The position numbers and the translations under genes are program-made. From Escherichia phage SP27: DNA of 64,000 nucleotides. The DNA lies in sequence record LC494302.1, one strand, 5' to 3'. Shown in pieces: positions 1-64,000 of this stretch (position 1 is the first letter of the stretch; the number at the start of each line of letters is the position of its first letter). Under the pieces are notes generated by a model. That model was given only the letters and a program-made list of their open reading frames with translations, was not told the origin of the DNA and ran no database searches.

Positions 1-66
1 CTCTATAGTATTAAATACTTCTGTACATATATATAGTACAGAAGTATTTCTCGTTAGAGGTTTGTT

Positions 67-426
67 ATGAAGAGTTATATAAAATTAATAGCACTTGTGT
101 GTGCATTATTTTCATGTTTTAGTTATGGTGCAGCAGCAGAAACATATTGTCGTAGTACTAAGGGAACGTGGCATGTATTGACTAACGACCCTAGAAATGG
201 TAAAAATATAGTTGTTGATGGTGTGATTTATCGTTTTAAAGTAGAAAGTATTATCGGTAATAAAAAAATCTCGACTTATAGAGATGATTCTGGTACATTA
301 GCAAACGTAATATTAATTGTAGACCCAAGAACTGGTAATGGTGATATCTATATAGTAATTTACTTGGACTCATCGGTACGCCGTGACCTAGATATAGATA
401 AATTGAACTTACACTGTGAAATATAG
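67..426 (+). CDS. hypothetical secreted/periplasmic protein
   Basis: ATG with GAGG about 8 nt upstream; signal-peptide-like N-terminus MKSYIKLIALVCALFSCFSYGAAA; 119 aa. Confidence 0.6.
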   Translation: MKSYIKLIALVCALFSCFSYGAAAETYCRSTKGTWHVLTNDPRNGKNIVVDGVIYRFKVESIIGNKKISTYRDDSGTLANVILIVDPRTGNGDIYIVIYLDSSVRRDLDIDKLNLHCEI

Positions 427-437
427 GACTTAAAAAA

Positions 438-815
438 ATGGTAAACACTATTTTACTTTTGTTGTTGAATATTCCAATTATTCTGTCTTTTTTAATTTCT
501 ATTTTTATGGCAGGATATTGTTTAGTTGCAGTAATTCATTTCATTTTAACAAACAAATATGTCCTAATTTCTAAGCTTGATTCTATTTTTGCTTGCGATT
601 CGATTGCTTATAACTTGTGGTTAATTTGTTCTTGCATTATGGGAGTAACTTTCCTTCTGTATGTATTTGATGTCCTTGACCAAAAGTTCGTATACATCAG
701 TACTGGATTGGCTCTTTATCCTGCTACGTGGTACTTGATTTACGTTGGTGATATATGGTATAGTACTTATAAAGAATATCAGTACAAGAAATCACTTAAC
801 GTTGGAGGAAAATAA
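438..815 (+). CDS. hypothetical membrane protein
   Basis: 125 aa ORF packed between neighbours; several hydrophobic segments; weak RBS. Confidence 0.5.
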   Translation: MVNTILLLLLNIPIILSFLISIFMAGYCLVAVIHFILTNKYVLISKLDSIFACDSIAYNLWLICSCIMGVTFLLYVFDVLDQKFVYISTGLALYPATWYLIYVGDIWYSTYKEYQYKKSLNVGGK

Positions 816-817
816 TC

Positions 818-1192
818 ATGAAAATTATTTTATTTTTTGTATGTATGTTAATGTGTGGATTGTCATATGCTGAACCATTGGAAGGTTTAGTTTGTACAGA
901 TGGTAATATTAAACATATCTATCAAGGTGATAGTGACGATCGAGATATTGTATATATTGATGGACAATCATATACGTTTGTTAAAGAGCATACAGTAGGC
1001 GACATTAGCTTCACTGAGTTTTCTAACGACACAGACCCTAACTTCTTAGCGTTTATTGAAGTAGATGTATATGAAGATAGTAATGGCACACAATATGCTA
1101 AATTAGTTATGATGCGTCGTGGTGCTAAAGAAACTAGTTTTGGTGGCTTGTGTAAATATAAGGATTGGTATTATGTTGATTTATCAAAGTGA
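818..1192 (+). CDS. hypothetical secreted protein
   Basis: GGAGG RBS before ATG; signal-peptide-like N-terminus MKIILFFVCMLMCGLSYA. Confidence 0.6.
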   Translation: MKIILFFVCMLMCGLSYAEPLEGLVCTDGNIKHIYQGDSDDRDIVYIDGQSYTFVKEHTVGDISFTEFSNDTDPNFLAFIEVDVYEDSNGTQYAKLVMMRRGAKETSFGGLCKYKDWYYVDLSK

Positions 1193-1205
1193 TAATATTC
1201 GTGTT

Positions 1206-1364
1206 ATGCAGCATCCCTACTTACAAATCTTTGATGTGCAGCAGTATATGGAAGGTGATGACCCAAGAACCTATGGTCGTAAGTATGATTACTTCACTGT
1301 AAAGCAGTGTAAAAATATTAACGAAGTACGACAATTAGTTCAAGAACTTCAAAACAAAGGTTGA
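1206..1364 (+). CDS. hypothetical small protein (start uncertain)
   Basis: internal ATG of track ORF 1119..1364 that avoids overlap with the upstream gene; stop codon sits inside the terminator stem; weak RBS. Confidence 0.3.
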   Translation: MQHPYLQIFDVQQYMEGDDPRTYGRKYDYFTVKQCKNINEVRQLVQELQNKG

Positions 1365-1384
1365 CTTCGGTCAGCCTTTTTTGT
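1356..1384 (+). terminator. rho-independent terminator doubling as promoter (TTGACT in stem, TATAAT downstream)
   Basis: AAAGGTTGACTTCGGTCAGCCTTTTTT hairpin + T-run; approx coordinates. Confidence 0.65.
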
Positions 1385-1418
1385 TATAATTCTCTTAATA
1401 AATTAGAGGATTTTAATT

Positions 1419-1859
1419 ATGTATGTATATCGTTTTGAACTTAAATTTAGTTACATTGAACCTAACTTAGATCCTGCACGAACTGTAGGTCCGTTTGCAC
1501 GGTATTCAACCAGATACAGTACTAAAAATGGATTTGACCGTTTGCTTATGACTACACCTTCTCAATTCCAACCTGAACCAACTGAGGATGGGATCTATTC
1601 AATCAAAAGTGGATGGGTATTTGGCTGTCAAAGTTTGAAAGATTTGTTCAGATTCTTCACTATGGACTTGGGTAAATTGCATCGTGCTGGGTTTGCTATA
1701 TCTGTATATGAAGTTCCAGACCACCATGTAGACATTGGTCGTAATCAGGTTCAGTACTATTGCGGTAGTGCTAAATTAGTTCGTATCATGTCAGTTAAGG
1801 AAGCAAAGGATGAGTTCCGACAAAGTAAAAGAGAAACACATGAGGTAATATATGGATAA
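1419..1859 (+). CDS. hypothetical protein
   Basis: AGAGGA RBS; 146 aa ORF downstream of a terminator/promoter module. Confidence 0.55.
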   Translation: MYVYRFELKFSYIEPNLDPARTVGPFARYSTRYSTKNGFDRLLMTTPSQFQPEPTEDGIYSIKSGWVFGCQSLKDLFRFFTMDLGKLHRAGFAISVYEVPDHHVDIGRNQVQYYCGSAKLVRIMSVKEAKDEFRQSKRETHEVIYG

Positions 1860-2196
1860 AACTCAAATAGAATTAAAGAAATTTGTTTCATTCTATCTTC
1901 CTGATGACCCACGTAATTCACAAAAAGATATTGAATATTATAATATCCTATCTAAACAGTTAATGAGAAAGTTTCAACAGTGTTTAACTATATTCAATAC
2001 AGATGGAAGACGTAGATACCGAATCGTTTCAATGAATGATGAAAACGCAAATTTCTTTGATTACGATGTAGTTTTTAGAGCATATAATGATGATCGTATA
2101 AAATTAAATTATGATCAAATTATACTTGACCTGAATGTTATATGTGTTATAATCACTCACGTAGCCGAACTTAATGGTTTTAAAGAATGGTATTGA
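1852..2196 (+). CDS. hypothetical protein
   Basis: 114 aa ORF, start overlaps upstream stop (operon-style). Confidence 0.5.
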   Translation: MDKTQIELKKFVSFYLPDDPRNSQKDIEYYNILSKQLMRKFQQCLTIFNTDGRRRYRIVSMNDENANFFDYDVVFRAYNDDRIKLNYDQIILDLNVICVIITHVAELNGFKEWY

Positions 2197-2210
2197 ATAG
2201 AGGATAACAT

Positions 2211-2477
2211 ATGAAGCTTAAATTACAATATAATGGATTTACTTTACGTAATGATACTGAATTTATTAATCGTTCTCCTGGTGCTGAACTGTTTTTACGA
2301 GAGATGAACATTCCTTTCATCATTACTACAGTGGGCGACCGTGAAGTTCTACAATATGCAGAGCATCCGATTATTGATGTTCCTTGGTACTCTGAGCATA
2401 TGTACATGGATATGGCACGTCGCTACAACTGTAAGTTCGTAGTTGAAGGTGATAAAATTACAGTCGAATTTAAATAA
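2211..2477 (+). CDS. hypothetical protein
   Basis: AGAGGA RBS; 88 aa. Confidence 0.55.
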   Translation: MKLKLQYNGFTLRNDTEFINRSPGAELFLREMNIPFIITTVGDREVLQYAEHPIIDVPWYSEHMYMDMARRYNCKFVVEGDKITVEFK

Positions 2478-2489
2478 GGTAAATTAAAA

Positions 2490-2783
2490 ATGATCAGTAC
2501 TTCAGTTAATGAAAGCATCGTCGCTGACGTAGAAATGGTTAAAGAATGTGCAGATGAAACTCTTCGTGATATGTACATTAATGATTTAATTACTGAATAC
2601 GGTAGTCGTGGTGTACACGAATTTATTCGTTTAAGTGGAGAGTTGATGAAAAATCGAATTCGTATGAAGCTTAACGTACATCCAAAAGCATGGGCATTTA
2701 CATTAAAATACGCAGAAGATATTGTTAATTTGCGTCGAACTGAAGTATATGAACGTTTGCACAATGGTATGTTAGATAAATGA
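2490..2783 (+). CDS. hypothetical protein
   Basis: AAGG RBS; 97 aa; followed by hairpin terminator. Confidence 0.55.
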   Translation: MISTSVNESIVADVEMVKECADETLRDMYINDLITEYGSRGVHEFIRLSGELMKNRIRMKLNVHPKAWAFTLKYAEDIVNLRRTEVYERLHNGMLDK

Positions 2784-2792
2784 TTGTAAAAT

Positions 2793-2822
2793 AGGAATTC
2801 TTAAATGAATTCCTTTTTGTTT
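2793..2822 (+). terminator. rho-independent terminator
   Basis: AGGAATTC..GAATTCCT hairpin followed by TTTTTGTTT. Confidence 0.6.
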
Positions 2823-2835
2823 ATAAGGTATAGTA

Positions 2836-3057
2836 ATGAAATATATAGTACTTGTACTGATATTATTCAGTACTGTTGTAAGTGCTAAACAAAAAGAATA
2901 TGTTAAATGTATAAATTATGAAGAGAAATATGTTGAAACATATAAAAAAAGTATAATTAAAAACGTTTCGATTACTAACAGAGCAACAATCATTGTACTT
3001 AAAAATGGGTTAATTATGCTATATAAACCACACGTTAAATGTGAAATTATTAATTGA
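2836..3057 (+). CDS. hypothetical small secreted protein
   Basis: signal-peptide-like N-terminus MKYIVLVLILFSTVVSA; 73 aa. Confidence 0.5.
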   Translation: MKYIVLVLILFSTVVSAKQKEYVKCINYEEKYVETYKKSIIKNVSITNRATIIVLKNGLIMLYKPHVKCEIIN

Positions 3058-3064
3058 GGAAATT

Positions 3065-3637
3065 ATGAATCGTAAAGGTCGTTTTAAAGTATCAAAAAAG
3101 AACAAAAGTTCTAGGTTTAAACCTATTGTTTTAACAGTTAAATCTAACAAAGATTTAACTGCACTTAGTAAAAAGATAATTTCATCTAAGATTGAAGTAT
3201 CATACGTAAATTCATTAAAATATATGAATGTCAAACCACTGGACCAACTCATTTCACTTATATTTGAACGTAATGATTTTGAGATATCAGTAGATGATTA
3301 TAGAGCCTATAATGCTGGTTTCATTAATGTTACTTGTAATAAAAAACTAACTGAGTTGGAAAATTTGTCATGTATAATAAATCTAGATAAAGGTGTTGTG
3401 AAGTACCATTTTGTACATTTCACTAATATCAATAATGGAATGGGTGTACAATCCAGACCTATAGTGCCTACGTGTGATGTTACTAAATTAGCAAAGCTCA
3501 ATGATGAAGAATATTTTCAAGAAAGCATTGTAACTGAGCATTTAGATGATATAATAGCTACTTACAAAGAATGCATATGGGTGTTGAATGCTATAAAACC
3601 TAAATTGTGTTTAATGAATATTGTTCGTGATTTATGA
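3065..3637 (+). CDS. hypothetical protein (C-terminal EEYFQES motif shared with 63607..63951)
   Basis: GAGGA RBS 6 nt before ATG 3065 (track ORF starts 3041); 190 aa. Confidence 0.5.
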   Translation: MNRKGRFKVSKKNKSSRFKPIVLTVKSNKDLTALSKKIISSKIEVSYVNSLKYMNVKPLDQLISLIFERNDFEISVDDYRAYNAGFINVTCNKKLTELENLSCIINLDKGVVKYHFVHFTNINNGMGVQSRPIVPTCDVTKLAKLNDEEYFQESIVTEHLDDIIATYKECIWVLNAIKPKLCLMNIVRDL

Positions 3638-3650
3638 ATGGGGAATCGTA

Positions 3651-4094
3651 ATGAGTTGGGTAAATGTTAATAGTATTGAACTTAACGAACAAGATATTTT
3701 TGCATTTGTAAATTTAACTAATAACACAGTACTAAAAGGGCGTTTGTTCAGTGCTAGTGATGGGTACAAATGGATCTCTTTGATGGATGATAGTGGTGTG
3801 ATTTATAATGTAATGCAATTACCCCAATGGGTATATAGTAACACTGCTGACGATGTTCTTACCGCAGTTATGCGTGAGTTTGAAAAACTCCCAGGTGGTG
3901 ATATCAAAAACAAAGTTTTTAATGCAGAACGTAAAAATTATACAGCACAGCAGTTGGAATCCGTTGCCATTGCTGCTTATCAAGCTGCTATTAAGAAGCC
4001 AGAGTGCGTTATTCTTAAGTATGTACCAGACTTAAAACTTACGTTGGAAGACATGGATGCATTCATTTTTACATCTGAACTTGATCAGTACTAA
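3651..4094 (+). CDS. hypothetical protein
   Basis: GGGGA before internal ATG 3651 of track ORF 3621..4094. Confidence 0.5.
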   Translation: MSWVNVNSIELNEQDIFAFVNLTNNTVLKGRLFSASDGYKWISLMDDSGVIYNVMQLPQWVYSNTADDVLTAVMREFEKLPGGDIKNKVFNAERKNYTAQQLESVAIAAYQAAIKKPECVILKYVPDLKLTLEDMDAFIFTSELDQY

Positions 4095-4166
4095 TTTAAC
4101 TTTGGGACAACCATTCTTATTATGATATAATGTTTTATGTCATTCGATATAAATGACAAACGGAAC

Positions 4167-4174
4167 TATAAATA
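4167..4174 (+). promoter_or_regulatory. T4-type late promoter core TATAAATA
   Basis: exact TATAAATA about 35 nt upstream of ATG 4211. Confidence 0.5.
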
Positions 4175-4210
4175 TTATAGTAAAATTTATCTCTTATAGG
4201 AGTTATAAAA

Positions 4211-4594
4211 ATGGTTGATAAATGGAATAAGAAAGATCCATCACATGATGTTGATATTTCTGGTCTAGACAATGCACATAAGCACAAGTATCTAGATTCA
4301 CTAGGTCTTCTAAAACCAGACCAAAGTCTTGCACATGATCGTCCATCCCGTGAAAAAGCATTTAGCCTAGAATCACTAGGTCATGAGCTTAATCGTGTGT
4401 TTGAGGATCACCCAATCTATGTACGTGATATTATCGAGAAACTTAAAGTAACTCCTAAAGAGCACTTTAAAGCAACTGTACACTCTGCATTCCGTGCATT
4501 ACATGAATCTCTAAAGAAAACTCACAATCTTCGTAAAATTCATGATGAAATCGTGAATGCAATCGAAAGTGAAAAACATAAGTTCAAGAAGTAA
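4211..4594 (+). CDS. hypothetical charged protein, late-promoter driven; paralog of 4840..6117
   Basis: TATAAATA about 40 nt upstream; AGGAG RBS; shares SLGLL and PKE motifs with next gene. Confidence 0.6.
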   Translation: MVDKWNKKDPSHDVDISGLDNAHKHKYLDSLGLLKPDQSLAHDRPSREKAFSLESLGHELNRVFEDHPIYVRDIIEKLKVTPKEHFKATVHSAFRALHESLKKTHNLRKIHDEIVNAIESEKHKFKK

Positions 4595-4596
4595 TA

Positions 4597-4626
4597 AAAA
4601 GGGTTGACTAAGGTCAGCCCTTTGTT
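4597..4626 (+). terminator. terminator/promoter module
   Basis: AAAAAGGGTTGACTAAGGTCAGCCCTTTGTT. Confidence 0.65.
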
Positions 4627-4662
4627 GTATCATAACTTCTCAATATAACTGAGGTATCATAT

Positions 4663-4776
4663 ATGCAAGGTTTAAAATTTGTAGTTGCTGCACTCATCGC
4701 CGCAGTACTGGTTGGTGGTGTATTCTATGTAGTGGATCAAAAAGTAAATCCACCTGCACAAGAACAATCTAAGTAA
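4663..4776 (+). CDS. hypothetical small membrane-anchored peptide (37 aa)
   Basis: GAGGT RBS; ORF MQGLKFVVAALIAAVLVGGVFYVV... lies between two terminators; below track size cutoff. Confidence 0.4.
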   Translation: MQGLKFVVAALIAAVLVGGVFYVVDQKVNPPAQEQSK

Positions 4777-4782
4777 CAAAAT

Positions 4783-4810
4783 AAGGTTGACTTCGGTCAG
4801 CCTTTTCTTT
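4783..4810 (+). terminator. terminator/promoter module
   Basis: AAGGTTGACTTCGGTCAGCCTTTTCTTT; late TATAAATA box just downstream. Confidence 0.65.
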
Positions 4811-4815
4811 ATACT

Positions 4816-4823
4816 ATAAATAT
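4816..4823 (+). promoter_or_regulatory. T4-type late promoter core TATAAATA
   Basis: exact TATAAATA about 17 nt upstream of ATG 4840. Confidence 0.5.
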
Positions 4824-4839
4824 AGACATAGAGAAAAAA

Positions 4840-6117
4840 ATGAAATCTATGGAGAGAAATCAAATGCCAAGTAATTTTACTGATAAAAATGGTGGTAACA
4901 TGGCTGGTCACTCTGATAAATGGAGTGAACGCAACCGCCGTCCAAATAGTTATCAAGCAGGTCAAGGTTCACGTGGATCACGTAACCAAGGAACTGGTCT
5001 AGCTGGTAAAGCAAACGCAGAAGCAGGTGAAGTTAAGAGTACTGAGAACATGACTGAGCTAGAAAAGCTACGTTATGTTAATTCATTGGGACTTCTTAAT
5101 GCTACACAAAAACAACGCCTAGCTGATATGGAACGTGAAGAAAAAGAAAAGTCTGCTCCTGCGAAAGAAGAACCAAAACAAGAAGCACCAAAGGCGGTTA
5201 ACCCTGTCAAAGAACTGTCTGATAAGTTAGGTAAGATTTTTGCTAATAAACCACAACTTATCCAAGGTATTGTGAAAGAATTGCAATCTGTACCTAAAGA
5301 AGAATTAAAAGTCAAAGCACAAGCTGTGCTTGATGCAATGAGTGGAAATACCAGTACTGAACCAACTGAAGTATTCAGTACTATAATGCGTGCACTTGAA
5401 GGTACGCAACAAGGTGATGTGCCTGCACAAGAGGAAGTAAGTCTTGAAAGCGTACTTAAAACATTTGATAGTATTGGTAAAGAAGACCGTGCTAATGCTC
5501 AACAAGTTAAGAATGTACTAGCTAAGTTAGAAAACCGTCTGGAAGGTAAAGACGATAAGATTAAATTAGTATCTGATGCAGTTAACGATGCACTTAAATC
5601 TTATGTACAAGGTGAAAAGAGTCGTTTTGTAACTGCAATGGATGCTGCATTCAATACTATGAAAAAGTATGAAGCTGATCATGGTGAGAAGGTTACACGA
5701 GATGGTTATCTGATGCGTGATGATGAAGAAGGTGCAGTAGAACAGAACGATGTTCATTCAGACGAAGAAATTGATGACATGGAAGCTGAACTGTCACAAG
5801 ACCGCCAAATGACTGAAAAATCCCATAACGAACTACAGAAATTAATGCAATGGGTTGCAGATGTTGGTGAAAAAGCTGGTGCTGATAAGAAGAGTATAAA
5901 TCGAAATCTTAGTTGGATTAAAGATAAAGTTGGTAACAACGCTCGTAAACTACAAAAAGCGTGGACTGATGTAGTGAATGGTGCTGTTGATATTGATGTT
6001 GAATCCGGTGAGGCATATGATTATGCATTGACTACACTTGATGACTCTTTCCGTGATTACGAAAATGGAAATGTAACTCCTTGGGAAAAGGACATCATGA
6101 GCAAATACGGTAAATGA
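4840..6117 (+). CDS. hypothetical acidic 425 aa protein, late-promoter driven
   Basis: TATAAATA about 20 nt upstream; long ORF, Lys/Glu rich; motifs shared with 4211..4594. Confidence 0.6.
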   Translation: MKSMERNQMPSNFTDKNGGNMAGHSDKWSERNRRPNSYQAGQGSRGSRNQGTGLAGKANAEAGEVKSTENMTELEKLRYVNSLGLLNATQKQRLADMEREEKEKSAPAKEEPKQEAPKAVNPVKELSDKLGKIFANKPQLIQGIVKELQSVPKEELKVKAQAVLDAMSGNTSTEPTEVFSTIMRALEGTQQGDVPAQEEVSLESVLKTFDSIGKEDRANAQQVKNVLAKLENRLEGKDDKIKLVSDAVNDALKSYVQGEKSRFVTAMDAAFNTMKKYEADHGEKVTRDGYLMRDDEEGAVEQNDVHSDEEIDDMEAELSQDRQMTEKSHNELQKLMQWVADVGEKAGADKKSINRNLSWIKDKVGNNARKLQKAWTDVVNGAVDIDVESGEAYDYALTTLDDSFRDYENGNVTPWEKDIMSKYGK

Positions 6118-6125
6118 TAAAACAA

Positions 6126-6152
6126 AAGGTTGACTTCGGTCAGCCTTTTTTT
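6126..6152 (+). terminator. terminator/promoter module
   Basis: AAGGTTGACTTCGGTCAGCCTTTTTTTG. Confidence 0.65.
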
Positions 6153-6188
6153 GTAAATACAAAAGAGGAATTAAGAAGAGGGATTACA

Positions 6189-6440
6189 ATGAAAAAATAT
6201 ATTATATTTGGAATTGTATTATTTTCCAGTACTGCTTATGGTGCAGATTATCATTGCTCCGTAGCAAGGCAGGATTTCAGAAATGGGGAGTTCTATACTA
6301 CCTCATACACAAAAGGAATAATACACGACACCGACAGAACTATTGGATTTAATGCGTTTGACAACAAAGATTCATATACTTCAGGTATACTATCTGAGCG
6401 TAAGACTGATGTAATGGGAATAGAAAAAGAGTTTCGGTGA
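6189..6440 (+). CDS. hypothetical secreted protein
   Basis: AGAGG RBS before internal ATG 6189; signal-peptide-like MKKYIIFGIVLFSSTAYG. Confidence 0.5.
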   Translation: MKKYIIFGIVLFSSTAYGADYHCSVARQDFRNGEFYTTSYTKGIIHDTDRTIGFNAFDNKDSYTSGILSERKTDVMGIEKEFR

Positions 6441-6444
6441 TTCC

Positions 6445-6774
6445 GTGGCAATGTGTAATGACATTGAAAGTACTAAAACAATTTATTATAATAATGAACG
6501 TAACTATCGTTTTCATAATTTAACCACAAATAAAAGTTTACTATTTTACAATTGTAAAGAAGTAATACTCCCATCAGACAATAGCTGTACTCCAACTAAT
6601 CAACCCCCAGCACAATGTAATACTCCCTCTGAACCTGATAAAAATAAAAAAGACAAAGATAAAGATAAAAAAGAAGACAAAAAACCTTTAAAAGATAAAA
6701 AGAAAGATAAAAAACCTAATCCGTTTAAAAATAATAAACCAGCACAACCCGATATGACGTGTAAAATAAAATAA
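6445..6774 (+). CDS. hypothetical Lys/Asp-rich low-complexity protein
   Basis: track ORF (probable GTG start, or ATG 6451); KDKDKDKKEDKK repeats; no clear RBS. Confidence 0.35.
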   Translation: MAMCNDIESTKTIYYNNERNYRFHNLTTNKSLLFYNCKEVILPSDNSCTPTNQPPAQCNTPSEPDKNKKDKDKDKKEDKKPLKDKKKDKKPNPFKNNKPAQPDMTCKIK

Positions 6775-6783
6775 GGATATATA

Positions 6784-7203
6784 ATGAAAAAGATTTTTTT
6801 AAGTATTATTTTAGTACTTTTTAGTTTTAATGTATATGCAGCAGATGCTAAACAGGTTGCTAATACAGTAAAAGATGTTATAGTAGACAATGCTCCTACC
6901 TTAGAGGAAATTGGGGTAAAAACTTGTGATATAGTAATATATAATTTAGTTAATGATGAACGAGTTATGTTGAATACGTATGAACAAGTAGTCCCATTGG
7001 TTGAATCTGGTGATGCTTTTAGCTTTACATATAAAGTTAAATTAACAGGAGGGGTTGAAGTTAATCTTGACATTGATACCGCTTCAGTACTAAAAGATAA
7101 ACTAGGATATGTGTTCAATCGTATTCGTGAAGAAGGTCATCTTAAGTATGTTTATGAAAGTAAAATACTAAAACGTGCAATAGTTATAGAAAACTGTAAA
7201 TGA
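6784..7203 (+). CDS. hypothetical secreted protein
   Basis: AAGGA RBS; signal peptide MKKIFLSIILVLFSFNVYA; 139 aa. Confidence 0.6.
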   Translation: MKKIFLSIILVLFSFNVYAADAKQVANTVKDVIVDNAPTLEEIGVKTCDIVIYNLVNDERVMLNTYEQVVPLVESGDAFSFTYKVKLTGGVEVNLDIDTASVLKDKLGYVFNRIREEGHLKYVYESKILKRAIVIENCK

Positions 7204-7209
7204 TAATAA

Positions 7210-7236
7210 AAGGGTTGACTTCGGTCAGCCTTTTTT
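7210..7236 (+). terminator. terminator/promoter module
   Basis: AAGGGTTGACTTCGGTCAGCCTTTTTTG. Confidence 0.65.
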
Positions 7237-7272
7237 GTTATGATGTTGATATTAACTACAGAGGATAAAGTA

Positions 7273-7914
7273 ATGACTAAGCAAGAAATATTCAAAACTT
7301 TAATTGACATTTTGCGTCCATCAAAAACTCGTTGTGCGATGGAGTTTGATATTCCTTATGCTGAACGCGTAATCTTTCCACAAGTTAAAGCTGCTGGACT
7401 TACTTTGCTTGGAATGGGGATGTACTCTGTAGTAGTTGAACATAAAAACTATCCTGGACGAGCATTTAAAGTAACCACTTCACGCTGGGATGGTTTTCGT
7501 GCTTATGCAAAGTACTGCATTGAAAACGCAGGAACCAAGTTTCTTCCAGTGATCTACAGTGCCAACGAACAAGGAAACTTTGGATGGTATGAGATGGACA
7601 AGTACTATCCTATAATTAAACAAAAAAATAATTATGATGACTTTGTTAGTACTAAAATTGGAGATTTATATTCTTATGCACATGCTGGTCAGTACGCTAC
7701 TTCAGTGAATGATATGCGTGGAAATTCTGAAGAGATTGCTATTGCGACGGTCGCTGCTAACATCATGAAAGAGTTTCACGGGCGTTTTGTACCAGACATT
7801 CATTCAAGTAATGTAATGATGGATAAAGATGGGAATGTATTCATTACTGATCCTCTTTCGTGTGATGTGCGTAGAGAAATACCAATTACTGAAGAAGATC
7901 CAGTTTTTTATTGA
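7273..7914 (+). CDS. putative protein-kinase-like protein
   Basis: GAGGA RBS before ATG 7273; glycine-loop-like GMGMYSVVV, AFKV lysine, catalytic-loop-like DIHSSNVMMDKDGNVFITD. Confidence 0.45.
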   Translation: MTKQEIFKTLIDILRPSKTRCAMEFDIPYAERVIFPQVKAAGLTLLGMGMYSVVVEHKNYPGRAFKVTTSRWDGFRAYAKYCIENAGTKFLPVIYSANEQGNFGWYEMDKYYPIIKQKNNYDDFVSTKIGDLYSYAHAGQYATSVNDMRGNSEEIAIATVAANIMKEFHGRFVPDIHSSNVMMDKDGNVFITDPLSCDVRREIPITEEDPVFY

Positions 7915-7975
7915 CAGAACTGATGTTCTGATGTATTCTTAATAAACCATAAAAATTGCGGTAAAGGATAAAATC

Positions 7976-8257
7976 ATGCGTTCATTTGAAAACTTAATAG
8001 GTAAGCATCTTTTATCTGAAATTGATGCAGACGTTAAAGAATTATCCAAATCAAAAAGTTACATTCATTTGGATGAACTATTTGTTAAGTACGGTGAGAT
8101 TGGTTTTAAGTCATTATTTGTTTTTACTATGAAAGTACATAGTTTAAAGTACTTCGATTTGAGTGCTAAAGATGGTGAACCGAATCTATATTACATGTAT
8201 TACCTTAAGAACAAAGATGAAGCTAATACATTACTCTCTGAATATATATTGGGGTAA
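7976..8257 (+). CDS. hypothetical protein
   Basis: AAGGA RBS; 93 aa. Confidence 0.55.
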   Translation: MRSFENLIGKHLLSEIDADVKELSKSKSYIHLDELFVKYGEIGFKSLFVFTMKVHSLKYFDLSAKDGEPNLYYMYYLKNKDEANTLLSEYILG

Positions 8258-8259
8258 AA

Positions 8260-8598
8260 ATGGAACAATATTTTGAATTAATAAACAAAGTATCATTTTA
8301 TGTAGTATCTTTGGTTTGGGTGTATTATATGTTTTGCTACATTATTGCATTCTTCCGATACACTACTTTATATGAACGTATCTACTATGATGCCCCAATT
8401 TCATTCTTGATGTTTTGTGCATGTACGTGGGGAATATTAGAAGTACTGATATGTGGGTATAGTACTGATGAATTAAATCTGGTATCGGTCTTGACTGGGT
8501 TTTCATTTGTTGTTATGATAGCTGCCGTTCCAGTATGGTTGTTCTTTGGACTAGTTCATCGCATTGATATATGGCGTTCTAATATCCCTGAAAAGTAA
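8260..8598 (+). CDS. small multi-TM membrane protein (family M)
   Basis: hydrophobic segments; C-terminal RSNIPEK motif shared with neighbours. Confidence 0.6.
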   Translation: MEQYFELINKVSFYVVSLVWVYYMFCYIIAFFRYTTLYERIYYDAPISFLMFCACTWGILEVLICGYSTDELNLVSVLTGFSFVVMIAAVPVWLFFGLVHRIDIWRSNIPEK

Positions 8599-8607
8599 GG
8601 ATTGGTA

Positions 8608-8949
8608 ATGATTTATTACACTAACATGTTTGCCTATGCTGTTGCTTGCATTTACATTGTTTACTTCTTATTTGGTGGAGTACTGTGCTTCTTTAAGTAC
8701 AAAACGTTGTTCAACCGAATGTACCCAAATCATCCAATTGTAGTTGTACTTTTGATTCTTTCAGTTTCTCAAATAATCGTTGAAACTACAATGGGTATCA
8801 GTAGTGTACATTATAGTTTTGGTACTATAGTAATTATTACTATGCTTATTGCATACATTTTAGTACTTGGATATGGTATCTTTGGTAATATTGGTATGAA
8901 AATGTATCATCGAATTAAAACATTACGTGATAATCTACCGGAGCGTTGA
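8608..8949 (+). CDS. small multi-TM membrane protein (family M)
   Basis: TAAGGA RBS before ATG 8608; C-terminal RDNLPER. Confidence 0.6.
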   Translation: MIYYTNMFAYAVACIYIVYFLFGGVLCFFKYKTLFNRMYPNHPIVVVLLILSVSQIIVETTMGISSVHYSFGTIVIITMLIAYILVLGYGIFGNIGMKMYHRIKTLRDNLPER

Positions 8950-8950
8950 T

Positions 8951-9295
8951 ATGTATAATTTGAACCTAATCTCATATATTATAACAACACTGTTTACATT
9001 CTATGCCTTTGTTGGTATAATCCTACTGTACTTTAAATTTTATAAAGTGTTTAACCGTTTCTATCCTTCAATGGAGAATGAGTTTTTCTTTGTGTTGTAC
9101 GTATGTTACACATTCATGGCTACATGTTTCACTGTAGTCGATGGTGTCATCGGCATTAAAACTGCTGCACCAAATGGTAGTACGCTGGTTGCATTTATTC
9201 TTACCGGATTCCTTGCAACTTATATTGCCTTCATTGCAACATGGTCAGTGGTTGAATTTCTCTTGCGACTACGAAAGAATATGCCGAATCGATAG
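8951..9295 (+). CDS. small multi-TM membrane protein (family M)
   Basis: GGAG before ATG 8951; C-terminal RKNMPNR. Confidence 0.6.
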   Translation: MYNLNLISYIITTLFTFYAFVGIILLYFKFYKVFNRFYPSMENEFFFVLYVCYTFMATCFTVVDGVIGIKTAAPNGSTLVAFILTGFLATYIAFIATWSVVEFLLRLRKNMPNR

Positions 9296-9304
9296 GAGAC
9301 ATAT

Positions 9305-9559
9305 ATGTTTGCATTGCGTAACAAAAACACTAAAGAAATATTATGTTTAGATACCGTATGGGATTGTGCGGGATCAACTACAGTTCTTGAAGAAGGAACT
9401 GGATATTGCGTGTTTGTTGTACATGATAGGAATGAACTCGAATTATTACTTGCTGAGTTCAATGCTGGTGGTAATCCTAACAGTACTGAATACCCTGAGA
9501 TTATCAATCCAGCACCACCAGGCTCTTATGAAATTCTACAACTGTGGGAGTTGAAGTAA
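9305..9559 (+). CDS. hypothetical protein
   Basis: AGGAG RBS; 84 aa. Confidence 0.55.
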   Translation: MFALRNKNTKEILCLDTVWDCAGSTTVLEEGTGYCVFVVHDRNELELLLAEFNAGGNPNSTEYPEIINPAPPGSYEILQLWELK

Positions 9560-9939
9560 TGCGTCAAATGCACAAAGTAACCGAGCTAAACAAGCGTCTG
9601 GTTAAACAATCAATGTTCGAGGATAAAGAGTCTTATTATAACTTTAAACGTGCAGTAGAGGCTGCTATCCACATTCAGAAGCTTAAAGAACGTGGTTGTA
9701 TTATTCTGGAAAATGGTTCGGAAGTTGTAACGGATGACTTTAGTGTAGCGTTTGATGTTTCACCTGACGGGACGCTATCAATGCCCCGCTTAGGAACTGG
9801 AAACATGACTGTTTGGGTTGGCTTCACTATGGGGAATGTACCTGGTACTGTGTACGTAGATGATGCGGAATTGAAAGACAGTTTCAAAAACTTATCGTAC
9901 CTTGAACCACAATACGCACATGAAATGAATTTATTTTGA
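9559..9939 (+). CDS. hypothetical protein
   Basis: GGGAG before ATG 9559, start overlaps upstream stop. Confidence 0.5.
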   Translation: MRQMHKVTELNKRLVKQSMFEDKESYYNFKRAVEAAIHIQKLKERGCIILENGSEVVTDDFSVAFDVSPDGTLSMPRLGTGNMTVWVGFTMGNVPGTVYVDDAELKDSFKNLSYLEPQYAHEMNLF

Positions 9940-9940
9940 G

Positions 9941-9998
9941 TTGACAAACACATTCAGTACTGTATAATGTTTATCAAGGGGATGAACTTCTCATCCCC
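9941..9998 (+). promoter_or_regulatory. PeSL-type cassette (sigma70-like promoter + leader stem-loop)
   Basis: TTGACA-17-TATAAT then hairpin AGGGGATGAACTTCTCATCCCC before gene 10016. Confidence 0.6.
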
Positions 9999-10015
9999 AC
10001 AATCGAGGAATTGTC

Positions 10016-10570
10016 ATGATTACTTTTAAGAAAACTGCTAACCACATCCATGAAATCTACATTAACGGTCACAAAGCTGGCCTTCTTCGTTTACTCGCCC
10101 ATCACCCTGATGCTACCGTATCTGATAATGAACCTAAAGATTGGCGTGTCTTTTTCTTTGGAAAGTACAGTGATTTTCAAGTATCAAACCTGAAGAACAT
10201 TCGTTCAGTATGCACGTTAACTGAAATTAAAGAAAAGTTAGCACAAGCATTGAAAACTAATCCAGATGGTGTTCTTCCACCTGATAACTTTGTAGAGAAA
10301 GGTTATGCCTTAGCTCATTTCAAAGATGGTACTATTCAATCTATCAGTACTGAATATGAATATCATTGGACTGAGTACTTCACTTATGGTTCGAGTAATA
10401 CATTGATGGATTCACGTAGTAAATTGGAAGAAGTACTGACTCGTATGAATGAACGCGAGCGTCAGTTATATGACAAACCAGAAATGTGGAGTTCAACTTA
10501 CATTGACCGTATTGACTATGTTATTATGACTCCAATCTTTGACACTGCTTACTATGATTCTTTGAAATAA
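10016..10570 (+). CDS. hypothetical protein
   Basis: preceded by PeSL-like promoter+hairpin and GAGGA RBS; 184 aa. Confidence 0.6.
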   Translation: MITFKKTANHIHEIYINGHKAGLLRLLAHHPDATVSDNEPKDWRVFFFGKYSDFQVSNLKNIRSVCTLTEIKEKLAQALKTNPDGVLPPDNFVEKGYALAHFKDGTIQSISTEYEYHWTEYFTYGSSNTLMDSRSKLEEVLTRMNERERQLYDKPEMWSSTYIDRIDYVIMTPIFDTAYYDSLK

Positions 10571-10581
10571 GGATAACTTAT

Positions 10582-10758
10582 ATGAAACTACGTACTCGTA
10601 ATCGACTGATGGATGCACTGTACCATGAACAGCTTTCACTGAATGAAGTGAAGCGTCAGTTAATGTACACATATCAGTTTCCCGCTCGCATTGCAAAACA
10701 ACGTGCTAAAGAATTGCTGAAAGAAGCAATAGAGTACTGGGAATCTGATTCGTACTAA
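10582..10758 (+). CDS. hypothetical small protein (59 aa)
   Basis: AAGGA RBS; ORF MKLRTRNRLMDALYHEQ... fills an otherwise empty gap; below track cutoff. Confidence 0.4.
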   Translation: MKLRTRNRLMDALYHEQLSLNEVKRQLMYTYQFPARIAKQRAKELLKEAIEYWESDSY

Positions 10759-10797
10759 TATTACGTGATATGTCACGTTAATTAAGTGAGGCGATAA

Positions 10798-11049
10798 ATG
10801 AAAATATTATTAGTTCTAATACTACTAATAGTTTTACCATTTACTTTAGTATCCCCTGGACTTGCATGGAATGTATTTGTGTACTTAGTATGTACTATTG
10901 TAGTAAATGGTATCTTGTTCTTAGTTCTATTCATAAATGGAATAGGACACGGTGGAGGATGGACCAGTACTGCTGATATCGTACATAAAACCACTATGTC
11001 TTTATTTGTAATGTGGAATTTGTTCTGGACTTGGTTTGTGTTCTTCTAA
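10798..11049 (+). CDS. hypothetical membrane protein
   Basis: GAGG RBS; strongly hydrophobic 83 aa. Confidence 0.55.
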   Translation: MKILLVLILLIVLPFTLVSPGLAWNVFVYLVCTIVVNGILFLVLFINGIGHGGGWTSTADIVHKTTMSLFVMWNLFWTWFVFF

Positions 11050-11057
11050 TTAAAAAT

Positions 11058-11429
11058 ATGAATATAGATTTGAAAGGTGCAACCCGAACTGTTATCCTCA
11101 TTGGGGAATACGCTATCAAGATTCCAACCTTCAAAAGCTGGAAGTTATTCCTAACTGGAATGATAGCTAACCTCAATGAACGTTCATGGATGCAGTACTC
11201 CAATCGTAGTGATAGTGGTATCTGCCCTACTTTGTGGTCATCATGTACAGGACTAGTAACTGTACAGAAACGTTGTAAGCCAGTTCAACATAGGGGTTTA
11301 TTTTGGGTGGAGTTGTGTGCTTTAGCATTGAATTCAGAGTTAAGTACTGACTTCTTTTATTCAGATGCGAAGCCAGAAAACTTTGGTTATCTGAATGGTA
11401 AGTTAGTTAAACTTGATTATGGAGATTAA
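11058..11429 (+). CDS. minimal protein-kinase-like protein
   Basis: internal ATG 11058 of track ORF; YAIKIP lysine motif, catalytic-loop-like DAKPENFGY, KLVKLDYG (DFG-like). Confidence 0.4.
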   Translation: MNIDLKGATRTVILIGEYAIKIPTFKSWKLFLTGMIANLNERSWMQYSNRSDSGICPTLWSSCTGLVTVQKRCKPVQHRGLFWVELCALALNSELSTDFFYSDAKPENFGYLNGKLVKLDYGD

Positions 11430-11430
11430 G

Positions 11431-11700
11431 ATGTACGCACTGTATAATAAAGAAAAGAAACGATTTGCTAAGGTTGAAATTTCGATTGATACCTTTGATA
11501 TGTTGGAGTACTGTATTGTGACGGACCTATATGCTAACTTGTATTACGTTCTTGATGACGTATCAGTACTGCAACGATTGCTTGAGAATTCCAAAAGTCA
11601 ATGCCAGGGCATCCATGATGGTTCATCTTATGAAACACCTGAGTGTTCCTACGGCTATCTGGACGGGTATGAGATTGTGAAGTTGGGGATTGTTGAATAA
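11431..11700 (+). CDS. hypothetical protein
   Basis: GGAG RBS before ATG 11431. Confidence 0.5.
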   Translation: MYALYNKEKKRFAKVEISIDTFDMLEYCIVTDLYANLYYVLDDVSVLQRLLENSKSQCQGIHDGSSYETPECSYGYLDGYEIVKLGIVE

Positions 11701-11702
11701 AG

Positions 11703-11731
11703 AAAAGGGTTGACTACGGTCAGCCCTTTTT
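11703..11731 (+). terminator. terminator/promoter module upstream of denV
   Basis: AAAGGGTTGACTACGGTCAGCCCTTTTTGCTATAAT. Confidence 0.65.
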
Positions 11732-11767
11732 GCTATAATCATTTCATCGAAACGAGAGGATGAATAC

Positions 11768-12283
11768 ATGACACGCATTAACTTAGTACACGTTAAAGAA
11801 CTTGCTGACCAACATCTGATGGCTGAATATCGTGAACTCCCACGTGTATTTGGTGCTGTACAAAAACACGTTCAAGCACGTAAGCGTGTACGTGATTTCA
11901 AAATTAACAGTACTTATCTGTTAGGTTCAGGTCATGTGACATTCTTTTACGACAAGTTGCTGTACTTACAGAAGCGTCATATCGATATTGTTAACGAATG
12001 TTTGCGTCGTGGTATGAAGATTCAAAACACTGAAGTAAACGACATTAGCGGCTTCCCTGCTGAGTTTTGTAATGACTACGTACCAACGGAGTCAGAGATT
12101 AAAATGTCTCGTGATCGTTTGATTGAGAAGCTCCAGATGAAGCCTACGTGGTATAAGTTTACTGATGTTGAATGTCCACAGTACGTTAAAGATATGCAGA
12201 ACGTAAGTAGTAAGAACGAATCTAGTACTGATATGTTCGACGAAATTGAAGAACAAATCAAAGATGAAATGAATAATTATTAA
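11768..12283 (+). CDS. denV: pyrimidine dimer DNA glycosylase / endonuclease V
   Basis: N-terminal 130 aa closely match T4 DenV as recalled ([45 protein letters not shown]); GAGG RBS; about 40 aa C-terminal extension. Confidence 0.9.
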
Positions 12284-12321
12284 AGGAAAGGGTTGACTTC
12301 GGTTACACAAAGGAACATAAC

Positions 12322-12516
12322 ATGTTATTAGTATATTCAACGCGTTTCTGGATTTCTTTTATTGTACTATCGCTAATCGGCTTCGGTTTGAGTATACTCT
12401 TTTCGTGGGATGAATTGGGTACATGGTATTATGAAGTCCCGTGGTACATGAAGATAGCTCCTTGTTATGCGGCATTGTTCGTGTCATTCCTTATTGTTGT
12501 CTTCAGCGAGGATTAG
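12322..12516 (+). CDS. hypothetical small membrane protein
   Basis: AAGGAA RBS; two hydrophobic segments. Confidence 0.5.
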   Translation: MLLVYSTRFWISFIVLSLIGFGLSILFSWDELGTWYYEVPWYMKIAPCYAALFVSFLIVVFSED

Positions 12517-12567
12517 TTGATGTAGTATGTGCTACACCAAAGTATTTGGATATTTTAGATATAAACA

Positions 12568-12596
12568 TTGACACCTGTTATATCTTTCTGTATTAT
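12568..12596 (+). promoter_or_regulatory. sigma70-like promoter
   Basis: TTGACA-17-TATTAT upstream of 12623. Confidence 0.5.
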
Positions 12597-12622
12597 GTAC
12601 ATCACCAAATGAGGAATACAAC

Positions 12623-12982
12623 ATGGCATCTTTAAGTGAAATCGCAGAATACAACCCACTAACAATCTCAACAATTCAACGTACAAAAACTTTTTATTTC
12701 CGTCCTGCTGATGGATGGAAACGTGGAATGAATGGTGACTATCGAGTACTGGAAGATTCACTAATCGAGCGTATCAACTCTGAACTACAGAAGTATGAAG
12801 GTGTTAAAGTTGTGCGTTCAACTTCTCGTTATTTTGAGTACTACATTGAGTCTTCAACTGTAAATGAAAACTCATCATTATCGGTGGACAACACTGATAT
12901 TCTTCGTAATGCAGTTGGTATGTTATGCAACATTGCAGAAGAAATGGGATTAACTATTAGTACTATGAGTGAGTTGGAATAA
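12623..12982 (+). CDS. hypothetical protein
   Basis: TTGACA/TATTAT promoter upstream; GAGGA RBS; 119 aa. Confidence 0.55.
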   Translation: MASLSEIAEYNPLTISTIQRTKTFYFRPADGWKRGMNGDYRVLEDSLIERINSELQKYEGVKVVRSTSRYFEYYIESSTVNENSSLSVDNTDILRNAVGMLCNIAEEMGLTISTMSELE

Positions 12983-12985
12983 CAT

Positions 12986-13013
12986 AAAGGGTTGACTTCG
13001 GTCAGCCCTTTTT
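12986..13013 (+). terminator. terminator/promoter module
   Basis: AAGGGTTGACTTCGGTCAGCCCTTTTTGCTATAAT. Confidence 0.65.
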
Positions 13014-13049
13014 GCTATAATTATTTCATCAACTGAAGAGGGTAAAGAA

Positions 13050-13820
13050 ATGACCAGAGAAGCACGCAGCATTCAAATTCAGAAAAACTTCAACTCCATG
13101 ATGGTTGCTCTTGAGTGTTTGCTCGATGATAGCAGTACTGTAAAAAGTATGGTTGTCAGTGGTGCTCCTGGTGTTGGTAAGACTTACACCTTGTCCCAAC
13201 GTCTCCAGAAGGCTCATGACGCAGCAGAATGGAACGTAGCTACTATCAGTGGTAAGATGACTACACTGGCTCTGTACGAAGTTCTGTACAAGAATCGTCA
13301 CAGCACCAACGTGTTAGTACTGGATGATATGGACAGCATCTTTGATTCTGAAGACGGTATGAACCTGCTCAAAGCTGTTTTGGATAGTGGTAAGCGTACT
13401 GTATCTTATATGACTAGCTCTAAGTACTTGAGCACTAACGGCATTCCTAATAGCTTTGATTTTAATGGTCGCATCGTATTCATTACTAACAAAGATTTAG
13501 CGTTAGATGCTAAAGCTAAAACTAAAATGTCTGCTCATTATGCTGCTCTTATGTCTCGTTCTGTGTACGTGGATTTACAGATTCAGACTAAAAGTGATAT
13601 CATGATTCATATTGAAAATGTAATGACTAAGACTAATATCCTTGCATCTAAAGGTGTTAACAGTAACGGTAGTAAAGCAATTCTGAACTGGATGTTAAAA
13701 CATGAAGATAATCTTCGTGCACCATCCCTGCGTATGCCTTTGTTGATTTCAGCAGTATATAACAACAATCCGTATGATTGGGAAGAACAATGTGAAAACT
13801 TGTTCCTTGAGAAAATCTAA
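13050..13820 (+). CDS. P-loop NTPase (AAA-like ATPase)
   Basis: Walker A GAPGVGKT and Walker B-like VLVLDDMD; AGAGGG RBS. Confidence 0.6.
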   Translation: MTREARSIQIQKNFNSMMVALECLLDDSSTVKSMVVSGAPGVGKTYTLSQRLQKAHDAAEWNVATISGKMTTLALYEVLYKNRHSTNVLVLDDMDSIFDSEDGMNLLKAVLDSGKRTVSYMTSSKYLSTNGIPNSFDFNGRIVFITNKDLALDAKAKTKMSAHYAALMSRSVYVDLQIQTKSDIMIHIENVMTKTNILASKGVNSNGSKAILNWMLKHEDNLRAPSLRMPLLISAVYNNNPYDWEEQCENLFLEKI

Positions 13821-13829
13821 TTACATATG

Positions 13830-13858
13830 TTGACAGTACTACCATAGTGTAGTACTAT
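13830..13858 (+). promoter_or_regulatory. sigma70-like promoter with AGTACT palindrome in spacer
   Basis: TTGACA-17-TACTAT; AGTACTACCATAGTGTAGTACT inverted repeat; upstream of membrane array. Confidence 0.5.
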
Positions 13859-13887
13859 AACTTAATATTCACCACCGGAGATACGAT

Positions 13888-14229
13888 ATGCTTGAGTTTT
13901 TTAATTCAGATACAATGCTTGGTATCACGCTAATTTACATGTTTGTATTCTTGTTTTATCATTCAATTGTAATTAGTCTTTGGTATTTTAAAAGGAAAGT
14001 TGTTTTTAAATTGTATTCGTATGATAATGTACTCTTAGTAGTATATAGCATTATACAAGGTGGGTTTATTTTATTTGGTGTGATGACATATGTGATTTAC
14101 ATGTTACAAATTGATAATACACCACACATTACACAATATGTTGTGTTTTCAGGACTAATCGTCTGGTTATTGGTGTGTACTCTGTATTTTATTATTAAAG
14201 CTCGTGATAACTTTAAATGGGGATTCTAA
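13888..14229 (+). CDS. small multi-TM membrane protein (family M array)
   Basis: GGAG RBS; WYFKRK motif; first of 8 tandem small membrane genes. Confidence 0.6.
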   Translation: MLEFFNSDTMLGITLIYMFVFLFYHSIVISLWYFKRKVVFKLYSYDNVLLVVYSIIQGGFILFGVMTYVIYMLQIDNTPHITQYVVFSGLIVWLLVCTLYFIIKARDNFKWGF

Positions 14230-14567
14230 TGTTAGAATTTTTTAAATCAGATACAATGATTAGTATTACTTTGATTTATCTGTTTGGTTTTTTCTTTTAT
14301 CATGCACTAGTTGTAGTACTATGGTATTTTAAAAAGAAAATTGTTTTTAAACTGTATCCAGTGAGGAATTCATCACTAGTTCTTTACACACTTGTTCAAG
14401 GTTTGTTTGCAATTGTTGGTCTTATGGCACACTTAATTTATTGTGCCAATCCTCACTTGAACTCAATCTCACAATATATTGTATTCTTTGGGTTGTTCAT
14501 TTGGTTAGTTGTATACTTAATCCATCTCATTATTCATGGTAGAGATAAAATTCGCGGAGACTTCTAA
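14229..14567 (+). CDS. small multi-TM membrane protein (family M)
   Basis: ATG overlaps upstream TAA; near-duplicate N-terminus MLEFFKSDTM. Confidence 0.6.
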   Translation: MLEFFKSDTMISITLIYLFGFFFYHALVVVLWYFKKKIVFKLYPVRNSSLVLYTLVQGLFAIVGLMAHLIYCANPHLNSISQYIVFFGLFIWLVVYLIHLIIHGRDKIRGDF

Positions 14568-14914
14568 TGTTTGAAGCTTATCTTGAGTTTTTAAGGAGTA
14601 GTCCAGTTGCACATTCACTTGCAGGGATTATTCTAACAACTTATGTATCATTTTGGGTAGTTATGTTTCTAGGATGGTATTTTAAACGACAATTCTATAA
14701 ACGTAATGGTGAAGATTTTATGAATTCTGTCATTAATCAATCGTTGTTTGCATCAACATTGATTGCATGTATTGTAGCAACACTCACAGGAAAGGTACTA
14801 CCAGCTTTTTCCGCAGTTTACGGCACACTTGGGATGATATGTTTAACTTTTATATTGACCATTAAAATTTGTTGTGTTATGATTGAACTTCGAAATAAGA
14901 TACCGGAGGAATGA
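14567..14914 (+). CDS. small multi-TM membrane protein (family M)
   Basis: ATG overlaps upstream stop; WYFKRQ motif; C-terminal RNKIPEE. Confidence 0.6.
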   Translation: MFEAYLEFLRSSPVAHSLAGIILTTYVSFWVVMFLGWYFKRQFYKRNGEDFMNSVINQSLFASTLIACIVATLTGKVLPAFSAVYGTLGMICLTFILTIKICCVMIELRNKIPEE

Positions 14915-15249
14915 TGGAGTACTTTATTGATTTACTGCCGTGGTATATGAAAGTTAGTACCATGTACTATATTATTAGTGCTGGATTCTACTTTCTGATG
15001 TGGTTCTTTAAACGACCAATTTCAGTATTCATCGCTGATAACATGTTGCAATTAAAATTACACGCATGGTTTGGTATGGCGATGATTATGCCTATTATTC
15101 ACTACTCAATGATTAGTAGAGGTTTCCGTTCTAATGGTGAACCAATTGTATTAGTATTCTATTGGGGTTCAACTATTGCATATGTAAGTTTGTTGTTGTT
15201 CCCAGTCGTTCATAAGTTACGTGCTAAAGTTCCTGATGCGAGGTACTAA
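14911..15249 (+). CDS. small multi-TM membrane protein (family M)
   Basis: GGAGG RBS; ATGA overlap; C-terminal RAKVPDARY. Confidence 0.6.
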   Translation: MMEYFIDLLPWYMKVSTMYYIISAGFYFLMWFFKRPISVFIADNMLQLKLHAWFGMAMIMPIIHYSMISRGFRSNGEPIVLVFYWGSTIAYVSLLLFPVVHKLRAKVPDARY

Positions 15250-15563
15250 TGGATATAGTAACATTGATTTACACGTTGTATTCATTCTATTTCATTATGT
15301 GTTGGGTTGGATTTTTATTTGTACTCAAGATGTTTGATTATGTTGAAAAACAGATAAAAGAATTTTGTATTCCTTTTATCGGTTCAACCATTATTAGTGT
15401 TTCTTGTGTGTATTTTTTGGTTTTTGATCCACCAGATAACACTGCAATGATTGACTTGATGTTACTACCAACAACTGTTACTTTTTTATGTAGTCTGATG
15501 CCGCCGATTAGCCGTGGACTAACAGAATTTAGACGCAATCAAAAGCGTAAACGAGGGATGTAA
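15249..15563 (+). CDS. small membrane protein
   Basis: overlapping start/stop; hydrophobic; basic C-terminus. Confidence 0.55.
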   Translation: MDIVTLIYTLYSFYFIMCWVGFLFVLKMFDYVEKQIKEFCIPFIGSTIISVSCVYFLVFDPPDNTAMIDLMLLPTTVTFLCSLMPPISRGLTEFRRNQKRKRGM

Positions 15564-15931
15564 TGGAAATTGCTCTTATTATCTTAACTGCTATGCTGTT
15601 TATTAGTACTGTGGTTATAATTGGTAAATTCTTTTGTGTATCATTTTTAGAAACGGTATACGATGAAATTGCTGATGATTATGAATTACAAGCCGGATTT
15701 TTCATTACGTATTGGCTTAGTTTATTTTGTCTAGTCATTGCTTGGATTTTACATATCTTTAAATGGGGTATGGTAGACGGTGATCCTATTATGGCAATTA
15801 TTGTTCTAGTGTTTGGTATCCTTGGTGGTGCAGTGCATAATCTAATGGTTATCTGGCAAACTGTTCAATATGTTTTGGTTCCCTATTTCGAAAAGATGCA
15901 CAGTACAATTAAAAAACGTAAACGAGGTTAG
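15563..15931 (+). CDS. small membrane protein
   Basis: overlapping start/stop; hydrophobic; basic C-terminus KKRKRG. Confidence 0.55.
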   Translation: MEIALIILTAMLFISTVVIIGKFFCVSFLETVYDEIADDYELQAGFFITYWLSLFCLVIAWILHIFKWGMVDGDPIMAIIVLVFGILGGAVHNLMVIWQTVQYVLVPYFEKMHSTIKKRKRG

Positions 15932-15932
15932 T

Positions 15933-16295
15933 ATGAACGGGATAGAATTATCTTTCGTTGGTCAATTACTAGTAATGGCGTATACATTTATCTTCTCACT
16001 GAATGCATTCGTGTGCATTGGGAAGTACTTCCATAAGCGACCATTATCAAATATATATGATGTAATCCAAAAGAGATATAGTCCAGCATATACTGTGTTG
16101 GGTACAGTATTCAATTTTGGTTTTATTGTATTAATAATTGGACTGTTCACATCCTCTTTGAATACAATAACCTTCGGTCTTATGATATGTTCATTGGTAT
16201 TAGCCGTAATTATATGTTGTTTAGTACTGCACCTTGTGGTACTATTGTATATAAAGATCTCTGAAATCCACCAACGTTTGGGTATGAGGAAATAA
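15933..16295 (+). CDS. small membrane protein
   Basis: GAGG RBS before internal ATG 15933 of track ORF. Confidence 0.55.
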   Translation: MNGIELSFVGQLLVMAYTFIFSLNAFVCIGKYFHKRPLSNIYDVIQKRYSPAYTVLGTVFNFGFIVLIIGLFTSSLNTITFGLMICSLVLAVIICCLVLHLVVLLYIKISEIHQRLGMRK

Positions 16296-16296
16296 T

Positions 16297-16668
16297 ATGA
16301 GTTACCGTGAGATATTTTCCATTATTTCAATTATTATGTTCAGTACTGGAACACTGGTATGGTTATTATACTTCTTCTGTATTAATCCAGTGTATAATAT
16401 GTTATGTAATATTAAATCAAGTGCCGGATATATCACTTTTATGGTCTTTATGGGATATTATTGTCTAAGCATTTTAGGTGTTGTTTTGGTTGTTATATTT
16501 GATGTGGGACCAAATAGTGATGGTATGGAAATACATGAATTAATAACCATGTTTGGATGTATGATACCAACAGCACTACTGTTTGTAGCTACTGGTAGTG
16601 GATTGATAAAATTATATAATTATTTAAAATCCATTCATAATTCCATTCATAATAAGCGTATGTCATAA
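16297..16668 (+). CDS. small membrane protein
   Basis: AGGA RBS; hydrophobic 123 aa. Confidence 0.55.
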   Translation: MSYREIFSIISIIMFSTGTLVWLLYFFCINPVYNMLCNIKSSAGYITFMVFMGYYCLSILGVVLVVIFDVGPNSDGMEIHELITMFGCMIPTALLFVATGSGLIKLYNYLKSIHNSIHNKRMS

Positions 16669-16676
16669 TAAAAAAT

Positions 16677-16700
16677 CCAGTACTATTAAGTACTGGATGT
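16677..16700 (+). terminator. rho-independent terminator
   Basis: CCAGTACTATTAAGTACTGG hairpin. Confidence 0.5.
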
Positions 16701-16713
16701 ATAAGGAGTTATG

Positions 16714-17373
16714 ATGAAATCAAAATTAGGTTTGTTTTATAAAAACTATTTTGTTAAACAACGTAAATTTATAAAAAAATATTTCTCTGGCGAGAAGTCT
16801 AGTCCTATAATCTTTAAAAGACCAAGTTATAATACTTACTTAGCTGGTGCTAAACAGTCTAAGAAATTTATTACTCTTTTACATAAAAACAAAATTAAAG
16901 CTTCTTATGTTGAAACGAGAAGAAACTCATCAATAACTCCTGGTGATTTTATTGAGTACGGATGTTTCAATATTAAGTACAATGATAATACATACTTTAT
17001 GGATATTGATTGTAATACATCCAATCTTTTTAACATTGTAGTAAATCCATTAAAACAATATAATGTTTATGGTGATTCTATTATCAAATTAATCAAAAAC
17101 AAAGATAGCTTTGATTTTGAAATAAATGTTTTAGATGATAATTTTGACGAAGTACCAGTAAACCCTGAAATCTGTGATATTTTAAACAGTTTAAAAGGTA
17201 GTACCTACACTATATCATCTGATTTAATGTTTCAGTACTCATTAATCCATAAAGATATTGAAAAGTATATTGAATGCTCCAGAATTTTGAATTTTCTCTA
17301 TGATGAATTTAAAAAGAGTTCTAAAATAACTGCATACACTTTGTACAATATTCCTAAAATGGTGAATCTTTAA
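16714..17373 (+). CDS. hypothetical protein
   Basis: AAGGAG RBS; last + strand gene, 3' end overlaps the convergent - strand gene by about 20 nt. Confidence 0.55.
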   Translation: MKSKLGLFYKNYFVKQRKFIKKYFSGEKSSPIIFKRPSYNTYLAGAKQSKKFITLLHKNKIKASYVETRRNSSITPGDFIEYGCFNIKYNDNTYFMDIDCNTSNLFNIVVNPLKQYNVYGDSIIKLIKNKDSFDFEINVLDDNFDEVPVNPEICDILNSLKGSTYTISSDLMFQYSLIHKDIEKYIECSRILNFLYDEFKKSSKITAYTLYNIPKMVNL

Positions 17374-17777
17374 CAAATACAGTACTGGCAACTCCACCGT
17401 CTGTAATATATTGTCCAGTACTGTAAATTTGTATACCATCGGTTAAGTAAGTTCTGTATAAAGTTGCTGTAACATATACGTTATTCATATTCATCTCTAT
17501 TGGTAGTACACATTTGGTATAGGCCGACACATCTGTTTGTGTACCTATACCCAATTGACCTGCGTTATCGCCTGTGTTATTACCAGTTGCGTAAACACCC
17601 AATGAAGTTATAATATGATTAGAAAAATATGAATAACCCAAACTCTTGAGATTCTCTACTGTACAACGTACCATCTGACATAAGGGCAAAAACTGTTGTA
17701 TCAGATGAAGCTATTTTTGTTACAGAAGGTTGTATGTTCTGTTTTGATGATGTGATAATTCTTCGAAAGGGTAGCAT
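17354..17777 (-). pseudogene. truncated, frameshifted RCC1-family paralog
   Basis: MLPFRR start with GGAGG RBS at 17777 runs about 50 codons to a stop; RCC1-like C-terminal part (GQLGIGT) continues in another frame as track ORF 17354..17689. Confidence 0.35.
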
Positions 17778-17823
17778 TGTATCCTCCAAATGTAAATCGT
17801 TATTATATTTAGGACAAAAAAAT
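17778..17823 (-). promoter_or_regulatory. degenerate copy of array leader cassette
   Basis: partial match to conserved cassette upstream of truncated paralog. Confidence 0.35.
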
Positions 17824-17842
17824 GCCAGTACAAGGCACTGGC
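17824..17842 (-). terminator. array hairpin terminator (GCCAGTAC..GCACTGGC)
   Basis: hairpin followed on - strand by U-rich tract; approx coordinates. Confidence 0.55.
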
Positions 17843-17849
17843 ATAAAAT

Positions 17850-19019
17850 CTAAGCAGAAGGCATATCCTTCATCTTAATAAATGAAAATTGTGTACCAGT
17901 ATTTGTGGTTTGATCAGTAAAATATGAATTACTACCAGCCCAGTACAATTCATTATTAACTATACAATATATAACAGAACTCGAACTCTGTGAATACACA
18001 CGACTTATATTTGATGGTTCTACTCCAGTACTGAACTGAACCGAACCCAACTGTGAACTTGGTATCACATCAGTTGGTCTACCTAAACCATTAACACCAG
18101 CCCCACCACCACATGTATATACCCCAGTACTATCAGTTGATATATTAACATAACCATTTCCAGCATTTTCAAATAGTATTTCACTGGGAACAACACCAAA
18201 TCCTGTAAGATCTATTTTCCTGAATGTAGTATAAACCGTAGAACCGCCAACACCTCTTCCACCATAATCATTAGAACCAGCCATATAGATACTATATCCA
18301 GAACTTCCTAAACATAATAACTGTACGTTGTCATATAATATTTGCATAGATATAACGTTATCAGGAATACTCAATACCGTAAAAGTAGTTAAAGAAGAAC
18401 TTCCAATATTACTACCAACCGATGTTCCACATCTGTAGTACTTACCGCCCTTTATATAATGGAATGATGAACCACCTAATTTATGTGCTCCTATTGCACT
18501 TACCTCAGTATCTATGAGAATGGGAGATACAACTTTGTTATTAACACCTAACTCAGATCTACTGTTCATACCGAACCCATATAAACGACCATCTAACATC
18601 AATATTAGTGTACTACCTGATGTACCCGCTGATGTAAATTCTATATTCTTTATCTGTGACACGTCAATACCTACAAATAATGAAGTTACTTCAGTCCAGT
18701 TAACATATGAACCACTAGCCCCAAAATATCCACCCATGTATAGTCCGGCACAATATAACTTATTATCAACCGTCTTTATTAATGTACCGGATACACACGC
18801 CCAAAAATCATCAACTTCATAGGGTACATGTACCCAACCACCTAATACATCACTATCATTCCCTGTTCCTAATTTGTAGTTCGATCCAGAACCACGCATA
18901 TACATATTCCCTGTACTATAAAGTAATCCGACATGTAATTGACTACCATCCAATTTCTTTATTTCGGGAAGAGTTGGTTTAATATTTCCGTACTTTAACA
19001 TTCTTCCAAAAGGTAACAT
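17850..19019 (-). CDS. RCC1-repeat (beta-propeller-like) protein, family R
   Basis: true start MLPFGRM at 19019 with GGAGG RBS (track ORF extends into leader); RCC1-like motifs e.g. GSNDYGGRGVGG. Confidence 0.8.
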   Translation of the reverse strand: MLPFGRMLKYGNIKPTLPEIKKLDGSQLHVGLLYSTGNMYMRGSGSNYKLGTGNDSDVLGGWVHVPYEVDDFWACVSGTLIKTVDNKLYCAGLYMGGYFGASGSYVNWTEVTSLFVGIDVSQIKNIEFTSAGTSGSTLILMLDGRLYGFGMNSRSELGVNNKVVSPILIDTEVSAIGAHKLGGSSFHYIKGGKYYRCGTSVGSNIGSSSLTTFTVLSIPDNVISMQILYDNVQLLCLGSSGYSIYMAGSNDYGGRGVGGSTVYTTFRKIDLTGFGVVPSEILFENAGNGYVNISTDSTGVYTCGGGAGVNGLGRPTDVIPSSQLGSVQFSTGVEPSNISRVYSQSSSSVIYCIVNNELYWAGSNSYFTDQTTNTGTQFSFIKMKDMPSA

Positions 19020-28475: not shown

Positions 28476-29585
28476 TTATTTTGGTAAATCAATTTTAGTA
28501 AAGACTGCAACATCCTCGATTGCACCTGGAATGGCGTAATACGATCCAGTACTATACACATCTCCATTTTTGGTTAATATCGATGTCAAACCATCACTAA
28601 AAAGAACATCCCTAATCTCACTAACTTCAACGGGTAATTGTAAATTGGTAGCACTATATATAGCACCAGTTTGAGAATTGTTTAATCCCAAACCACGGTT
28701 CGCCCCAACACCCTTCTGATATGTACTAGTAATTACCATTTGTGTAGCAGTATTTAAGGCAGGTGAATTCGTCATAAACAACGGAGAACTATTAGGCAAA
28801 GTACTTAAAGGAACTGCACGGAATGTAGTCGTACCTGAACTAAGAAAGTTTGGAGTTTGACCACATACGAAATATGATGTACCATTATAGTAATTTAATG
28901 CATTACCACCAATGGCTGCATCGATTACACCAGAACTACGCAATCCCCAAGTGTTAATTTGTGTTTGGTTCCCCGTACCATGCTGCCCACTACTATTCCA
29001 TCCAGAACTATATAGCTTATTATCTAATGTAAGATACATACTATCATTCGCATTGGTCATTACTTTACGAACGTTCGTAGCACATTGAGTTAATGTGTAA
29101 ATTGATGATGAACCAATACCCAAAGAACCACGATATCCATTATCTCCTGCACCATAGAGTACTGAATTAGTGCTAAGTACAAATATTAAACCATTTGTAC
29201 ATACAATATTAGCAATTTCACTTACTGGTATAGCATTGGTAAACCAATTAGTTCTTTCAACTAATACAGTACTGTAAGAAGTAGTTGTAGAAGATGAGAA
29301 CCAGTACGTTTGACCTGATGTCCATATCGTATTATCATTTTTAATAATAACAAGTGTACGATCACCCACGAAAAAATTAGAAACATCTGCACTTACTAAT
29401 GTCCACGAAGACACCGTGTTGGTATTACCATTTCCAGATTCACCACCTTGATTTCTACCTATGTAATATAAATCATGTGAATCAGTCAATAAGAATTGGC
29501 CTTGGGTAGAAGCACCAACTTTAATTATTTTTTTAGGACCAGGGACAATATTTCCATACATAATCATTCTTCCAAAAGGTAACAT
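28476..29585 (-). CDS. RCC1-repeat protein, family R
   Basis: true start MLPFGRM at 29585; RBS overlaps stop of upstream paralog (no cassette between them). Confidence 0.8.
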   Translation of the reverse strand: MLPFGRMIMYGNIVPGPKKIIKVGASTQGQFLLTDSHDLYYIGRNQGGESGNGNTNTVSSWTLVSADVSNFFVGDRTLVIIKNDNTIWTSGQTYWFSSSTTTSYSTVLVERTNWFTNAIPVSEIANIVCTNGLIFVLSTNSVLYGAGDNGYRGSLGIGSSSIYTLTQCATNVRKVMTNANDSMYLTLDNKLYSSGWNSSGQHGTGNQTQINTWGLRSSGVIDAAIGGNALNYYNGTSYFVCGQTPNFLSSGTTTFRAVPLSTLPNSSPLFMTNSPALNTATQMVITSTYQKGVGANRGLGLNNSQTGAIYSATNLQLPVEVSEIRDVLFSDGLTSILTKNGDVYSTGSYYAIPGAIEDVAVFTKIDLPK

Positions 29586-29593
29586 ATTCCCTC

Positions 29594-30796
29594 CTATTGT
29601 TGCCATAACTGCGATGGCATTAATGTTAGTGTAGTAATACTATAAGTGCCATCTGGCAATCTACCACCATTTCCATTCCAGCCACCACATGCATATAATT
29701 TATAATCTTTAGTAATTATTATGGTTCTGCTCCAATCTTTAGATGCCATAAGAACATTGTCATAACCACTACTTATTGCACTAAGATTAAAAATATTCCA
29801 AGTTCTAACTAATGTATTAGTTCCATTACCTTCTTGACCATATGAGTTAGCACCACTACTTCTAACATATGGTGCGTATTGTGCCATAGGTGCACCAATT
29901 GATGCATTTCCCATATTACTTGGACAAATAAAAGTACTGTACTTACTTACATCAACCGTGACCGATGTGTTCCTAATTGGTGTTAGCTGATTTACCGATG
30001 TAGTCGTACCATTACCAGCTTGTCCAGAACTGTTAGCCCCGCTATAATATACAGACCCACCAGTAGTAAACCACCAAGTAACATCGTATGTAGTACTAAT
30101 ATGTTCTACATTACTAATCACGAATTTGTTCAAATATACAACAGAACTACCACCACATCCACTTTCACCAAAGTTATCCTTACCACAAAACCATGCATCT
30201 TTATTTGATTTGATATAGTGCGTTCCTTGTAATGAACATGCCATATGTGTAACTTCACCCATATTAGTCATAACTGTGAGTGTAGGGATGGAATTTTTAT
30301 TCCCAGAGCCACATTCACCATTAGTATTTCTTCCACACGCAATTACTCTACCATCGGTTAATAATATTCTAGTACTTTCACCTATATATACACTCTTGAT
30401 CATATTAGCCATAACACCTATTTTATTAAATGCAACAGTAACATCAGTCCATGTTGTCAAATAACCATTAACAGGTGTTGCATCTCCATAATCAGAAAAT
30501 GCACCAACCGACCCAGTGTAGTATATTTTATTATCCAAATCAATCATCAATGAACCTTGAACACCAAGCCAAAAGGCTGCACAGTTCCTTGCAAGTACTG
30601 TAAATGACGAAACTGCTGCTGAATTCCCAAGACCAAATTGATAAAAGTTATTACTACCATAACCATATAAAGTATTAGTTGGGTTATGGAGATACATACA
30701 GTTTGTATAATGTTGTTGTAAAACATCTGAGAACTCTACAGGTTCTGGACCTGGTGCAATATTTGCGTACTTAACCATTCTTCCAAAAGGTAACAT
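29594..30796 (-). CDS. RCC1-repeat protein, family R
   Basis: MLPFGRMVKYANIAP start; motifs GSNNFYQFGLGN, GRNTNGECGSGN, GANSSGQAGNG. Confidence 0.8.
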   Translation of the reverse strand: MLPFGRMVKYANIAPGPEPVEFSDVLQQHYTNCMYLHNPTNTLYGYGSNNFYQFGLGNSAAVSSFTVLARNCAAFWLGVQGSLMIDLDNKIYYTGSVGAFSDYGDATPVNGYLTTWTDVTVAFNKIGVMANMIKSVYIGESTRILLTDGRVIACGRNTNGECGSGNKNSIPTLTVMTNMGEVTHMACSLQGTHYIKSNKDAWFCGKDNFGESGCGGSSVVYLNKFVISNVEHISTTYDVTWWFTTGGSVYYSGANSSGQAGNGTTTSVNQLTPIRNTSVTVDVSKYSTFICPSNMGNASIGAPMAQYAPYVRSSGANSYGQEGNGTNTLVRTWNIFNLSAISSGYDNVLMASKDWSRTIIITKDYKLYACGGWNGNGGRLPDGTYSITTLTLMPSQLWQQ

Positions 30797-30842
30797 ATTT
30801 CCCTCCTTTATTCATTATACTATATTTAATACAAAAAGAAAT
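30797..30842 (-). promoter_or_regulatory. conserved array promoter/leader cassette
   Basis: near-identical copy. Confidence 0.5.
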
Positions 30843-30861
30843 GCCAGTATCAAGTACTGGC
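30843..30861 (-). terminator. array hairpin terminator
   Basis: GCCAGTACTTGATACTGGC + U-tract. Confidence 0.6.
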
Positions 30862-30867
30862 ATAATA

Positions 30868-32046
30868 TTATCGGTTAAATTTAAAATCTGTTATGTGTGT
30901 CCATGTATGATTTAATGGGGTACTCATTGGTGTAAAGCCAGCAGGGTCTGACAAAGCTGTACCACGTGCGTACATAAATTGATTGCCAGTACAATCCATT
31001 ATAGCATAAGAACGTGTTGCTGTGCCACATTTGAACCCAACTGCACTACTTGGGGTCGGTAATACTTCAAATGTAGGTGCATTTGAACTACCACCCCCAT
31101 CTTTTGTTCCAGCTATGTACAGAACTCCATTAGTATCAATGATTAAGTTAGTCCAATATGCTTGTTCTCGACCAGCATAAAAATATGTTAAATCACCGGG
31201 TACAAATGGTAACGTTCCTTTATATATTGTGGTATTAACATTCACTGGTGCACCAGCTACACCCCATGAACTCATATAGTTTCTCCCACTTGCGTAGAAT
31301 GTAGTTCCTTTACCGTAAAGTATTAATGTTGCTTGACTTGTTCGCATTGCATTATATTCAAACTCAGGATCATCAGTAGCGTCCTTAAAAATCTGTGTCC
31401 ATGTTGTTATATTGCCAGTAGTTGTAACACCCATTTGATAATAATAATTATCACCAGTAGCATAGAATTCTTTAGGGCCAGTTTGTACAATTGCATTCCC
31501 ATTAGTTAACCAAAAATCTAATGTATTAGTCTTGATCTTGGTTGGTGTGTAATTCGCCACGGTATTTCCTTTTCCGAAATAACCATTAGCGTTATTTCCA
31601 TGACCCCATAAATCACCATTAGTTGTGCGTAGGAATAATGTACCAGTATTGAATCCAACTTTTTCTATAGTACTTATGTCAATACCAACAGTCGTGTACT
31701 TCGTTGTAAAATCTTGAAAAGTACTCCAATAATTAGATGAACCATTAAACATGGTTTGTCTACCAGTGTACTTCACTTTATTATCGTTAGTGATAAGTAA
31801 TGTCCCCCACACTGACGCGAACATTAACTTAACATTTTCCATAACAAAGTATGGCTTACCGTATGCTGACGCGGTAGTGTTTAAACCTAATAGTTGTCCA
31901 TCATTACTACAACCCCATACTTCGCCGTTATCCAAAAGCATCAACATAGTAGGTTTGCCGGATGATACATCCAAAAAGAAATCTTTTGGTGTTGGTACAC
32001 CAGGTACAATATTTCCGTACTTAACCATTCTTGTAAAAGGTAACAT
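30868..32046 (-). CDS. RCC1-repeat protein, family R (first gene of the array)
   Basis: true start MLPFTRM at 32046 with GGAGGG RBS; motifs GHGNNANGYFGKGN. Confidence 0.8.
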   Translation of the reverse strand: MLPFTRMVKYGNIVPGVPTPKDFFLDVSSGKPTMLMLLDNGEVWGCSNDGQLLGLNTTASAYGKPYFVMENVKLMFASVWGTLLITNDNKVKYTGRQTMFNGSSNYWSTFQDFTTKYTTVGIDISTIEKVGFNTGTLFLRTTNGDLWGHGNNANGYFGKGNTVANYTPTKIKTNTLDFWLTNGNAIVQTGPKEFYATGDNYYYQMGVTTTGNITTWTQIFKDATDDPEFEYNAMRTSQATLILYGKGTTFYASGRNYMSSWGVAGAPVNVNTTIYKGTLPFVPGDLTYFYAGREQAYWTNLIIDTNGVLYIAGTKDGGGSSNAPTFEVLPTPSSAVGFKCGTATRSYAIMDCTGNQFMYARGTALSDPAGFTPMSTPLNHTWTHITDFKFNR

Positions 32047-32094
32047 AAATCCCTCCTTATTCATTATATCATATTTACCCCATAAAGAAAACCC

Positions 32095-32123
32095 TTGACA
32101 TCCTTTCAGTACTGGTGTACTAT
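32095..32123 (+). promoter_or_regulatory. sigma70-like promoter for S1 array (divergent junction)
   Basis: TTGACA-17-TACTAT about 25 nt upstream of ATG 32149. Confidence 0.5.
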
Positions 32124-32148
32124 AGAAGGAATATAAGGAGAACTACAC

Positions 32149-32376
32149 ATGACAAATACTCTTAAGTACTACCTCAATACTCTAAATGAACTAGAGTACG
32201 GGGAATTTCTCGCGGATAGTTCGTGGCTAATTGAGCTAAAAAATTATAATAGTCCAGGATGCACCCTTATGATGAACAATGCAATTGATACCCTCATTGT
32301 GAGTATTTTACACAGCAACATCTGCGGGGATAGCAATAAACAATTATCAAAAATCTTAGTACTGCTATCTATATGA
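32149..32376 (+). CDS. small protein, S1 tandem family
   Basis: AAGGAG RBS, TTGACA-17-TACTAT promoter upstream; 75 aa. Confidence 0.55.
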   Translation: MTNTLKYYLNTLNELEYGEFLADSSWLIELKNYNSPGCTLMMNNAIDTLIVSILHSNICGDSNKQLSKILVLLSI

Positions 32377-32576
32377 ATATCGAACAGTACTACATCGATG
32401 CACTACCAACAAAAGGTCTACGTGAAAGCCTACTGCATACACAAACTAATTTCAAACACCTCAAACGTAGCCCTAAACTCCTGAACTCGTACAGGAATAA
32501 TAACATAAGAAATGCTTTACAAGGGGTAGAATGTATGCAATACTATTACATCCTTACCCTATTAATTGAGTACTAA
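32373..32576 (+). CDS. small protein, S1 tandem family
   Basis: ATGA overlap with upstream stop; ends ..YYILTLLIEY. Confidence 0.55.
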   Translation: MNIEQYYIDALPTKGLRESLLHTQTNFKHLKRSPKLLNSYRNNNIRNALQGVECMQYYYILTLLIEY

Positions 32577-32577
32577 T

Positions 32578-32787
32578 ATGAATACTGAACATAAAGAATT
32601 CTACACCAAATACCTTAGCAACGAAGAACAATTGTTTCTAAGGAGTGTATCACCTGTAAGTACCAATACTCAATTCGGTAGAGATTGCTTTAATAATTGT
32701 ATACGTAGTACTCTAGAAGCAATCGAATGCAATAACAAAAATATTATGTACTCAGGTTTAATAGGACTAATATATTTCTATGAATAA
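32578..32787 (+). CDS. small protein, S1 tandem family
   Basis: MNTEHKEFY start right after upstream TAA; ends ..LIYFYE. Confidence 0.55.
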   Translation: MNTEHKEFYTKYLSNEEQLFLRSVSPVSTNTQFGRDCFNNCIRSTLEAIECNNKNIMYSGLIGLIYFYE

Positions 32788-32974
32788 TCATAAAGATTTC
32801 TATTGTAGTAAACTACCCAAACAAGAACAGCTATCATTCTCTTTAGCACCACCTATGAGAAAGGATAATCTGTATTATAATTACGATTTCAGGATGGTGA
32901 CACGTTATGCAATAGAACATCAGTTCCCTGAAACTAAGTACCGCTCTATCCTGAACCTCATCTTTAAGTTCTAA
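32780..32974 (+). CDS. small protein, S1 tandem family
   Basis: MNNHKDFY start; ends ..LNLIFKF. Confidence 0.55.
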   Translation: MNNHKDFYCSKLPKQEQLSFSLAPPMRKDNLYYNYDFRMVTRYAIEHQFPETKYRSILNLIFKF

Positions 32975-33026
32975 AAGGTACACCAGGGACCGAGTACTTT
33001 AATATAGTAAGGCTAATTACATTATA

Positions 33027-33212
33027 ATGAATCATATAAGCTACTACTACCAACAACTATCCGACAGAGACAAGTACAGTCACAACTCCCATGTGTGGTA
33101 CTACAAACGCGGCAGTATAAGAGACAAACAACATTACTTCTGTATTTCTATTAAAGAAGCACTGACAACTAAGTACACGTACCGAGCAGTACTTAAACTT
33201 ATTGAAATGTAA
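33027..33212 (+). CDS. small protein, S1 family (LKLI subfamily)
   Basis: 61 aa; ends ..YTYRAVLKLIEM. Confidence 0.55.
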   Translation: MNHISYYYQQLSDRDKYSHNSHVWYYKRGSIRDKQHYFCISIKEALTTKYTYRAVLKLIEM

Positions 33213-33222
33213 AGAGAATACT

Positions 33223-33405
33223 ATGAACATTGAATTGTACTTAAGTAAATTACAGCCTGGCGATAGATTCATCTACAATAAGTTCGAATTCAACTACAAG
33301 AACGGGAGCAACAAATATCGTCGAGGATACCTATATACAAGCACAAGAGATGCACAAAACGAAAAGTACACATACAGAGAAGTACTTAAACTAATCTCTA
33401 TTTGA
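33223..33405 (+). CDS. small protein, S1 family (LKLI subfamily)
   Basis: internal ATG 33223 (MNIELYL); ends ..YTYREVLKLISI. Confidence 0.55.
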   Translation: MNIELYLSKLQPGDRFIYNKFEFNYKNGSNKYRRGYLYTSTRDAQNEKYTYREVLKLISI

Positions 33406-33413
33406 GGTAATAT

Positions 33414-33599
33414 ATGAATACATTTGAGTACTATACCAATAAACTATCTATGCCTGAAAGATCTCATCTCTATGTGTGGAGAAATGCGTATAAAAGCGGC
33501 AATAAACTTATACAAAGAAATTCCCTTACAGTGTGTACAAATTTAATTAAAGCAGAGTACCGCACATATATTGAAGTACTCAAACTGATAGCAATATAA
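33414..33599 (+). CDS. small protein, S1 family (LKLI subfamily)
   Basis: MNTFEYY start; ends ..YIEVLKLIAI. Confidence 0.55.
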   Translation: MNTFEYYTNKLSMPERSHLYVWRNAYKSGNKLIQRNSLTVCTNLIKAEYRTYIEVLKLIAI

Positions 33600-33607
33600 G
33601 GTACTCT

Positions 33608-33787
33608 ATGCAAGAATTCTATATCTATAACCTCCAGCACAAAGATAGATACAACTATAATAAATTCCAAAGGTACTACACAGTCGGGAACAAAAGAGAT
33701 AAAAAACGTTATCTACTCTCGTGTACAGTAGAAGCACAAAACGAAAAGTACACGTACAGAGAAGTACTTAAACTAATCTCAATCTAA
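33608..33787 (+). CDS. small protein, S1 family (LKLI subfamily), 59 aa
   Basis: ORF MQEFYIYNL...YTYREVLKLISI fills the gap; below track cutoff. Confidence 0.5.
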   Translation: MQEFYIYNLQHKDRYNYNKFQRYYTVGNKRDKKRYLLSCTVEAQNEKYTYREVLKLISI

Positions 33788-33794
33788 GGTAGAC

Positions 33795-33983
33795 ATGAAC
33801 ACTTTTGAGTACTACTTCAATAAACTAAACCACATAGAACAAAGTATGCACAACTCATTTATTCAGCACCATCAATCATCTGCACATGGAATTAAAAATA
33901 TATCGATTGAGATTATCACTACCCGTGTACAGTCATCTGAACGTTATATGTATATTGATGTACTGAAACTCATCTCTATGTAA
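33795..33983 (+). CDS. small protein, S1 family (LKLI subfamily)
   Basis: MNTFEYYFNKL start; ends ..YIDVLKLISM. Confidence 0.55.
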   Translation: MNTFEYYFNKLNHIEQSMHNSFIQHHQSSAHGIKNISIEIITTRVQSSERYMYIDVLKLISM

Positions 33984-33991
33984 GGAATAAT

Positions 33992-34171
33992 ATGCAAGAA
34001 TACTATATAGAACACATAAGCATTAAAGACCGTTTCATGTACGACACCTTCGTGAAGTACTACAACCTGGCAACTAACAGTACTAAAAATATTAATCTCA
34101 ATAGCTGCATTCATCACGCACTAACAAAAGATAATCCCTTCAGGGAAATCCTCGCACTAGCATCTGTATAA
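33992..34171 (+). CDS. small protein, S1 family, 59 aa
   Basis: ORF MQEYYIEHISIKDRF... fills the gap; below track cutoff. Confidence 0.45.
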   Translation: MQEYYIEHISIKDRFMYDTFVKYYNLATNSTKNINLNSCIHHALTKDNPFREILALASV

Positions 34172-34181
34172 AGGAAACCAA

Positions 34182-34841
34182 ATGAAACTTAATGCACACA
34201 GCAAACAATACCTTAAGCACTTTAAGTACCTCAACAGTATTCAAGCAGAATCTATTACATCTGCATATACGTATCACCCAAATGTACTAAAGAAACGAAA
34301 TAAAAAGAAAAAATCCAGAAATGTTCTCGTATCTAAGAACCTCAAATCGTACTTGAAGAAAAATAATATAGCTCTTGCTTTTATTAATATCTATAATACT
34401 GATTTAAAAGTATTGAGTACTAATACCAGCACAAAAGCACTAAAGAATGCATCTATCTATATACACATGGATAATATCCCGTGCACTATAATTCTATCTT
34501 TCGGGAATGTATACTTCTTCGGGAATTGTAATAGCACCCATGATATCAGTACTGCACAATTCCAAATCGGCGATATGTACTGCATGGGTTCAGAAAAAAT
34601 ACACGATAACATGCACTTCTTCCAAAAGCAACGTACTAACGAAACTGATACAGTACTGCAATTCCTCAAAGAATTACAAGGCAAAGAATTATCAGAAGAA
34701 GATCTATTCATGTACAGTACTGTAATCGATAATCCAGAACTCTATAAAAACGCGTACAATCTAACAAAACATGTACAGGAACTTATCAGTACTGATAAGA
34801 AATTTCATCACCTCATTACGTATATTTCAAACTATGTATAA
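34182..34841 (+). CDS. hypothetical protein (219 aa) embedded in S1 array
   Basis: AAGGAAA RBS; Lys-rich N-terminal region. Confidence 0.55.
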   Translation: MKLNAHSKQYLKHFKYLNSIQAESITSAYTYHPNVLKKRNKKKKSRNVLVSKNLKSYLKKNNIALAFINIYNTDLKVLSTNTSTKALKNASIYIHMDNIPCTIILSFGNVYFFGNCNSTHDISTAQFQIGDMYCMGSEKIHDNMHFFQKQRTNETDTVLQFLKELQGKELSEEDLFMYSTVIDNPELYKNAYNLTKHVQELISTDKKFHHLITYISNYV

Positions 34842-35016
34842 AGAATACTACAAAGATAAAATCCCAATGCATCTACAACACCATATACCAAACGTTGCAT
34901 TGGGTATCAAAGATCACGCAAAGATAATGTTCCAACAATGTACTAAGTACACGCTCATATACGATGATAATCCATATATGCTGTACTACGTAGTAATGCT
35001 AACATTCAGGTACTAA
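34834..35016 (+). CDS. small protein, S1 tandem family
   Basis: internal ATG 34834 (MYKEYYKDKIPMHL); ends ..MLTFRY. Confidence 0.55.
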   Translation: MYKEYYKDKIPMHLQHHIPNVALGIKDHAKIMFQQCTKYTLIYDDNPYMLYYVVMLTFRY

Positions 35017-35017
35017 T

Positions 35018-35197
35018 ATGAATACTTATAAAGAATTCTACCTCTCGTACCTTAATTCCGATATAGTAACATCCAATACATTCAGTACTAAAATTATCTA
35101 TAATGAATTAATGAAAGAATGTATTAAAGGTGCTATTAACCCTAAAGATACGTATGACTTGTACTATGCAGTACTAACCCTTGTTTTCACGAAATAA
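35018..35197 (+). CDS. small protein, S1 tandem family, 59 aa
   Basis: ORF MNTYKEFYLSYL...LTLVFTK; below track cutoff. Confidence 0.5.
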   Translation: MNTYKEFYLSYLNSDIVTSNTFSTKIIYNELMKECIKGAINPKDTYDLYYAVLTLVFTK

Positions 35198-35205
35198 CAC
35201 ATAAT

Positions 35206-35397
35206 ATGAATAACCACAAAGAATACTACATAGAGAAACTCCCAATGTATCTCCAACACCTTGTACCAACAGAACCATTGGGTATAGAAAAAAACTACGA
35301 AAAAGACTACTTCATTCAGTGCACTAAATCCTCGATATATATTGAAGACTATAATCGAGTACTGTATCACATCCTTTTACTAATATATAGGTACTAA
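35206..35397 (+). CDS. small protein, S1 tandem family
   Basis: MNNHKEYYIEKLPMYLQH; ends ..LLLIYRY. Confidence 0.55.
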   Translation: MNNHKEYYIEKLPMYLQHLVPTEPLGIEKNYEKDYFIQCTKSSIYIEDYNRVLYHILLLIYRY

Positions 35398-35398
35398 T

Positions 35399-35581
35399 AT
35401 GCACAAAGAATACTACACACAATTTCTCCCCAGCATTTTTGAACACTACGCCAGATACAAAGTCCCTATGGATAACGATTTGGCAGTACTGGGATTCAAT
35501 AACTGCATAGAACGAAGTATAGAAAATAGTAGTAGTTATGACCAGCTATATAACACTATCCTACTTATATTCAGGTACTAA
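35399..35581 (+). CDS. small protein, S1 tandem family
   Basis: MHKEYYTQFLP; ends ..ILLIFRY; TAATATG junction. Confidence 0.55.
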   Translation: MHKEYYTQFLPSIFEHYARYKVPMDNDLAVLGFNNCIERSIENSSSYDQLYNTILLIFRY

Positions 35582-35582
35582 C

Positions 35583-35771
35583 ATGCATAAAGAATACTAC
35601 ACAAAATATTTCCCAATGTACCTCAGAACTAATCTATTAGATAAACCTCGCGGTATCAATGCACAAAATGATAAAGTGTATTTTACTATGTGCACTAAAG
35701 CATGTATACTAGATTTTGACAGCTACCATCGAGTACTGTATCATACCCTGTACCTAGCTTTCGTATTCTAA
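35583..35771 (+). CDS. small protein, S1 tandem family
   Basis: internal ATG 35583 (MHKEYYTKYFP); ends ..LYLAFVF. Confidence 0.55.
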   Translation: MHKEYYTKYFPMYLRTNLLDKPRGINAQNDKVYFTMCTKACILDFDSYHRVLYHTLYLAFVF

Positions 35772-35780
35772 GAGAACAAT

Positions 35781-35966
35781 ATGCATAAAGAATTCTACTT
35801 AAGCCATCTGGATCTAAACTCCCAAATGCTTATACCACTAATCCCAATAGATATCAAGGATAAGAAAAATACCGAACAATTCATTTACCATACACAGTGT
35901 GCGATCACCCCAAATTACATTCCATATGAATTGTACTACATTATCGCCCTAATATATAGGTACTAA
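35781..35966 (+). CDS. small protein, S1 tandem family
   Basis: MHKEFYLSHL; ends ..IALIYRY. Confidence 0.55.
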   Translation: MHKEFYLSHLDLNSQMLIPLIPIDIKDKKNTEQFIYHTQCAITPNYIPYELYYIIALIYRY

Positions 35967-35967
35967 T

Positions 35968-36153
35968 ATGCATAGAGAATACTACACACAATTTGTTAAA
36001 GGGAACTACAAACATGCCGTACCCAGAACCCCTTTAAATTCTCATGACCCAAGTACTATATTCTTGTTTAATGACGCAATACGTACAGTACTCAATACTA
36101 AAGATGAAGATGTGCAGTACGTATTCTTACTATTACTTATATACAGACACTAA
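35968..36153 (+). CDS. small protein, S1 tandem family
   Basis: MHREYYTQFV; ends ..LLLIYRH. Confidence 0.55.
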   Translation: MHREYYTQFVKGNYKHAVPRTPLNSHDPSTIFLFNDAIRTVLNTKDEDVQYVFLLLLIYRH

Positions 36154-36158
36154 CTAAT

Positions 36159-36341
36159 ATGAATAAAGAACATAAAGAATTCTATATACGAAAACTAACA
36201 TTCGTCCCCGTAAGAATATATAAAGAATGCGACCCAAGATTATACCTATGGCACTTCAATGAGTGCATAAAAGATTCTATATACCATAAGAACTATAAAG
36301 AACAATTGTGCTCAGTACTAACACTAGTACTATCATATTAA
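36159..36341 (+). CDS. small protein, S1 tandem family
   Basis: MNKEHKEFYIRKL; ends ..LTLVLSY. Confidence 0.55.
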   Translation: MNKEHKEFYIRKLTFVPVRIYKECDPRLYLWHFNECIKDSIYHKNYKEQLCSVLTLVLSY

Positions 36342-36356
36342 TTAATAGAGAATACT

Positions 36357-36548
36357 ATGTATAAAAACTTCTATATAAGTAAACTAAAAGAAAATGAACA
36401 AGTATGGATTAGATCTATAATTCCACTGGCATTTAATAGATATGCATTTAACAGATGTACCGAGATTGCTATAGACCCTTATAATATTAAAGAGAATGTA
36501 CAGTATAATCAGTACTACTATATCTTAATGCTTATATATAGAAAGTAA
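36357..36548 (+). CDS. small protein, S1 tandem family (last member)
   Basis: MYKNFYISKL; ends ..LMLIYRK. Confidence 0.55.
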   Translation: MYKNFYISKLKENEQVWIRSIIPLAFNRYAFNRCTEIAIDPYNIKENVQYNQYYYILMLIYRK

Positions 36549-37184
36549 TTAAACACATAGAGACAGGGGAAGCTCCTAGTGAACAACCTTTATGTACAGG
36601 CGAATTGTTAAAATTCAGCCTGGACAAATGCGATCACTAGGATTCTCCCCAGGCTAAACCCCGTAATCATAGGTAGTCATAAGTAATCATATATAAACAT
36701 TTATATGAGCACCGTAGAATCACAGAATGATTATATATGATTCAGTACTGATTAGTATAGACAAGAATGCTCAAGAATGCACGGGAAGGATTCAGAATGA
36801 TTCAGTACTGATATGCCACTAAGTAGGCAGAGGAAGTCTGCCGTACTTTGTAGTTTCCAAGCTCCTTTTCCATTTTGCAAATTACATCAAATGTAATCAA
36901 AAGTAATCACGCAATGATTAGTACTGAATTATTACTTTCACCTTAATTTCAATTACCCCTTTACCCTTCGGGGTAAAATTCAATTACCCCTTGAGGCTCC
37001 AGCAAAAAGTTGGTTAGTACTCCATCCTAAATCTGGATCGTAAAAAATTTGGAGTACCTATGAAATAAAAGTTGGATCTTCGAAAGTTGAAATTTACGTT
37101 GGGACATATAGGATTTGTGGGATATAATGAGTTTTGTAGCGATACAGATTATACGATTTCAGTACTGAATAATGAAAGAAAGCT

Positions 37185-37212
37185 ATTGACATTATGATTC
37201 AGTACTGTATAA
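37185..37212 (+). promoter_or_regulatory. orphan sigma70-like promoter in ORF-free region
   Basis: TTGACA-16-TATAAT with no ORF downstream. Confidence 0.4.
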
Positions 37213-37599
37213 TGTTCTACATAGGGTGATGAGTTGCTGCGAACAATTCATTTACTCTACCTCCTGTCGTGAGACAGTACAGAAAAGATAGTTCCTCCTG
37301 TGGTGGTACATCTTTTTGAACCTCATATGAAAATCGTAATAACAGTACTGATATTAACAGAATGGTGTCAGTACTGATTTTAATCTAAAGCATTATGCCA
37401 CCAGCACAAGTTGGTGGATTCCCTCTAACAGTATTCAGTACTACATGATAGTCTTCATCCTCCTAGGGTAACATAGTGAGGGCTATGATGGCAGTACTGA
37501 ATACTCCCTTTCAAAAGATAGATCTATGGTATAGTACTGACGGATTTTGGGTGTAGTTACCCTGGATGGATTTTGGACGTAGATATGTCTAGCCCTCCA

Positions 37600-37735
37600 G
37601 AAGTCTGGAAGTAAAGATGGCTATCCATCTAGACGGCTAAACGGATAGATTTCTGGATGGCTGGATGGCTAGACGTTTGGACGGCTAAACGGCTAGATGG
37701 TTACACGTCTGGAAGTATAGACGGCTAAATCAAAA
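37600..37735. repeat. cluster of short direct repeats (GACGGCTAAACGG / GGATGGCT / CTAGACG)
   Basis: GACGGCTAAACGG x3-4 and GGATGGCT x3 within about 130 bp. Confidence 0.55.
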
Positions 37736-38074
37736 TTTTATTTTGTTTTTTCCAATAGTTCCCCTACCGCGTGGGGATAGTTTCCCCGCAGTATCTGGAG
37801 TTAGATTTTTCTGAATCTGGAATCATTATCTTATAAACTGGGGGCAATGTCAACGGCCTGGACGGATATTTTTAAAAATTTTTTCAGTACTGAATTTTGG
37901 GCGTAACTATGCACCCGGTGGGCTTGAGTCTTTCTCGACTTGATGGAACTATTATACAGTACTGAAAAAATAAAGCAATACCCTGGAAGCAAAAAAGTTT
38001 TAATTAATTTGCTTGCTATCCTGGGCCGGACTATGGTACTATATTTCAGTACTGAGAAAGTGCGTTTACCTGCT

Positions 38075-38145
38075 AGGGTGCGGGAGTGTATCCTTTTTTT
38101 ATATCTTGAATTTTGGGCGTAATTCCGCACCCTCTGGGGTTTCCG
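38075..38145 (+). repeat. leader-box-like element with long-range stem
   Basis: AGGGTGCGGGAGTGTATC ... CCGCACCCT: 9-bp inverted repeat enclosing about 40 nt. Confidence 0.35.
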
Positions 38146-38233
38146 CTTTCTCGCGTCTATGTAGTAATTATACGCTTTTTCAGGATCAAGTCAATACCTA
38201 AAAACAAAATAATTGAAAATAATTTAACGCGTT

Positions 38234-38322
38234 TAAACGGCCCGTAACGCCCTGGAATGATTAGAATGGTGCAAATGTATAGCTTAGGTGTATTAATGCG
38301 TTAGAATGCGTCTGAGGCCGTT
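38234..38322. repeat. inverted-repeat-bounded element containing GTTAGAATGCG motif
   Basis: AAACGGCC ... GGCCGTTT arms; GTTAGAATGCG also recurs near 44328 (rc), 44397, 48431. Confidence 0.35.
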
Positions 38323-38469
38323 TTATGGGGTGTAGTAGTGATTTGGTTGATTCAGTACTGAATAATAGTACTCCTATATAGAAAGATAGTTCCCCTGGAT
38401 GGTTGCAGTACTGAATAATAGTACTCCTATATAGAAAGAAAACTATTTTAAAAGTATTTGTAGAAAGTA

Positions 38470-38530
38470 CTTGCACCGTACTGATAAAAGCGTATAATGT
38501 TTTACATCGAGAGCGGGAACACTTCCCGCT
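38470..38530 (+). promoter_or_regulatory. PeSL cassette
   Basis: ACTTGCAC..GCGTATAATGTTTTACATC + hairpin AGCGGGAACACTTCCCGCT. Confidence 0.65.
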
Positions 38531-38553
38531 ACACATTAAGAGAGATTAAAACG

Positions 38554-38916
38554 ATGGCGACTCAAATCAATAAAATCATGCTTAACCTGGTAAACTTCCG
38601 CGATGAGATGAAAGGTCTTCCGGCTGAAACTGTAAAAATTCACATTGCAGCTTATCGGGAACTTATTGCAATGTTGCCGCTTAAGCGTGAACAATACGCC
38701 GCTACTTTGATGCTGGATTCAATGATCCATATAATGATCTCAAATGATTTAACGATGGTTTATCAGTACATGGGCGAAAATTTCGCGGTGTGTAGTAAGC
38801 CAGTACCAGGGATGGCAACAACTGAGGAATTGCACGGCTTAAACTTAAAACAAGATGCATGGGATAATATGCCTCGTTTCCTGGTATGGGCTGACAGTGG
38901 CAAAATTTACAAATAA
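38554..38916 (+). CDS. hypothetical protein
   Basis: PeSL cassette then AAGAGAG RBS before ATG 38554 (track ORF start lies in promoter). Confidence 0.6.
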   Translation: MATQINKIMLNLVNFRDEMKGLPAETVKIHIAAYRELIAMLPLKREQYAATLMLDSMIHIMISNDLTMVYQYMGENFAVCSKPVPGMATTEELHGLNLKQDAWDNMPRFLVWADSGKIYK

Positions 38917-38930
38917 GTTTAATAAAGTAC

Positions 38931-38990
38931 TTGCAAACTATGTTTAATGGCGTATAATGTTTTACATCAGGTGGGGAATAGTTCCCCACT
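38931..38990 (+). promoter_or_regulatory. PeSL cassette
   Basis: TTGCAA-16-TATAAT + hairpin GTGGGGAATAGTTCCCCAC. Confidence 0.65.
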
Positions 38991-39008
38991 ATATAAGAGG
39001 ATTAAAAA

Positions 39009-39248
39009 ATGGCTAAATCAAAAATGTTCTTAGGTCACAAAAACAAAACTCATTGGAATGTAAGCCTGTGGATTAATAACGATGAGGGATTGTATCGGTT
39101 GGCCCTGGACTTTATTGCCGCCAATACTAATCGCAATGATGCGGCCCGTCATATGATGTTATTTTTAGAACAGACTGGACAAGATAAAACACCGGACGGA
39201 TTCAAATATAGCACTACTGCGATCCGTGCGGCGATGGTTGGAATGTAA
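39009..39248 (+). CDS. hypothetical protein, family C (paralog of 41050..41289)
   Basis: PeSL + AAGAGG RBS; shared GHKNKTHWNVSLWINN and PDGFKYSTTAIRAAMVGM. Confidence 0.65.
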   Translation: MAKSKMFLGHKNKTHWNVSLWINNDEGLYRLALDFIAANTNRNDAARHMMLFLEQTGQDKTPDGFKYSTTAIRAAMVGM

Positions 39249-39261
39249 TAGAATTTATTTA

Positions 39262-39297
39262 AAGTACTATCATTTTTTTGCGATAGTACTTTATAAT
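39262..39297 (+). promoter_or_regulatory. promoter with AGTACTAT..ATAGTACT palindrome (operator-like)
   Basis: AGTACTATC..GATAGTACT inverted repeat + TATAAT; weak -35. Confidence 0.4.
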
Positions 39298-39334
39298 AGT
39301 GTTTTATTCATACACCAACGATAAGGGCAACAGC

Positions 39335-39601
39335 ATGAATATTAAGTATTTTGCGACGCGTGAACAAGCTCGGATCGCCGCACGCCAGGACGGGGCAACG
39401 TTTAAAGATATGGGAGCGGGATCGGCAAGTGGTGAACGTTGGGCCATTGTAAAGCGTAGTACGGCCAGATCTTTACAGTACTGGTTAGCGGCCTTAAAAA
39501 GTCCCGATAGTGTATCGCGTCGAGTGGTAGAAATAAAGCTCGACCGAAAGGGCAACCGCGTGACCGTGTACCGTACTAAAAAGATTGCAGTACTTGAATA
39601 A
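39335..39601 (+). CDS. hypothetical protein, family A (paralog of 52376..52771)
   Basis: AAGGG before ATG 39335; shared FYATREQARI..TFKDMG and DRKGNRVTVY. Confidence 0.6.
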   Translation: MNIKYFATREQARIAARQDGATFKDMGAGSASGERWAIVKRSTARSLQYWLAALKSPDSVSRRVVEIKLDRKGNRVTVYRTKKIAVLE

Positions 39602-39608
39602 AAAGTAC

Positions 39609-39668
39609 TTGCAAACTATGTTTAATGGCGTATAATGTTTTACATCGAGAGCGGGAACACTTCCCGCC
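39609..39668 (+). promoter_or_regulatory. PeSL cassette
   Basis: near-identical to 38931 copy; hairpin AGCGGGAACACTTCCCGC. Confidence 0.65.
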
Positions 39669-39688
39669 TATAACCTGGAGTAATAAAA

Positions 39689-39919
39689 ATGACTAATATG
39701 TATATGACTGAAGTTAAAACCGTAAAAGATACTACCACGAATAAAACTACTTACTTACAGCGGATCTGTGGTGTATGGCAACGTATCAGCAAATCAAAGT
39801 ACTTTAAATTAACATCATATGCAAATCGTTCGGATTCATTCAGTACTGAAATAAAAGGTAATAAAGTACACCAATACGGCACTTATTATTATTATAGCCT
39901 GGACGCGATTGCAGTATAA
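39689..39919 (+). CDS. hypothetical protein
   Basis: PeSL + GGAG RBS; 76 aa. Confidence 0.55.
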   Translation: MTNMYMTEVKTVKDTTTNKTTYLQRICGVWQRISKSKYFKLTSYANRSDSFSTEIKGNKVHQYGTYYYYSLDAIAV

Positions 39920-39949
39920 GCAGTTTACAAATCTTTACAATTGCCGGTA

Positions 39950-39978
39950 TTGACTTATTTTGTCAGTACTGGCATAAT
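39950..39978 (+). promoter_or_regulatory. sigma70-like promoter
   Basis: TTGACT-17-CATAAT, leader box follows about 25 nt downstream. Confidence 0.45.
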
Positions 39979-40002
39979 GTATTCATTGGCAGATAAGCCG
40001 TA

Positions 40003-40030
40003 GCCCATAGGGTGCGGGAGTGTATCTATA
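40003..40030 (+). promoter_or_regulatory. conserved leader box AGCCCAYAGGGTGC..GTGTATCTA
   Basis: one of 7 copies, each about 20-25 nt after a promoter -10. Confidence 0.4.
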
Positions 40031-40169
40031 GAAAAAGTAGTTTAGTATAGTTACAATTGTGCACCCGGTGGGTTAGCTGTTGTCATGGGGTATATTATGC
40101 CAGTACTTGATAATGCTGTCAATACTTTTTTTTTAATATTCAGTACTGAAAACTATTTTTAAAAAGTAC

Positions 40170-40320
40170 TTGCAAACTATGTTTAAAGGCGTATAATGTT
40201 TTACATCAGGACGGGGAACGAAATAAGTAACTTCCCGTTAAGTAGCCCAGGAGTAAGGCACACGAAAAACTCCCCTGATAAAATAGTTTGACAATTGTTT
40301 TTAAAAGCGTATAATACTTA
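40170..40320 (+). promoter_or_regulatory. dual-promoter cassette with structured leader (copy 1)
   Basis: TTGCAA/TATAAT, then about 70-nt element ATCAGGACGGGGAACG..ACTCCCCTGAT, then TTGACA-16-TATAAT; about 90% identical to 51146..51292. Confidence 0.55.
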
Positions 40321-40347
40321 CATCAACTACTGAATGAGGGTTACAAA

Positions 40348-40959
40348 ATGAAAACTATCACTACTACTACTTATGTTATGGCTTTTTCTGAATTGAACGC
40401 AGAACAACAAACGTCAGCTATCGAACTGGTTCGGGAACGTGAAAAAAACTTAAACGATGATTATTTTTCTGAAAGTGAAATTGAATACTATAAAGAAACA
40501 GTACTACCGGAATATGGCATTAATGACGCTGAAATACAATTCAGTGGCTTTTGGTCCCAGGGTGACGGTGCATCAATCAGTACTGACCACGTTGACGCAG
40601 TGAAGTTTTTACGCAAGGTAAGAGCATTAACTAAGTATCGCTCAATCCGTCACTTGCTGAATGAAGATGATTTGGCGATGAGTGTAAAGCGTTCGCACTC
40701 CCACTACTCGCATGAGAATACTGTAAGCGGGTACATTGAATCGGCTTACACTGATTTAACCGCAAAACAAGAAACGTTAGTTAATGAGCTTGAGGAACTA
40801 CTCACTGAAACTATTCGTGAATTATCCCGCAAGTTGTACCGTGATTTAGAGAATGCATATGAGGATCAATTCACTACTGAAAACATTACGGCACTGATTG
40901 AGGGTAACGAATATCAATTCAATGTTATTGATGGAGTAGTAGAATCAATCGAATATTAA
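40348..40959 (+). CDS. hypothetical acidic protein (203 aa)
   Basis: TTGACA/TATAAT promoter and GAGGG RBS upstream. Confidence 0.6.
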   Translation: MKTITTTTYVMAFSELNAEQQTSAIELVREREKNLNDDYFSESEIEYYKETVLPEYGINDAEIQFSGFWSQGDGASISTDHVDAVKFLRKVRALTKYRSIRHLLNEDDLAMSVKRSHSHYSHENTVSGYIESAYTDLTAKQETLVNELEELLTETIRELSRKLYRDLENAYEDQFTTENITALIEGNEYQFNVIDGVVESIEY

Positions 40960-40971
40960 TTTAAAAAGTAC

Positions 40972-41034
40972 TTGCAAACTAAGTTTAAAAGCGTATAATA
41001 CTTTATATCGAGGCGGGGAGTGGTTCCCCGCTCA
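40972..41034 (+). promoter_or_regulatory. PeSL cassette
   Basis: TTGCAA-16-TATAAT + hairpin GGCGGGGAGTGGTTCCCCGCTC. Confidence 0.65.
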
Positions 41035-41049
41035 AACGAGGATTTAAAA

Positions 41050-41289
41050 ATGGCTAGTACTAAAACTTACAACGGACACAAAAACAAAACTCATTGGAAT
41101 GTAAGCCTTTGGATTAATAACGGTGAGTCATTGTATCGGCTTGCTCAAAGTTGCATCGCACAAAGTAGAACTAAAGATATTGCTGCGGAATGTATGTACC
41201 GCAGATTAAAAGCCAACGGTACTACTACAACGCCGGACGGCTTTAAGTATAGCACTACTGCGATCCGTGCTGCAATGGTTGGAATGTAA
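41050..41289 (+). CDS. hypothetical protein, family C (paralog of 39009..39248)
   Basis: PeSL + GAGGA RBS before ATG 41050. Confidence 0.65.
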   Translation: MASTKTYNGHKNKTHWNVSLWINNGESLYRLAQSCIAQSRTKDIAAECMYRRLKANGTTTTPDGFKYSTTAIRAAMVGM

Positions 41290-41346
41290 TATTCAGTACT
41301 GAGATAATGGCGGGAACTATTACCCGCCTTTACTGAGGGTTATCTA

Positions 41347-41634
41347 ATGAGTAAAGTAATAAAGTACAATGTGTTAAGCAAATCATTGTCTATCAGTGAA
41401 TGCACCGATGGTTTTTGGATGTACGATGAAACGCGTGGCATGAATTTAGCTATGCGTGCAAAAACTGCTGAGGCGGCGTATATTCAAGCACTGGAATACT
41501 ACCAGGAACGTTTGAAGGAAGTAGAAGAAGATTATAAAAGCCTCAAAGCGAAAGTAGATCATTTCGTCGGTCAATTCGTGGAAGACAACGACGAGGACGG
41601 GCACTACTGCGACCGTTGCGGATCTTACAGTTAA
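41347..41634 (+). CDS. hypothetical protein
   Basis: hairpin then GAGGG RBS; 95 aa, C-terminal CDRC. Confidence 0.55.
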   Translation: MSKVIKYNVLSKSLSISECTDGFWMYDETRGMNLAMRAKTAEAAYIQALEYYQERLKEVEEDYKSLKAKVDHFVGQFVEDNDEDGHYCDRCGSYS

Positions 41635-41651
41635 GTACTAAGGATTATATA

Positions 41652-41864
41652 ATGAGTGATTTAATTGAACGTATCAAAGAGCTTGAAGAAAAAGAATTGC
41701 AGTTGATCGGGTTACGGAATAAAGTATTCCATGATTTAGGTGGCTTTATTAATGCCTGGGATAGTGGCGATCCTGATGCGTTACCTGCTAACCGCCAGGC
41801 GATGATCAATGATGTGCGTGGTGTCTTTGATTATGTTTTAAAAGTACTAGACACTAAGCAATAA
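41652..41864 (+). CDS. hypothetical protein
   Basis: AAGGA RBS before ATG 41652. Confidence 0.5.
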   Translation: MSDLIERIKELEEKELQLIGLRNKVFHDLGGFINAWDSGDPDALPANRQAMINDVRGVFDYVLKVLDTKQ

Positions 41865-41925
41865 AGGCGTATAATACTTTATATTGGTACTGACAAACAT
41901 TATAAGCGATGCAGGAGCTTTAATC

Positions 41926-42111
41926 ATGACAACATTATCTGAGGTTATCCGCGATCAAGCTGCAAAGGCTGGAATGACTGTTATCAATGTAGGGATCAAG
42001 ATTGAGATCTCCCCTAACGAGTTGCAAGGGATTCCCGATCCTACTAGCTGGGATCGTGCTGGGCGAATGATGAGTAATGCTTCATTACTGGACGGTACAA
42101 AATTTAATTAA
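41926..42111 (+). CDS. hypothetical protein
   Basis: AGGAG RBS before ATG 41926. Confidence 0.5.
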   Translation: MTTLSEVIRDQAAKAGMTVINVGIKIEISPNELQGIPDPTSWDRAGRMMSNASLLDGTKFN

Positions 42112-42118
42112 AAAGTAC

Positions 42119-42180
42119 TTGCAATTAGTTTTCAGTACTGTATAATGGTTTACATCAAAGGGAGAAATGGTTCTCCCTGG
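42119..42180 (+). promoter_or_regulatory. PeSL cassette
   Basis: TTGCAA-16-TATAAT + hairpin GGGAGAAATGGTTCTCCC. Confidence 0.65.
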
Positions 42181-42196
42181 TAATGAGGAAAATACA

Positions 42197-42418
42197 ATGG
42201 CTAATATCACTACTCTTTCCCAACTGGAAGCACTGGTTAAATCTATGCGGGAACATGCCGACAAAATCGGCGTACAAGATCCAGCCGTTTGCTTCTGCGA
42301 CGAATTGAATGATGATACACTGGTAATAGCAGAAGTCCAGGACGTTTCTAACTATTCCTCGCGTTACACTGGCGGCGTAGCAAATAAAGGTGACTTCTGT
42401 TTATACCTTACAAAATAA
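42197..42418 (+). CDS. hypothetical protein
   Basis: PeSL + GAGGA RBS before ATG 42197; followed by hairpin terminator. Confidence 0.6.
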   Translation: MANITTLSQLEALVKSMREHADKIGVQDPAVCFCDELNDDTLVIAEVQDVSNYSSRYTGGVANKGDFCLYLTK

Positions 42419-42421
42419 CAA

Positions 42422-42452
42422 CGCGGGGAGATAATAACTCCCCGTTACTTTT
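42422..42452 (+). terminator. rho-independent terminator
   Basis: CGGGGAGATAATAACTCCCCG + TTACTTTTT. Confidence 0.6.
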
Positions 42453-42586
42453 TCAGTACTGAATCATTTAATAGACGGATCTCGGCACCCGGTGGGTTAG
42501 TGACTGTTTCGTCTTGATGTAGTAATTATGCCAGTACTGGATGCACTTGTCAACAACTATTTTTCAAATACTTTTTATTAAAATAC

Positions 42587-42645
42587 TTGCAATTAGTTTT
42601 TAAACGCGTATAATGTTTTGCATAGGGGGAGCGGTTCCCCTGGTA
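42587..42645 (+). promoter_or_regulatory. PeSL cassette
   Basis: TTGCAA-16-TATAAT + hairpin GGGGGAGCGGTTCCCC. Confidence 0.65.
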
Positions 42646-42661
42646 ACTAAGGAATAATAAA

Positions 42662-42898
42662 ATGCTTGAACAAATCAAATCAACGTCTGCGAATGTAACG
42701 GGAACGGTTGTACACTTTACTAGTGATGAATCGCGGGGCGTTCCCTATTGTGCTGTACATGTAAACACTGATGGCAACTACTGGTTTACGGTTTACGGAT
42801 CATATTCATTTGGACGGCCAGGGCATCAAAAAATTCTGGATAAAGTACAACCAACGGGTAAAAATATCACTGCCGAAATGTTTTATAAAAAATCATAA
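42662..42898 (+). CDS. hypothetical protein
   Basis: PeSL + AAGGA RBS; 78 aa. Confidence 0.6.
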   Translation: MLEQIKSTSANVTGTVVHFTSDESRGVPYCAVHVNTDGNYWFTVYGSYSFGRPGHQKILDKVQPTGKNITAEMFYKKS

Positions 42899-42903
42899 AG
42901 TAC

Positions 42904-42965
42904 TTGCAATTAGTTTTTAGTACTGTATAATATTTTACATCGCAAGGGGAAACGGTTTCCCCTGG
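42904..42965 (+). promoter_or_regulatory. PeSL cassette
   Basis: TTGCAA-16-TATAAT + hairpin GGGGAAACGGTTTCCCC. Confidence 0.65.
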
Positions 42966-42982
42966 TAACTAAGGATAATCAA

Positions 42983-43282
42983 ATGAAAATTGCAATCATC
43001 GCCCTGGCTTTATCTGTTTCCTCTTTCGCTGTTAATGCGTCGTTAGATGTAAGTAGTGAAAAATTCATTCAGTGCACTGTTGCAATGACCGATGAAAGAA
43101 CTGGCGAGATTGTATTAAAGGATTTAGAGATCCAGCCGGAAGCATTTAAAAACGGCCCGTTCCATGAAGAAGACGAAAACGGTAGCACGACAATTTATTA
43201 TGATGCCAGTTCCAAGCGTGGATCGGTCACTGTAATGGATACTGAGAAAGTAACACACACAGGCGTTATTAATTGCCGTTGA
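42983..43282 (+). CDS. hypothetical secreted protein
   Basis: PeSL + AAGGA RBS; signal peptide MKIAIIALALSVSSFAVNA. Confidence 0.6.
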   Translation: MKIAIIALALSVSSFAVNASLDVSSEKFIQCTVAMTDERTGEIVLKDLEIQPEAFKNGPFHEEDENGSTTIYYDASSKRGSVTVMDTEKVTHTGVINCR

Positions 43283-43303
43283 TAGATACTACGGGGTAAC
43301 ATC

Positions 43304-43534
43304 ATGACTAAGCGAATTGTTTTACTTAACGAAAGCAGTACTACACAACTACTTAACGCCGTGCATTATGATATTGAAACGAGCGTTAATCTTATCAGTA
43401 CTGTAGTACTGTTGGACACTGGAAAGGTCGCCAATGATAAAGCGATTGCAGGTATATTAACGGATCTTGAGCCTGGTAGCAGTGCACCCATAACGTTAAA
43501 TGGTAAAGTGTTTAATATTTTACTCACTGATTAA
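43304..43534 (+). CDS. hypothetical protein
   Basis: GGGG RBS; 76 aa; followed by hairpin terminator. Confidence 0.55.
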   Translation: MTKRIVLLNESSTTQLLNAVHYDIETSVNLISTVVLLDTGKVANDKAIAGILTDLEPGSSAPITLNGKVFNILLTD

Positions 43535-43540
43535 GTACAT

Positions 43541-43568
43541 AGCCCACCAGGTGGGCTTTTTTGTTTTT
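43541..43568 (+). terminator. rho-independent terminator
   Basis: AGCCCACCAGGTGGGCT + TTTTTGTTTTT. Confidence 0.7.
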
Positions 43569-43616
43569 ATAGTATCGTAGTACTGAGATACTTTGAAAAT
43601 AGTTTTAAGAAAGTAG

Positions 43617-43700
43617 TTGACATTACCACAGAAAAGCGTAGAATGTATTACATCAAGACGGGGAGCACTAAGTAGACCGCCAGTAAGTCGAACGAAAAAC
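43617..43700 (+). promoter_or_regulatory. promoter + divergent structured leader
   Basis: TTGACA-16-TAGAAT then ACATCAAGACGGGGAGC.. element partly similar to the 40200/51180 leader. Confidence 0.4.
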
Positions 43701-43767
43701 TGGACACGTCGAGAAAACTTTGATACACTAATAAACGTAAACTAAACTTTAATTGAGGATTTATAAA

Positions 43768-44250
43768 ATGGCTAATGTAAAATCATTCATCAAAGCACTG
43801 GTAGCAAATGAAACTAACGTCGCGGCTGAGATCCTGGCTGAACTGGATAACGATACCATGAAAGCGGTACGCAATAATTTTAACATCGCGTACAGTACTG
43901 CGAAAGAACTACAAGCAAATAAAGCGGCAGAAATTGAAGCGGCAAAGGCGGCCCGTGAAGCAGAACTACAAGCAACAATCGAAAGTATCCAGGCGGCGGT
44001 GTCTGGATTGGATCTGGAAGTGGTTGTGGAAATGGCACATAAAGCCCTGGCGGTTAAGTATGGTGAAGATAAGCCAGAATCTAAACCTAAAAAATGGATT
44101 CAAGAACGTGTTACTGTAGTACTTGATAACGGGGAAGAACATATGATTCCTGTACGCGGTAACTGCATTGCGGTAGTACTGGACGCTATCAAAGAAAGCG
44201 GTATGACTCGCGAGGAATGGATCGAAGCTCATCGCAAAGTTGAAGCATAA
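43768..44250 (+). CDS. hypothetical protein with Ala/Glu-rich helical segment
   Basis: GAGGA RBS before ATG 43768; followed by hairpin terminator. Confidence 0.6.
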   Translation: MANVKSFIKALVANETNVAAEILAELDNDTMKAVRNNFNIAYSTAKELQANKAAEIEAAKAAREAELQATIESIQAAVSGLDLEVVVEMAHKALAVKYGEDKPESKPKKWIQERVTVVLDNGEEHMIPVRGNCIAVVLDAIKESGMTREEWIEAHRKVEA

Positions 44251-44271
44251 CAATTAAAGTACTGAATCACT

Positions 44272-44300
44272 AGCCCACCTTAAACAGTGGGCTTTTTTGT
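44272..44300 (+). terminator. rho-independent terminator
   Basis: AGCCCACC..AGTGGGCT + TTTTTGTG. Confidence 0.65.
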
Positions 44301-44309
44301 GTCTGTAGT

Positions 44310-44410
44310 ATTCCAGTCCACCAGCACCGCCTAGAATCGATTCTAACGCATTAAACTGATTATCTGATGCATTGCCCTAGCTGGTGGCGTGAAGGTCGTT
44401 AGAATGCGAT
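44310..44410. repeat. nested imperfect inverted repeats
   Basis: CCACCAGC..GCTGGTGG and AGAATCGATTCTAACGC / CGTTAGAATGCGATT arms. Confidence 0.4.
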
Positions 44411-44452
44411 TGAGAGCGTTTAAAGTATTTTGCAAAAAGTAATAAAAAGTAC

Positions 44453-44515
44453 TTGCACGATTAAGAGATTAGCGTATAATGTTTTACATCGAGAGGGGGA
44501 AACGGTTCTCCTTCC
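44453..44515 (+). promoter_or_regulatory. PeSL cassette
   Basis: TTGCAC..TATAAT + hairpin GAGGGGGAAACGGTTCTCCTTC. Confidence 0.6.
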
Positions 44516-44535
44516 AAATCAAAGGAATCAAAACA

Positions 44536-44763
44536 ATGGCTATTATCATTACTCGCGTATCTGGTACTACTGGCAACGAACAAGTAGTTGCAGTCATTAC
44601 CAACAAGGAAGGTGCGGAATTGCAAAATGCAATGAATACCTGGGCCGTTAATGAGTTCGGTCAGTGGGCAAGTGTAGCATACATTGAAACCTATCAAGTG
44701 CCGTCGATTAGTTTAACTGATTTGGGCGTTGAGCGTATCCTTTGCCTGGATGAATTAAATTAA
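44536..44763 (+). CDS. hypothetical protein
   Basis: PeSL + AAGGAA RBS before ATG 44536. Confidence 0.6.
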   Translation: MAIIITRVSGTTGNEQVVAVITNKEGAELQNAMNTWAVNEFGQWASVAYIETYQVPSISLTDLGVERILCLDELN

Positions 44764-44771
44764 AAAAGTAC

Positions 44772-44831
44772 TTGCAAAGTAAATCGAATAAAGTATAATA
44801 CATTACATCAAGGGGAGAAATGGTTCTCCCC
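44772..44831 (+). promoter_or_regulatory. PeSL cassette
   Basis: TTGCAA-16-TATAAT + hairpin GGGGAGAAATGGTTCTCCCC. Confidence 0.65.
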
Positions 44832-44848
44832 ACTACAAGGAAACTAAA

Positions 44849-44992
44849 ATGAAAACTTGTCAATGTGGTCAGAAATCTATTACGGGTTTAAAGCGGGGCG
44901 TTGCTCTTTGCCAGTACCATTATAATTTACAAGTATGGGGTAAAGAATGGGCCGACCAGGTGGAAGCAGCAAAGAAAGCAAAAAGTAAGTAA
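44849..44992 (+). CDS. hypothetical small Cys-containing protein (47 aa)
   Basis: PeSL + AAGGAAA RBS; ORF MKTCQCGQKSITGLKRGVALCQYHYN...; below track cutoff. Confidence 0.45.
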   Translation: MKTCQCGQKSITGLKRGVALCQYHYNLQVWGKEWADQVEAAKKAKSK

Positions 44993-45002
44993 AAATATTA
45001 TC

Positions 45003-45040
45003 ACAGTACTATTGACATAGTTTGATAGTACTGGCATAAT
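45003..45040 (+). promoter_or_regulatory. palindromic-operator promoter
   Basis: AGTACTATTGACATAGTTTGATAGTACT: TTGACA-17-CATAAT flanked by AGTACTAT/ATAGTACT inverted repeat. Confidence 0.55.
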
Positions 45041-45073
45041 AGATTTTATCAAGACAACTAAGAGGAAATTAAA

Positions 45074-45418
45074 ATGGCTAACATCAATACTATAGCAGCA
45101 CAAAATATCAACCTGTCTTCTGTTGAAGTTGTACACATTGCCGCCCGGCGTTGGTTCCAGGCGTCTTATGGTAATACTTATTTCTCTTTAACGGTAGATG
45201 TTGAAATCAATGGCGAATTTATTGAAGTAGTAAACGTGCCGTTCCAATATGGCTACGGGGATCATTTTGACACTGTAGCAATGGAAGAATTTAGCAAGGT
45301 TATTAATATGGAAGGTAAAGAGTTTTTACGCGGTTCTTATCTTTCCCGTTTTTGCCGTGATAATAATATCACTGTTTATAGTTCGGTAACTGATGTTAAA
45401 CGCAAAAAAGATCTTTAA
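45074..45418 (+). CDS. hypothetical protein, family B (paralog of 51957..52280)
   Basis: palindromic promoter + AGAGGAA RBS; shared GNTY..YGYG..DVKRKKD. Confidence 0.6.
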   Translation: MANINTIAAQNINLSSVEVVHIAARRWFQASYGNTYFSLTVDVEINGEFIEVVNVPFQYGYGDHFDTVAMEEFSKVINMEGKEFLRGSYLSRFCRDNNITVYSSVTDVKRKKDL

Positions 45419-45498
45419 TTAGCTTTACTTTATGCAGATACTTTGATATAGTGTCTGCATAGGGGAAAGAAATTAAATTAACTTAAGAGGATAGTATA

Positions 45499-45768
45499 AT
45501 GAAAAATATCAGTACTTTAATCGATGCAGGTACACATGTTCGGCGGTCTATGGTTGCAACCAGTACTACAAAACAAGTAGCGAGCGGTTATCTTGTATTT
45601 GTGCACGATGGAAAACTCCTGGAACGTTCAATCAATTTTGATGTTAAAAACAATTGCCGTTTTATTATCTTTAAGCGTGAGCAATATAAAATTGATTTAC
45701 CAGCAAAGCCCATTAGTGGGGCGTACAACGTGCAATCAATGTTTGAACGTCAACCATACACCTATTAA
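45499..45768 (+). CDS. hypothetical protein
   Basis: AGAGGA RBS; 89 aa. Confidence 0.55.
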   Translation: MKNISTLIDAGTHVRRSMVATSTTKQVASGYLVFVHDGKLLERSINFDVKNNCRFIIFKREQYKIDLPAKPISGAYNVQSMFERQPYTY

Positions 45769-45819
45769 TCAAAACATCGTTAGCGGTCGATTCAGGCCGC
45801 TTATATTGGGGATTATACC

Positions 45820-46092
45820 ATGAACGTTAATCAAGTACTGAATGAGATCGAAAGCATCATTAAACCGATGAAGCGTACTGATGCTATGTTAACACCGGAA
45901 GAATGCCGCCTTTATGAGCGTTACAGCGTCGAACAAGTCCAGGCAATGGCTATGGCTACCCCAGCCGTTAAACCGCCTGAGAATGCGTTACAGGACGTTA
46001 CAGGGGATTATATCATCAATCCAGTACTAGGGAAGATGGCTGCAATCACCGAAGATCAACAAGACTACTTAAGCCAGTACTTAAAAGGTTAA
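45820..46092 (+). CDS. hypothetical protein
   Basis: GGGGA RBS; 90 aa; contains 20-nt stretch also found in intergenic DNA near 48430. Confidence 0.55.
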   Translation: MNVNQVLNEIESIIKPMKRTDAMLTPEECRLYERYSVEQVQAMAMATPAVKPPENALQDVTGDYIINPVLGKMAAITEDQQDYLSQYLKG

Positions 46093-46097
46093 TTAAT

Positions 46098-46307
46098 ATG
46101 CTTACTGTACAGGATAAGATCGACATCTTAAAGGTTAATATGTATGTGATTGATGCAGTACCTGGTAAAGTATTTGCATACGATGATAGTACTGTAAGCG
46201 ATTTCTACTATAGCCAGGCCGTGGGGGATCTTTCTGTACAGTCGGTTATTGAAAACGTAGTTAATGCAGCGTATGAGCATTTACTTTCAAATAGTACTTG
46301 CAATTAG
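46098..46307 (+). CDS. hypothetical protein
   Basis: AAAGG RBS; 3' end overlaps next PeSL promoter. Confidence 0.5.
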   Translation: MLTVQDKIDILKVNMYVIDAVPGKVFAYDDSTVSDFYYSQAVGDLSVQSVIENVVNAAYEHLLSNSTCN

Positions 46308-46357
46308 TTTTTAAACGCGTATAATGTTTTACATGAAGGGGAGAAATGATTCTCCCC
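46298..46357 (+). promoter_or_regulatory. PeSL cassette
   Basis: TTGCAA-16-TATAAT + hairpin GGGGAGAAATGATTCTCCCC. Confidence 0.65.
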
Positions 46358-46376
46358 ACTAATTAAGGAATATGAA

Positions 46377-46523
46377 ATGAAAGCATCAAAAAAGAGTACT
46401 AACAAGAAAGCACGTTCAACCTTAGATGGGGTATTCCCTTTACGTTTCGTTGATGAAGTGGTTTCCTACCCGCCTGGCCTTACTCCTGAGATGGTAGAAA
46501 GTTTGCGTAAATCTAAAAAATAG
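46377..46523 (+). CDS. hypothetical small basic protein (48 aa)
   Basis: PeSL + AAGGAA RBS 6 nt before ATG 46377; below track cutoff. Confidence 0.45.
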   Translation: MKASKKSTNKKARSTLDGVFPLRFVDEVVSYPPGLTPEMVESLRKSKK

Positions 46524-46526
46524 TAC

Positions 46527-46587
46527 TTGCAATTAGTTTTTAGTACTGTATAATGTTTTACATAGAGGGGGGAAATGGTTCTCCCCA
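46527..46587 (+). promoter_or_regulatory. PeSL cassette
   Basis: TTGCAA-16-TATAAT + hairpin GGGGGGAAATGGTTCTCCCC. Confidence 0.65.
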
Positions 46588-46604
46588 ATAACAGGAGAAA
46601 CAAA

Positions 46605-46757
46605 ATGAAACAATACAACGCTCGGTTTGATGTTACTATCGGCAACGGTAAAGGTCAATTCTCTTTCAGTACTCGACGCAGTTATACAGAAAACTTCCTG
46701 CGTAATTGTGCACTGACCGCCGCACAAATTAAACATTACTTTCAGGCTAAAAAATGA
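46605..46757 (+). CDS. hypothetical small protein (50 aa)
   Basis: PeSL + AGGAGAAA RBS before ATG 46605. Confidence 0.5.
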   Translation: MKQYNARFDVTIGNGKGQFSFSTRRSYTENFLRNCALTAAQIKHYFQAKK

Positions 46758-46843
46758 GATCATTAGCTTATTACAGTTCGGCCCTGGTCGGTGCATTGAT
46801 CGCGGCGTTGTTAGTAACCTATCTATTCTTTATGGTGATTTAA
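46754..46843 (+). CDS. possible tiny hydrophobic peptide (29 aa)
   Basis: ATGA overlap with upstream stop; MRSLAYYSSALVGALIAALLVTYLFFMVI. Confidence 0.3.
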   Translation: MRSLAYYSSALVGALIAALLVTYLFFMVI

Positions 46844-46981
46844 ATGAATCCTAACGGTATAATTTACAGTACTCCTAAAACGAAAGCAGACAAGGTAAAC
46901 GCTAAAAAAGCGAAAGTAAAGGAGTACATCAAGCAAGGCATGACGCGAAAGGCGGCGATTCTAAAAGCTAAAAATAAATGA
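46844..46981 (+). CDS. possible small basic protein (45 aa)
   Basis: TAAATG junction; Lys-rich; followed by terminator. Confidence 0.35.
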   Translation: MNPNGIIYSTPKTKADKVNAKKAKVKEYIKQGMTRKAAILKAKNK

Positions 46982-46984
46982 AAA

Positions 46985-47012
46985 AAGTGGTTGACTTCGG
47001 TCAGCCATTTTG
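46985..47012 (+). terminator. terminator/promoter module
   Basis: GTGGTTGACTTCGGTCAGCCATTTTGCTATTATAT. Confidence 0.6.
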
Positions 47013-47045
47013 CTATTATATATTCATTGAGAGATAGCTCACTAG

Positions 47046-47076
47046 CCCACAGGGTGCAGGAGTGTATCTATTGTAT
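47046..47076 (+). promoter_or_regulatory. conserved leader box
   Basis: AGCCCACAGGGTGCAGGAGTGTATCTATTG followed by TATAAT. Confidence 0.4.
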
Positions 47077-47113
47077 AATGTTTGAGTACTTAAAACTATT
47101 TTTAAAAAAGTAC

Positions 47114-47172
47114 TTGCAAACTATCTCAATAAGCGTATAATGTTTTACATCGCAAGGGGAAACGGTTTCCCC
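47114..47172 (+). promoter_or_regulatory. PeSL cassette
   Basis: TTGCAA-16-TATAAT + hairpin GGGGAAACGGTTTCCCC. Confidence 0.65.
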
Positions 47173-47192
47173 TAGTAATAAGGAAACAAATC

Positions 47193-47534
47193 ATGACTAT
47201 CTCAATTGCTCAATCTAACTTTGAAAACGAAATCATCGCCCAGGCACTGCGTTTAAATGATGGTCGGGCCGAAATCAATTACGGTTTCAATTCAGGCGGT
47301 TGTGAAAAATATCAGTACTTTATAACTGCTGATGGCTGTGTCCTGGGCATCAATACAGTTATTGTAAACATCCAAAAAATTAATTTCAATGATCCAGACG
47401 ATAGCCAGTTTTACATCACTGGCGTAGACGTGAACTATGAGGATGACTCACTAACTGATGATCACACTGGCGAGCGGTTAGAAAGTGCATACGGTGAAGA
47501 TGATTATCAGTCCGGTCCAGAAGATTTCGAATAA
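47193..47534 (+). CDS. hypothetical acidic protein
   Basis: terminator/promoter, leader box and PeSL upstream; AAGGAAA RBS. Confidence 0.6.
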   Translation: MTISIAQSNFENEIIAQALRLNDGRAEINYGFNSGGCEKYQYFITADGCVLGINTVIVNIQKINFNDPDDSQFYITGVDVNYEDDSLTDDHTGERLESAYGEDDYQSGPEDFE

Positions 47535-47548
47535 TATAAAAAAATAGT

Positions 47549-47608
47549 TTGACAATAGATTATAGTACTGTATAATGTTTTACATGAAGGGGAGAATAGT
47601 TCTCCCCA
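47549..47608 (+). promoter_or_regulatory. PeSL cassette
   Basis: TTGACA-16-TATAAT + hairpin GGGGAGAATAGTTCTCCCC. Confidence 0.65.
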
Positions 47609-47627
47609 CTAACAGAGAGAAAACAAA

Positions 47628-47840
47628 ATGGCTAATATCCGGTCGAAATTAAAAAATGCAAAACAAGTTTTATTTTCAGATCATGAATACTTTAATAAAG
47701 ATATTACAGGAGTTACAAGTATCAAGGAAGTAAAAGAAAAAACCGGCGTTTTGTGTGATGTGCGATTAGTTGGAACATTTGGGAATAACGTGCTATATCG
47801 CTGCGGTGATTACAATTTTACACTGACTATCATTAACTAA
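47628..47840 (+). CDS. hypothetical protein
   Basis: PeSL + GAGAGAAA RBS; 70 aa. Confidence 0.6.
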   Translation: MANIRSKLKNAKQVLFSDHEYFNKDITGVTSIKEVKEKTGVLCDVRLVGTFGNNVLYRCGDYNFTLTIIN

Positions 47841-47861
47841 AAATATTATCACAGTACTATC

Positions 47862-47897
47862 AAAGCTATTGACAATGATTGATAGTACTGGCATAAT
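47862..47897 (+). promoter_or_regulatory. palindromic-operator promoter
   Basis: AGTACTATCAAAGCTATTGACAATGATTGATAGTACT + CATAAT. Confidence 0.55.
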
Positions 47898-47932
47898 AAC
47901 TTTTATCAACTACACTACTAAGGAATTAAAAA

Positions 47933-48112
47933 ATGGCTATCATCGCAAAAACTGAAATCGTTGGTCTGGATTCTATCATCATGACGTTTGAAGATCAAAA
48001 AGGTATGTATGTAGTTTCCTATGGTGATTATGTTCGGGAGTATGAAACGGTAGACGAAGCCTTTGAAAGTTATATTCGCCAGGTGAATAAAGCATACGAC
48101 GACTACCGCTAA
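47933..48112 (+). CDS. hypothetical small protein (59 aa)
   Basis: palindromic promoter + AAGGAA RBS; below track cutoff. Confidence 0.45.
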   Translation: MAIIAKTEIVGLDSIIMTFEDQKGMYVVSYGDYVREYETVDEAFESYIRQVNKAYDDYR

Positions 48113-48130
48113 AATATATTACCAGTACTA

Positions 48131-48167
48131 TTAAATCTATTGACAATGTTTGATAGTACTGTATAAT
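48131..48167 (+). promoter_or_regulatory. palindromic-operator promoter
   Basis: AGTACTATTAAATCTATTGACAATGTTTGATAGTACT + TATAAT. Confidence 0.55.
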
Positions 48168-48211
48168 AAGTTTTATAAACAGTAGTTAACTTAACCTAAG
48201 AGAGAAATAAA

Positions 48212-48355
48212 ATGATCGCACTGGATTCATTCATCGACGCAGTACTGGCAAAAACTGGCGAGGATCTGACCGCAGAACAATACGCGATGATCGAACAATG
48301 TCAACAGGACGGTAAATCGGTGAAAGATACTGTTAAGATTATCCGCAAGATGTAA
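48212..48355 (+). CDS. hypothetical small protein (47 aa)
   Basis: palindromic promoter + AGAGAGAAA RBS; followed by hairpin terminator. Confidence 0.45.
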   Translation: MIALDSFIDAVLAKTGEDLTAEQYAMIEQCQQDGKSVKDTVKIIRKM

Positions 48356-48360
48356 GATTA

Positions 48361-48392
48361 TAGCCCACTGGTTAACGCTGGTGGGCTTTAAT
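48361..48392 (+). terminator. rho-independent terminator
   Basis: AGCCCACTGG..GCTGGTGGGCT + TTT. Confidence 0.55.
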
Positions 48393-48460
48393 TCATCACC
48401 CTATACAATGCCAGTACTCAACCGTTTATCTCGTTAGAATGCGTTACAGGACGTTTAACA

Positions 48461-48658
48461 ATGATTAGCATGAAATCAGTACAAAAACAAATAGAAACAT
48501 TATCAAAAATTAAACGTAAACAGTACTCCTTAGAATATACAATCAATGGTAACTATCATCTAATGAAAGAGAATAATTTTATAGTCATTGATGAATCATT
48601 GCAAATCATTAGTATAGTACTGAAAGCATTAATCAATGACAGAAAAAAATTAAAATAA
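48461..48658 (+). CDS. hypothetical protein
   Basis: track ORF 65 aa; no convincing RBS. Confidence 0.35.
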   Translation: MISMKSVQKQIETLSKIKRKQYSLEYTINGNYHLMKENNFIVIDESLQIISIVLKALINDRKKLK

Positions 48659-48662
48659 TCTA

Positions 48663-48691
48663 TTGACAATATCATCCAGTACTGGCATAAT
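48663..48691 (+). promoter_or_regulatory. sigma70-like promoter
   Basis: TTGACA-17-CATAAT, leader box downstream. Confidence 0.45.
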
Positions 48692-48717
48692 ACTTACACC
48701 AAGACGAGAACGTCACT

Positions 48718-48746
48718 AACCCATAGGGTGCACAAATGTAACTGTA
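48718..48746 (+). promoter_or_regulatory. conserved leader box
   Basis: AACCCATAGGGTGCACAAATGTAACTG + TATAAT. Confidence 0.4.
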
Positions 48747-48749
48747 TAA

Positions 48750-48800
48750 TATTGATCAAAAAATGATCTGATCAATACTTGATCAATTTGCGTAAAGTAG
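48750..48800. other. GATC/TGATCA cluster in 330-bp ORF-free spacer
   Basis: TTGATCAAAAAATGATCTGATCAATACTTGATCAA: 4 GATC within about 40 bp. Confidence 0.4.
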
Positions 48801-48989
48801 TATAATTCTATGCAGTTGGTTAGACGAAAGGTTATGATTAGTAGTGCAAGTGTATAAAAATTTTCATGGTGTATCGTTCCGCACATATGGGGATGAATAT
48901 GTGGTATCATGTGGATTGGAAAAAGTAAGAACAAGTAATATTATTGTCGCATTACAGTACTATAGTATTTTTATAATGAGGTTAAAATA

Positions 48990-49247
48990 ATGGCTGTAGG
49001 ATTCGCGAAAGATGGGGCCGAACAAGACGAGATTAACGCAGTGATTCAGGCTGCCGTTAACCACGCTAGAAAGCAAATTAACGCACAAATAGAATCACTG
49101 ATACATTGCCTCGACTGCGGCGATATAATCCCTGAGAAACGACGCCAGGCCGTTAAGGGATGTAAGTACTGCATAACTTGCCAGGAGGATCATGATAGTA
49201 CTTTTAAACGTCCCCCGCGTAATTGTTGGCATAGATCTATGAGATAA
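48990..49247 (+). CDS. TraR/DksA-family C4 zinc-finger protein
   Basis: CLDCGDIIPEKRRQAV..CKYCITCQ matches the C4 finger pattern of TraR/DksA; GAGG RBS. Confidence 0.65.
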   Translation: MAVGFAKDGAEQDEINAVIQAAVNHARKQINAQIESLIHCLDCGDIIPEKRRQAVKGCKYCITCQEDHDSTFKRPPRNCWHRSMR

Positions 49248-49252
49248 AAAGT

Positions 49253-49281
49253 ATTGACAGTACTGAAAGATAGTTTATAAT
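49253..49281 (+). promoter_or_regulatory. sigma70-like promoter
   Basis: TTGACA-17-TATAAT upstream of GNAT-like gene. Confidence 0.55.
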
Positions 49282-49310
49282 ATTTTATATCTTAACTGAG
49301 GATTGAAATC

Positions 49311-49667
49311 ATGGGAATACAACATATCACGCGTACTACTGACAATGGCGAGATCACTGGCTATCAAGTACAGGGCAAAGTAGCACAATTGCAGTACTGG
49401 TTTGTTAAACGTGGAATCATTGCACCGGATCTTGATTATGACCGTGTAGCGTTTATTGATTCTCTTTATGTTGATCCTGATAGTCGGGGCAATGGTGAAG
49501 GTAACGAATTAATGAATGCCTTTATTGATGCCGCCGATGATTCAGATTGTATCATCTTAGAATGCGATACGGGAGAAGATAACGCCTTTAATCTTAAAGA
49601 ATGGTACGAAGGTTTCGGATTCGAGGTATTGATAGATAGTGAATATCCTATCATGATTTTATCATAG
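49311..49667 (+). CDS. GNAT-family acetyltransferase-like protein
   Basis: TTGACA/TATAAT promoter, GAGGA RBS; motif A-like RGNGEGNELM and motif B-like WYEGFGF. Confidence 0.55.
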   Translation: MGIQHITRTTDNGEITGYQVQGKVAQLQYWFVKRGIIAPDLDYDRVAFIDSLYVDPDSRGNGEGNELMNAFIDAADDSDCIILECDTGEDNAFNLKEWYEGFGFEVLIDSEYPIMILS

Positions 49668-49668
49668 T

Positions 49669-49728
49669 ACTTGCATTTAGTTTTCAGTACTGTTATAGTA
49701 CTTACATCAAGGGGAAACATCTTCCCCT
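49669..49728 (+). promoter_or_regulatory. PeSL-like cassette (degenerate -10)
   Basis: TTGCAT.. + hairpin AGGGGAAACATCTTCCCCT. Confidence 0.45.
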
Positions 49729-49745
49729 ACTAAGAGGAAATGAAA

Positions 49746-49934
49746 ATGGAAAACTTATCAAGTATTTTAGTACAAGATGATTTCGGTAATCCTGGAAGTG
49801 CTATCATTGTTCGGGGCAATAAAGCAACGTTTGTTATTGCTGGTGGACCCGTACAGCGTAGCATTAAAAATAATGCTGTTACCATTAATAATGTACGCTA
49901 TCGCTTAGATAAAGAATTAATTCATAAACTGTAA
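49746..49934 (+). CDS. hypothetical protein
   Basis: PeSL-like hairpin + GAGGA RBS 7 nt before ATG 49746. Confidence 0.5.
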   Translation: MENLSSILVQDDFGNPGSAIIVRGNKATFVIAGGPVQRSIKNNAVTINNVRYRLDKELIHKL

Positions 49935-49961
49935 TATTAATTTAATAGAGGATAACAATAA

Positions 49962-50285
49962 ATGTACATTCATACTACTATCACAAAGGAAGTCCGTTGC
50001 CAGTTCGAAAGTATTCCGGGCGTATGTTTCATCACTGGTACGTTTTCCCCTGGTGATCGTGATAATCCAGTACTGTTACAATTACGCCATCCATCATGGG
50101 ATAAAGCATTTGATCTACCGTTGAATGAATTCGCAACTACTGCTGAAAAGTACATTAAAAATATTCGCGAGAATGATCGACTATTCATTAATGCTTTTAG
50201 TGATTCCGCGTTAAGCGAGATCCACGGCGTATTGGTTGCAATCATGGAATCAATGCAGAAAACTAAATTCAAACAAGGTGAATAA
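49962..50285 (+). CDS. hypothetical protein
   Basis: AGAGGA RBS; 107 aa. Confidence 0.55.
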   Translation: MYIHTTITKEVRCQFESIPGVCFITGTFSPGDRDNPVLLQLRHPSWDKAFDLPLNEFATTAEKYIKNIRENDRLFINAFSDSALSEIHGVLVAIMESMQKTKFKQGE

Positions 50286-50291
50286 AAACTA

Positions 50292-50352
50292 TTGACAATA
50301 GATTATAGTACTGTATAATAAGTTACATGAAGGGGAGAAATGATTCTCCCCA
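50292..50352 (+). promoter_or_regulatory. PeSL cassette
   Basis: TTGACA-17-TATAAT + hairpin GGGGAGAAATGATTCTCCCC. Confidence 0.65.
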
Positions 50353-50368
50353 CTGAGAGGAAAGAAAA

Positions 50369-50581
50369 ATGCAAGGTCAACTAATCGTTCGTAAATGGTC
50401 TGATACTAACGAAAAACCGTGGGATGTACAATACATCGGACCGGATGGGGTATCACGTTATCAGCCTGGCGTAACGCATAGTACTGAGCAATATGCCGCC
50501 GCTCACCGCGAACGCCTGTTAGAATCCATGAAACAGGGATTCTGTGAAAAATTCATTCAAGATCATTGGCTGAAAGATTAA
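50369..50581 (+). CDS. hypothetical protein
   Basis: PeSL + GAGAGGAAA RBS; 70 aa. Confidence 0.6.
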   Translation: MQGQLIVRKWSDTNEKPWDVQYIGPDGVSRYQPGVTHSTEQYAAAHRERLLESMKQGFCEKFIQDHWLKD

Positions 50582-50598
50582 TAGAAGGAGTACAGCTT

Positions 50599-50691
50599 AT
50601 GCAAATGAATCCGATGATTATTGTTTTAGCTGTACTTATGATCATTCATGCAATTGTAGAAGTATTAACGCAATCAGGAGTAATAAAATGA
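50599..50691 (+). CDS. possible tiny hydrophobic peptide (30 aa)
   Basis: AAGGAG RBS; MQMNPMIIVLAVLMIIHAIVEVL... Confidence 0.35.
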   Translation: MQMNPMIIVLAVLMIIHAIVEVLTQSGVIK

Positions 50692-50861
50692 TTCAAGTAG
50701 AATTATCAGTACTGAAAGATCTGTTTTATCGGTTAGGTACTACTGGAGAGTATCCTAAAAGTGATACCGCAAAACTTTTTGTATCACTCGATTTATGGCA
50801 ACGCGAACAATTAGTAATGTCCTGGCGTAAAGGTAAAGCAGATAGCGAGGTGAAAGCATGA
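50688..50861 (+). CDS. hypothetical small protein (57 aa)
   Basis: ATGA overlap with upstream stop; GGAG nearby. Confidence 0.4.
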   Translation: MIQVELSVLKDLFYRLGTTGEYPKSDTAKLFVSLDLWQREQLVMSWRKGKADSEVKA

Positions 50862-51007
50862 AAGAATTCTTATTCGAAGTAGTGTTTCAAGGTGTCGGTA
50901 GTAATCAATTGATTCGCTCAAGTGGTTACAATGTTAACCAGGCATGGAATAACATTAAACAAATGTACCCGAACGCTATCACATATCGCAACCCAAAAGA
51001 AGTTTAA
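50858..51007 (+). CDS. hypothetical small protein (49 aa)
   Basis: ATGA overlap; followed by terminator. Confidence 0.4.
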   Translation: MKEFLFEVVFQGVGSNQLIRSSGYNVNQAWNNIKQMYPNAITYRNPKEV

Positions 51008-51016
51008 AAATAATTG

Positions 51017-51048
51017 AAAAAGGGATTGACTCCGGTCAGTCCCTTTGC
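51017..51048 (+). terminator. terminator/promoter module (GGGATTGACTCCGGTCAGTCCC type)
   Basis: AAAAAGGGATTGACTCCGGTCAGTCCCTTTGCTATTATAT. Confidence 0.65.
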
Positions 51049-51061
51049 TATTATATACGCA

Positions 51062-51092
51062 TAGAAACAAATCAGCCCACCGGGTGCATAAA
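51062..51092 (+). promoter_or_regulatory. conserved leader box
   Basis: AGCCCACCGGGTGCATAAATGTATCTATTG. Confidence 0.4.
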
Positions 51093-51145
51093 TGTATCTA
51101 TTGTTTGCTGGTGGCTAGTACTGAAAACTATTTTTAAAAAAGTAC

Positions 51146-51292
51146 TTGCATTGTACTTAGAATCAAGTATAATGTTTTACATCAGGACGGGGAACGAAAC
51201 AAGTAACCCCGTTAAGTAGTCCAGGAGTAAGACATACGAAAAACTCCCCTGATAAAATAGTTTGACAATAGAAAGTAAACGAGTATAATACT
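51146..51292 (+). promoter_or_regulatory. dual-promoter cassette with structured leader (copy 2)
   Basis: about 90% identical to 40170..40320 with compensatory changes in the hairpin (CGGGG..CCCCG). Confidence 0.55.
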
Positions 51293-51322
51293 TACATCAA
51301 CCACTGATAAGGAAACATAAAA

Positions 51323-51598
51323 ATGCGGATTCTACTGACAGCTAACGAAATCGAACAAGTACTGACTACTAACCTGGAAGACTGGAAACGTGAAGCAGAT
51401 ATCCAGGCGGTTCAATGGTTAAATGATAAGTTAACGCCGGATGACTTAAGCAAGATTGTAGATCCTCAATTCTACGAAGATATCCACGACACCGCGTTAA
51501 GCGTCGAGGATGTACTAGATAAGCACTTTATTGATACTGATTTGCAGGTTTACGGTCGTAAAAACTTTATCACTATTCACGACATTTACAATAATTAA
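51323..51598 (+). CDS. hypothetical acidic protein
   Basis: duplicated dual-promoter cassette upstream; AAGGAAA RBS. Confidence 0.6.
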   Translation: MRILLTANEIEQVLTTNLEDWKREADIQAVQWLNDKLTPDDLSKIVDPQFYEDIHDTALSVEDVLDKHFIDTDLQVYGRKNFITIHDIYNN

Positions 51599-51601
51599 GT
51601 A

Positions 51602-51665
51602 TTGACAAAGTATCTTAGTACTGTATAATAGTTTACATCGAGTGAGGGGAAACGGTTCCCCTCCT
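51602..51665 (+). promoter_or_regulatory. PeSL cassette
   Basis: TTGACA-16-TATAAT + hairpin GAGGGGAAACGGTTCCCCTC. Confidence 0.65.
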
Positions 51666-51686
51666 AACAAAGAGAGAGAAATAAAA

Positions 51687-51869
51687 ATGGCTAAGTGCAC
51701 TATCTGCAAGAAAGAAATAGTATTAGTTCCAAGTGCCCGTGAACGTGCCGCTCGGTTCGGTGGCAAAGCGTCAGACTATACAAAAATGTTTACTGCCCAT
51801 ACAGCTTGCCAGGTAGCAAAACGTTCACAAGAAAGCGTAGAATTAATGCGTAAACTTTCCAAAAAATAA
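51687..51869 (+). CDS. hypothetical small Cys-containing protein
   Basis: PeSL + AGAGAGA RBS before ATG 51687; CTICKK...HTAC. Confidence 0.55.
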   Translation: MAKCTICKKEIVLVPSARERAARFGGKASDYTKMFTAHTACQVAKRSQESVELMRKLSKK

Positions 51870-51872
51870 GTA

Positions 51873-51937
51873 TTGACAAAGTATCTTAGTACTGTATAAT
51901 AGTTTACATCAAGTGAGGGGAATGGTTCCCCTCCTAA
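51873..51937 (+). promoter_or_regulatory. PeSL cassette (near-duplicate of 51602)
   Basis: same promoter, hairpin GAGGGGAATGGTTCCCCTC. Confidence 0.65.
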
Positions 51938-51956
51938 CTAAAAGAGAGAAATAAAA

Positions 51957-52280
51957 ATGGCTATGATCCTTGCCCAGAAAGTAGAATTGAAAATTGTAAC
52001 CTCCTTTGACATTAACGTTAATCGGTGGACTGATTCACACGGCAATACTTACCACTCTTGCTACGTGTCTGCGTTAATTGGCGACCGCTGGGAAGACCTG
52101 GGACACGAAACCTTTACATACGGTTACGGTACACAAGGCGAATACACGGGCTTGGAGATCATTAAAGAAACCGTTATAGGTTTCAACCCGAAAGAAAAAG
52201 TTATTCACCGCATCGAGGAAGAGATCAACAAAGAAATAACAGTTCGCTACCACGATGTAAAACGTAAGAAAGACATGTAA
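51957..52280 (+). CDS. hypothetical protein, family B (paralog of 45074..45418)
   Basis: PeSL + AGAGAGA RBS. Confidence 0.6.
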   Translation: MAMILAQKVELKIVTSFDINVNRWTDSHGNTYHSCYVSALIGDRWEDLGHETFTYGYGTQGEYTGLEIIKETVIGFNPKEKVIHRIEEEINKEITVRYHDVKRKKDM

Positions 52281-52292
52281 TAGAATCCATTT

Positions 52293-52331
52293 AAAGTACT
52301 ATTTGACATTGCCCAGATAGTACTTTATAAT
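52293..52331 (+). promoter_or_regulatory. palindromic-operator promoter
   Basis: AGTACTATTTGACATTGCCCAGATAGTACT + TATAAT. Confidence 0.55.
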
Positions 52332-52375
52332 AGACTCTAACTTGTAGTACTAACTCAACTAATAGGATGTATACC

Positions 52376-52771
52376 ATGATTACTAAATTCTACGCTACCC
52401 GTGAAGCTGCCCGTATTGTTGCACGCGAGGAAGGCGAAACATTTAAAGACATGGGCAAAGATGCACCGAAAGGTCAACGCTGGGCCGTACAGTTCAAAGA
52501 GATCTCTGATATTGTGAATTCACCGGAGCCAGTACTAACAGCAGCAGAACTAAAACGAGCGGATTTACTGGCGTCAATACTTGATGCACAAGATGAGTTT
52601 ATCGCTGATTCTGATATCAAAGTACAGACAAACCACACCGCTTGGACTCACGCGGATCACCTGGCAAACCTTAAGCGTCCAAGTGAACTGATTCGCAACC
52701 AGAAAGAGATCCGACACGACCGTAAGGGTAATCGTGTAACAGTATACAGTAAACGCCGCCAGGTTATCTAA
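52376..52771 (+). CDS. hypothetical protein, family A (paralog of 39335..39601)
   Basis: palindromic promoter; AGGA 8 nt before ATG 52376. Confidence 0.6.
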   Translation: MITKFYATREAARIVAREEGETFKDMGKDAPKGQRWAVQFKEISDIVNSPEPVLTAAELKRADLLASILDAQDEFIADSDIKVQTNHTAWTHADHLANLKRPSELIRNQKEIRHDRKGNRVTVYSKRRQVI

Positions 52772-52792
52772 TAACTTGCAGTACTAACAACA

Positions 52793-52820
52793 CGGCGGGA
52801 TCAGTTCCCGCCTTTTTTAT
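52793..52820 (+). terminator. rho-independent terminator
   Basis: GGCGGGATCAGTTCCCGCC + TTTTTTAT. Confidence 0.65.
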
Positions 52821-52832
52821 AGGACAAACAAA

Positions 52833-53087
52833 ATGATTAAGGTTCAACTATATAAAGATAACATCTTACGGGTACACTATAAAGCACCTCAGAGAATCAT
52901 CACAAAGGCCGTACAGCTTGCAAATGAGTTTATTAATGGTAACCTATTACCTAGGAAGTTAAGCAACGGGAAACTGCGTGTAATCGACGTGGACACTAAC
53001 AACAGGATAGTAATCGAGAACACAGGAAAGATAAACCTTTATGAGCATCAACAATACAATAAGAAAATAAAACTAATATCACGTTGA
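52833..53087 (+). CDS. hypothetical protein
   Basis: terminator hairpin then AGGA RBS; 84 aa. Confidence 0.55.
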   Translation: MIKVQLYKDNILRVHYKAPQRIITKAVQLANEFINGNLLPRKLSNGKLRVIDVDTNNRIVIENTGKINLYEHQQYNKKIKLISR

Positions 53088-53140
53088 CAGTACTCAAATG
53101 TTTTAGTACTATATGTACATACCAACACGGGGGAAACAAA

Positions 53141-53383
53141 ATGATTACTTTAGAAAAACGTATCAAAGAAACTACATCGCTGGTGGAACTGTTAACAGTA
53201 CTCAAATGTAAAACAACACCATTCAGCACGCCGGACTTTATTAATATGGTTGATGTTAATGGTCGCTATCGTATCACGGTCGAACAAGGAGCGGCGAAAG
53301 TATTCAGTACTAAAAACACGAAGGAAGTGATCCACGCCGTTAATGTTAAAAAAGTAGTTGCCATTGATAGTAAAGTACTGTAA
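53141..53383 (+). CDS. hypothetical protein
   Basis: GGGGGA RBS before ATG 53141. Confidence 0.5.
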   Translation: MITLEKRIKETTSLVELLTVLKCKTTPFSTPDFINMVDVNGRYRITVEQGAAKVFSTKNTKEVIHAVNVKKVVAIDSKVL

Positions 53384-53414
53384 GATAGTTACATTAACTC
53401 AAGGAGAACATGCA

Positions 53415-53999
53415 ATGCGTAATTATACTAAATTCATCCGTACACTGTCAGAAATGGAAACCAACAAAGAGATCCTTTCAGCTTGTCGGTTAGCTGGCCT
53501 GGAGATCATCGGTGCTGGTTCTTCCCGTATAGTTTTCGCTTTAAATGATCGGTTAGTGATTAAGGTCGCGAATTGTGATGCGGGTGTAGAACAAAATGAA
53601 ACTGAATGTAAGGTATGGAATTTTTTAGACTATGACCGCCCTCAGTTGAAACAGTACTTTGCAAAGGTGCATATGCATTTATGCGATCCTGATAATATGT
53701 TTATCGTTATGGATCGGTTGAGTACTGCAAGTAAAGGCAGTGTGAAGCACGTAAACGCGTGCAATGAATTAAAGTACAATATTAAACGTAATGCAATCGA
53801 CCGCCAGCACCGCTTTGCTGATGCACTACAACACGTTGATGATACATTATCAACACTAACGATAAGAGATATCAGAAAACAGAATATCGGCCAGGATCGT
53901 AATGGACTTATTAAAGTACTTGATTACGGTTTAACCAGCAATATCTGGAATCAGTACTATAAAAAGCGTGATGTGGCAGCAAGTAAGGTAACACGATAA
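53415..53999 (+). CDS. putative protein-kinase-like protein
   Basis: AAGGAG RBS before ATG 53415; glycine-loop IGAGSSRIVF, VIKVA lysine, catalytic-loop-like IRDIRKQNIG, VLDYG (DFG-like). Confidence 0.5.
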   Translation: MRNYTKFIRTLSEMETNKEILSACRLAGLEIIGAGSSRIVFALNDRLVIKVANCDAGVEQNETECKVWNFLDYDRPQLKQYFAKVHMHLCDPDNMFIVMDRLSTASKGSVKHVNACNELKYNIKRNAIDRQHRFADALQHVDDTLSTLTIRDIRKQNIGQDRNGLIKVLDYGLTSNIWNQYYKKRDVAASKVTR

Positions 54000-54009
54000 A
54001 AAAGATTAA

Positions 54010-54040
54010 AAAAGGGATTGACTCCGGTCAGTCCCTTTGC
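54010..54040 (+). terminator. terminator/promoter module
   Basis: AAAAAAGGGATTGACTCCGGTCAGTCCCTTTGCTATTATAT. Confidence 0.65.
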
Positions 54041-54069
54041 TATTATATATCCATTGAGAGATAACTCAC

Positions 54070-54100
54070 TGACCCATAGGGTGCGGAAGTGTATCTATTA
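54070..54100 (+). promoter_or_regulatory. conserved leader box
   Basis: GACCCATAGGGTGCGGAAGTGTATCTATTATATA. Confidence 0.4.
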
Positions 54101-54140
54101 TATAAGTATTCAGTACTGAAAACTATTTTTAAAAAAGTAC

Positions 54141-54200
54141 TTGCATTGTACTTAGAATCAAGTATAATGTTTTATATCGAGAGGGGAAATGGTTCTCCCT
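54141..54200 (+). promoter_or_regulatory. PeSL cassette
   Basis: TTGCAT..TATAAT + hairpin GGGGAAATGGTTCTCCC. Confidence 0.6.
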
Positions 54201-54219
54201 GGCAATAAGGAATAAAATC

Positions 54220-54441
54220 ATGACTACAATGACTTGCATTTACGCTTCCAATCTACTGAATGATGCGGCCTTTAATGTTGATTCAGAATATCAATGTTAT
54301 CGGGATGAAAATAAAAAAGTTTTTGTAGTTGATAATAATGGTTTCCATATTGAATTACAATCCGGCTTCACTGGTGTTGATGGTAAATCAGTATGGGGCG
54401 TACAGGATGATAAAGGCACATATCATTTTAAACGTAATTAA
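54220..54441 (+). CDS. hypothetical protein
   Basis: terminator, leader box and PeSL upstream; AAGGAA RBS. Confidence 0.6.
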   Translation: MTTMTCIYASNLLNDAAFNVDSEYQCYRDENKKVFVVDNNGFHIELQSGFTGVDGKSVWGVQDDKGTYHFKRN

Positions 54442-54444
54442 GTA

Positions 54445-54505
54445 TTGACAAAGTATACCAGTACTGTATAATAGTTTACATCAAGGGGAGAATAGTTCTC
54501 CCCGA
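54445..54505 (+). promoter_or_regulatory. PeSL cassette
   Basis: TTGACA-16-TATAAT + hairpin GGGGAGAATAGTTCTCCCC. Confidence 0.65.
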
Positions 54506-54525
54506 TACTAAAAGGAAACAAAATT

Positions 54526-54798
54526 ATGTCCAGCTACTCCGCTACTATGATCATTAAAGATATGAACGGTAATCCTACTTCTGCTGGTGGATCATTTGGA
54601 AACATTAATTTAGATGGTCGGTTATCCATGCAATCAGCAATCGATGCAGCGAAAGAAGTTTTTAAGAATGAATGTACTGTTAGTAAGCTGGATTATATGG
54701 GATTTGCTATCGAAAAAACTAATCGTTTTGTGGACTACAAAAAACCACTGATGATTGATACTAACCTGAAAGCAAACGAAGTGGAGTACTTATTATGA
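54526..54798 (+). CDS. hypothetical protein
   Basis: PeSL + AAGGAAA RBS; 90 aa. Confidence 0.6.
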   Translation: MSSYSATMIIKDMNGNPTSAGGSFGNINLDGRLSMQSAIDAAKEVFKNECTVSKLDYMGFAIEKTNRFVDYKKPLMIDTNLKANEVEYLL

Positions 54799-54986
54799 CA
54801 GTTGAAGAAGTTAAAAAAGTACTGGCAGTACTACGCTATCATAATCATTGTAAGGTGAAGAATGATCCTGATTATCTTGATTCATCCCTGGAAGAGGATA
54901 CACTACAAGCAATAAGCCATATGCAAACATTAGCAAAGCGTATGACCGAAAAGAATAGACCGGACTATATCGGAAATAAAATTTAA
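54795..54986 (+). CDS. hypothetical protein
   Basis: ATGA overlap with upstream stop; 63 aa. Confidence 0.5.
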   Translation: MTVEEVKKVLAVLRYHNHCKVKNDPDYLDSSLEEDTLQAISHMQTLAKRMTEKNRPDYIGNKI

Positions 54987-54994
54987 AAAGTACT

Positions 54995-55055
54995 TGCATT
55001 GTAGTTAGATTAACGTATAATGTTTTACATAGAGCGGGGGAATAGTTCTCCCGCC
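54995..55055 (+). promoter_or_regulatory. PeSL cassette
   Basis: TTGCAT..TATAAT + hairpin GCGGGGGAATAGTTCTCCCGC. Confidence 0.65.
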
Positions 55056-55072
55056 AGTCCAGGAGATACACC

Positions 55073-55336
55073 ATGAACACTATCGAAATCACTATCAATG
55101 CACACGTATACGACAACGTAATCATGCAAACTACTATGACCGCTAATGATACCAGTACTTTGCGGAATACTGTTATTAGTGCCGTATGTGCCGCTATCGG
55201 TGATGTCGCCCTGGAAAATGCAGAACATATCAACAACGGTTTCACTATGTGCAAGCGTGATAACGCAAAACATATCATCGTAGAAGGTTACGGCGGTGTA
55301 GAATTTAATGTTTATATGAAAAAAGTACTTGCATAA
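55073..55336 (+). CDS. hypothetical protein
   Basis: PeSL + AGGAGA RBS; 3' end overlaps next PeSL. Confidence 0.6.
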   Translation: MNTIEITINAHVYDNVIMQTTMTANDTSTLRNTVISAVCAAIGDVALENAEHINNGFTMCKRDNAKHIIVEGYGGVEFNVYMKKVLA

Positions 55337-55387
55337 TAACTAAAACAAAGTATAATGTTTTGCATAGGGGGAGATATCCTCCCCCAC
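55329..55387 (+). promoter_or_regulatory. PeSL cassette
   Basis: TTGCAT..TATAAT + hairpin GGGGGAGATATCCTCCCCC. Confidence 0.65.
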
Positions 55388-55403
55388 TAAAAGGAGTAAT
55401 AAA

Positions 55404-55628
55404 ATGGCTAACTTTGATGAACTGATGCGGGAAGTAGCTAACCTGGCAGAAGAGAAGAAATCATTCGATTCTATCTATAACACCGCTCATCGTGATTCAG
55501 TACTGGCATGTACTCAGGATCAAAAAGATGAACTAATCGCCACCTATCATGAAGCATGGAAGTACTACCGACAATGGGAGAAAGAAGAAAGAGAGTCTAC
55601 CATTGACGGCCTCAACAATCTAATCTAA
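55404..55628 (+). CDS. hypothetical protein
   Basis: PeSL + AAGGAG RBS; 74 aa. Confidence 0.6.
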   Translation: MANFDELMREVANLAEEKKSFDSIYNTAHRDSVLACTQDQKDELIATYHEAWKYYRQWEKEERESTIDGLNNLI

Positions 55629-55639
55629 AAGTTTTATTT

Positions 55640-55676
55640 CAGTACTATTGACATAGCTTGATAGTACTGATGTAAT
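55640..55676 (+). promoter_or_regulatory. palindromic-operator promoter
   Basis: AGTACTATTGACATAGCTTGATAGTACT + TGTAAT. Confidence 0.5.
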
Positions 55677-55704
55677 AACTTTACTAACTACAAGGGGAAA
55701 CATA

Positions 55705-55962
55705 ATGGAACAGTTCACACAATATCGGGTAAATCCTCAAGCTATGGCCTACGTAGAAGACCATAAAACATTACCAGTACTAACACCAATTAAAGGCCAT
55801 ATCTATCGTGCAATGTCATGGAATACCGCCCAGGATGGATATACTACCGCTGGCGTGGGTATGTATTGCGGGAATGGTGAATGGTTTGATCCAAATAATC
55901 CGGTAGCCATTGACAGTACTGAAAAAATGAAATGGGCCGACTACATCGAAGATATTTCATAA
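55705..55962 (+). CDS. hypothetical protein
   Basis: palindromic promoter + GGGGAAA RBS; 85 aa. Confidence 0.55.
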   Translation: MEQFTQYRVNPQAMAYVEDHKTLPVLTPIKGHIYRAMSWNTAQDGYTTAGVGMYCGNGEWFDPNNPVAIDSTEKMKWADYIEDIS

Positions 55963-55968
55963 AACTAT

Positions 55969-56031
55969 TTGACAGTACTAACCAGTAATGTATAATGTTT
56001 TACATAGAGCGGGGGAATAGTTCTCCCGCCA
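55969..56031 (+). promoter_or_regulatory. PeSL cassette
   Basis: TTGACA-16-TATAAT + hairpin GCGGGGGAATAGTTCTCCCGC. Confidence 0.65.
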
Positions 56032-56051
56032 ATAGTTTGGAGTAAAACATT

Positions 56052-56252
56052 ATGTCTATCGCTATCGCCCTGGTTGAAGTACTGAAAGAAGCTAAAGCCA
56101 ACCAGATCGACGTAAAGATCCAGGAACTACAAAACGGCGTAATCGGCTGTACTTGTACCGCTGGTGGAGCGGCAGACTATCGAGAACACGAATCACTCGA
56201 ATCACTGGTTCGGTATCTTACCATGATCGTTGATGATTGGAGAATCATCTAA
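56052..56252 (+). CDS. hypothetical protein
   Basis: PeSL + GGAG RBS; followed by terminator. Confidence 0.6.
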   Translation: MSIAIALVEVLKEAKANQIDVKIQELQNGVIGCTCTAGGAADYREHESLESLVRYLTMIVDDWRII

Positions 56253-56267
56253 CAAAAAAGAATAAAA

Positions 56268-56298
56268 AAGGGATTGACTCCGGTCAGTCCCTTTGCTA
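56268..56298 (+). terminator. terminator/promoter module
   Basis: AAAAAAGGGATTGACTCCGGTCAGTCCCTTTGCTATTATAT. Confidence 0.65.
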
Positions 56299-56324
56299 TT
56301 ATATACGCATAGACAAAAACTAGC

Positions 56325-56352
56325 CCACAGGGTGCATAGGTGTATCTAAAAT
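56325..56352 (+). promoter_or_regulatory. conserved leader box
   Basis: AGCCCACAGGGTGCATAGGTGTATCTAAAATATA. Confidence 0.4.
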
Positions 56353-56413
56353 ATATGGTTAATAACGGTGAGTAACTATCTGCTGGTGGAGTGAAAACTA
56401 TTAATAAAAAAGT

Positions 56414-56442
56414 ATTGACAAAGTATATCAGTACTGCGATAA
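56414..56442 (+). promoter_or_regulatory. sigma70-like promoter
   Basis: TTGACA-17-GATAAT upstream of 56497. Confidence 0.5.
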
Positions 56443-56496
56443 TGTATCTCGTAGGGCGGCAATGGTGCGACGGCCCACAAAGTTAGGAGATTCAAA

Positions 56497-56829
56497 ATGA
56501 GTACTTCAATCGCTATCGTTAAAGCTTTCATCCGTACCAATGTTTCATCTGTATTCATCGACGGTATGGATCGGGAAGTAGAATACTCAATCATTATCGC
56601 ACAGACTGCAAACGGTGCTCGGTATATCCTCAATGATAGTGAAGCAAATCACTACTACTTCACTAAAGCTACTGGCTTTAAACGCATCGATGCCGATGTA
56701 GTATACGCTAAGATGAATAAGCTGGTAGACAAGATTAACGCTAAAGGCACTATTGATTTACAGTACTGGACCGAAACCGATCCAGAATATGGATCTCACC
56801 GCTACCTGAATCCAGGTATTAAAATGTAA
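56497..56829 (+). CDS. hypothetical protein
   Basis: TTGACA promoter, AGGAGA RBS; 110 aa. Confidence 0.6.
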   Translation: MSTSIAIVKAFIRTNVSSVFIDGMDREVEYSIIIAQTANGARYILNDSEANHYYFTKATGFKRIDADVVYAKMNKLVDKINAKGTIDLQYWTETDPEYGSHRYLNPGIKM

Positions 56830-56836
56830 AAAGTAC

Positions 56837-56900
56837 TTGCATAGTACTTAGATTCATGTATAATGTTTTACATAGAGAGGGGGAAATGGTTCTCCCTCCT
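56837..56900 (+). promoter_or_regulatory. PeSL cassette
   Basis: TTGCAT..TATAAT + hairpin GAGGGGGAAATGGTTCTCCCTC. Confidence 0.65.
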
Positions 56901-56918
56901 AAATTAAGGAGTTTTATC

Positions 56919-57320
56919 ATGACCTTCTCAATCACTTCCTTCGCTGACGTTTTAGTACTGGCTCGGACTTTTGGTAAAGATGCACTGGAGTACGCTGTAA
57001 GTAATGGCACTATCCAACCGGAACAGTGCCGCATCATTGGAAACTGCAAACGTTGGGCGGTATCCAATACTATTGCACTGGAAAACTTCCACGATGGCAA
57101 CAATGAATATTCTGTTGATGTAGTATTCGAAGCCGTTGATCTCGGCGGTATCTATAATACTAACCTGAATGATGTGCGTATCGTTCGCACGGGGTTCGGT
57201 GCTTATGATGTATCTATCCGTGAAGCTATGAACACCGGATACATTAGCAAGGACTTACTTGCTCACATCATGCAGCTGTGTACGGAACGTAACGAAGCAC
57301 GTACTATCTTAGGGCTGTAA
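56919..57320 (+). CDS. hypothetical protein
   Basis: PeSL + AAGGAG RBS before ATG 56919. Confidence 0.6.
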   Translation: MTFSITSFADVLVLARTFGKDALEYAVSNGTIQPEQCRIIGNCKRWAVSNTIALENFHDGNNEYSVDVVFEAVDLGGIYNTNLNDVRIVRTGFGAYDVSIREAMNTGYISKDLLAHIMQLCTERNEARTILGL

Positions 57321-57388
57321 GCAATACACATCACCAAACATCATAGGCCGCTCTCTAGCGGCCTTAACTATATCAGGAGTACATACAC

Positions 57389-57598
57389 ATGATCTATACA
57401 GTATACAGCGTCCTAGGCACTATTGCAGGCGTACATGATAACGTCGATAGTGCTATGCGTACAGTACTGCAACAGGTTCCACTAAAGCCTAAGACCATTA
57501 AGCAGATGACAGCACGACTAACCAGGGCGACCGATGGCGTGGAAGTATGGCAGGACTACGGGGATACACAGATAATCGTTAGCGTAACGAAGGATTAA
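57389..57598 (+). CDS. hypothetical protein
   Basis: hairpin then AGGAG RBS; 69 aa. Confidence 0.55.
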   Translation: MIYTVYSVLGTIAGVHDNVDSAMRTVLQQVPLKPKTIKQMTARLTRATDGVEVWQDYGDTQIIVSVTKD

Positions 57599-57629
57599 TG
57601 CGTAAAGGGATCTAGTACTGATTCAGAAA

Positions 57630-57692
57630 AAAGTCAAGGCGTTTTTAAAATTATGCGTTAAAAAAATGCATAGGTAATCCCTTGACTTTTTT
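57630..57692. repeat. long inverted repeat (11-bp arms, about 40-nt loop)
   Basis: AAAAGTCAAGG ... CCTTGACTTTT at boundary before S2 array. Confidence 0.5.
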
Positions 57693-57847
57693 GAAATAAA
57701 AGGGATTGGACTATGGCAAAATGCGTAGGGGGCTAAAGGGCGGGTAACCTTAGCGACTTCGATAAAGGGGTATTACGAATAAAATGTTATTGATTTTTTA
57801 TACGAATCGTATATTATAGGATTGATATTATTTTTAATGGAGTCCCT

Positions 57848-58045
57848 ATGCGTATTTTAACTAAAGAACAGCACCACGAAAGACTTATCAATAACATGGC
57901 TATGATAATGTATAAGTCCCATGACCGTGGTATTGCCTATAAGCGTGAATTAATTATGGCACTATTCATTGGAACTAACTTTCAGGAAAGGTATGTCAAC
58001 GATTGGATTTGGTATTTAATTGAAGATATAACGAGTAAACTATGA
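57848..58045 (+). CDS. small protein, S2 tandem family (first member)
   Basis: GGAG RBS; motif IGTNFQERYV. Confidence 0.6.
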   Translation: MRILTKEQHHERLINNMAMIMYKSHDRGIAYKRELIMALFIGTNFQERYVNDWIWYLIEDITSKL

Positions 58046-58242
58046 AAATGCGTATTTTAAATAAAGAAGAATATCAATCACTGTTACGTAAAAACTTCAC
58101 AAAGATTTATAATACAGACACACACGTAGAACGAATGGAGTTATACCTTTTGATTACTTTGGGAACTAACTATCAGGAAAGATGGGTGATTCAATATATG
58201 GATACATTGAAAAATAAAATATTGTCCACGAGGAAACAATGA
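58042..58242 (+). CDS. small protein, S2 tandem family
   Basis: ATGA overlap; motif LGTNYQERWV. Confidence 0.6.
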   Translation: MKMRILNKEEYQSLLRKNFTKIYNTDTHVERMELYLLITLGTNYQERWVIQYMDTLKNKILSTRKQ

Positions 58243-58448
58243 AAACTATAACACGAACCCAATCATACGGTCTTATCTTGAAATACATGGACTTAATGGT
58301 GGATATCAGCAAAGACCTTCCTAAAACTGAAATTGAAGTTGCAAGAGCAGAGATCCGCATGTTGGCTGTACTGAACACAAACCATCAGGAAGATTATGTT
58401 GAAGAATGGATTCGATTTTTAATTCAAGATATAAAGAGTAAATTATGA
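58239..58448 (+). CDS. small protein, S2 tandem family
   Basis: ATGA overlap; motif LNTNHQEDYV. Confidence 0.6.
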   Translation: MKTITRTQSYGLILKYMDLMVDISKDLPKTEIEVARAEIRMLAVLNTNHQEDYVEEWIRFLIQDIKSKL

Positions 58449-58657
58449 TTTTTTTAACACCAGAAGAATATAAGAAACGTTTCAATTCCGCACAGGGTGA
58501 AATCTTACTTATATACCTTTCAAATGCAGACCTTAACTTATCAAGGGTATTAGAAAAAGATTTACTTATGGGTGCATTCCTTGATACAGACTTTCAGGTG
58601 TATTATGTAGGGGAATACTTAATTGCACTCCAGAATTACATTAAGAGTAAACTATGA
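58445..58657 (+). CDS. small protein, S2 tandem family
   Basis: ATGA overlap; motif LDTDFQVYYV. Confidence 0.6.
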   Translation: MIFLTPEEYKKRFNSAQGEILLIYLSNADLNLSRVLEKDLLMGAFLDTDFQVYYVGEYLIALQNYIKSKL

Positions 58658-58866
58658 ATAGCATTAACTCAAATCTATATACCGAACGCGTCGCGGCCAG
58701 ACAACTTGAAATTCTCATAGTATATGAAGAGACTGATGATTTAAACTTAGCATTAGTATTGGAAAATGATATACTATTGGGTGCATTCCTCGGCACAGAC
58801 TATCAGGAGCACTTCTTGAATGAGTATATAATTGCACTCCAGAAATACATTAAGAGCAAACTATGA
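58654..58866 (+). CDS. small protein, S2 tandem family
   Basis: ATGA overlap; motif LGTDYQEHFL; C-terminus near-identical to previous member. Confidence 0.6.
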   Translation: MNSINSNLYTERVAARQLEILIVYEETDDLNLALVLENDILLGAFLGTDYQEHFLNEYIIALQKYIKSKL

Positions 58867-59081
58867 AACATTTAAGTAATTACGAGAAGAATAAAATTAT
58901 CGTTGCTGCAATAAACAAATATTTTACACTTCCTCACACAGAAGGTTTATGTGTAAGGGAACACAGGATAAACACCACCGATATACGCATGATGGCTGTA
59001 CTGGGGACGAACTTTCAGGAAGAGTATGTTGTTGCACACATAGTTGCCCTCACTGATCTAATAAGGGACAAATGTAAATGA
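58863..59081 (+). CDS. small protein, S2 tandem family
   Basis: ATGA overlap; motif LGTNFQEEYV. Confidence 0.6.
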   Translation: MKHLSNYEKNKIIVAAINKYFTLPHTEGLCVREHRINTTDIRMMAVLGTNFQEEYVVAHIVALTDLIRDKCK

Positions 59082-59335
59082 AACACTTAACTGATGATGA
59101 ATTTGAAACTATAATTCGTAAACTAACCCCCATCACAAGGATAGTCTACGGTGACCCCAGCCTTACATGGAACCAAATGCGAGCTAAAGTTAATGAGCTA
59201 TGGTTGCTGTACTTTATGGGGACTCAATATCAAGATAAGTTTTGCACAGAATATATCGAACAATTAACGAATGTTATACAGGATAAACTAGATGATTATT
59301 TGCTCACAAAACATGAAGACTTTATCAGGAGTTGA
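59078..59335 (+). CDS. small protein, S2 tandem family (C-terminal read-through)
   Basis: ATGA overlap; motif MGTQYQDKF; usual stop at junction missing, ORF runs 20 codons further. Confidence 0.55.
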   Translation: MKHLTDDEFETIIRKLTPITRIVYGDPSLTWNQMRAKVNELWLLYFMGTQYQDKFCTEYIEQLTNVIQDKLDDYLLTKHEDFIRS

Positions 59336-59564
59336 GTATCAAACTGCCCTATTCTCTTTAATCCATGCCCTTAGAAAAAACAATGCCTTATATGGTGCAC
59401 CTGAAGTGGATGTTATCAACGGTGAACTTTATCTTATGAAATTCATTGGAACAAACTATCAAGATCTGTTCATTCAACGATACTTATCAGCATTAAGAAA
59501 CCAAATCCAATATAAAACCATCAAGGCCAAAAAAGAATGGAATAAACAATGCGACACAGACTAA
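59313..59564 (+). CDS. small protein, S2 tandem family (start uncertain, 59292 or 59313)
   Basis: motif IGTNYQDLFI; overlaps extended upstream ORF. Confidence 0.5.
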   Translation: MKTLSGVEYQTALFSLIHALRKNNALYGAPEVDVINGELYLMKFIGTNYQDLFIQRYLSALRNQIQYKTIKAKKEWNKQCDTD

Positions 59565-59797
59565 ATCACAAAATGTATTGTAAACTATTGCAGACATTGG
59601 CACAGAAACACTATGACACGGTATCTGGAATATTACCCTATGATATCATGCGTTTACTTCACTGTGAGGCCGAGATGCTTGTACTGATGACAGGCACTGA
59701 TAAAAACGCAATTGCCAAATCAATAGATATGTTCATCGAAGCACACTGCCAACACATGAGAACCGAAATCTGGAGGAAAGAGAATGATAATCCTTAA
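59549..59797 (+). CDS. small protein, S2 tandem family (divergent)
   Basis: motif MTGTDKNAIA; overlaps neighbours. Confidence 0.5.
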   Translation: MRHRLNHKMYCKLLQTLAQKHYDTVSGILPYDIMRLLHCEAEMLVLMTGTDKNAIAKSIDMFIEAHCQHMRTEIWRKENDNP

Positions 59798-59999
59798 TGA
59801 GTATCAGTATCATTGGAGGTTACAAACTATCAAATCAAAAGTGTATAGTATTGTGTTAAACAAATCTATTGCACAAGAGGACAAATGTGTTATAATAGCT
59901 GAAATGAAGTTGGGTGTATTCGTAGGGACAAACTATCAAAACATCTACACTGACGTATTGTTAAGTGCCTTACGTAACAAGGTGGTATCCAAAATATGA
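59784..59999 (+). CDS. small protein, S2 tandem family
   Basis: motif VGTNYQNIY. Confidence 0.6.
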   Translation: MIILNEYQYHWRLQTIKSKVYSIVLNKSIAQEDKCVIIAEMKLGVFVGTNYQNIYTDVLLSALRNKVVSKI

Positions 60000-60214
60000 G
60001 AAATTTACAAGGCTTTGAATACATCAGACTCCTGAAAACATGTGGAAGCAGAAGGAGAATGATATCAAGCGATAAGAGCATCCAAGCTAACCTTAAGCAC
60101 GCACTAGTAACTGAACTCTATGTAGGTGCACTCTTAGGCACAAACTATCAACAAATGTATGTAGATCTATGGATTGACGCTCTACAGAAAGAGGTTAAAA
60201 GTAAATGCAAATGA
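59996..60214 (+). CDS. small protein, S2 tandem family
   Basis: ATGA overlap; motif LGTNYQQMYV. Confidence 0.6.
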   Translation: MRNLQGFEYIRLLKTCGSRRRMISSDKSIQANLKHALVTELYVGALLGTNYQQMYVDLWIDALQKEVKSKCK

Positions 60215-60423
60215 TTAATTTAAGTAAAGACGAATTTTATGTTATACTGGCGAAAACTTATCCAGCACGTAAGGCCGTTTATGATAGTCACATTATTGAA
60301 CCCTCAAAGAAGTTGATTTTAGTAAATGAGATAAAGATGCTTTCAGTCTTAGGAACAAACTATCAAGAGAATGCTGTACTGATGTTAATTGATGCCCTCC
60401 AGAGAGAGGTTAAACGTAAATGA
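60205..60423 (+). CDS. small protein, S2 tandem family
   Basis: motif LGTNYQENAV. Confidence 0.6.
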   Translation: MQMINLSKDEFYVILAKTYPARKAVYDSHIIEPSKKLILVNEIKMLSVLGTNYQENAVLMLIDALQREVKRK

Positions 60424-60650
60424 AAATGATTAATTTAACTTACCATGAATATCAAAAACGTTTAAATGCATCCAGAGATATAAGGATTCAAATATTCAAT
60501 AACAAAAAATTGAAACCTGATACCAGAAGAATCAAAATCATAGAAGCCGTGTTGTGTAACTTCCTAGGGACTAACTATCAGGAAGGTAAGGTAGAAAACT
60601 ATCTTATAGAACTCATGAATAGTATTGAAAATAAATGTAAGGGTAATTAA
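60420..60650 (+). CDS. small protein, S2 tandem family
   Basis: ATGA overlap; motif LGTNYQEGKV. Confidence 0.6.
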   Translation: MKMINLTYHEYQKRLNASRDIRIQIFNNKKLKPDTRRIKIIEAVLCNFLGTNYQEGKVENYLIELMNSIENKCKGN

Positions 60651-60654
60651 CATG
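60611..60654 (+). repeat. direct repeat copy 1 (junction of S2 genes)
   Basis: AGTATTGAAAATAAATGTAAGGGTAATTAACATG, repeated at 60885..60920. Confidence 0.55.
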
Positions 60655-60891
60655 AAAATGATTAAATTATCTCAAGCAAAATATAAAGAACGCCTGGTAA
60701 AAATTGCACCTGGACTTAATGAAATCCATCACGGAGAAGTCATTAAACACGGAAATAAGATGATTATGAAACTTGAGTTAAAGGTGGGTGCATTCATAGG
60801 AACAAACTATCAGGAGTATTATGTAGATGAATACATAATCGCACTTAAGAGATACATTGGAAGAAAACTATATCTACAAACTAAAGAATAG
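60652..60891 (+). CDS. small protein, S2 tandem family
   Basis: internal ATG 60652 (MKMIKLS); motif IGTNYQEYYV. Confidence 0.6.
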   Translation: MKMIKLSQAKYKERLVKIAPGLNEIHHGEVIKHGNKMIMKLELKVGAFIGTNYQEYYVDEYIIALKRYIGRKLYLQTKE

Positions 60892-60920
60892 TATTGAAAA
60901 TAAATGTAAGGGTAATTAAC
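60885..60920 (+). repeat. direct repeat copy 2
   Basis: identical about 35-nt junction sequence. Confidence 0.55.
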
Positions 60921-61184
60921 ATGCAAATGATCAATTTAAGTAAAGATGAATATACCGAGCGTATGACAAAAATTACGCACAAACGTAATACAATCTATCA
61001 CAACCCAGAAATTCAACACAGTAAGAAAATGATTATGATGCGTGAGTTAAAGATGGGTGTATTCTTAGGAACAAACTATCAAGATACAGAAGTAAATCGC
61101 TTAATCGCGGAGTTACTACTGGAAATCAGAGGTAAGCTGTACTTTCATCAAATGACCCAACCACTGAGGTGTACTGATCGATGA
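60921..61184 (+). CDS. small protein, S2 tandem family
   Basis: internal ATG 60921 (MQMINLSK); 35-bp junction repeat upstream; motif LGTNYQDTEV. Confidence 0.6.
   Translation: MQMINLSKDEYTERMTKITHKRNTIYHNPEIQHSKKMIMMRELKMGVFLGTNYQDTEVNRLIAELLLEIRGKLYFHQMTQPLRCTDR

Positions 61185-64000: not shown

Follow-up and report, generated by a model that had tools for sequence, protein, structure and literature searches.

A repeated transcribed element in the early region of phage SP27

The early region of Escherichia phage SP27 contains a repeated cassette of about 150 nt, and the question it raises is which part of the repeat is conserved and whether that part acts as DNA or as RNA. The window analyzed here (64,000 nt of record LC494302.1) comes from an Asteriusvirus-type jumbo coliphage, whose early region it represents, and is 98% identical to PBECO4/121Q/G17-type jumbo phages. 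It carries about 40 rightward sigma-70 promoter cassettes, in which a promoter is followed by AUCGAG, a GC hairpin, a Shine-Dalgarno sequence and ATG. The window also holds a second family of non-coding mini-cassettes, each consisting of a promoter plus 50 nt.

Copies A (40170-40320), B (51146-51292) and C (43617-43724) were all found where the initial annotation had placed them, and copy C was indeed a diverged third copy, but it extends to approximately 43724 and not 43700. Searches of the window with a 17-nt probe and with a degenerate probe of 33 nt both returned exactly these three sites (0.08 and 0.00 matches expected by chance, respectively). A covariance model of the core, run on both strands of the window with filters off, identified the same sites on the plus strand, scoring 55.3 bits for copy B (51212-51251), 54.1 bits for copy C (43668-43707) and 53.9 bits for copy A (40238-40277), with the runner-up at 10 bits.

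All features of the copies described below lie on the plus strand. In copy A, promoter P1 (40170-40197; TTGCAA and TATAAT with 16-nt spacing) precedes a predicted +1 at 40205, placed by the same 7-nt distance to the -10 hexamer as at T7 A1. The 75-nt element (40205-40279), defined by sequence, fold, covariance-model match and covariation, is followed by a second promoter, P2 (40288-40315; TTGACA and TATAAT with 16-nt spacing), which matches the consensus at 12 of 12 positions and leads through a short unstructured leader into a gene of unknown function (40348-40959; phrog_5162). Copy B has the same layout, with P1 at 51146-51173 (TTGCAT and TATAAT, 16-nt spacing), an element of 73 nt at 51181-51253 (sequence, fold and model match) and P2 at 51262-51289, the predicted promoter of the gene at 51323-51598. 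At copy C, a terminator-like hairpin (43541-43557) lies just before the promoter (43617-43644; TTGACA and TAGAAT, 16-nt spacing), the element (43652-43724) is a variant without hairpin 1, and it directly forms the 5' UTR of the gene at 43768-44250. The downstream genes differ at each copy, and all belong to PHROGs of unknown function.

The initial annotation had described copies A and B as about 90% identical. Over the whole segment of approximately 150 nt, identity was 83% (129/155); it was 93% in the transcribed element and 66-75% in the two promoter stretches (hexamers and spacer). Both promoters flanking the element are strong consensus matches. The idea of a dual promoter as the conserved unit was not supported by sequence, as the promoters diverge faster than the element and other phages supply their own promoters and downstream genes. 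Sequence comparison places the conservation in the transcribed element and not in the promoters. A promoter and the element are followed by the promoter, leader and gene of the next cassette, and it is to this next cassette that the second promoter belongs.

The element is predicted to fold into covarying helices that flank conserved single-stranded motifs

The element consists of a closing helix beginning at the predicted +1, hairpin 1, a single-stranded UAAGUAG motif and hairpin 2, which combines a 4-5-bp stem with a nearly invariant 16-nt loop, UAAGNCNNACGAAAAA. In copy A, the closing helix ATCAGG/CCTGAT pairs 40205-40210 with 40274-40279 (sequence and MFE fold) and encloses hairpin 1 (40211-40217/40232-40238), UAAGUAG (40239-40245) and hairpin 2 (stem 40250-40253/40270-40273; loop UAAGGCACACGAAAAA, 40254-40269). 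The corresponding positions in copy B are 51181-51186/51248-51253 for the closing helix, 51187-51192/51207-51212 for hairpin 1, 51213-51219 for UAAGUAG and 51224-51227/51244-51247 for hairpin 2. The closing helix reported in the initial annotation was thus present in both copies, and it appeared in their MFE folds. Copy C retains UAAGUAG (43669-43675) and hairpin 2 (43680-43683/43700-43703) within a GACG/CGTC pairing (43657-43660 with 43707-43710); an outer AUCAA/UUGAU pairing (43652-43656/43720-43724) was recognized by eye and is absent from the MFE fold. MFE z-scores were -1.9, -3.7 and -0.7 for copies A, B and C, respectively.

The difference in hairpin 1 between copies A and B, previously described as compensatory, preserves pairing but involves no double change (a G-C pair becomes G.U and one A-U pair is added). 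In contrast, hairpin 2 of copy C differs from that of A and B by two true compensatory flips (GGAG/CTCC to CCAG/CTGG). Covariation also extended beyond the copies in the window. In a set of 27 distinct variants drawn from several families of phages, double changes were seen at four of five pairs in hairpin 2 (CG/GC, CG/GC/UA, UA/AU and GC/GU/AU/UA), and the filter used to select variants did not include the fifth pair; near-identity of sequences within phage groups keeps the number of independent events modest, at about 6-8. In this alignment 94.8% of hairpin-2 cells were paired, none of 500 shuffles reached the score, and slid controls collapsed. The version in L155 provides a further stem, GUCAG/CUGAC.

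Hairpin 1 adjoined UAAGUAG (0-1 nt) in 45 of 52 distinct contexts, compared with 23% of shuffles, and occurred in 22 different stem versions. It has this position in copies A and B but not in copy C and its relatives, which have the closing helix only. Closing helices of differing sequence were found in A/B, C, LTH01, Munch, L184, L155 and L133/L164, and RNAalifold predicted both hairpins independently. The alignment of the family core contained 17 invariant columns, and its conserved motif reads as single-stranded (U)AAGUAG, NCNN, and a hairpin with the loop (A)UAAGNCNNA[C/A]GAAMAA. A strand-asymmetry test of wobble pairs (G.U versus A.C tolerance) did not tell the strands apart. Taken together, sequence, folds and covariation support the proposal of a structured RNA element behind a strong early promoter.

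The element is shared with T7 and other phages of Enterobacterales

Members of the family were identified in T7, T3, other Autographiviridae, Vequintavirinae, Justusliebigvirus and other jumbo phages; T7 and at least five other enterobacterial phage groups carry the element. A T7 query matched 491 phage records, and a BLAST search with copy C matched phiA1122, YpP and 13a at 86-91% over 35-36 nt. Further carriers include Drulisvirus, Kayfunavirus, LIMEzero, Salmonella phage Munch, Erwinia phage Hallingskeid and metagenomic jumbo contigs; in IMG/VR a loose pattern gave mostly chance matches and a tighter one was used instead. The variant without hairpin 1 was also present in EJP2, Hallingskeid and LTH01. 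Justusliebigvirus and Vequintavirinae carry an element that is approximately 90% identical, with their own promoters upstream and different genes downstream, and in Justusliebigvirus muut the element, P2 and the gene that follows copy B are found together behind a muut-type promoter. The element was always in sense orientation to an upstream host-type promoter, lying within about 20-110 nt of it in the window and in phages with annotated host promoters (T7/13a A1/A2, EcoDS1 and LIMEzero). The next promoter followed after 2 to about 45 nt; in LIMEzero-type phages no consensus second promoter was recognized, and the LIMEzero record annotates a putative one approximately 80 nt downstream. In our reading, horizontal transfer has carried the family between unrelated virulent phages that infect Enterobacterales.

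The T7 homologue, at positions 536-586, is flanked by the A1 start (498) and the A2 -35 hexamer (589-594) and has the hairpin-2 stem strand CCUG and the loop ACGAAAAA. Hairpin 1, UAAGUAG and the loop of hairpin 2 are common to this segment and the element in the window, and a strong promoter follows in both. Unlike copies A and B, the T7 segment has no closing helix because its 5' end folds into a separate hairpin, and its element stem abuts the next -35 hexamer. The T7 A1-A2 segment carries no annotation as an RNA element, and A1-A3 have been described only as promoters from which the host polymerase pulls the genome in, a "non-coding internalisation signal" (PMC11863960).

By its sequence features, we file the element under the family of the T7-group A1-A2 inter-promoter segment. 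The window copies share with this family the loop motif, hairpin-2 compensation, hairpin 1 next to UAAGUAG (except in copy C) and a promoter-proximal sense position. A terminator-ended small RNA or attenuator would close with a GC hairpin and U tract, which was absent from the 3' side of all three copies, and the boxA adjoining a hairpin that marks nut/rrn leaders was absent from the early region of the window and seen next to the element only in LIMEzero/L133.

We could not find this family described in the literature and databases searched. Rfam 15 gave no match at the gathering score anywhere in the window, and relaxing the threshold to E values up to 10 gave only chance-level matches around copy A and the T7 leader; resemblances to pistol and hammerhead ribozymes and to guanidine riboswitches were unsupported by these scans. 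The element carries no annotation, and the literature searched (on Asteriusvirus, the early promoters and leader of T7, boxA and the element sequence) contained the T7 A1 region only as a template or "internalisation signal". No tRNA or tmRNA gene was found by scanning, and mimicry of tmRNA (UAGUCGCA..ACGAAAAC in ssrA) was rejected, as the model gave E. coli ssrA only 3.2 bits. Neither 5,426 complete E. coli genomes nor PLSDB plasmids contained a match to the element, and the 185,579 genomes of GTDB contained none to the pattern. A host or plasmid origin, an RNA anti-CRISPR (solitary repeat unit) and other mimicry of host sequence were rejected, as no similar sequence was found in these collections.

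A proposed 5' RNA domain of a read-through early transcript

The initial annotation had proposed a short RNA ending near the second promoter, possibly an attenuator. The sequence did not support this: terminator-like sites were absent from 40280-40347, 43704-43767 and 51254-51322, none was visible after the T7, Munch, LIMEzero and L155 versions, and the sequence directly 3' of the closing helix is AUAAAAUAGUUUGACA. As no terminator follows, the element would form the 5' domain of a read-through early transcript. Our preferred reading, to which we assign a probability of roughly 0.5, is that the repeat is an RNA domain of approximately 75 nt that occupies its own promoter slot and acts as RNA within such a transcript. 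Host RNA polymerase would transcribe the element from a near-consensus sigma-70 promoter, the predicted +1 A would be the first base of the closing helix, leaving the 5' end fully paired, and the helices would position the two conserved single-stranded motifs for a conserved host component. The effect on the carrier transcript or the polymerase may be one of processivity or read-through, as with put/nut-type leaders, or protection of early RNA; we infer this RNA-level action, its partner and its effect. Several observations sit less well with this reading: a strong promoter usually follows, so that many transcripts of the downstream genes lack the element, which is a poor fit to a role in cis; the T7-type A-tract lies at the position that an A2 UP element would take, where a DNA-level role could contribute; the copies in the window have no neighboring boxA; and the outcome of the strand-asymmetry test and the modest number of independent covariation events count here as well.

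The put RNA of phage HK022 is a cis-acting antiterminator RNA. It resembles the element in layout: a pair of neighboring stem-loops forms in the nascent RNA near an early promoter, in a phage that relies on the host polymerase. To our knowledge put is known only from relatives of HK022 and has no downstream promoter, whereas one usually follows the element. The boxB-boxA leaders of lambda nut and rrn resemble the element in that an early leader carries a hairpin whose loop is rich in A; in contrast to the GNRA-like pentaloop of nut/boxB, the loop of the element has 16 nt, and no N-like protein is implied. A boxA (CGCUCUUUA[A/U]ACAA) was found 20-40 nt after the element in LIMEzero/L133, and in T7 one lies in the same leader about 220 nt downstream. 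The early region of the window contained no boxA (CGCUCUUUAACAA), whether beside the three copies or elsewhere, and matches with up to two mismatches were not above chance.

The case for an RNA domain is its invariant loops, covarying helices and recurrence in unrelated phages, and these phages have nothing in common but the order of their hosts and a need for host polymerase to make their first transcripts. We propose, tentatively and at somewhat less than even odds, an unrecognized RNA family in the first transcripts of T7, T3, other Autographiviridae, rV5-like and phAPEC8-like myoviruses and several jumbo phages, maintained by horizontal transfer and selection because its invariant loops would bind a conserved factor of Enterobacterales as infection begins. 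Candidates would be the transcribing polymerase, the termination machinery, an RNase or an immune sensor. If true, take-over or anti-defence RNAs of phages would gain a new class, located within the most studied 100 nt of T7; a structured RNA domain in A1-A3, so far treated as promoters, would point to an undescribed common task in early infection. The early region of this jumbo phage would then be reread, with some promoter slots expressing RNAs and not proteins.

Alternative readings of the element

A stand-alone, trans-acting small RNA is a less likely reading that keeps an RNA function. Here P1 would produce a compact three-way-junction RNA of approximately 75 nt, released by processing in the A/U-rich stretch after the closing helix or, in T7, by RNase III further downstream. 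With its repeated UAAGU and ACGAAA motifs, this RNA would titrate a host protein or act as a decoy for it. The element does have its own strong promoter followed by a separate one for the next gene, like an independent gene slot; it moves between phages independently of its neighbors; its 5' end is fully paired; the hairpin-1 loop of copies A and B holds additional ACGAAA and UAAGUA motifs; and non-coding mini-cassettes of another family occur in the same window. However, intrinsic terminators were absent downstream of all copies in the window and in the relatives examined, and at copy C and in LIMEzero-type phages the element simply forms the first gene's 5' UTR.

We consider it improbable that the element works as DNA, whether as a protein-binding site, an UP-like enhancer of the downstream promoter or a conserved linker at which early cassettes of different phages recombine. 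Most lineages have a promoter after the element, and only 2 nt separate the end of the stem from the -35 hexamer in T7, T3 and Drulisvirus, which puts GAAAAAC in the proximal UP position; in T7-type phages the loop A-tract occupies the presumed A2 UP element (about -47 to -41). T7 A1 and the window phage also have cassette architecture and the initial transcribed sequence AUCGAG in common, and recombination could occur between such sequences. Against this, the distance to the next promoter varies over the range given above, with no recognized consensus second promoter in copy C or LIMEzero-type phages; compensatory double changes in three helices are unexpected for a binding site in duplex DNA; and the G+C-rich stems are unlike UP elements.

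A decayed cassette remnant (5' hairpin, Shine-Dalgarno AGGAG, start codon and lost ORF) or a tiny ORF (ACG AAA AAC TCC CCT GAT AAA ATA GTT TGA) with no RNA function of its own is suggested by the order hairpin, CCAGGAG, 8 nt and ACG in copies A and B, which mimics neighboring leaders such as that at 54994, but we rejected it as very improbable because other variants have CCAG, CCUG, CUUG or GUCAG in place of AGGAG with pairing kept, AUG, GUG and UUG starts are lacking, indels of 1-2 nt separate the variants, the frame after ACG differs in copy C and T7, and the loop is kept across at least five phage groups.

The repeated modules of early promoter and stem-loop in the window also look similar to the PeSL cassettes of T4, promoter-early stem-loop modules that flank small genes, are common to several phages and suit modular exchange. 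The element differs from these in being a specific conserved RNA domain with invariant loops, compared with a generic promoter/hairpin linker.

Structure and copies of the element in SP27

Copies A (40170-40320) and B (51146-51292) of the element and the diverged third copy C (43617-43724) were all confirmed in the window. The initial annotation had put A and B at about 90% identity; overall the figure was 83%, rising to 93% for the transcribed element and falling to 66-75% for the promoter stretches (hexamers plus spacer). The lower likeness of the promoters is at odds with the dual-promoter device proposed there, and argues that selection acts on the element and not on the dual-promoter unit. 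With the +1 set as at T7 A1, 7 nt past the -10, the A/B transcript begins with AUCAGG and its partner CCUGAU lies 64-69 nt downstream. The ATCAGG/CCTGAT closure with an internal hairpin was present as described, forming a closing helix that encloses hairpin 1 (ACGGGG(A)/(U)CCCCGU). Single-stranded UAAGUAG and four further bases separate hairpin 1 from hairpin 2, which has the stem GGAG/CUCC and the 16-nt loop UAAGRCAYACGAAAAA. Copy C is without hairpin 1; CCAG/CUGG forms the stem of its hairpin 2, and GACG and CGUC pair beyond it. No terminator-like site was identified downstream of copies A, B or C, so the element would be transcribed as the 5' domain of a longer RNA, and the suggested RNA end near the second promoter gave no evident attenuator.

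Covariation extended beyond the two copies considered in the initial annotation. Analysis of 27 distinct core variants revealed hairpin 2 to be paired in 94.8% of cells, with changes on both sides at four of its five pairs. The covariation score was reached by 0 of 500 shuffles, and pairing collapsed when the 3' partner was slid as a control. Stem versions included GGAG/CUCC, CCAG/CUGG, CCUG/CAGG and CUUG/CAAG, and a jumbo-type metagenomic contig (L155) carried a fifth, GUCAG/CUGAC. The collection filter demanded the inner four pairs; the outer pair was never filtered and occurred as G-C, G.U, A-U and U-A. A pattern without this demand found no recognisable homolog breaking the inner pairs, with two exceptions (an unverified genome carrying a deletion, and another with a loop insertion). 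Hairpin 1 occurred in 22 different stem versions and ended 0-1 nt 5' of UAAGUAG in 45 of 52 distinct contexts, compared with 23% of shuffles; RNAalifold predicted both hairpins from 16 T7-group sequences. A closing helix was present in several carriers, with sequences unrelated between them: AUCAGG/CCUGAU in A/B, GACG/CGUC in C, GACGG/CCGUC in LTH01, CGGC/GCCG in Salmonella phage Munch, GCGGC/GUCGC in a second jumbo-type contig (L184), CGGGG/CCCCG in L155, and AUCGAA or ACCGAA with UUCGGU in two LIMEzero-type phages (L133, L164). The invariant parts are single-stranded, namely AGUAG, the C right after it, UAAG, and A-G-A-A of the loop.

Distribution among phages

The region of the copies was 96-99% identical to the PBECO4/121Q/G17 group of jumbo coliphages (Asteriusvirus). 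The A/B form was also found, at about 90% identity, in Justusliebigvirus (muut, EmilieFrey, outra) and Vequintavirinae (A7_1, A73, A5-4), myoviruses of about 145 kb that are unrelated to the jumbo phage. In these, the element is preceded by their own promoters and followed by a promoter and different genes; in muut the promoter and gene past it are those at copy B. These own promoters and differing genes argue that the travelling unit begins at about +1 and stops just short of the next -35. The copy C core matched the T7-like phages phiA1122, YpP-Y and 13a (86-91% over 35-36 nt), the jumbo phages Munch, 7t3, fENko-Kae01 and Erwinia phage Hallingskeid, and LTH01.

The homologous T7 segment (536-586) reads CCGG-GGTCAA-CCGG, A, TAAGTAG, ACAG, CCTG-ATAAGTCGCACGAAAAA-CAGG. 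It falls between A1 and A2 (annotated starts 498 and 626), with the A2 -35 starting 2 nt past it. T7-type phages lack the closing helix and have an A-tract at the proximal UP position of A2. A T7 query matched 491 phage records, among them Teseptimavirus, T3-like phages, Kayfunavirus, Drulisvirus, and Klebsiella, Yersinia, Serratia, Citrobacter and Enterobacter podoviruses. IMG/VR added Pantoea phage LIMEzero and a relative (L164, L133), with the element in the first-gene leader and boxA 20-40 nt further on, and the two jumbo-type contigs (L155, L184). No match was detected in 5,426 E. coli genomes, 185,579 GTDB genomes or PLSDB plasmids. GenBank annotation under the matches was mostly no feature, the rest being automatically called hypothetical proteins. 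Extension of the family to T7 makes the finding more general than the initial annotation. It is also less specific: the interpretation given there is partly supported, for the structured element, and neither for a dual-promoter device nor for an evident attenuator.

Two carriers showed length changes. The muut element (2511-2577) is longer by a G in the 5' G-run and by a C in the distal C-run. This could reflect a paired change in support of an alternative helix between the two runs, or sequencing error in both homopolymers. Salmonella phage KE18 (L148, ~325-370) has a ~25-nt insertion within the hairpin-2 loop.

Rfam returned no family match, and in open-access text the sequence of the element was found only in papers using the T7 A1-A3 fragment as template, one of which terms it a "non-coding internalisation signal" (PMC11863960); a description in the older T7 literature is possible. 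In function, put and nut/boxA leaders come closest, but the window showed none of the sequence features that define them. Within the scope of open-access text, we therefore class the element as an early-leader RNA family without a previous description, the best-known member being the T7 A1-A2 segment.

Proposed role of the element

The invariant loops and covarying helices, the fixed sense position just 3' of host-type early promoters, and horizontal spread confined to phages of one host order point to an RNA whose helices would hold the loops and offer a pair of short motifs to a conserved component of the host at an early stage of infection. We favour, as an inference, an effect on the carrying transcript or polymerase, either put- or nut-like processivity/read-through or protection of early RNA. 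In copy C and LIMEzero the element is a plain 5' UTR; elsewhere the promoter of the next cassette follows 2 to about 45 nt past it. The main rival, put forward in the initial annotation, is a free small RNA released by processing; its gene-like slot, fully paired 5' end and, in A/B, the additional copies of the motifs in the loop of hairpin 1 are consistent with this, but there is no 3'-end signal of any sort. Compensatory changes in three helices, and a distance to the next promoter that varies, fit poorly with a role at the DNA level (UP-like or protein site, recombination linker), although the A-tract of T7-type phages may contribute at this level. A decayed leader or micro-ORF was rejected.

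The early region and neighbouring elements

The + strand from ~37.2 to 57 kb (37186-56864) carries about 40 near-consensus sigma-70 promoters/early cassettes. Most share a stereotyped order: an A/T-rich upstream element, AAAGTAC-TTGCAA or TTGACA, 16 nt, TATAAT, GTTTTAC, and ATCGAG as transcript start, followed by a GC hairpin (GGGGAA-N4-TTCCCC type), Shine-Dalgarno and ATG. The hairpin stands at the leader 5' end in almost every cassette. The initial transcribed bases (AUCGAGAG...) are those at T7 A1 (ATCGAGAGGGA), which together with the single architecture suggests a promoter-leader module common to unrelated coliphages. Where records annotate terminal repeats, the copies fall within the direct terminal repeat, at a distance of 3-14 kb from the left end. 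Records starting at the physical end, where copy A is at ~3.4 kb, would place the left end close to window position 36.8 kb. The surrounding sequence (~36700-37190) contains the short repeats GAATGATTCAGTACTGAT (x2) and AATTACCCCTT (x2), with no promoter before 37186.

A second family of non-coding mini-cassettes was found at 46975-47075, 51010-51110, 54002-54100 and 56258-56350, with looser copies at 39940-40040 and 48655-48760; one lies directly upstream of the copy B promoter, and one of the looser copies precedes copy A. The hairpin AAAGGGA-TTGACTCCGGTCAG-TCCCTTT, with GCTATTATAT after it, encloses the -35 of their promoter; downstream come a conserved transcribed segment of ~50 nt, with ...AGCCCAYMGGGTGCAGGAGTGTATCTATTG at its end, and the next promoter. 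The core CCCAYMGGGTGC occurs 10 times over both strands, compared with 0.2 expected, and also in Munch. Convergent promoters (+ strand 39950-39978, - strand 40122-40094) face each other across ~150 bp of non-coding DNA within a 430-nt gene-free stretch just upstream of copy A, each followed by one core copy (39950-40125).

Chi sites (GCTGGTGG) are enriched in the 64 kb: the + strand has 9 and the - strand 5, where about 1 on each would be expected. Of the nine + strand sites, eight cluster in the early region (44380, 48377, 49839, 51107, 53179, 54583, 56160, 56382), one of them between a mini-cassette and the copy B promoter. Munch and L184 have Chi in the spacer of the promoter next after their element. 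Distant from the early region, the - strand at 978-989 holds a perfect boxA-like dodecamer, GCTCTTTAACAA; sites with up to 2 mismatches were no commoner in the window than chance predicts, so it may mean nothing. Gene leaders past the elements of copy C (43735-43770), Munch (L017, 3730-3760) and L155 (5100-5137) share AAACUUUAA(G/U)(A/U)GAGGA, which we take to resemble the T7 gene 10 leader enhancer UUAACUUUAAGAAGGAG.
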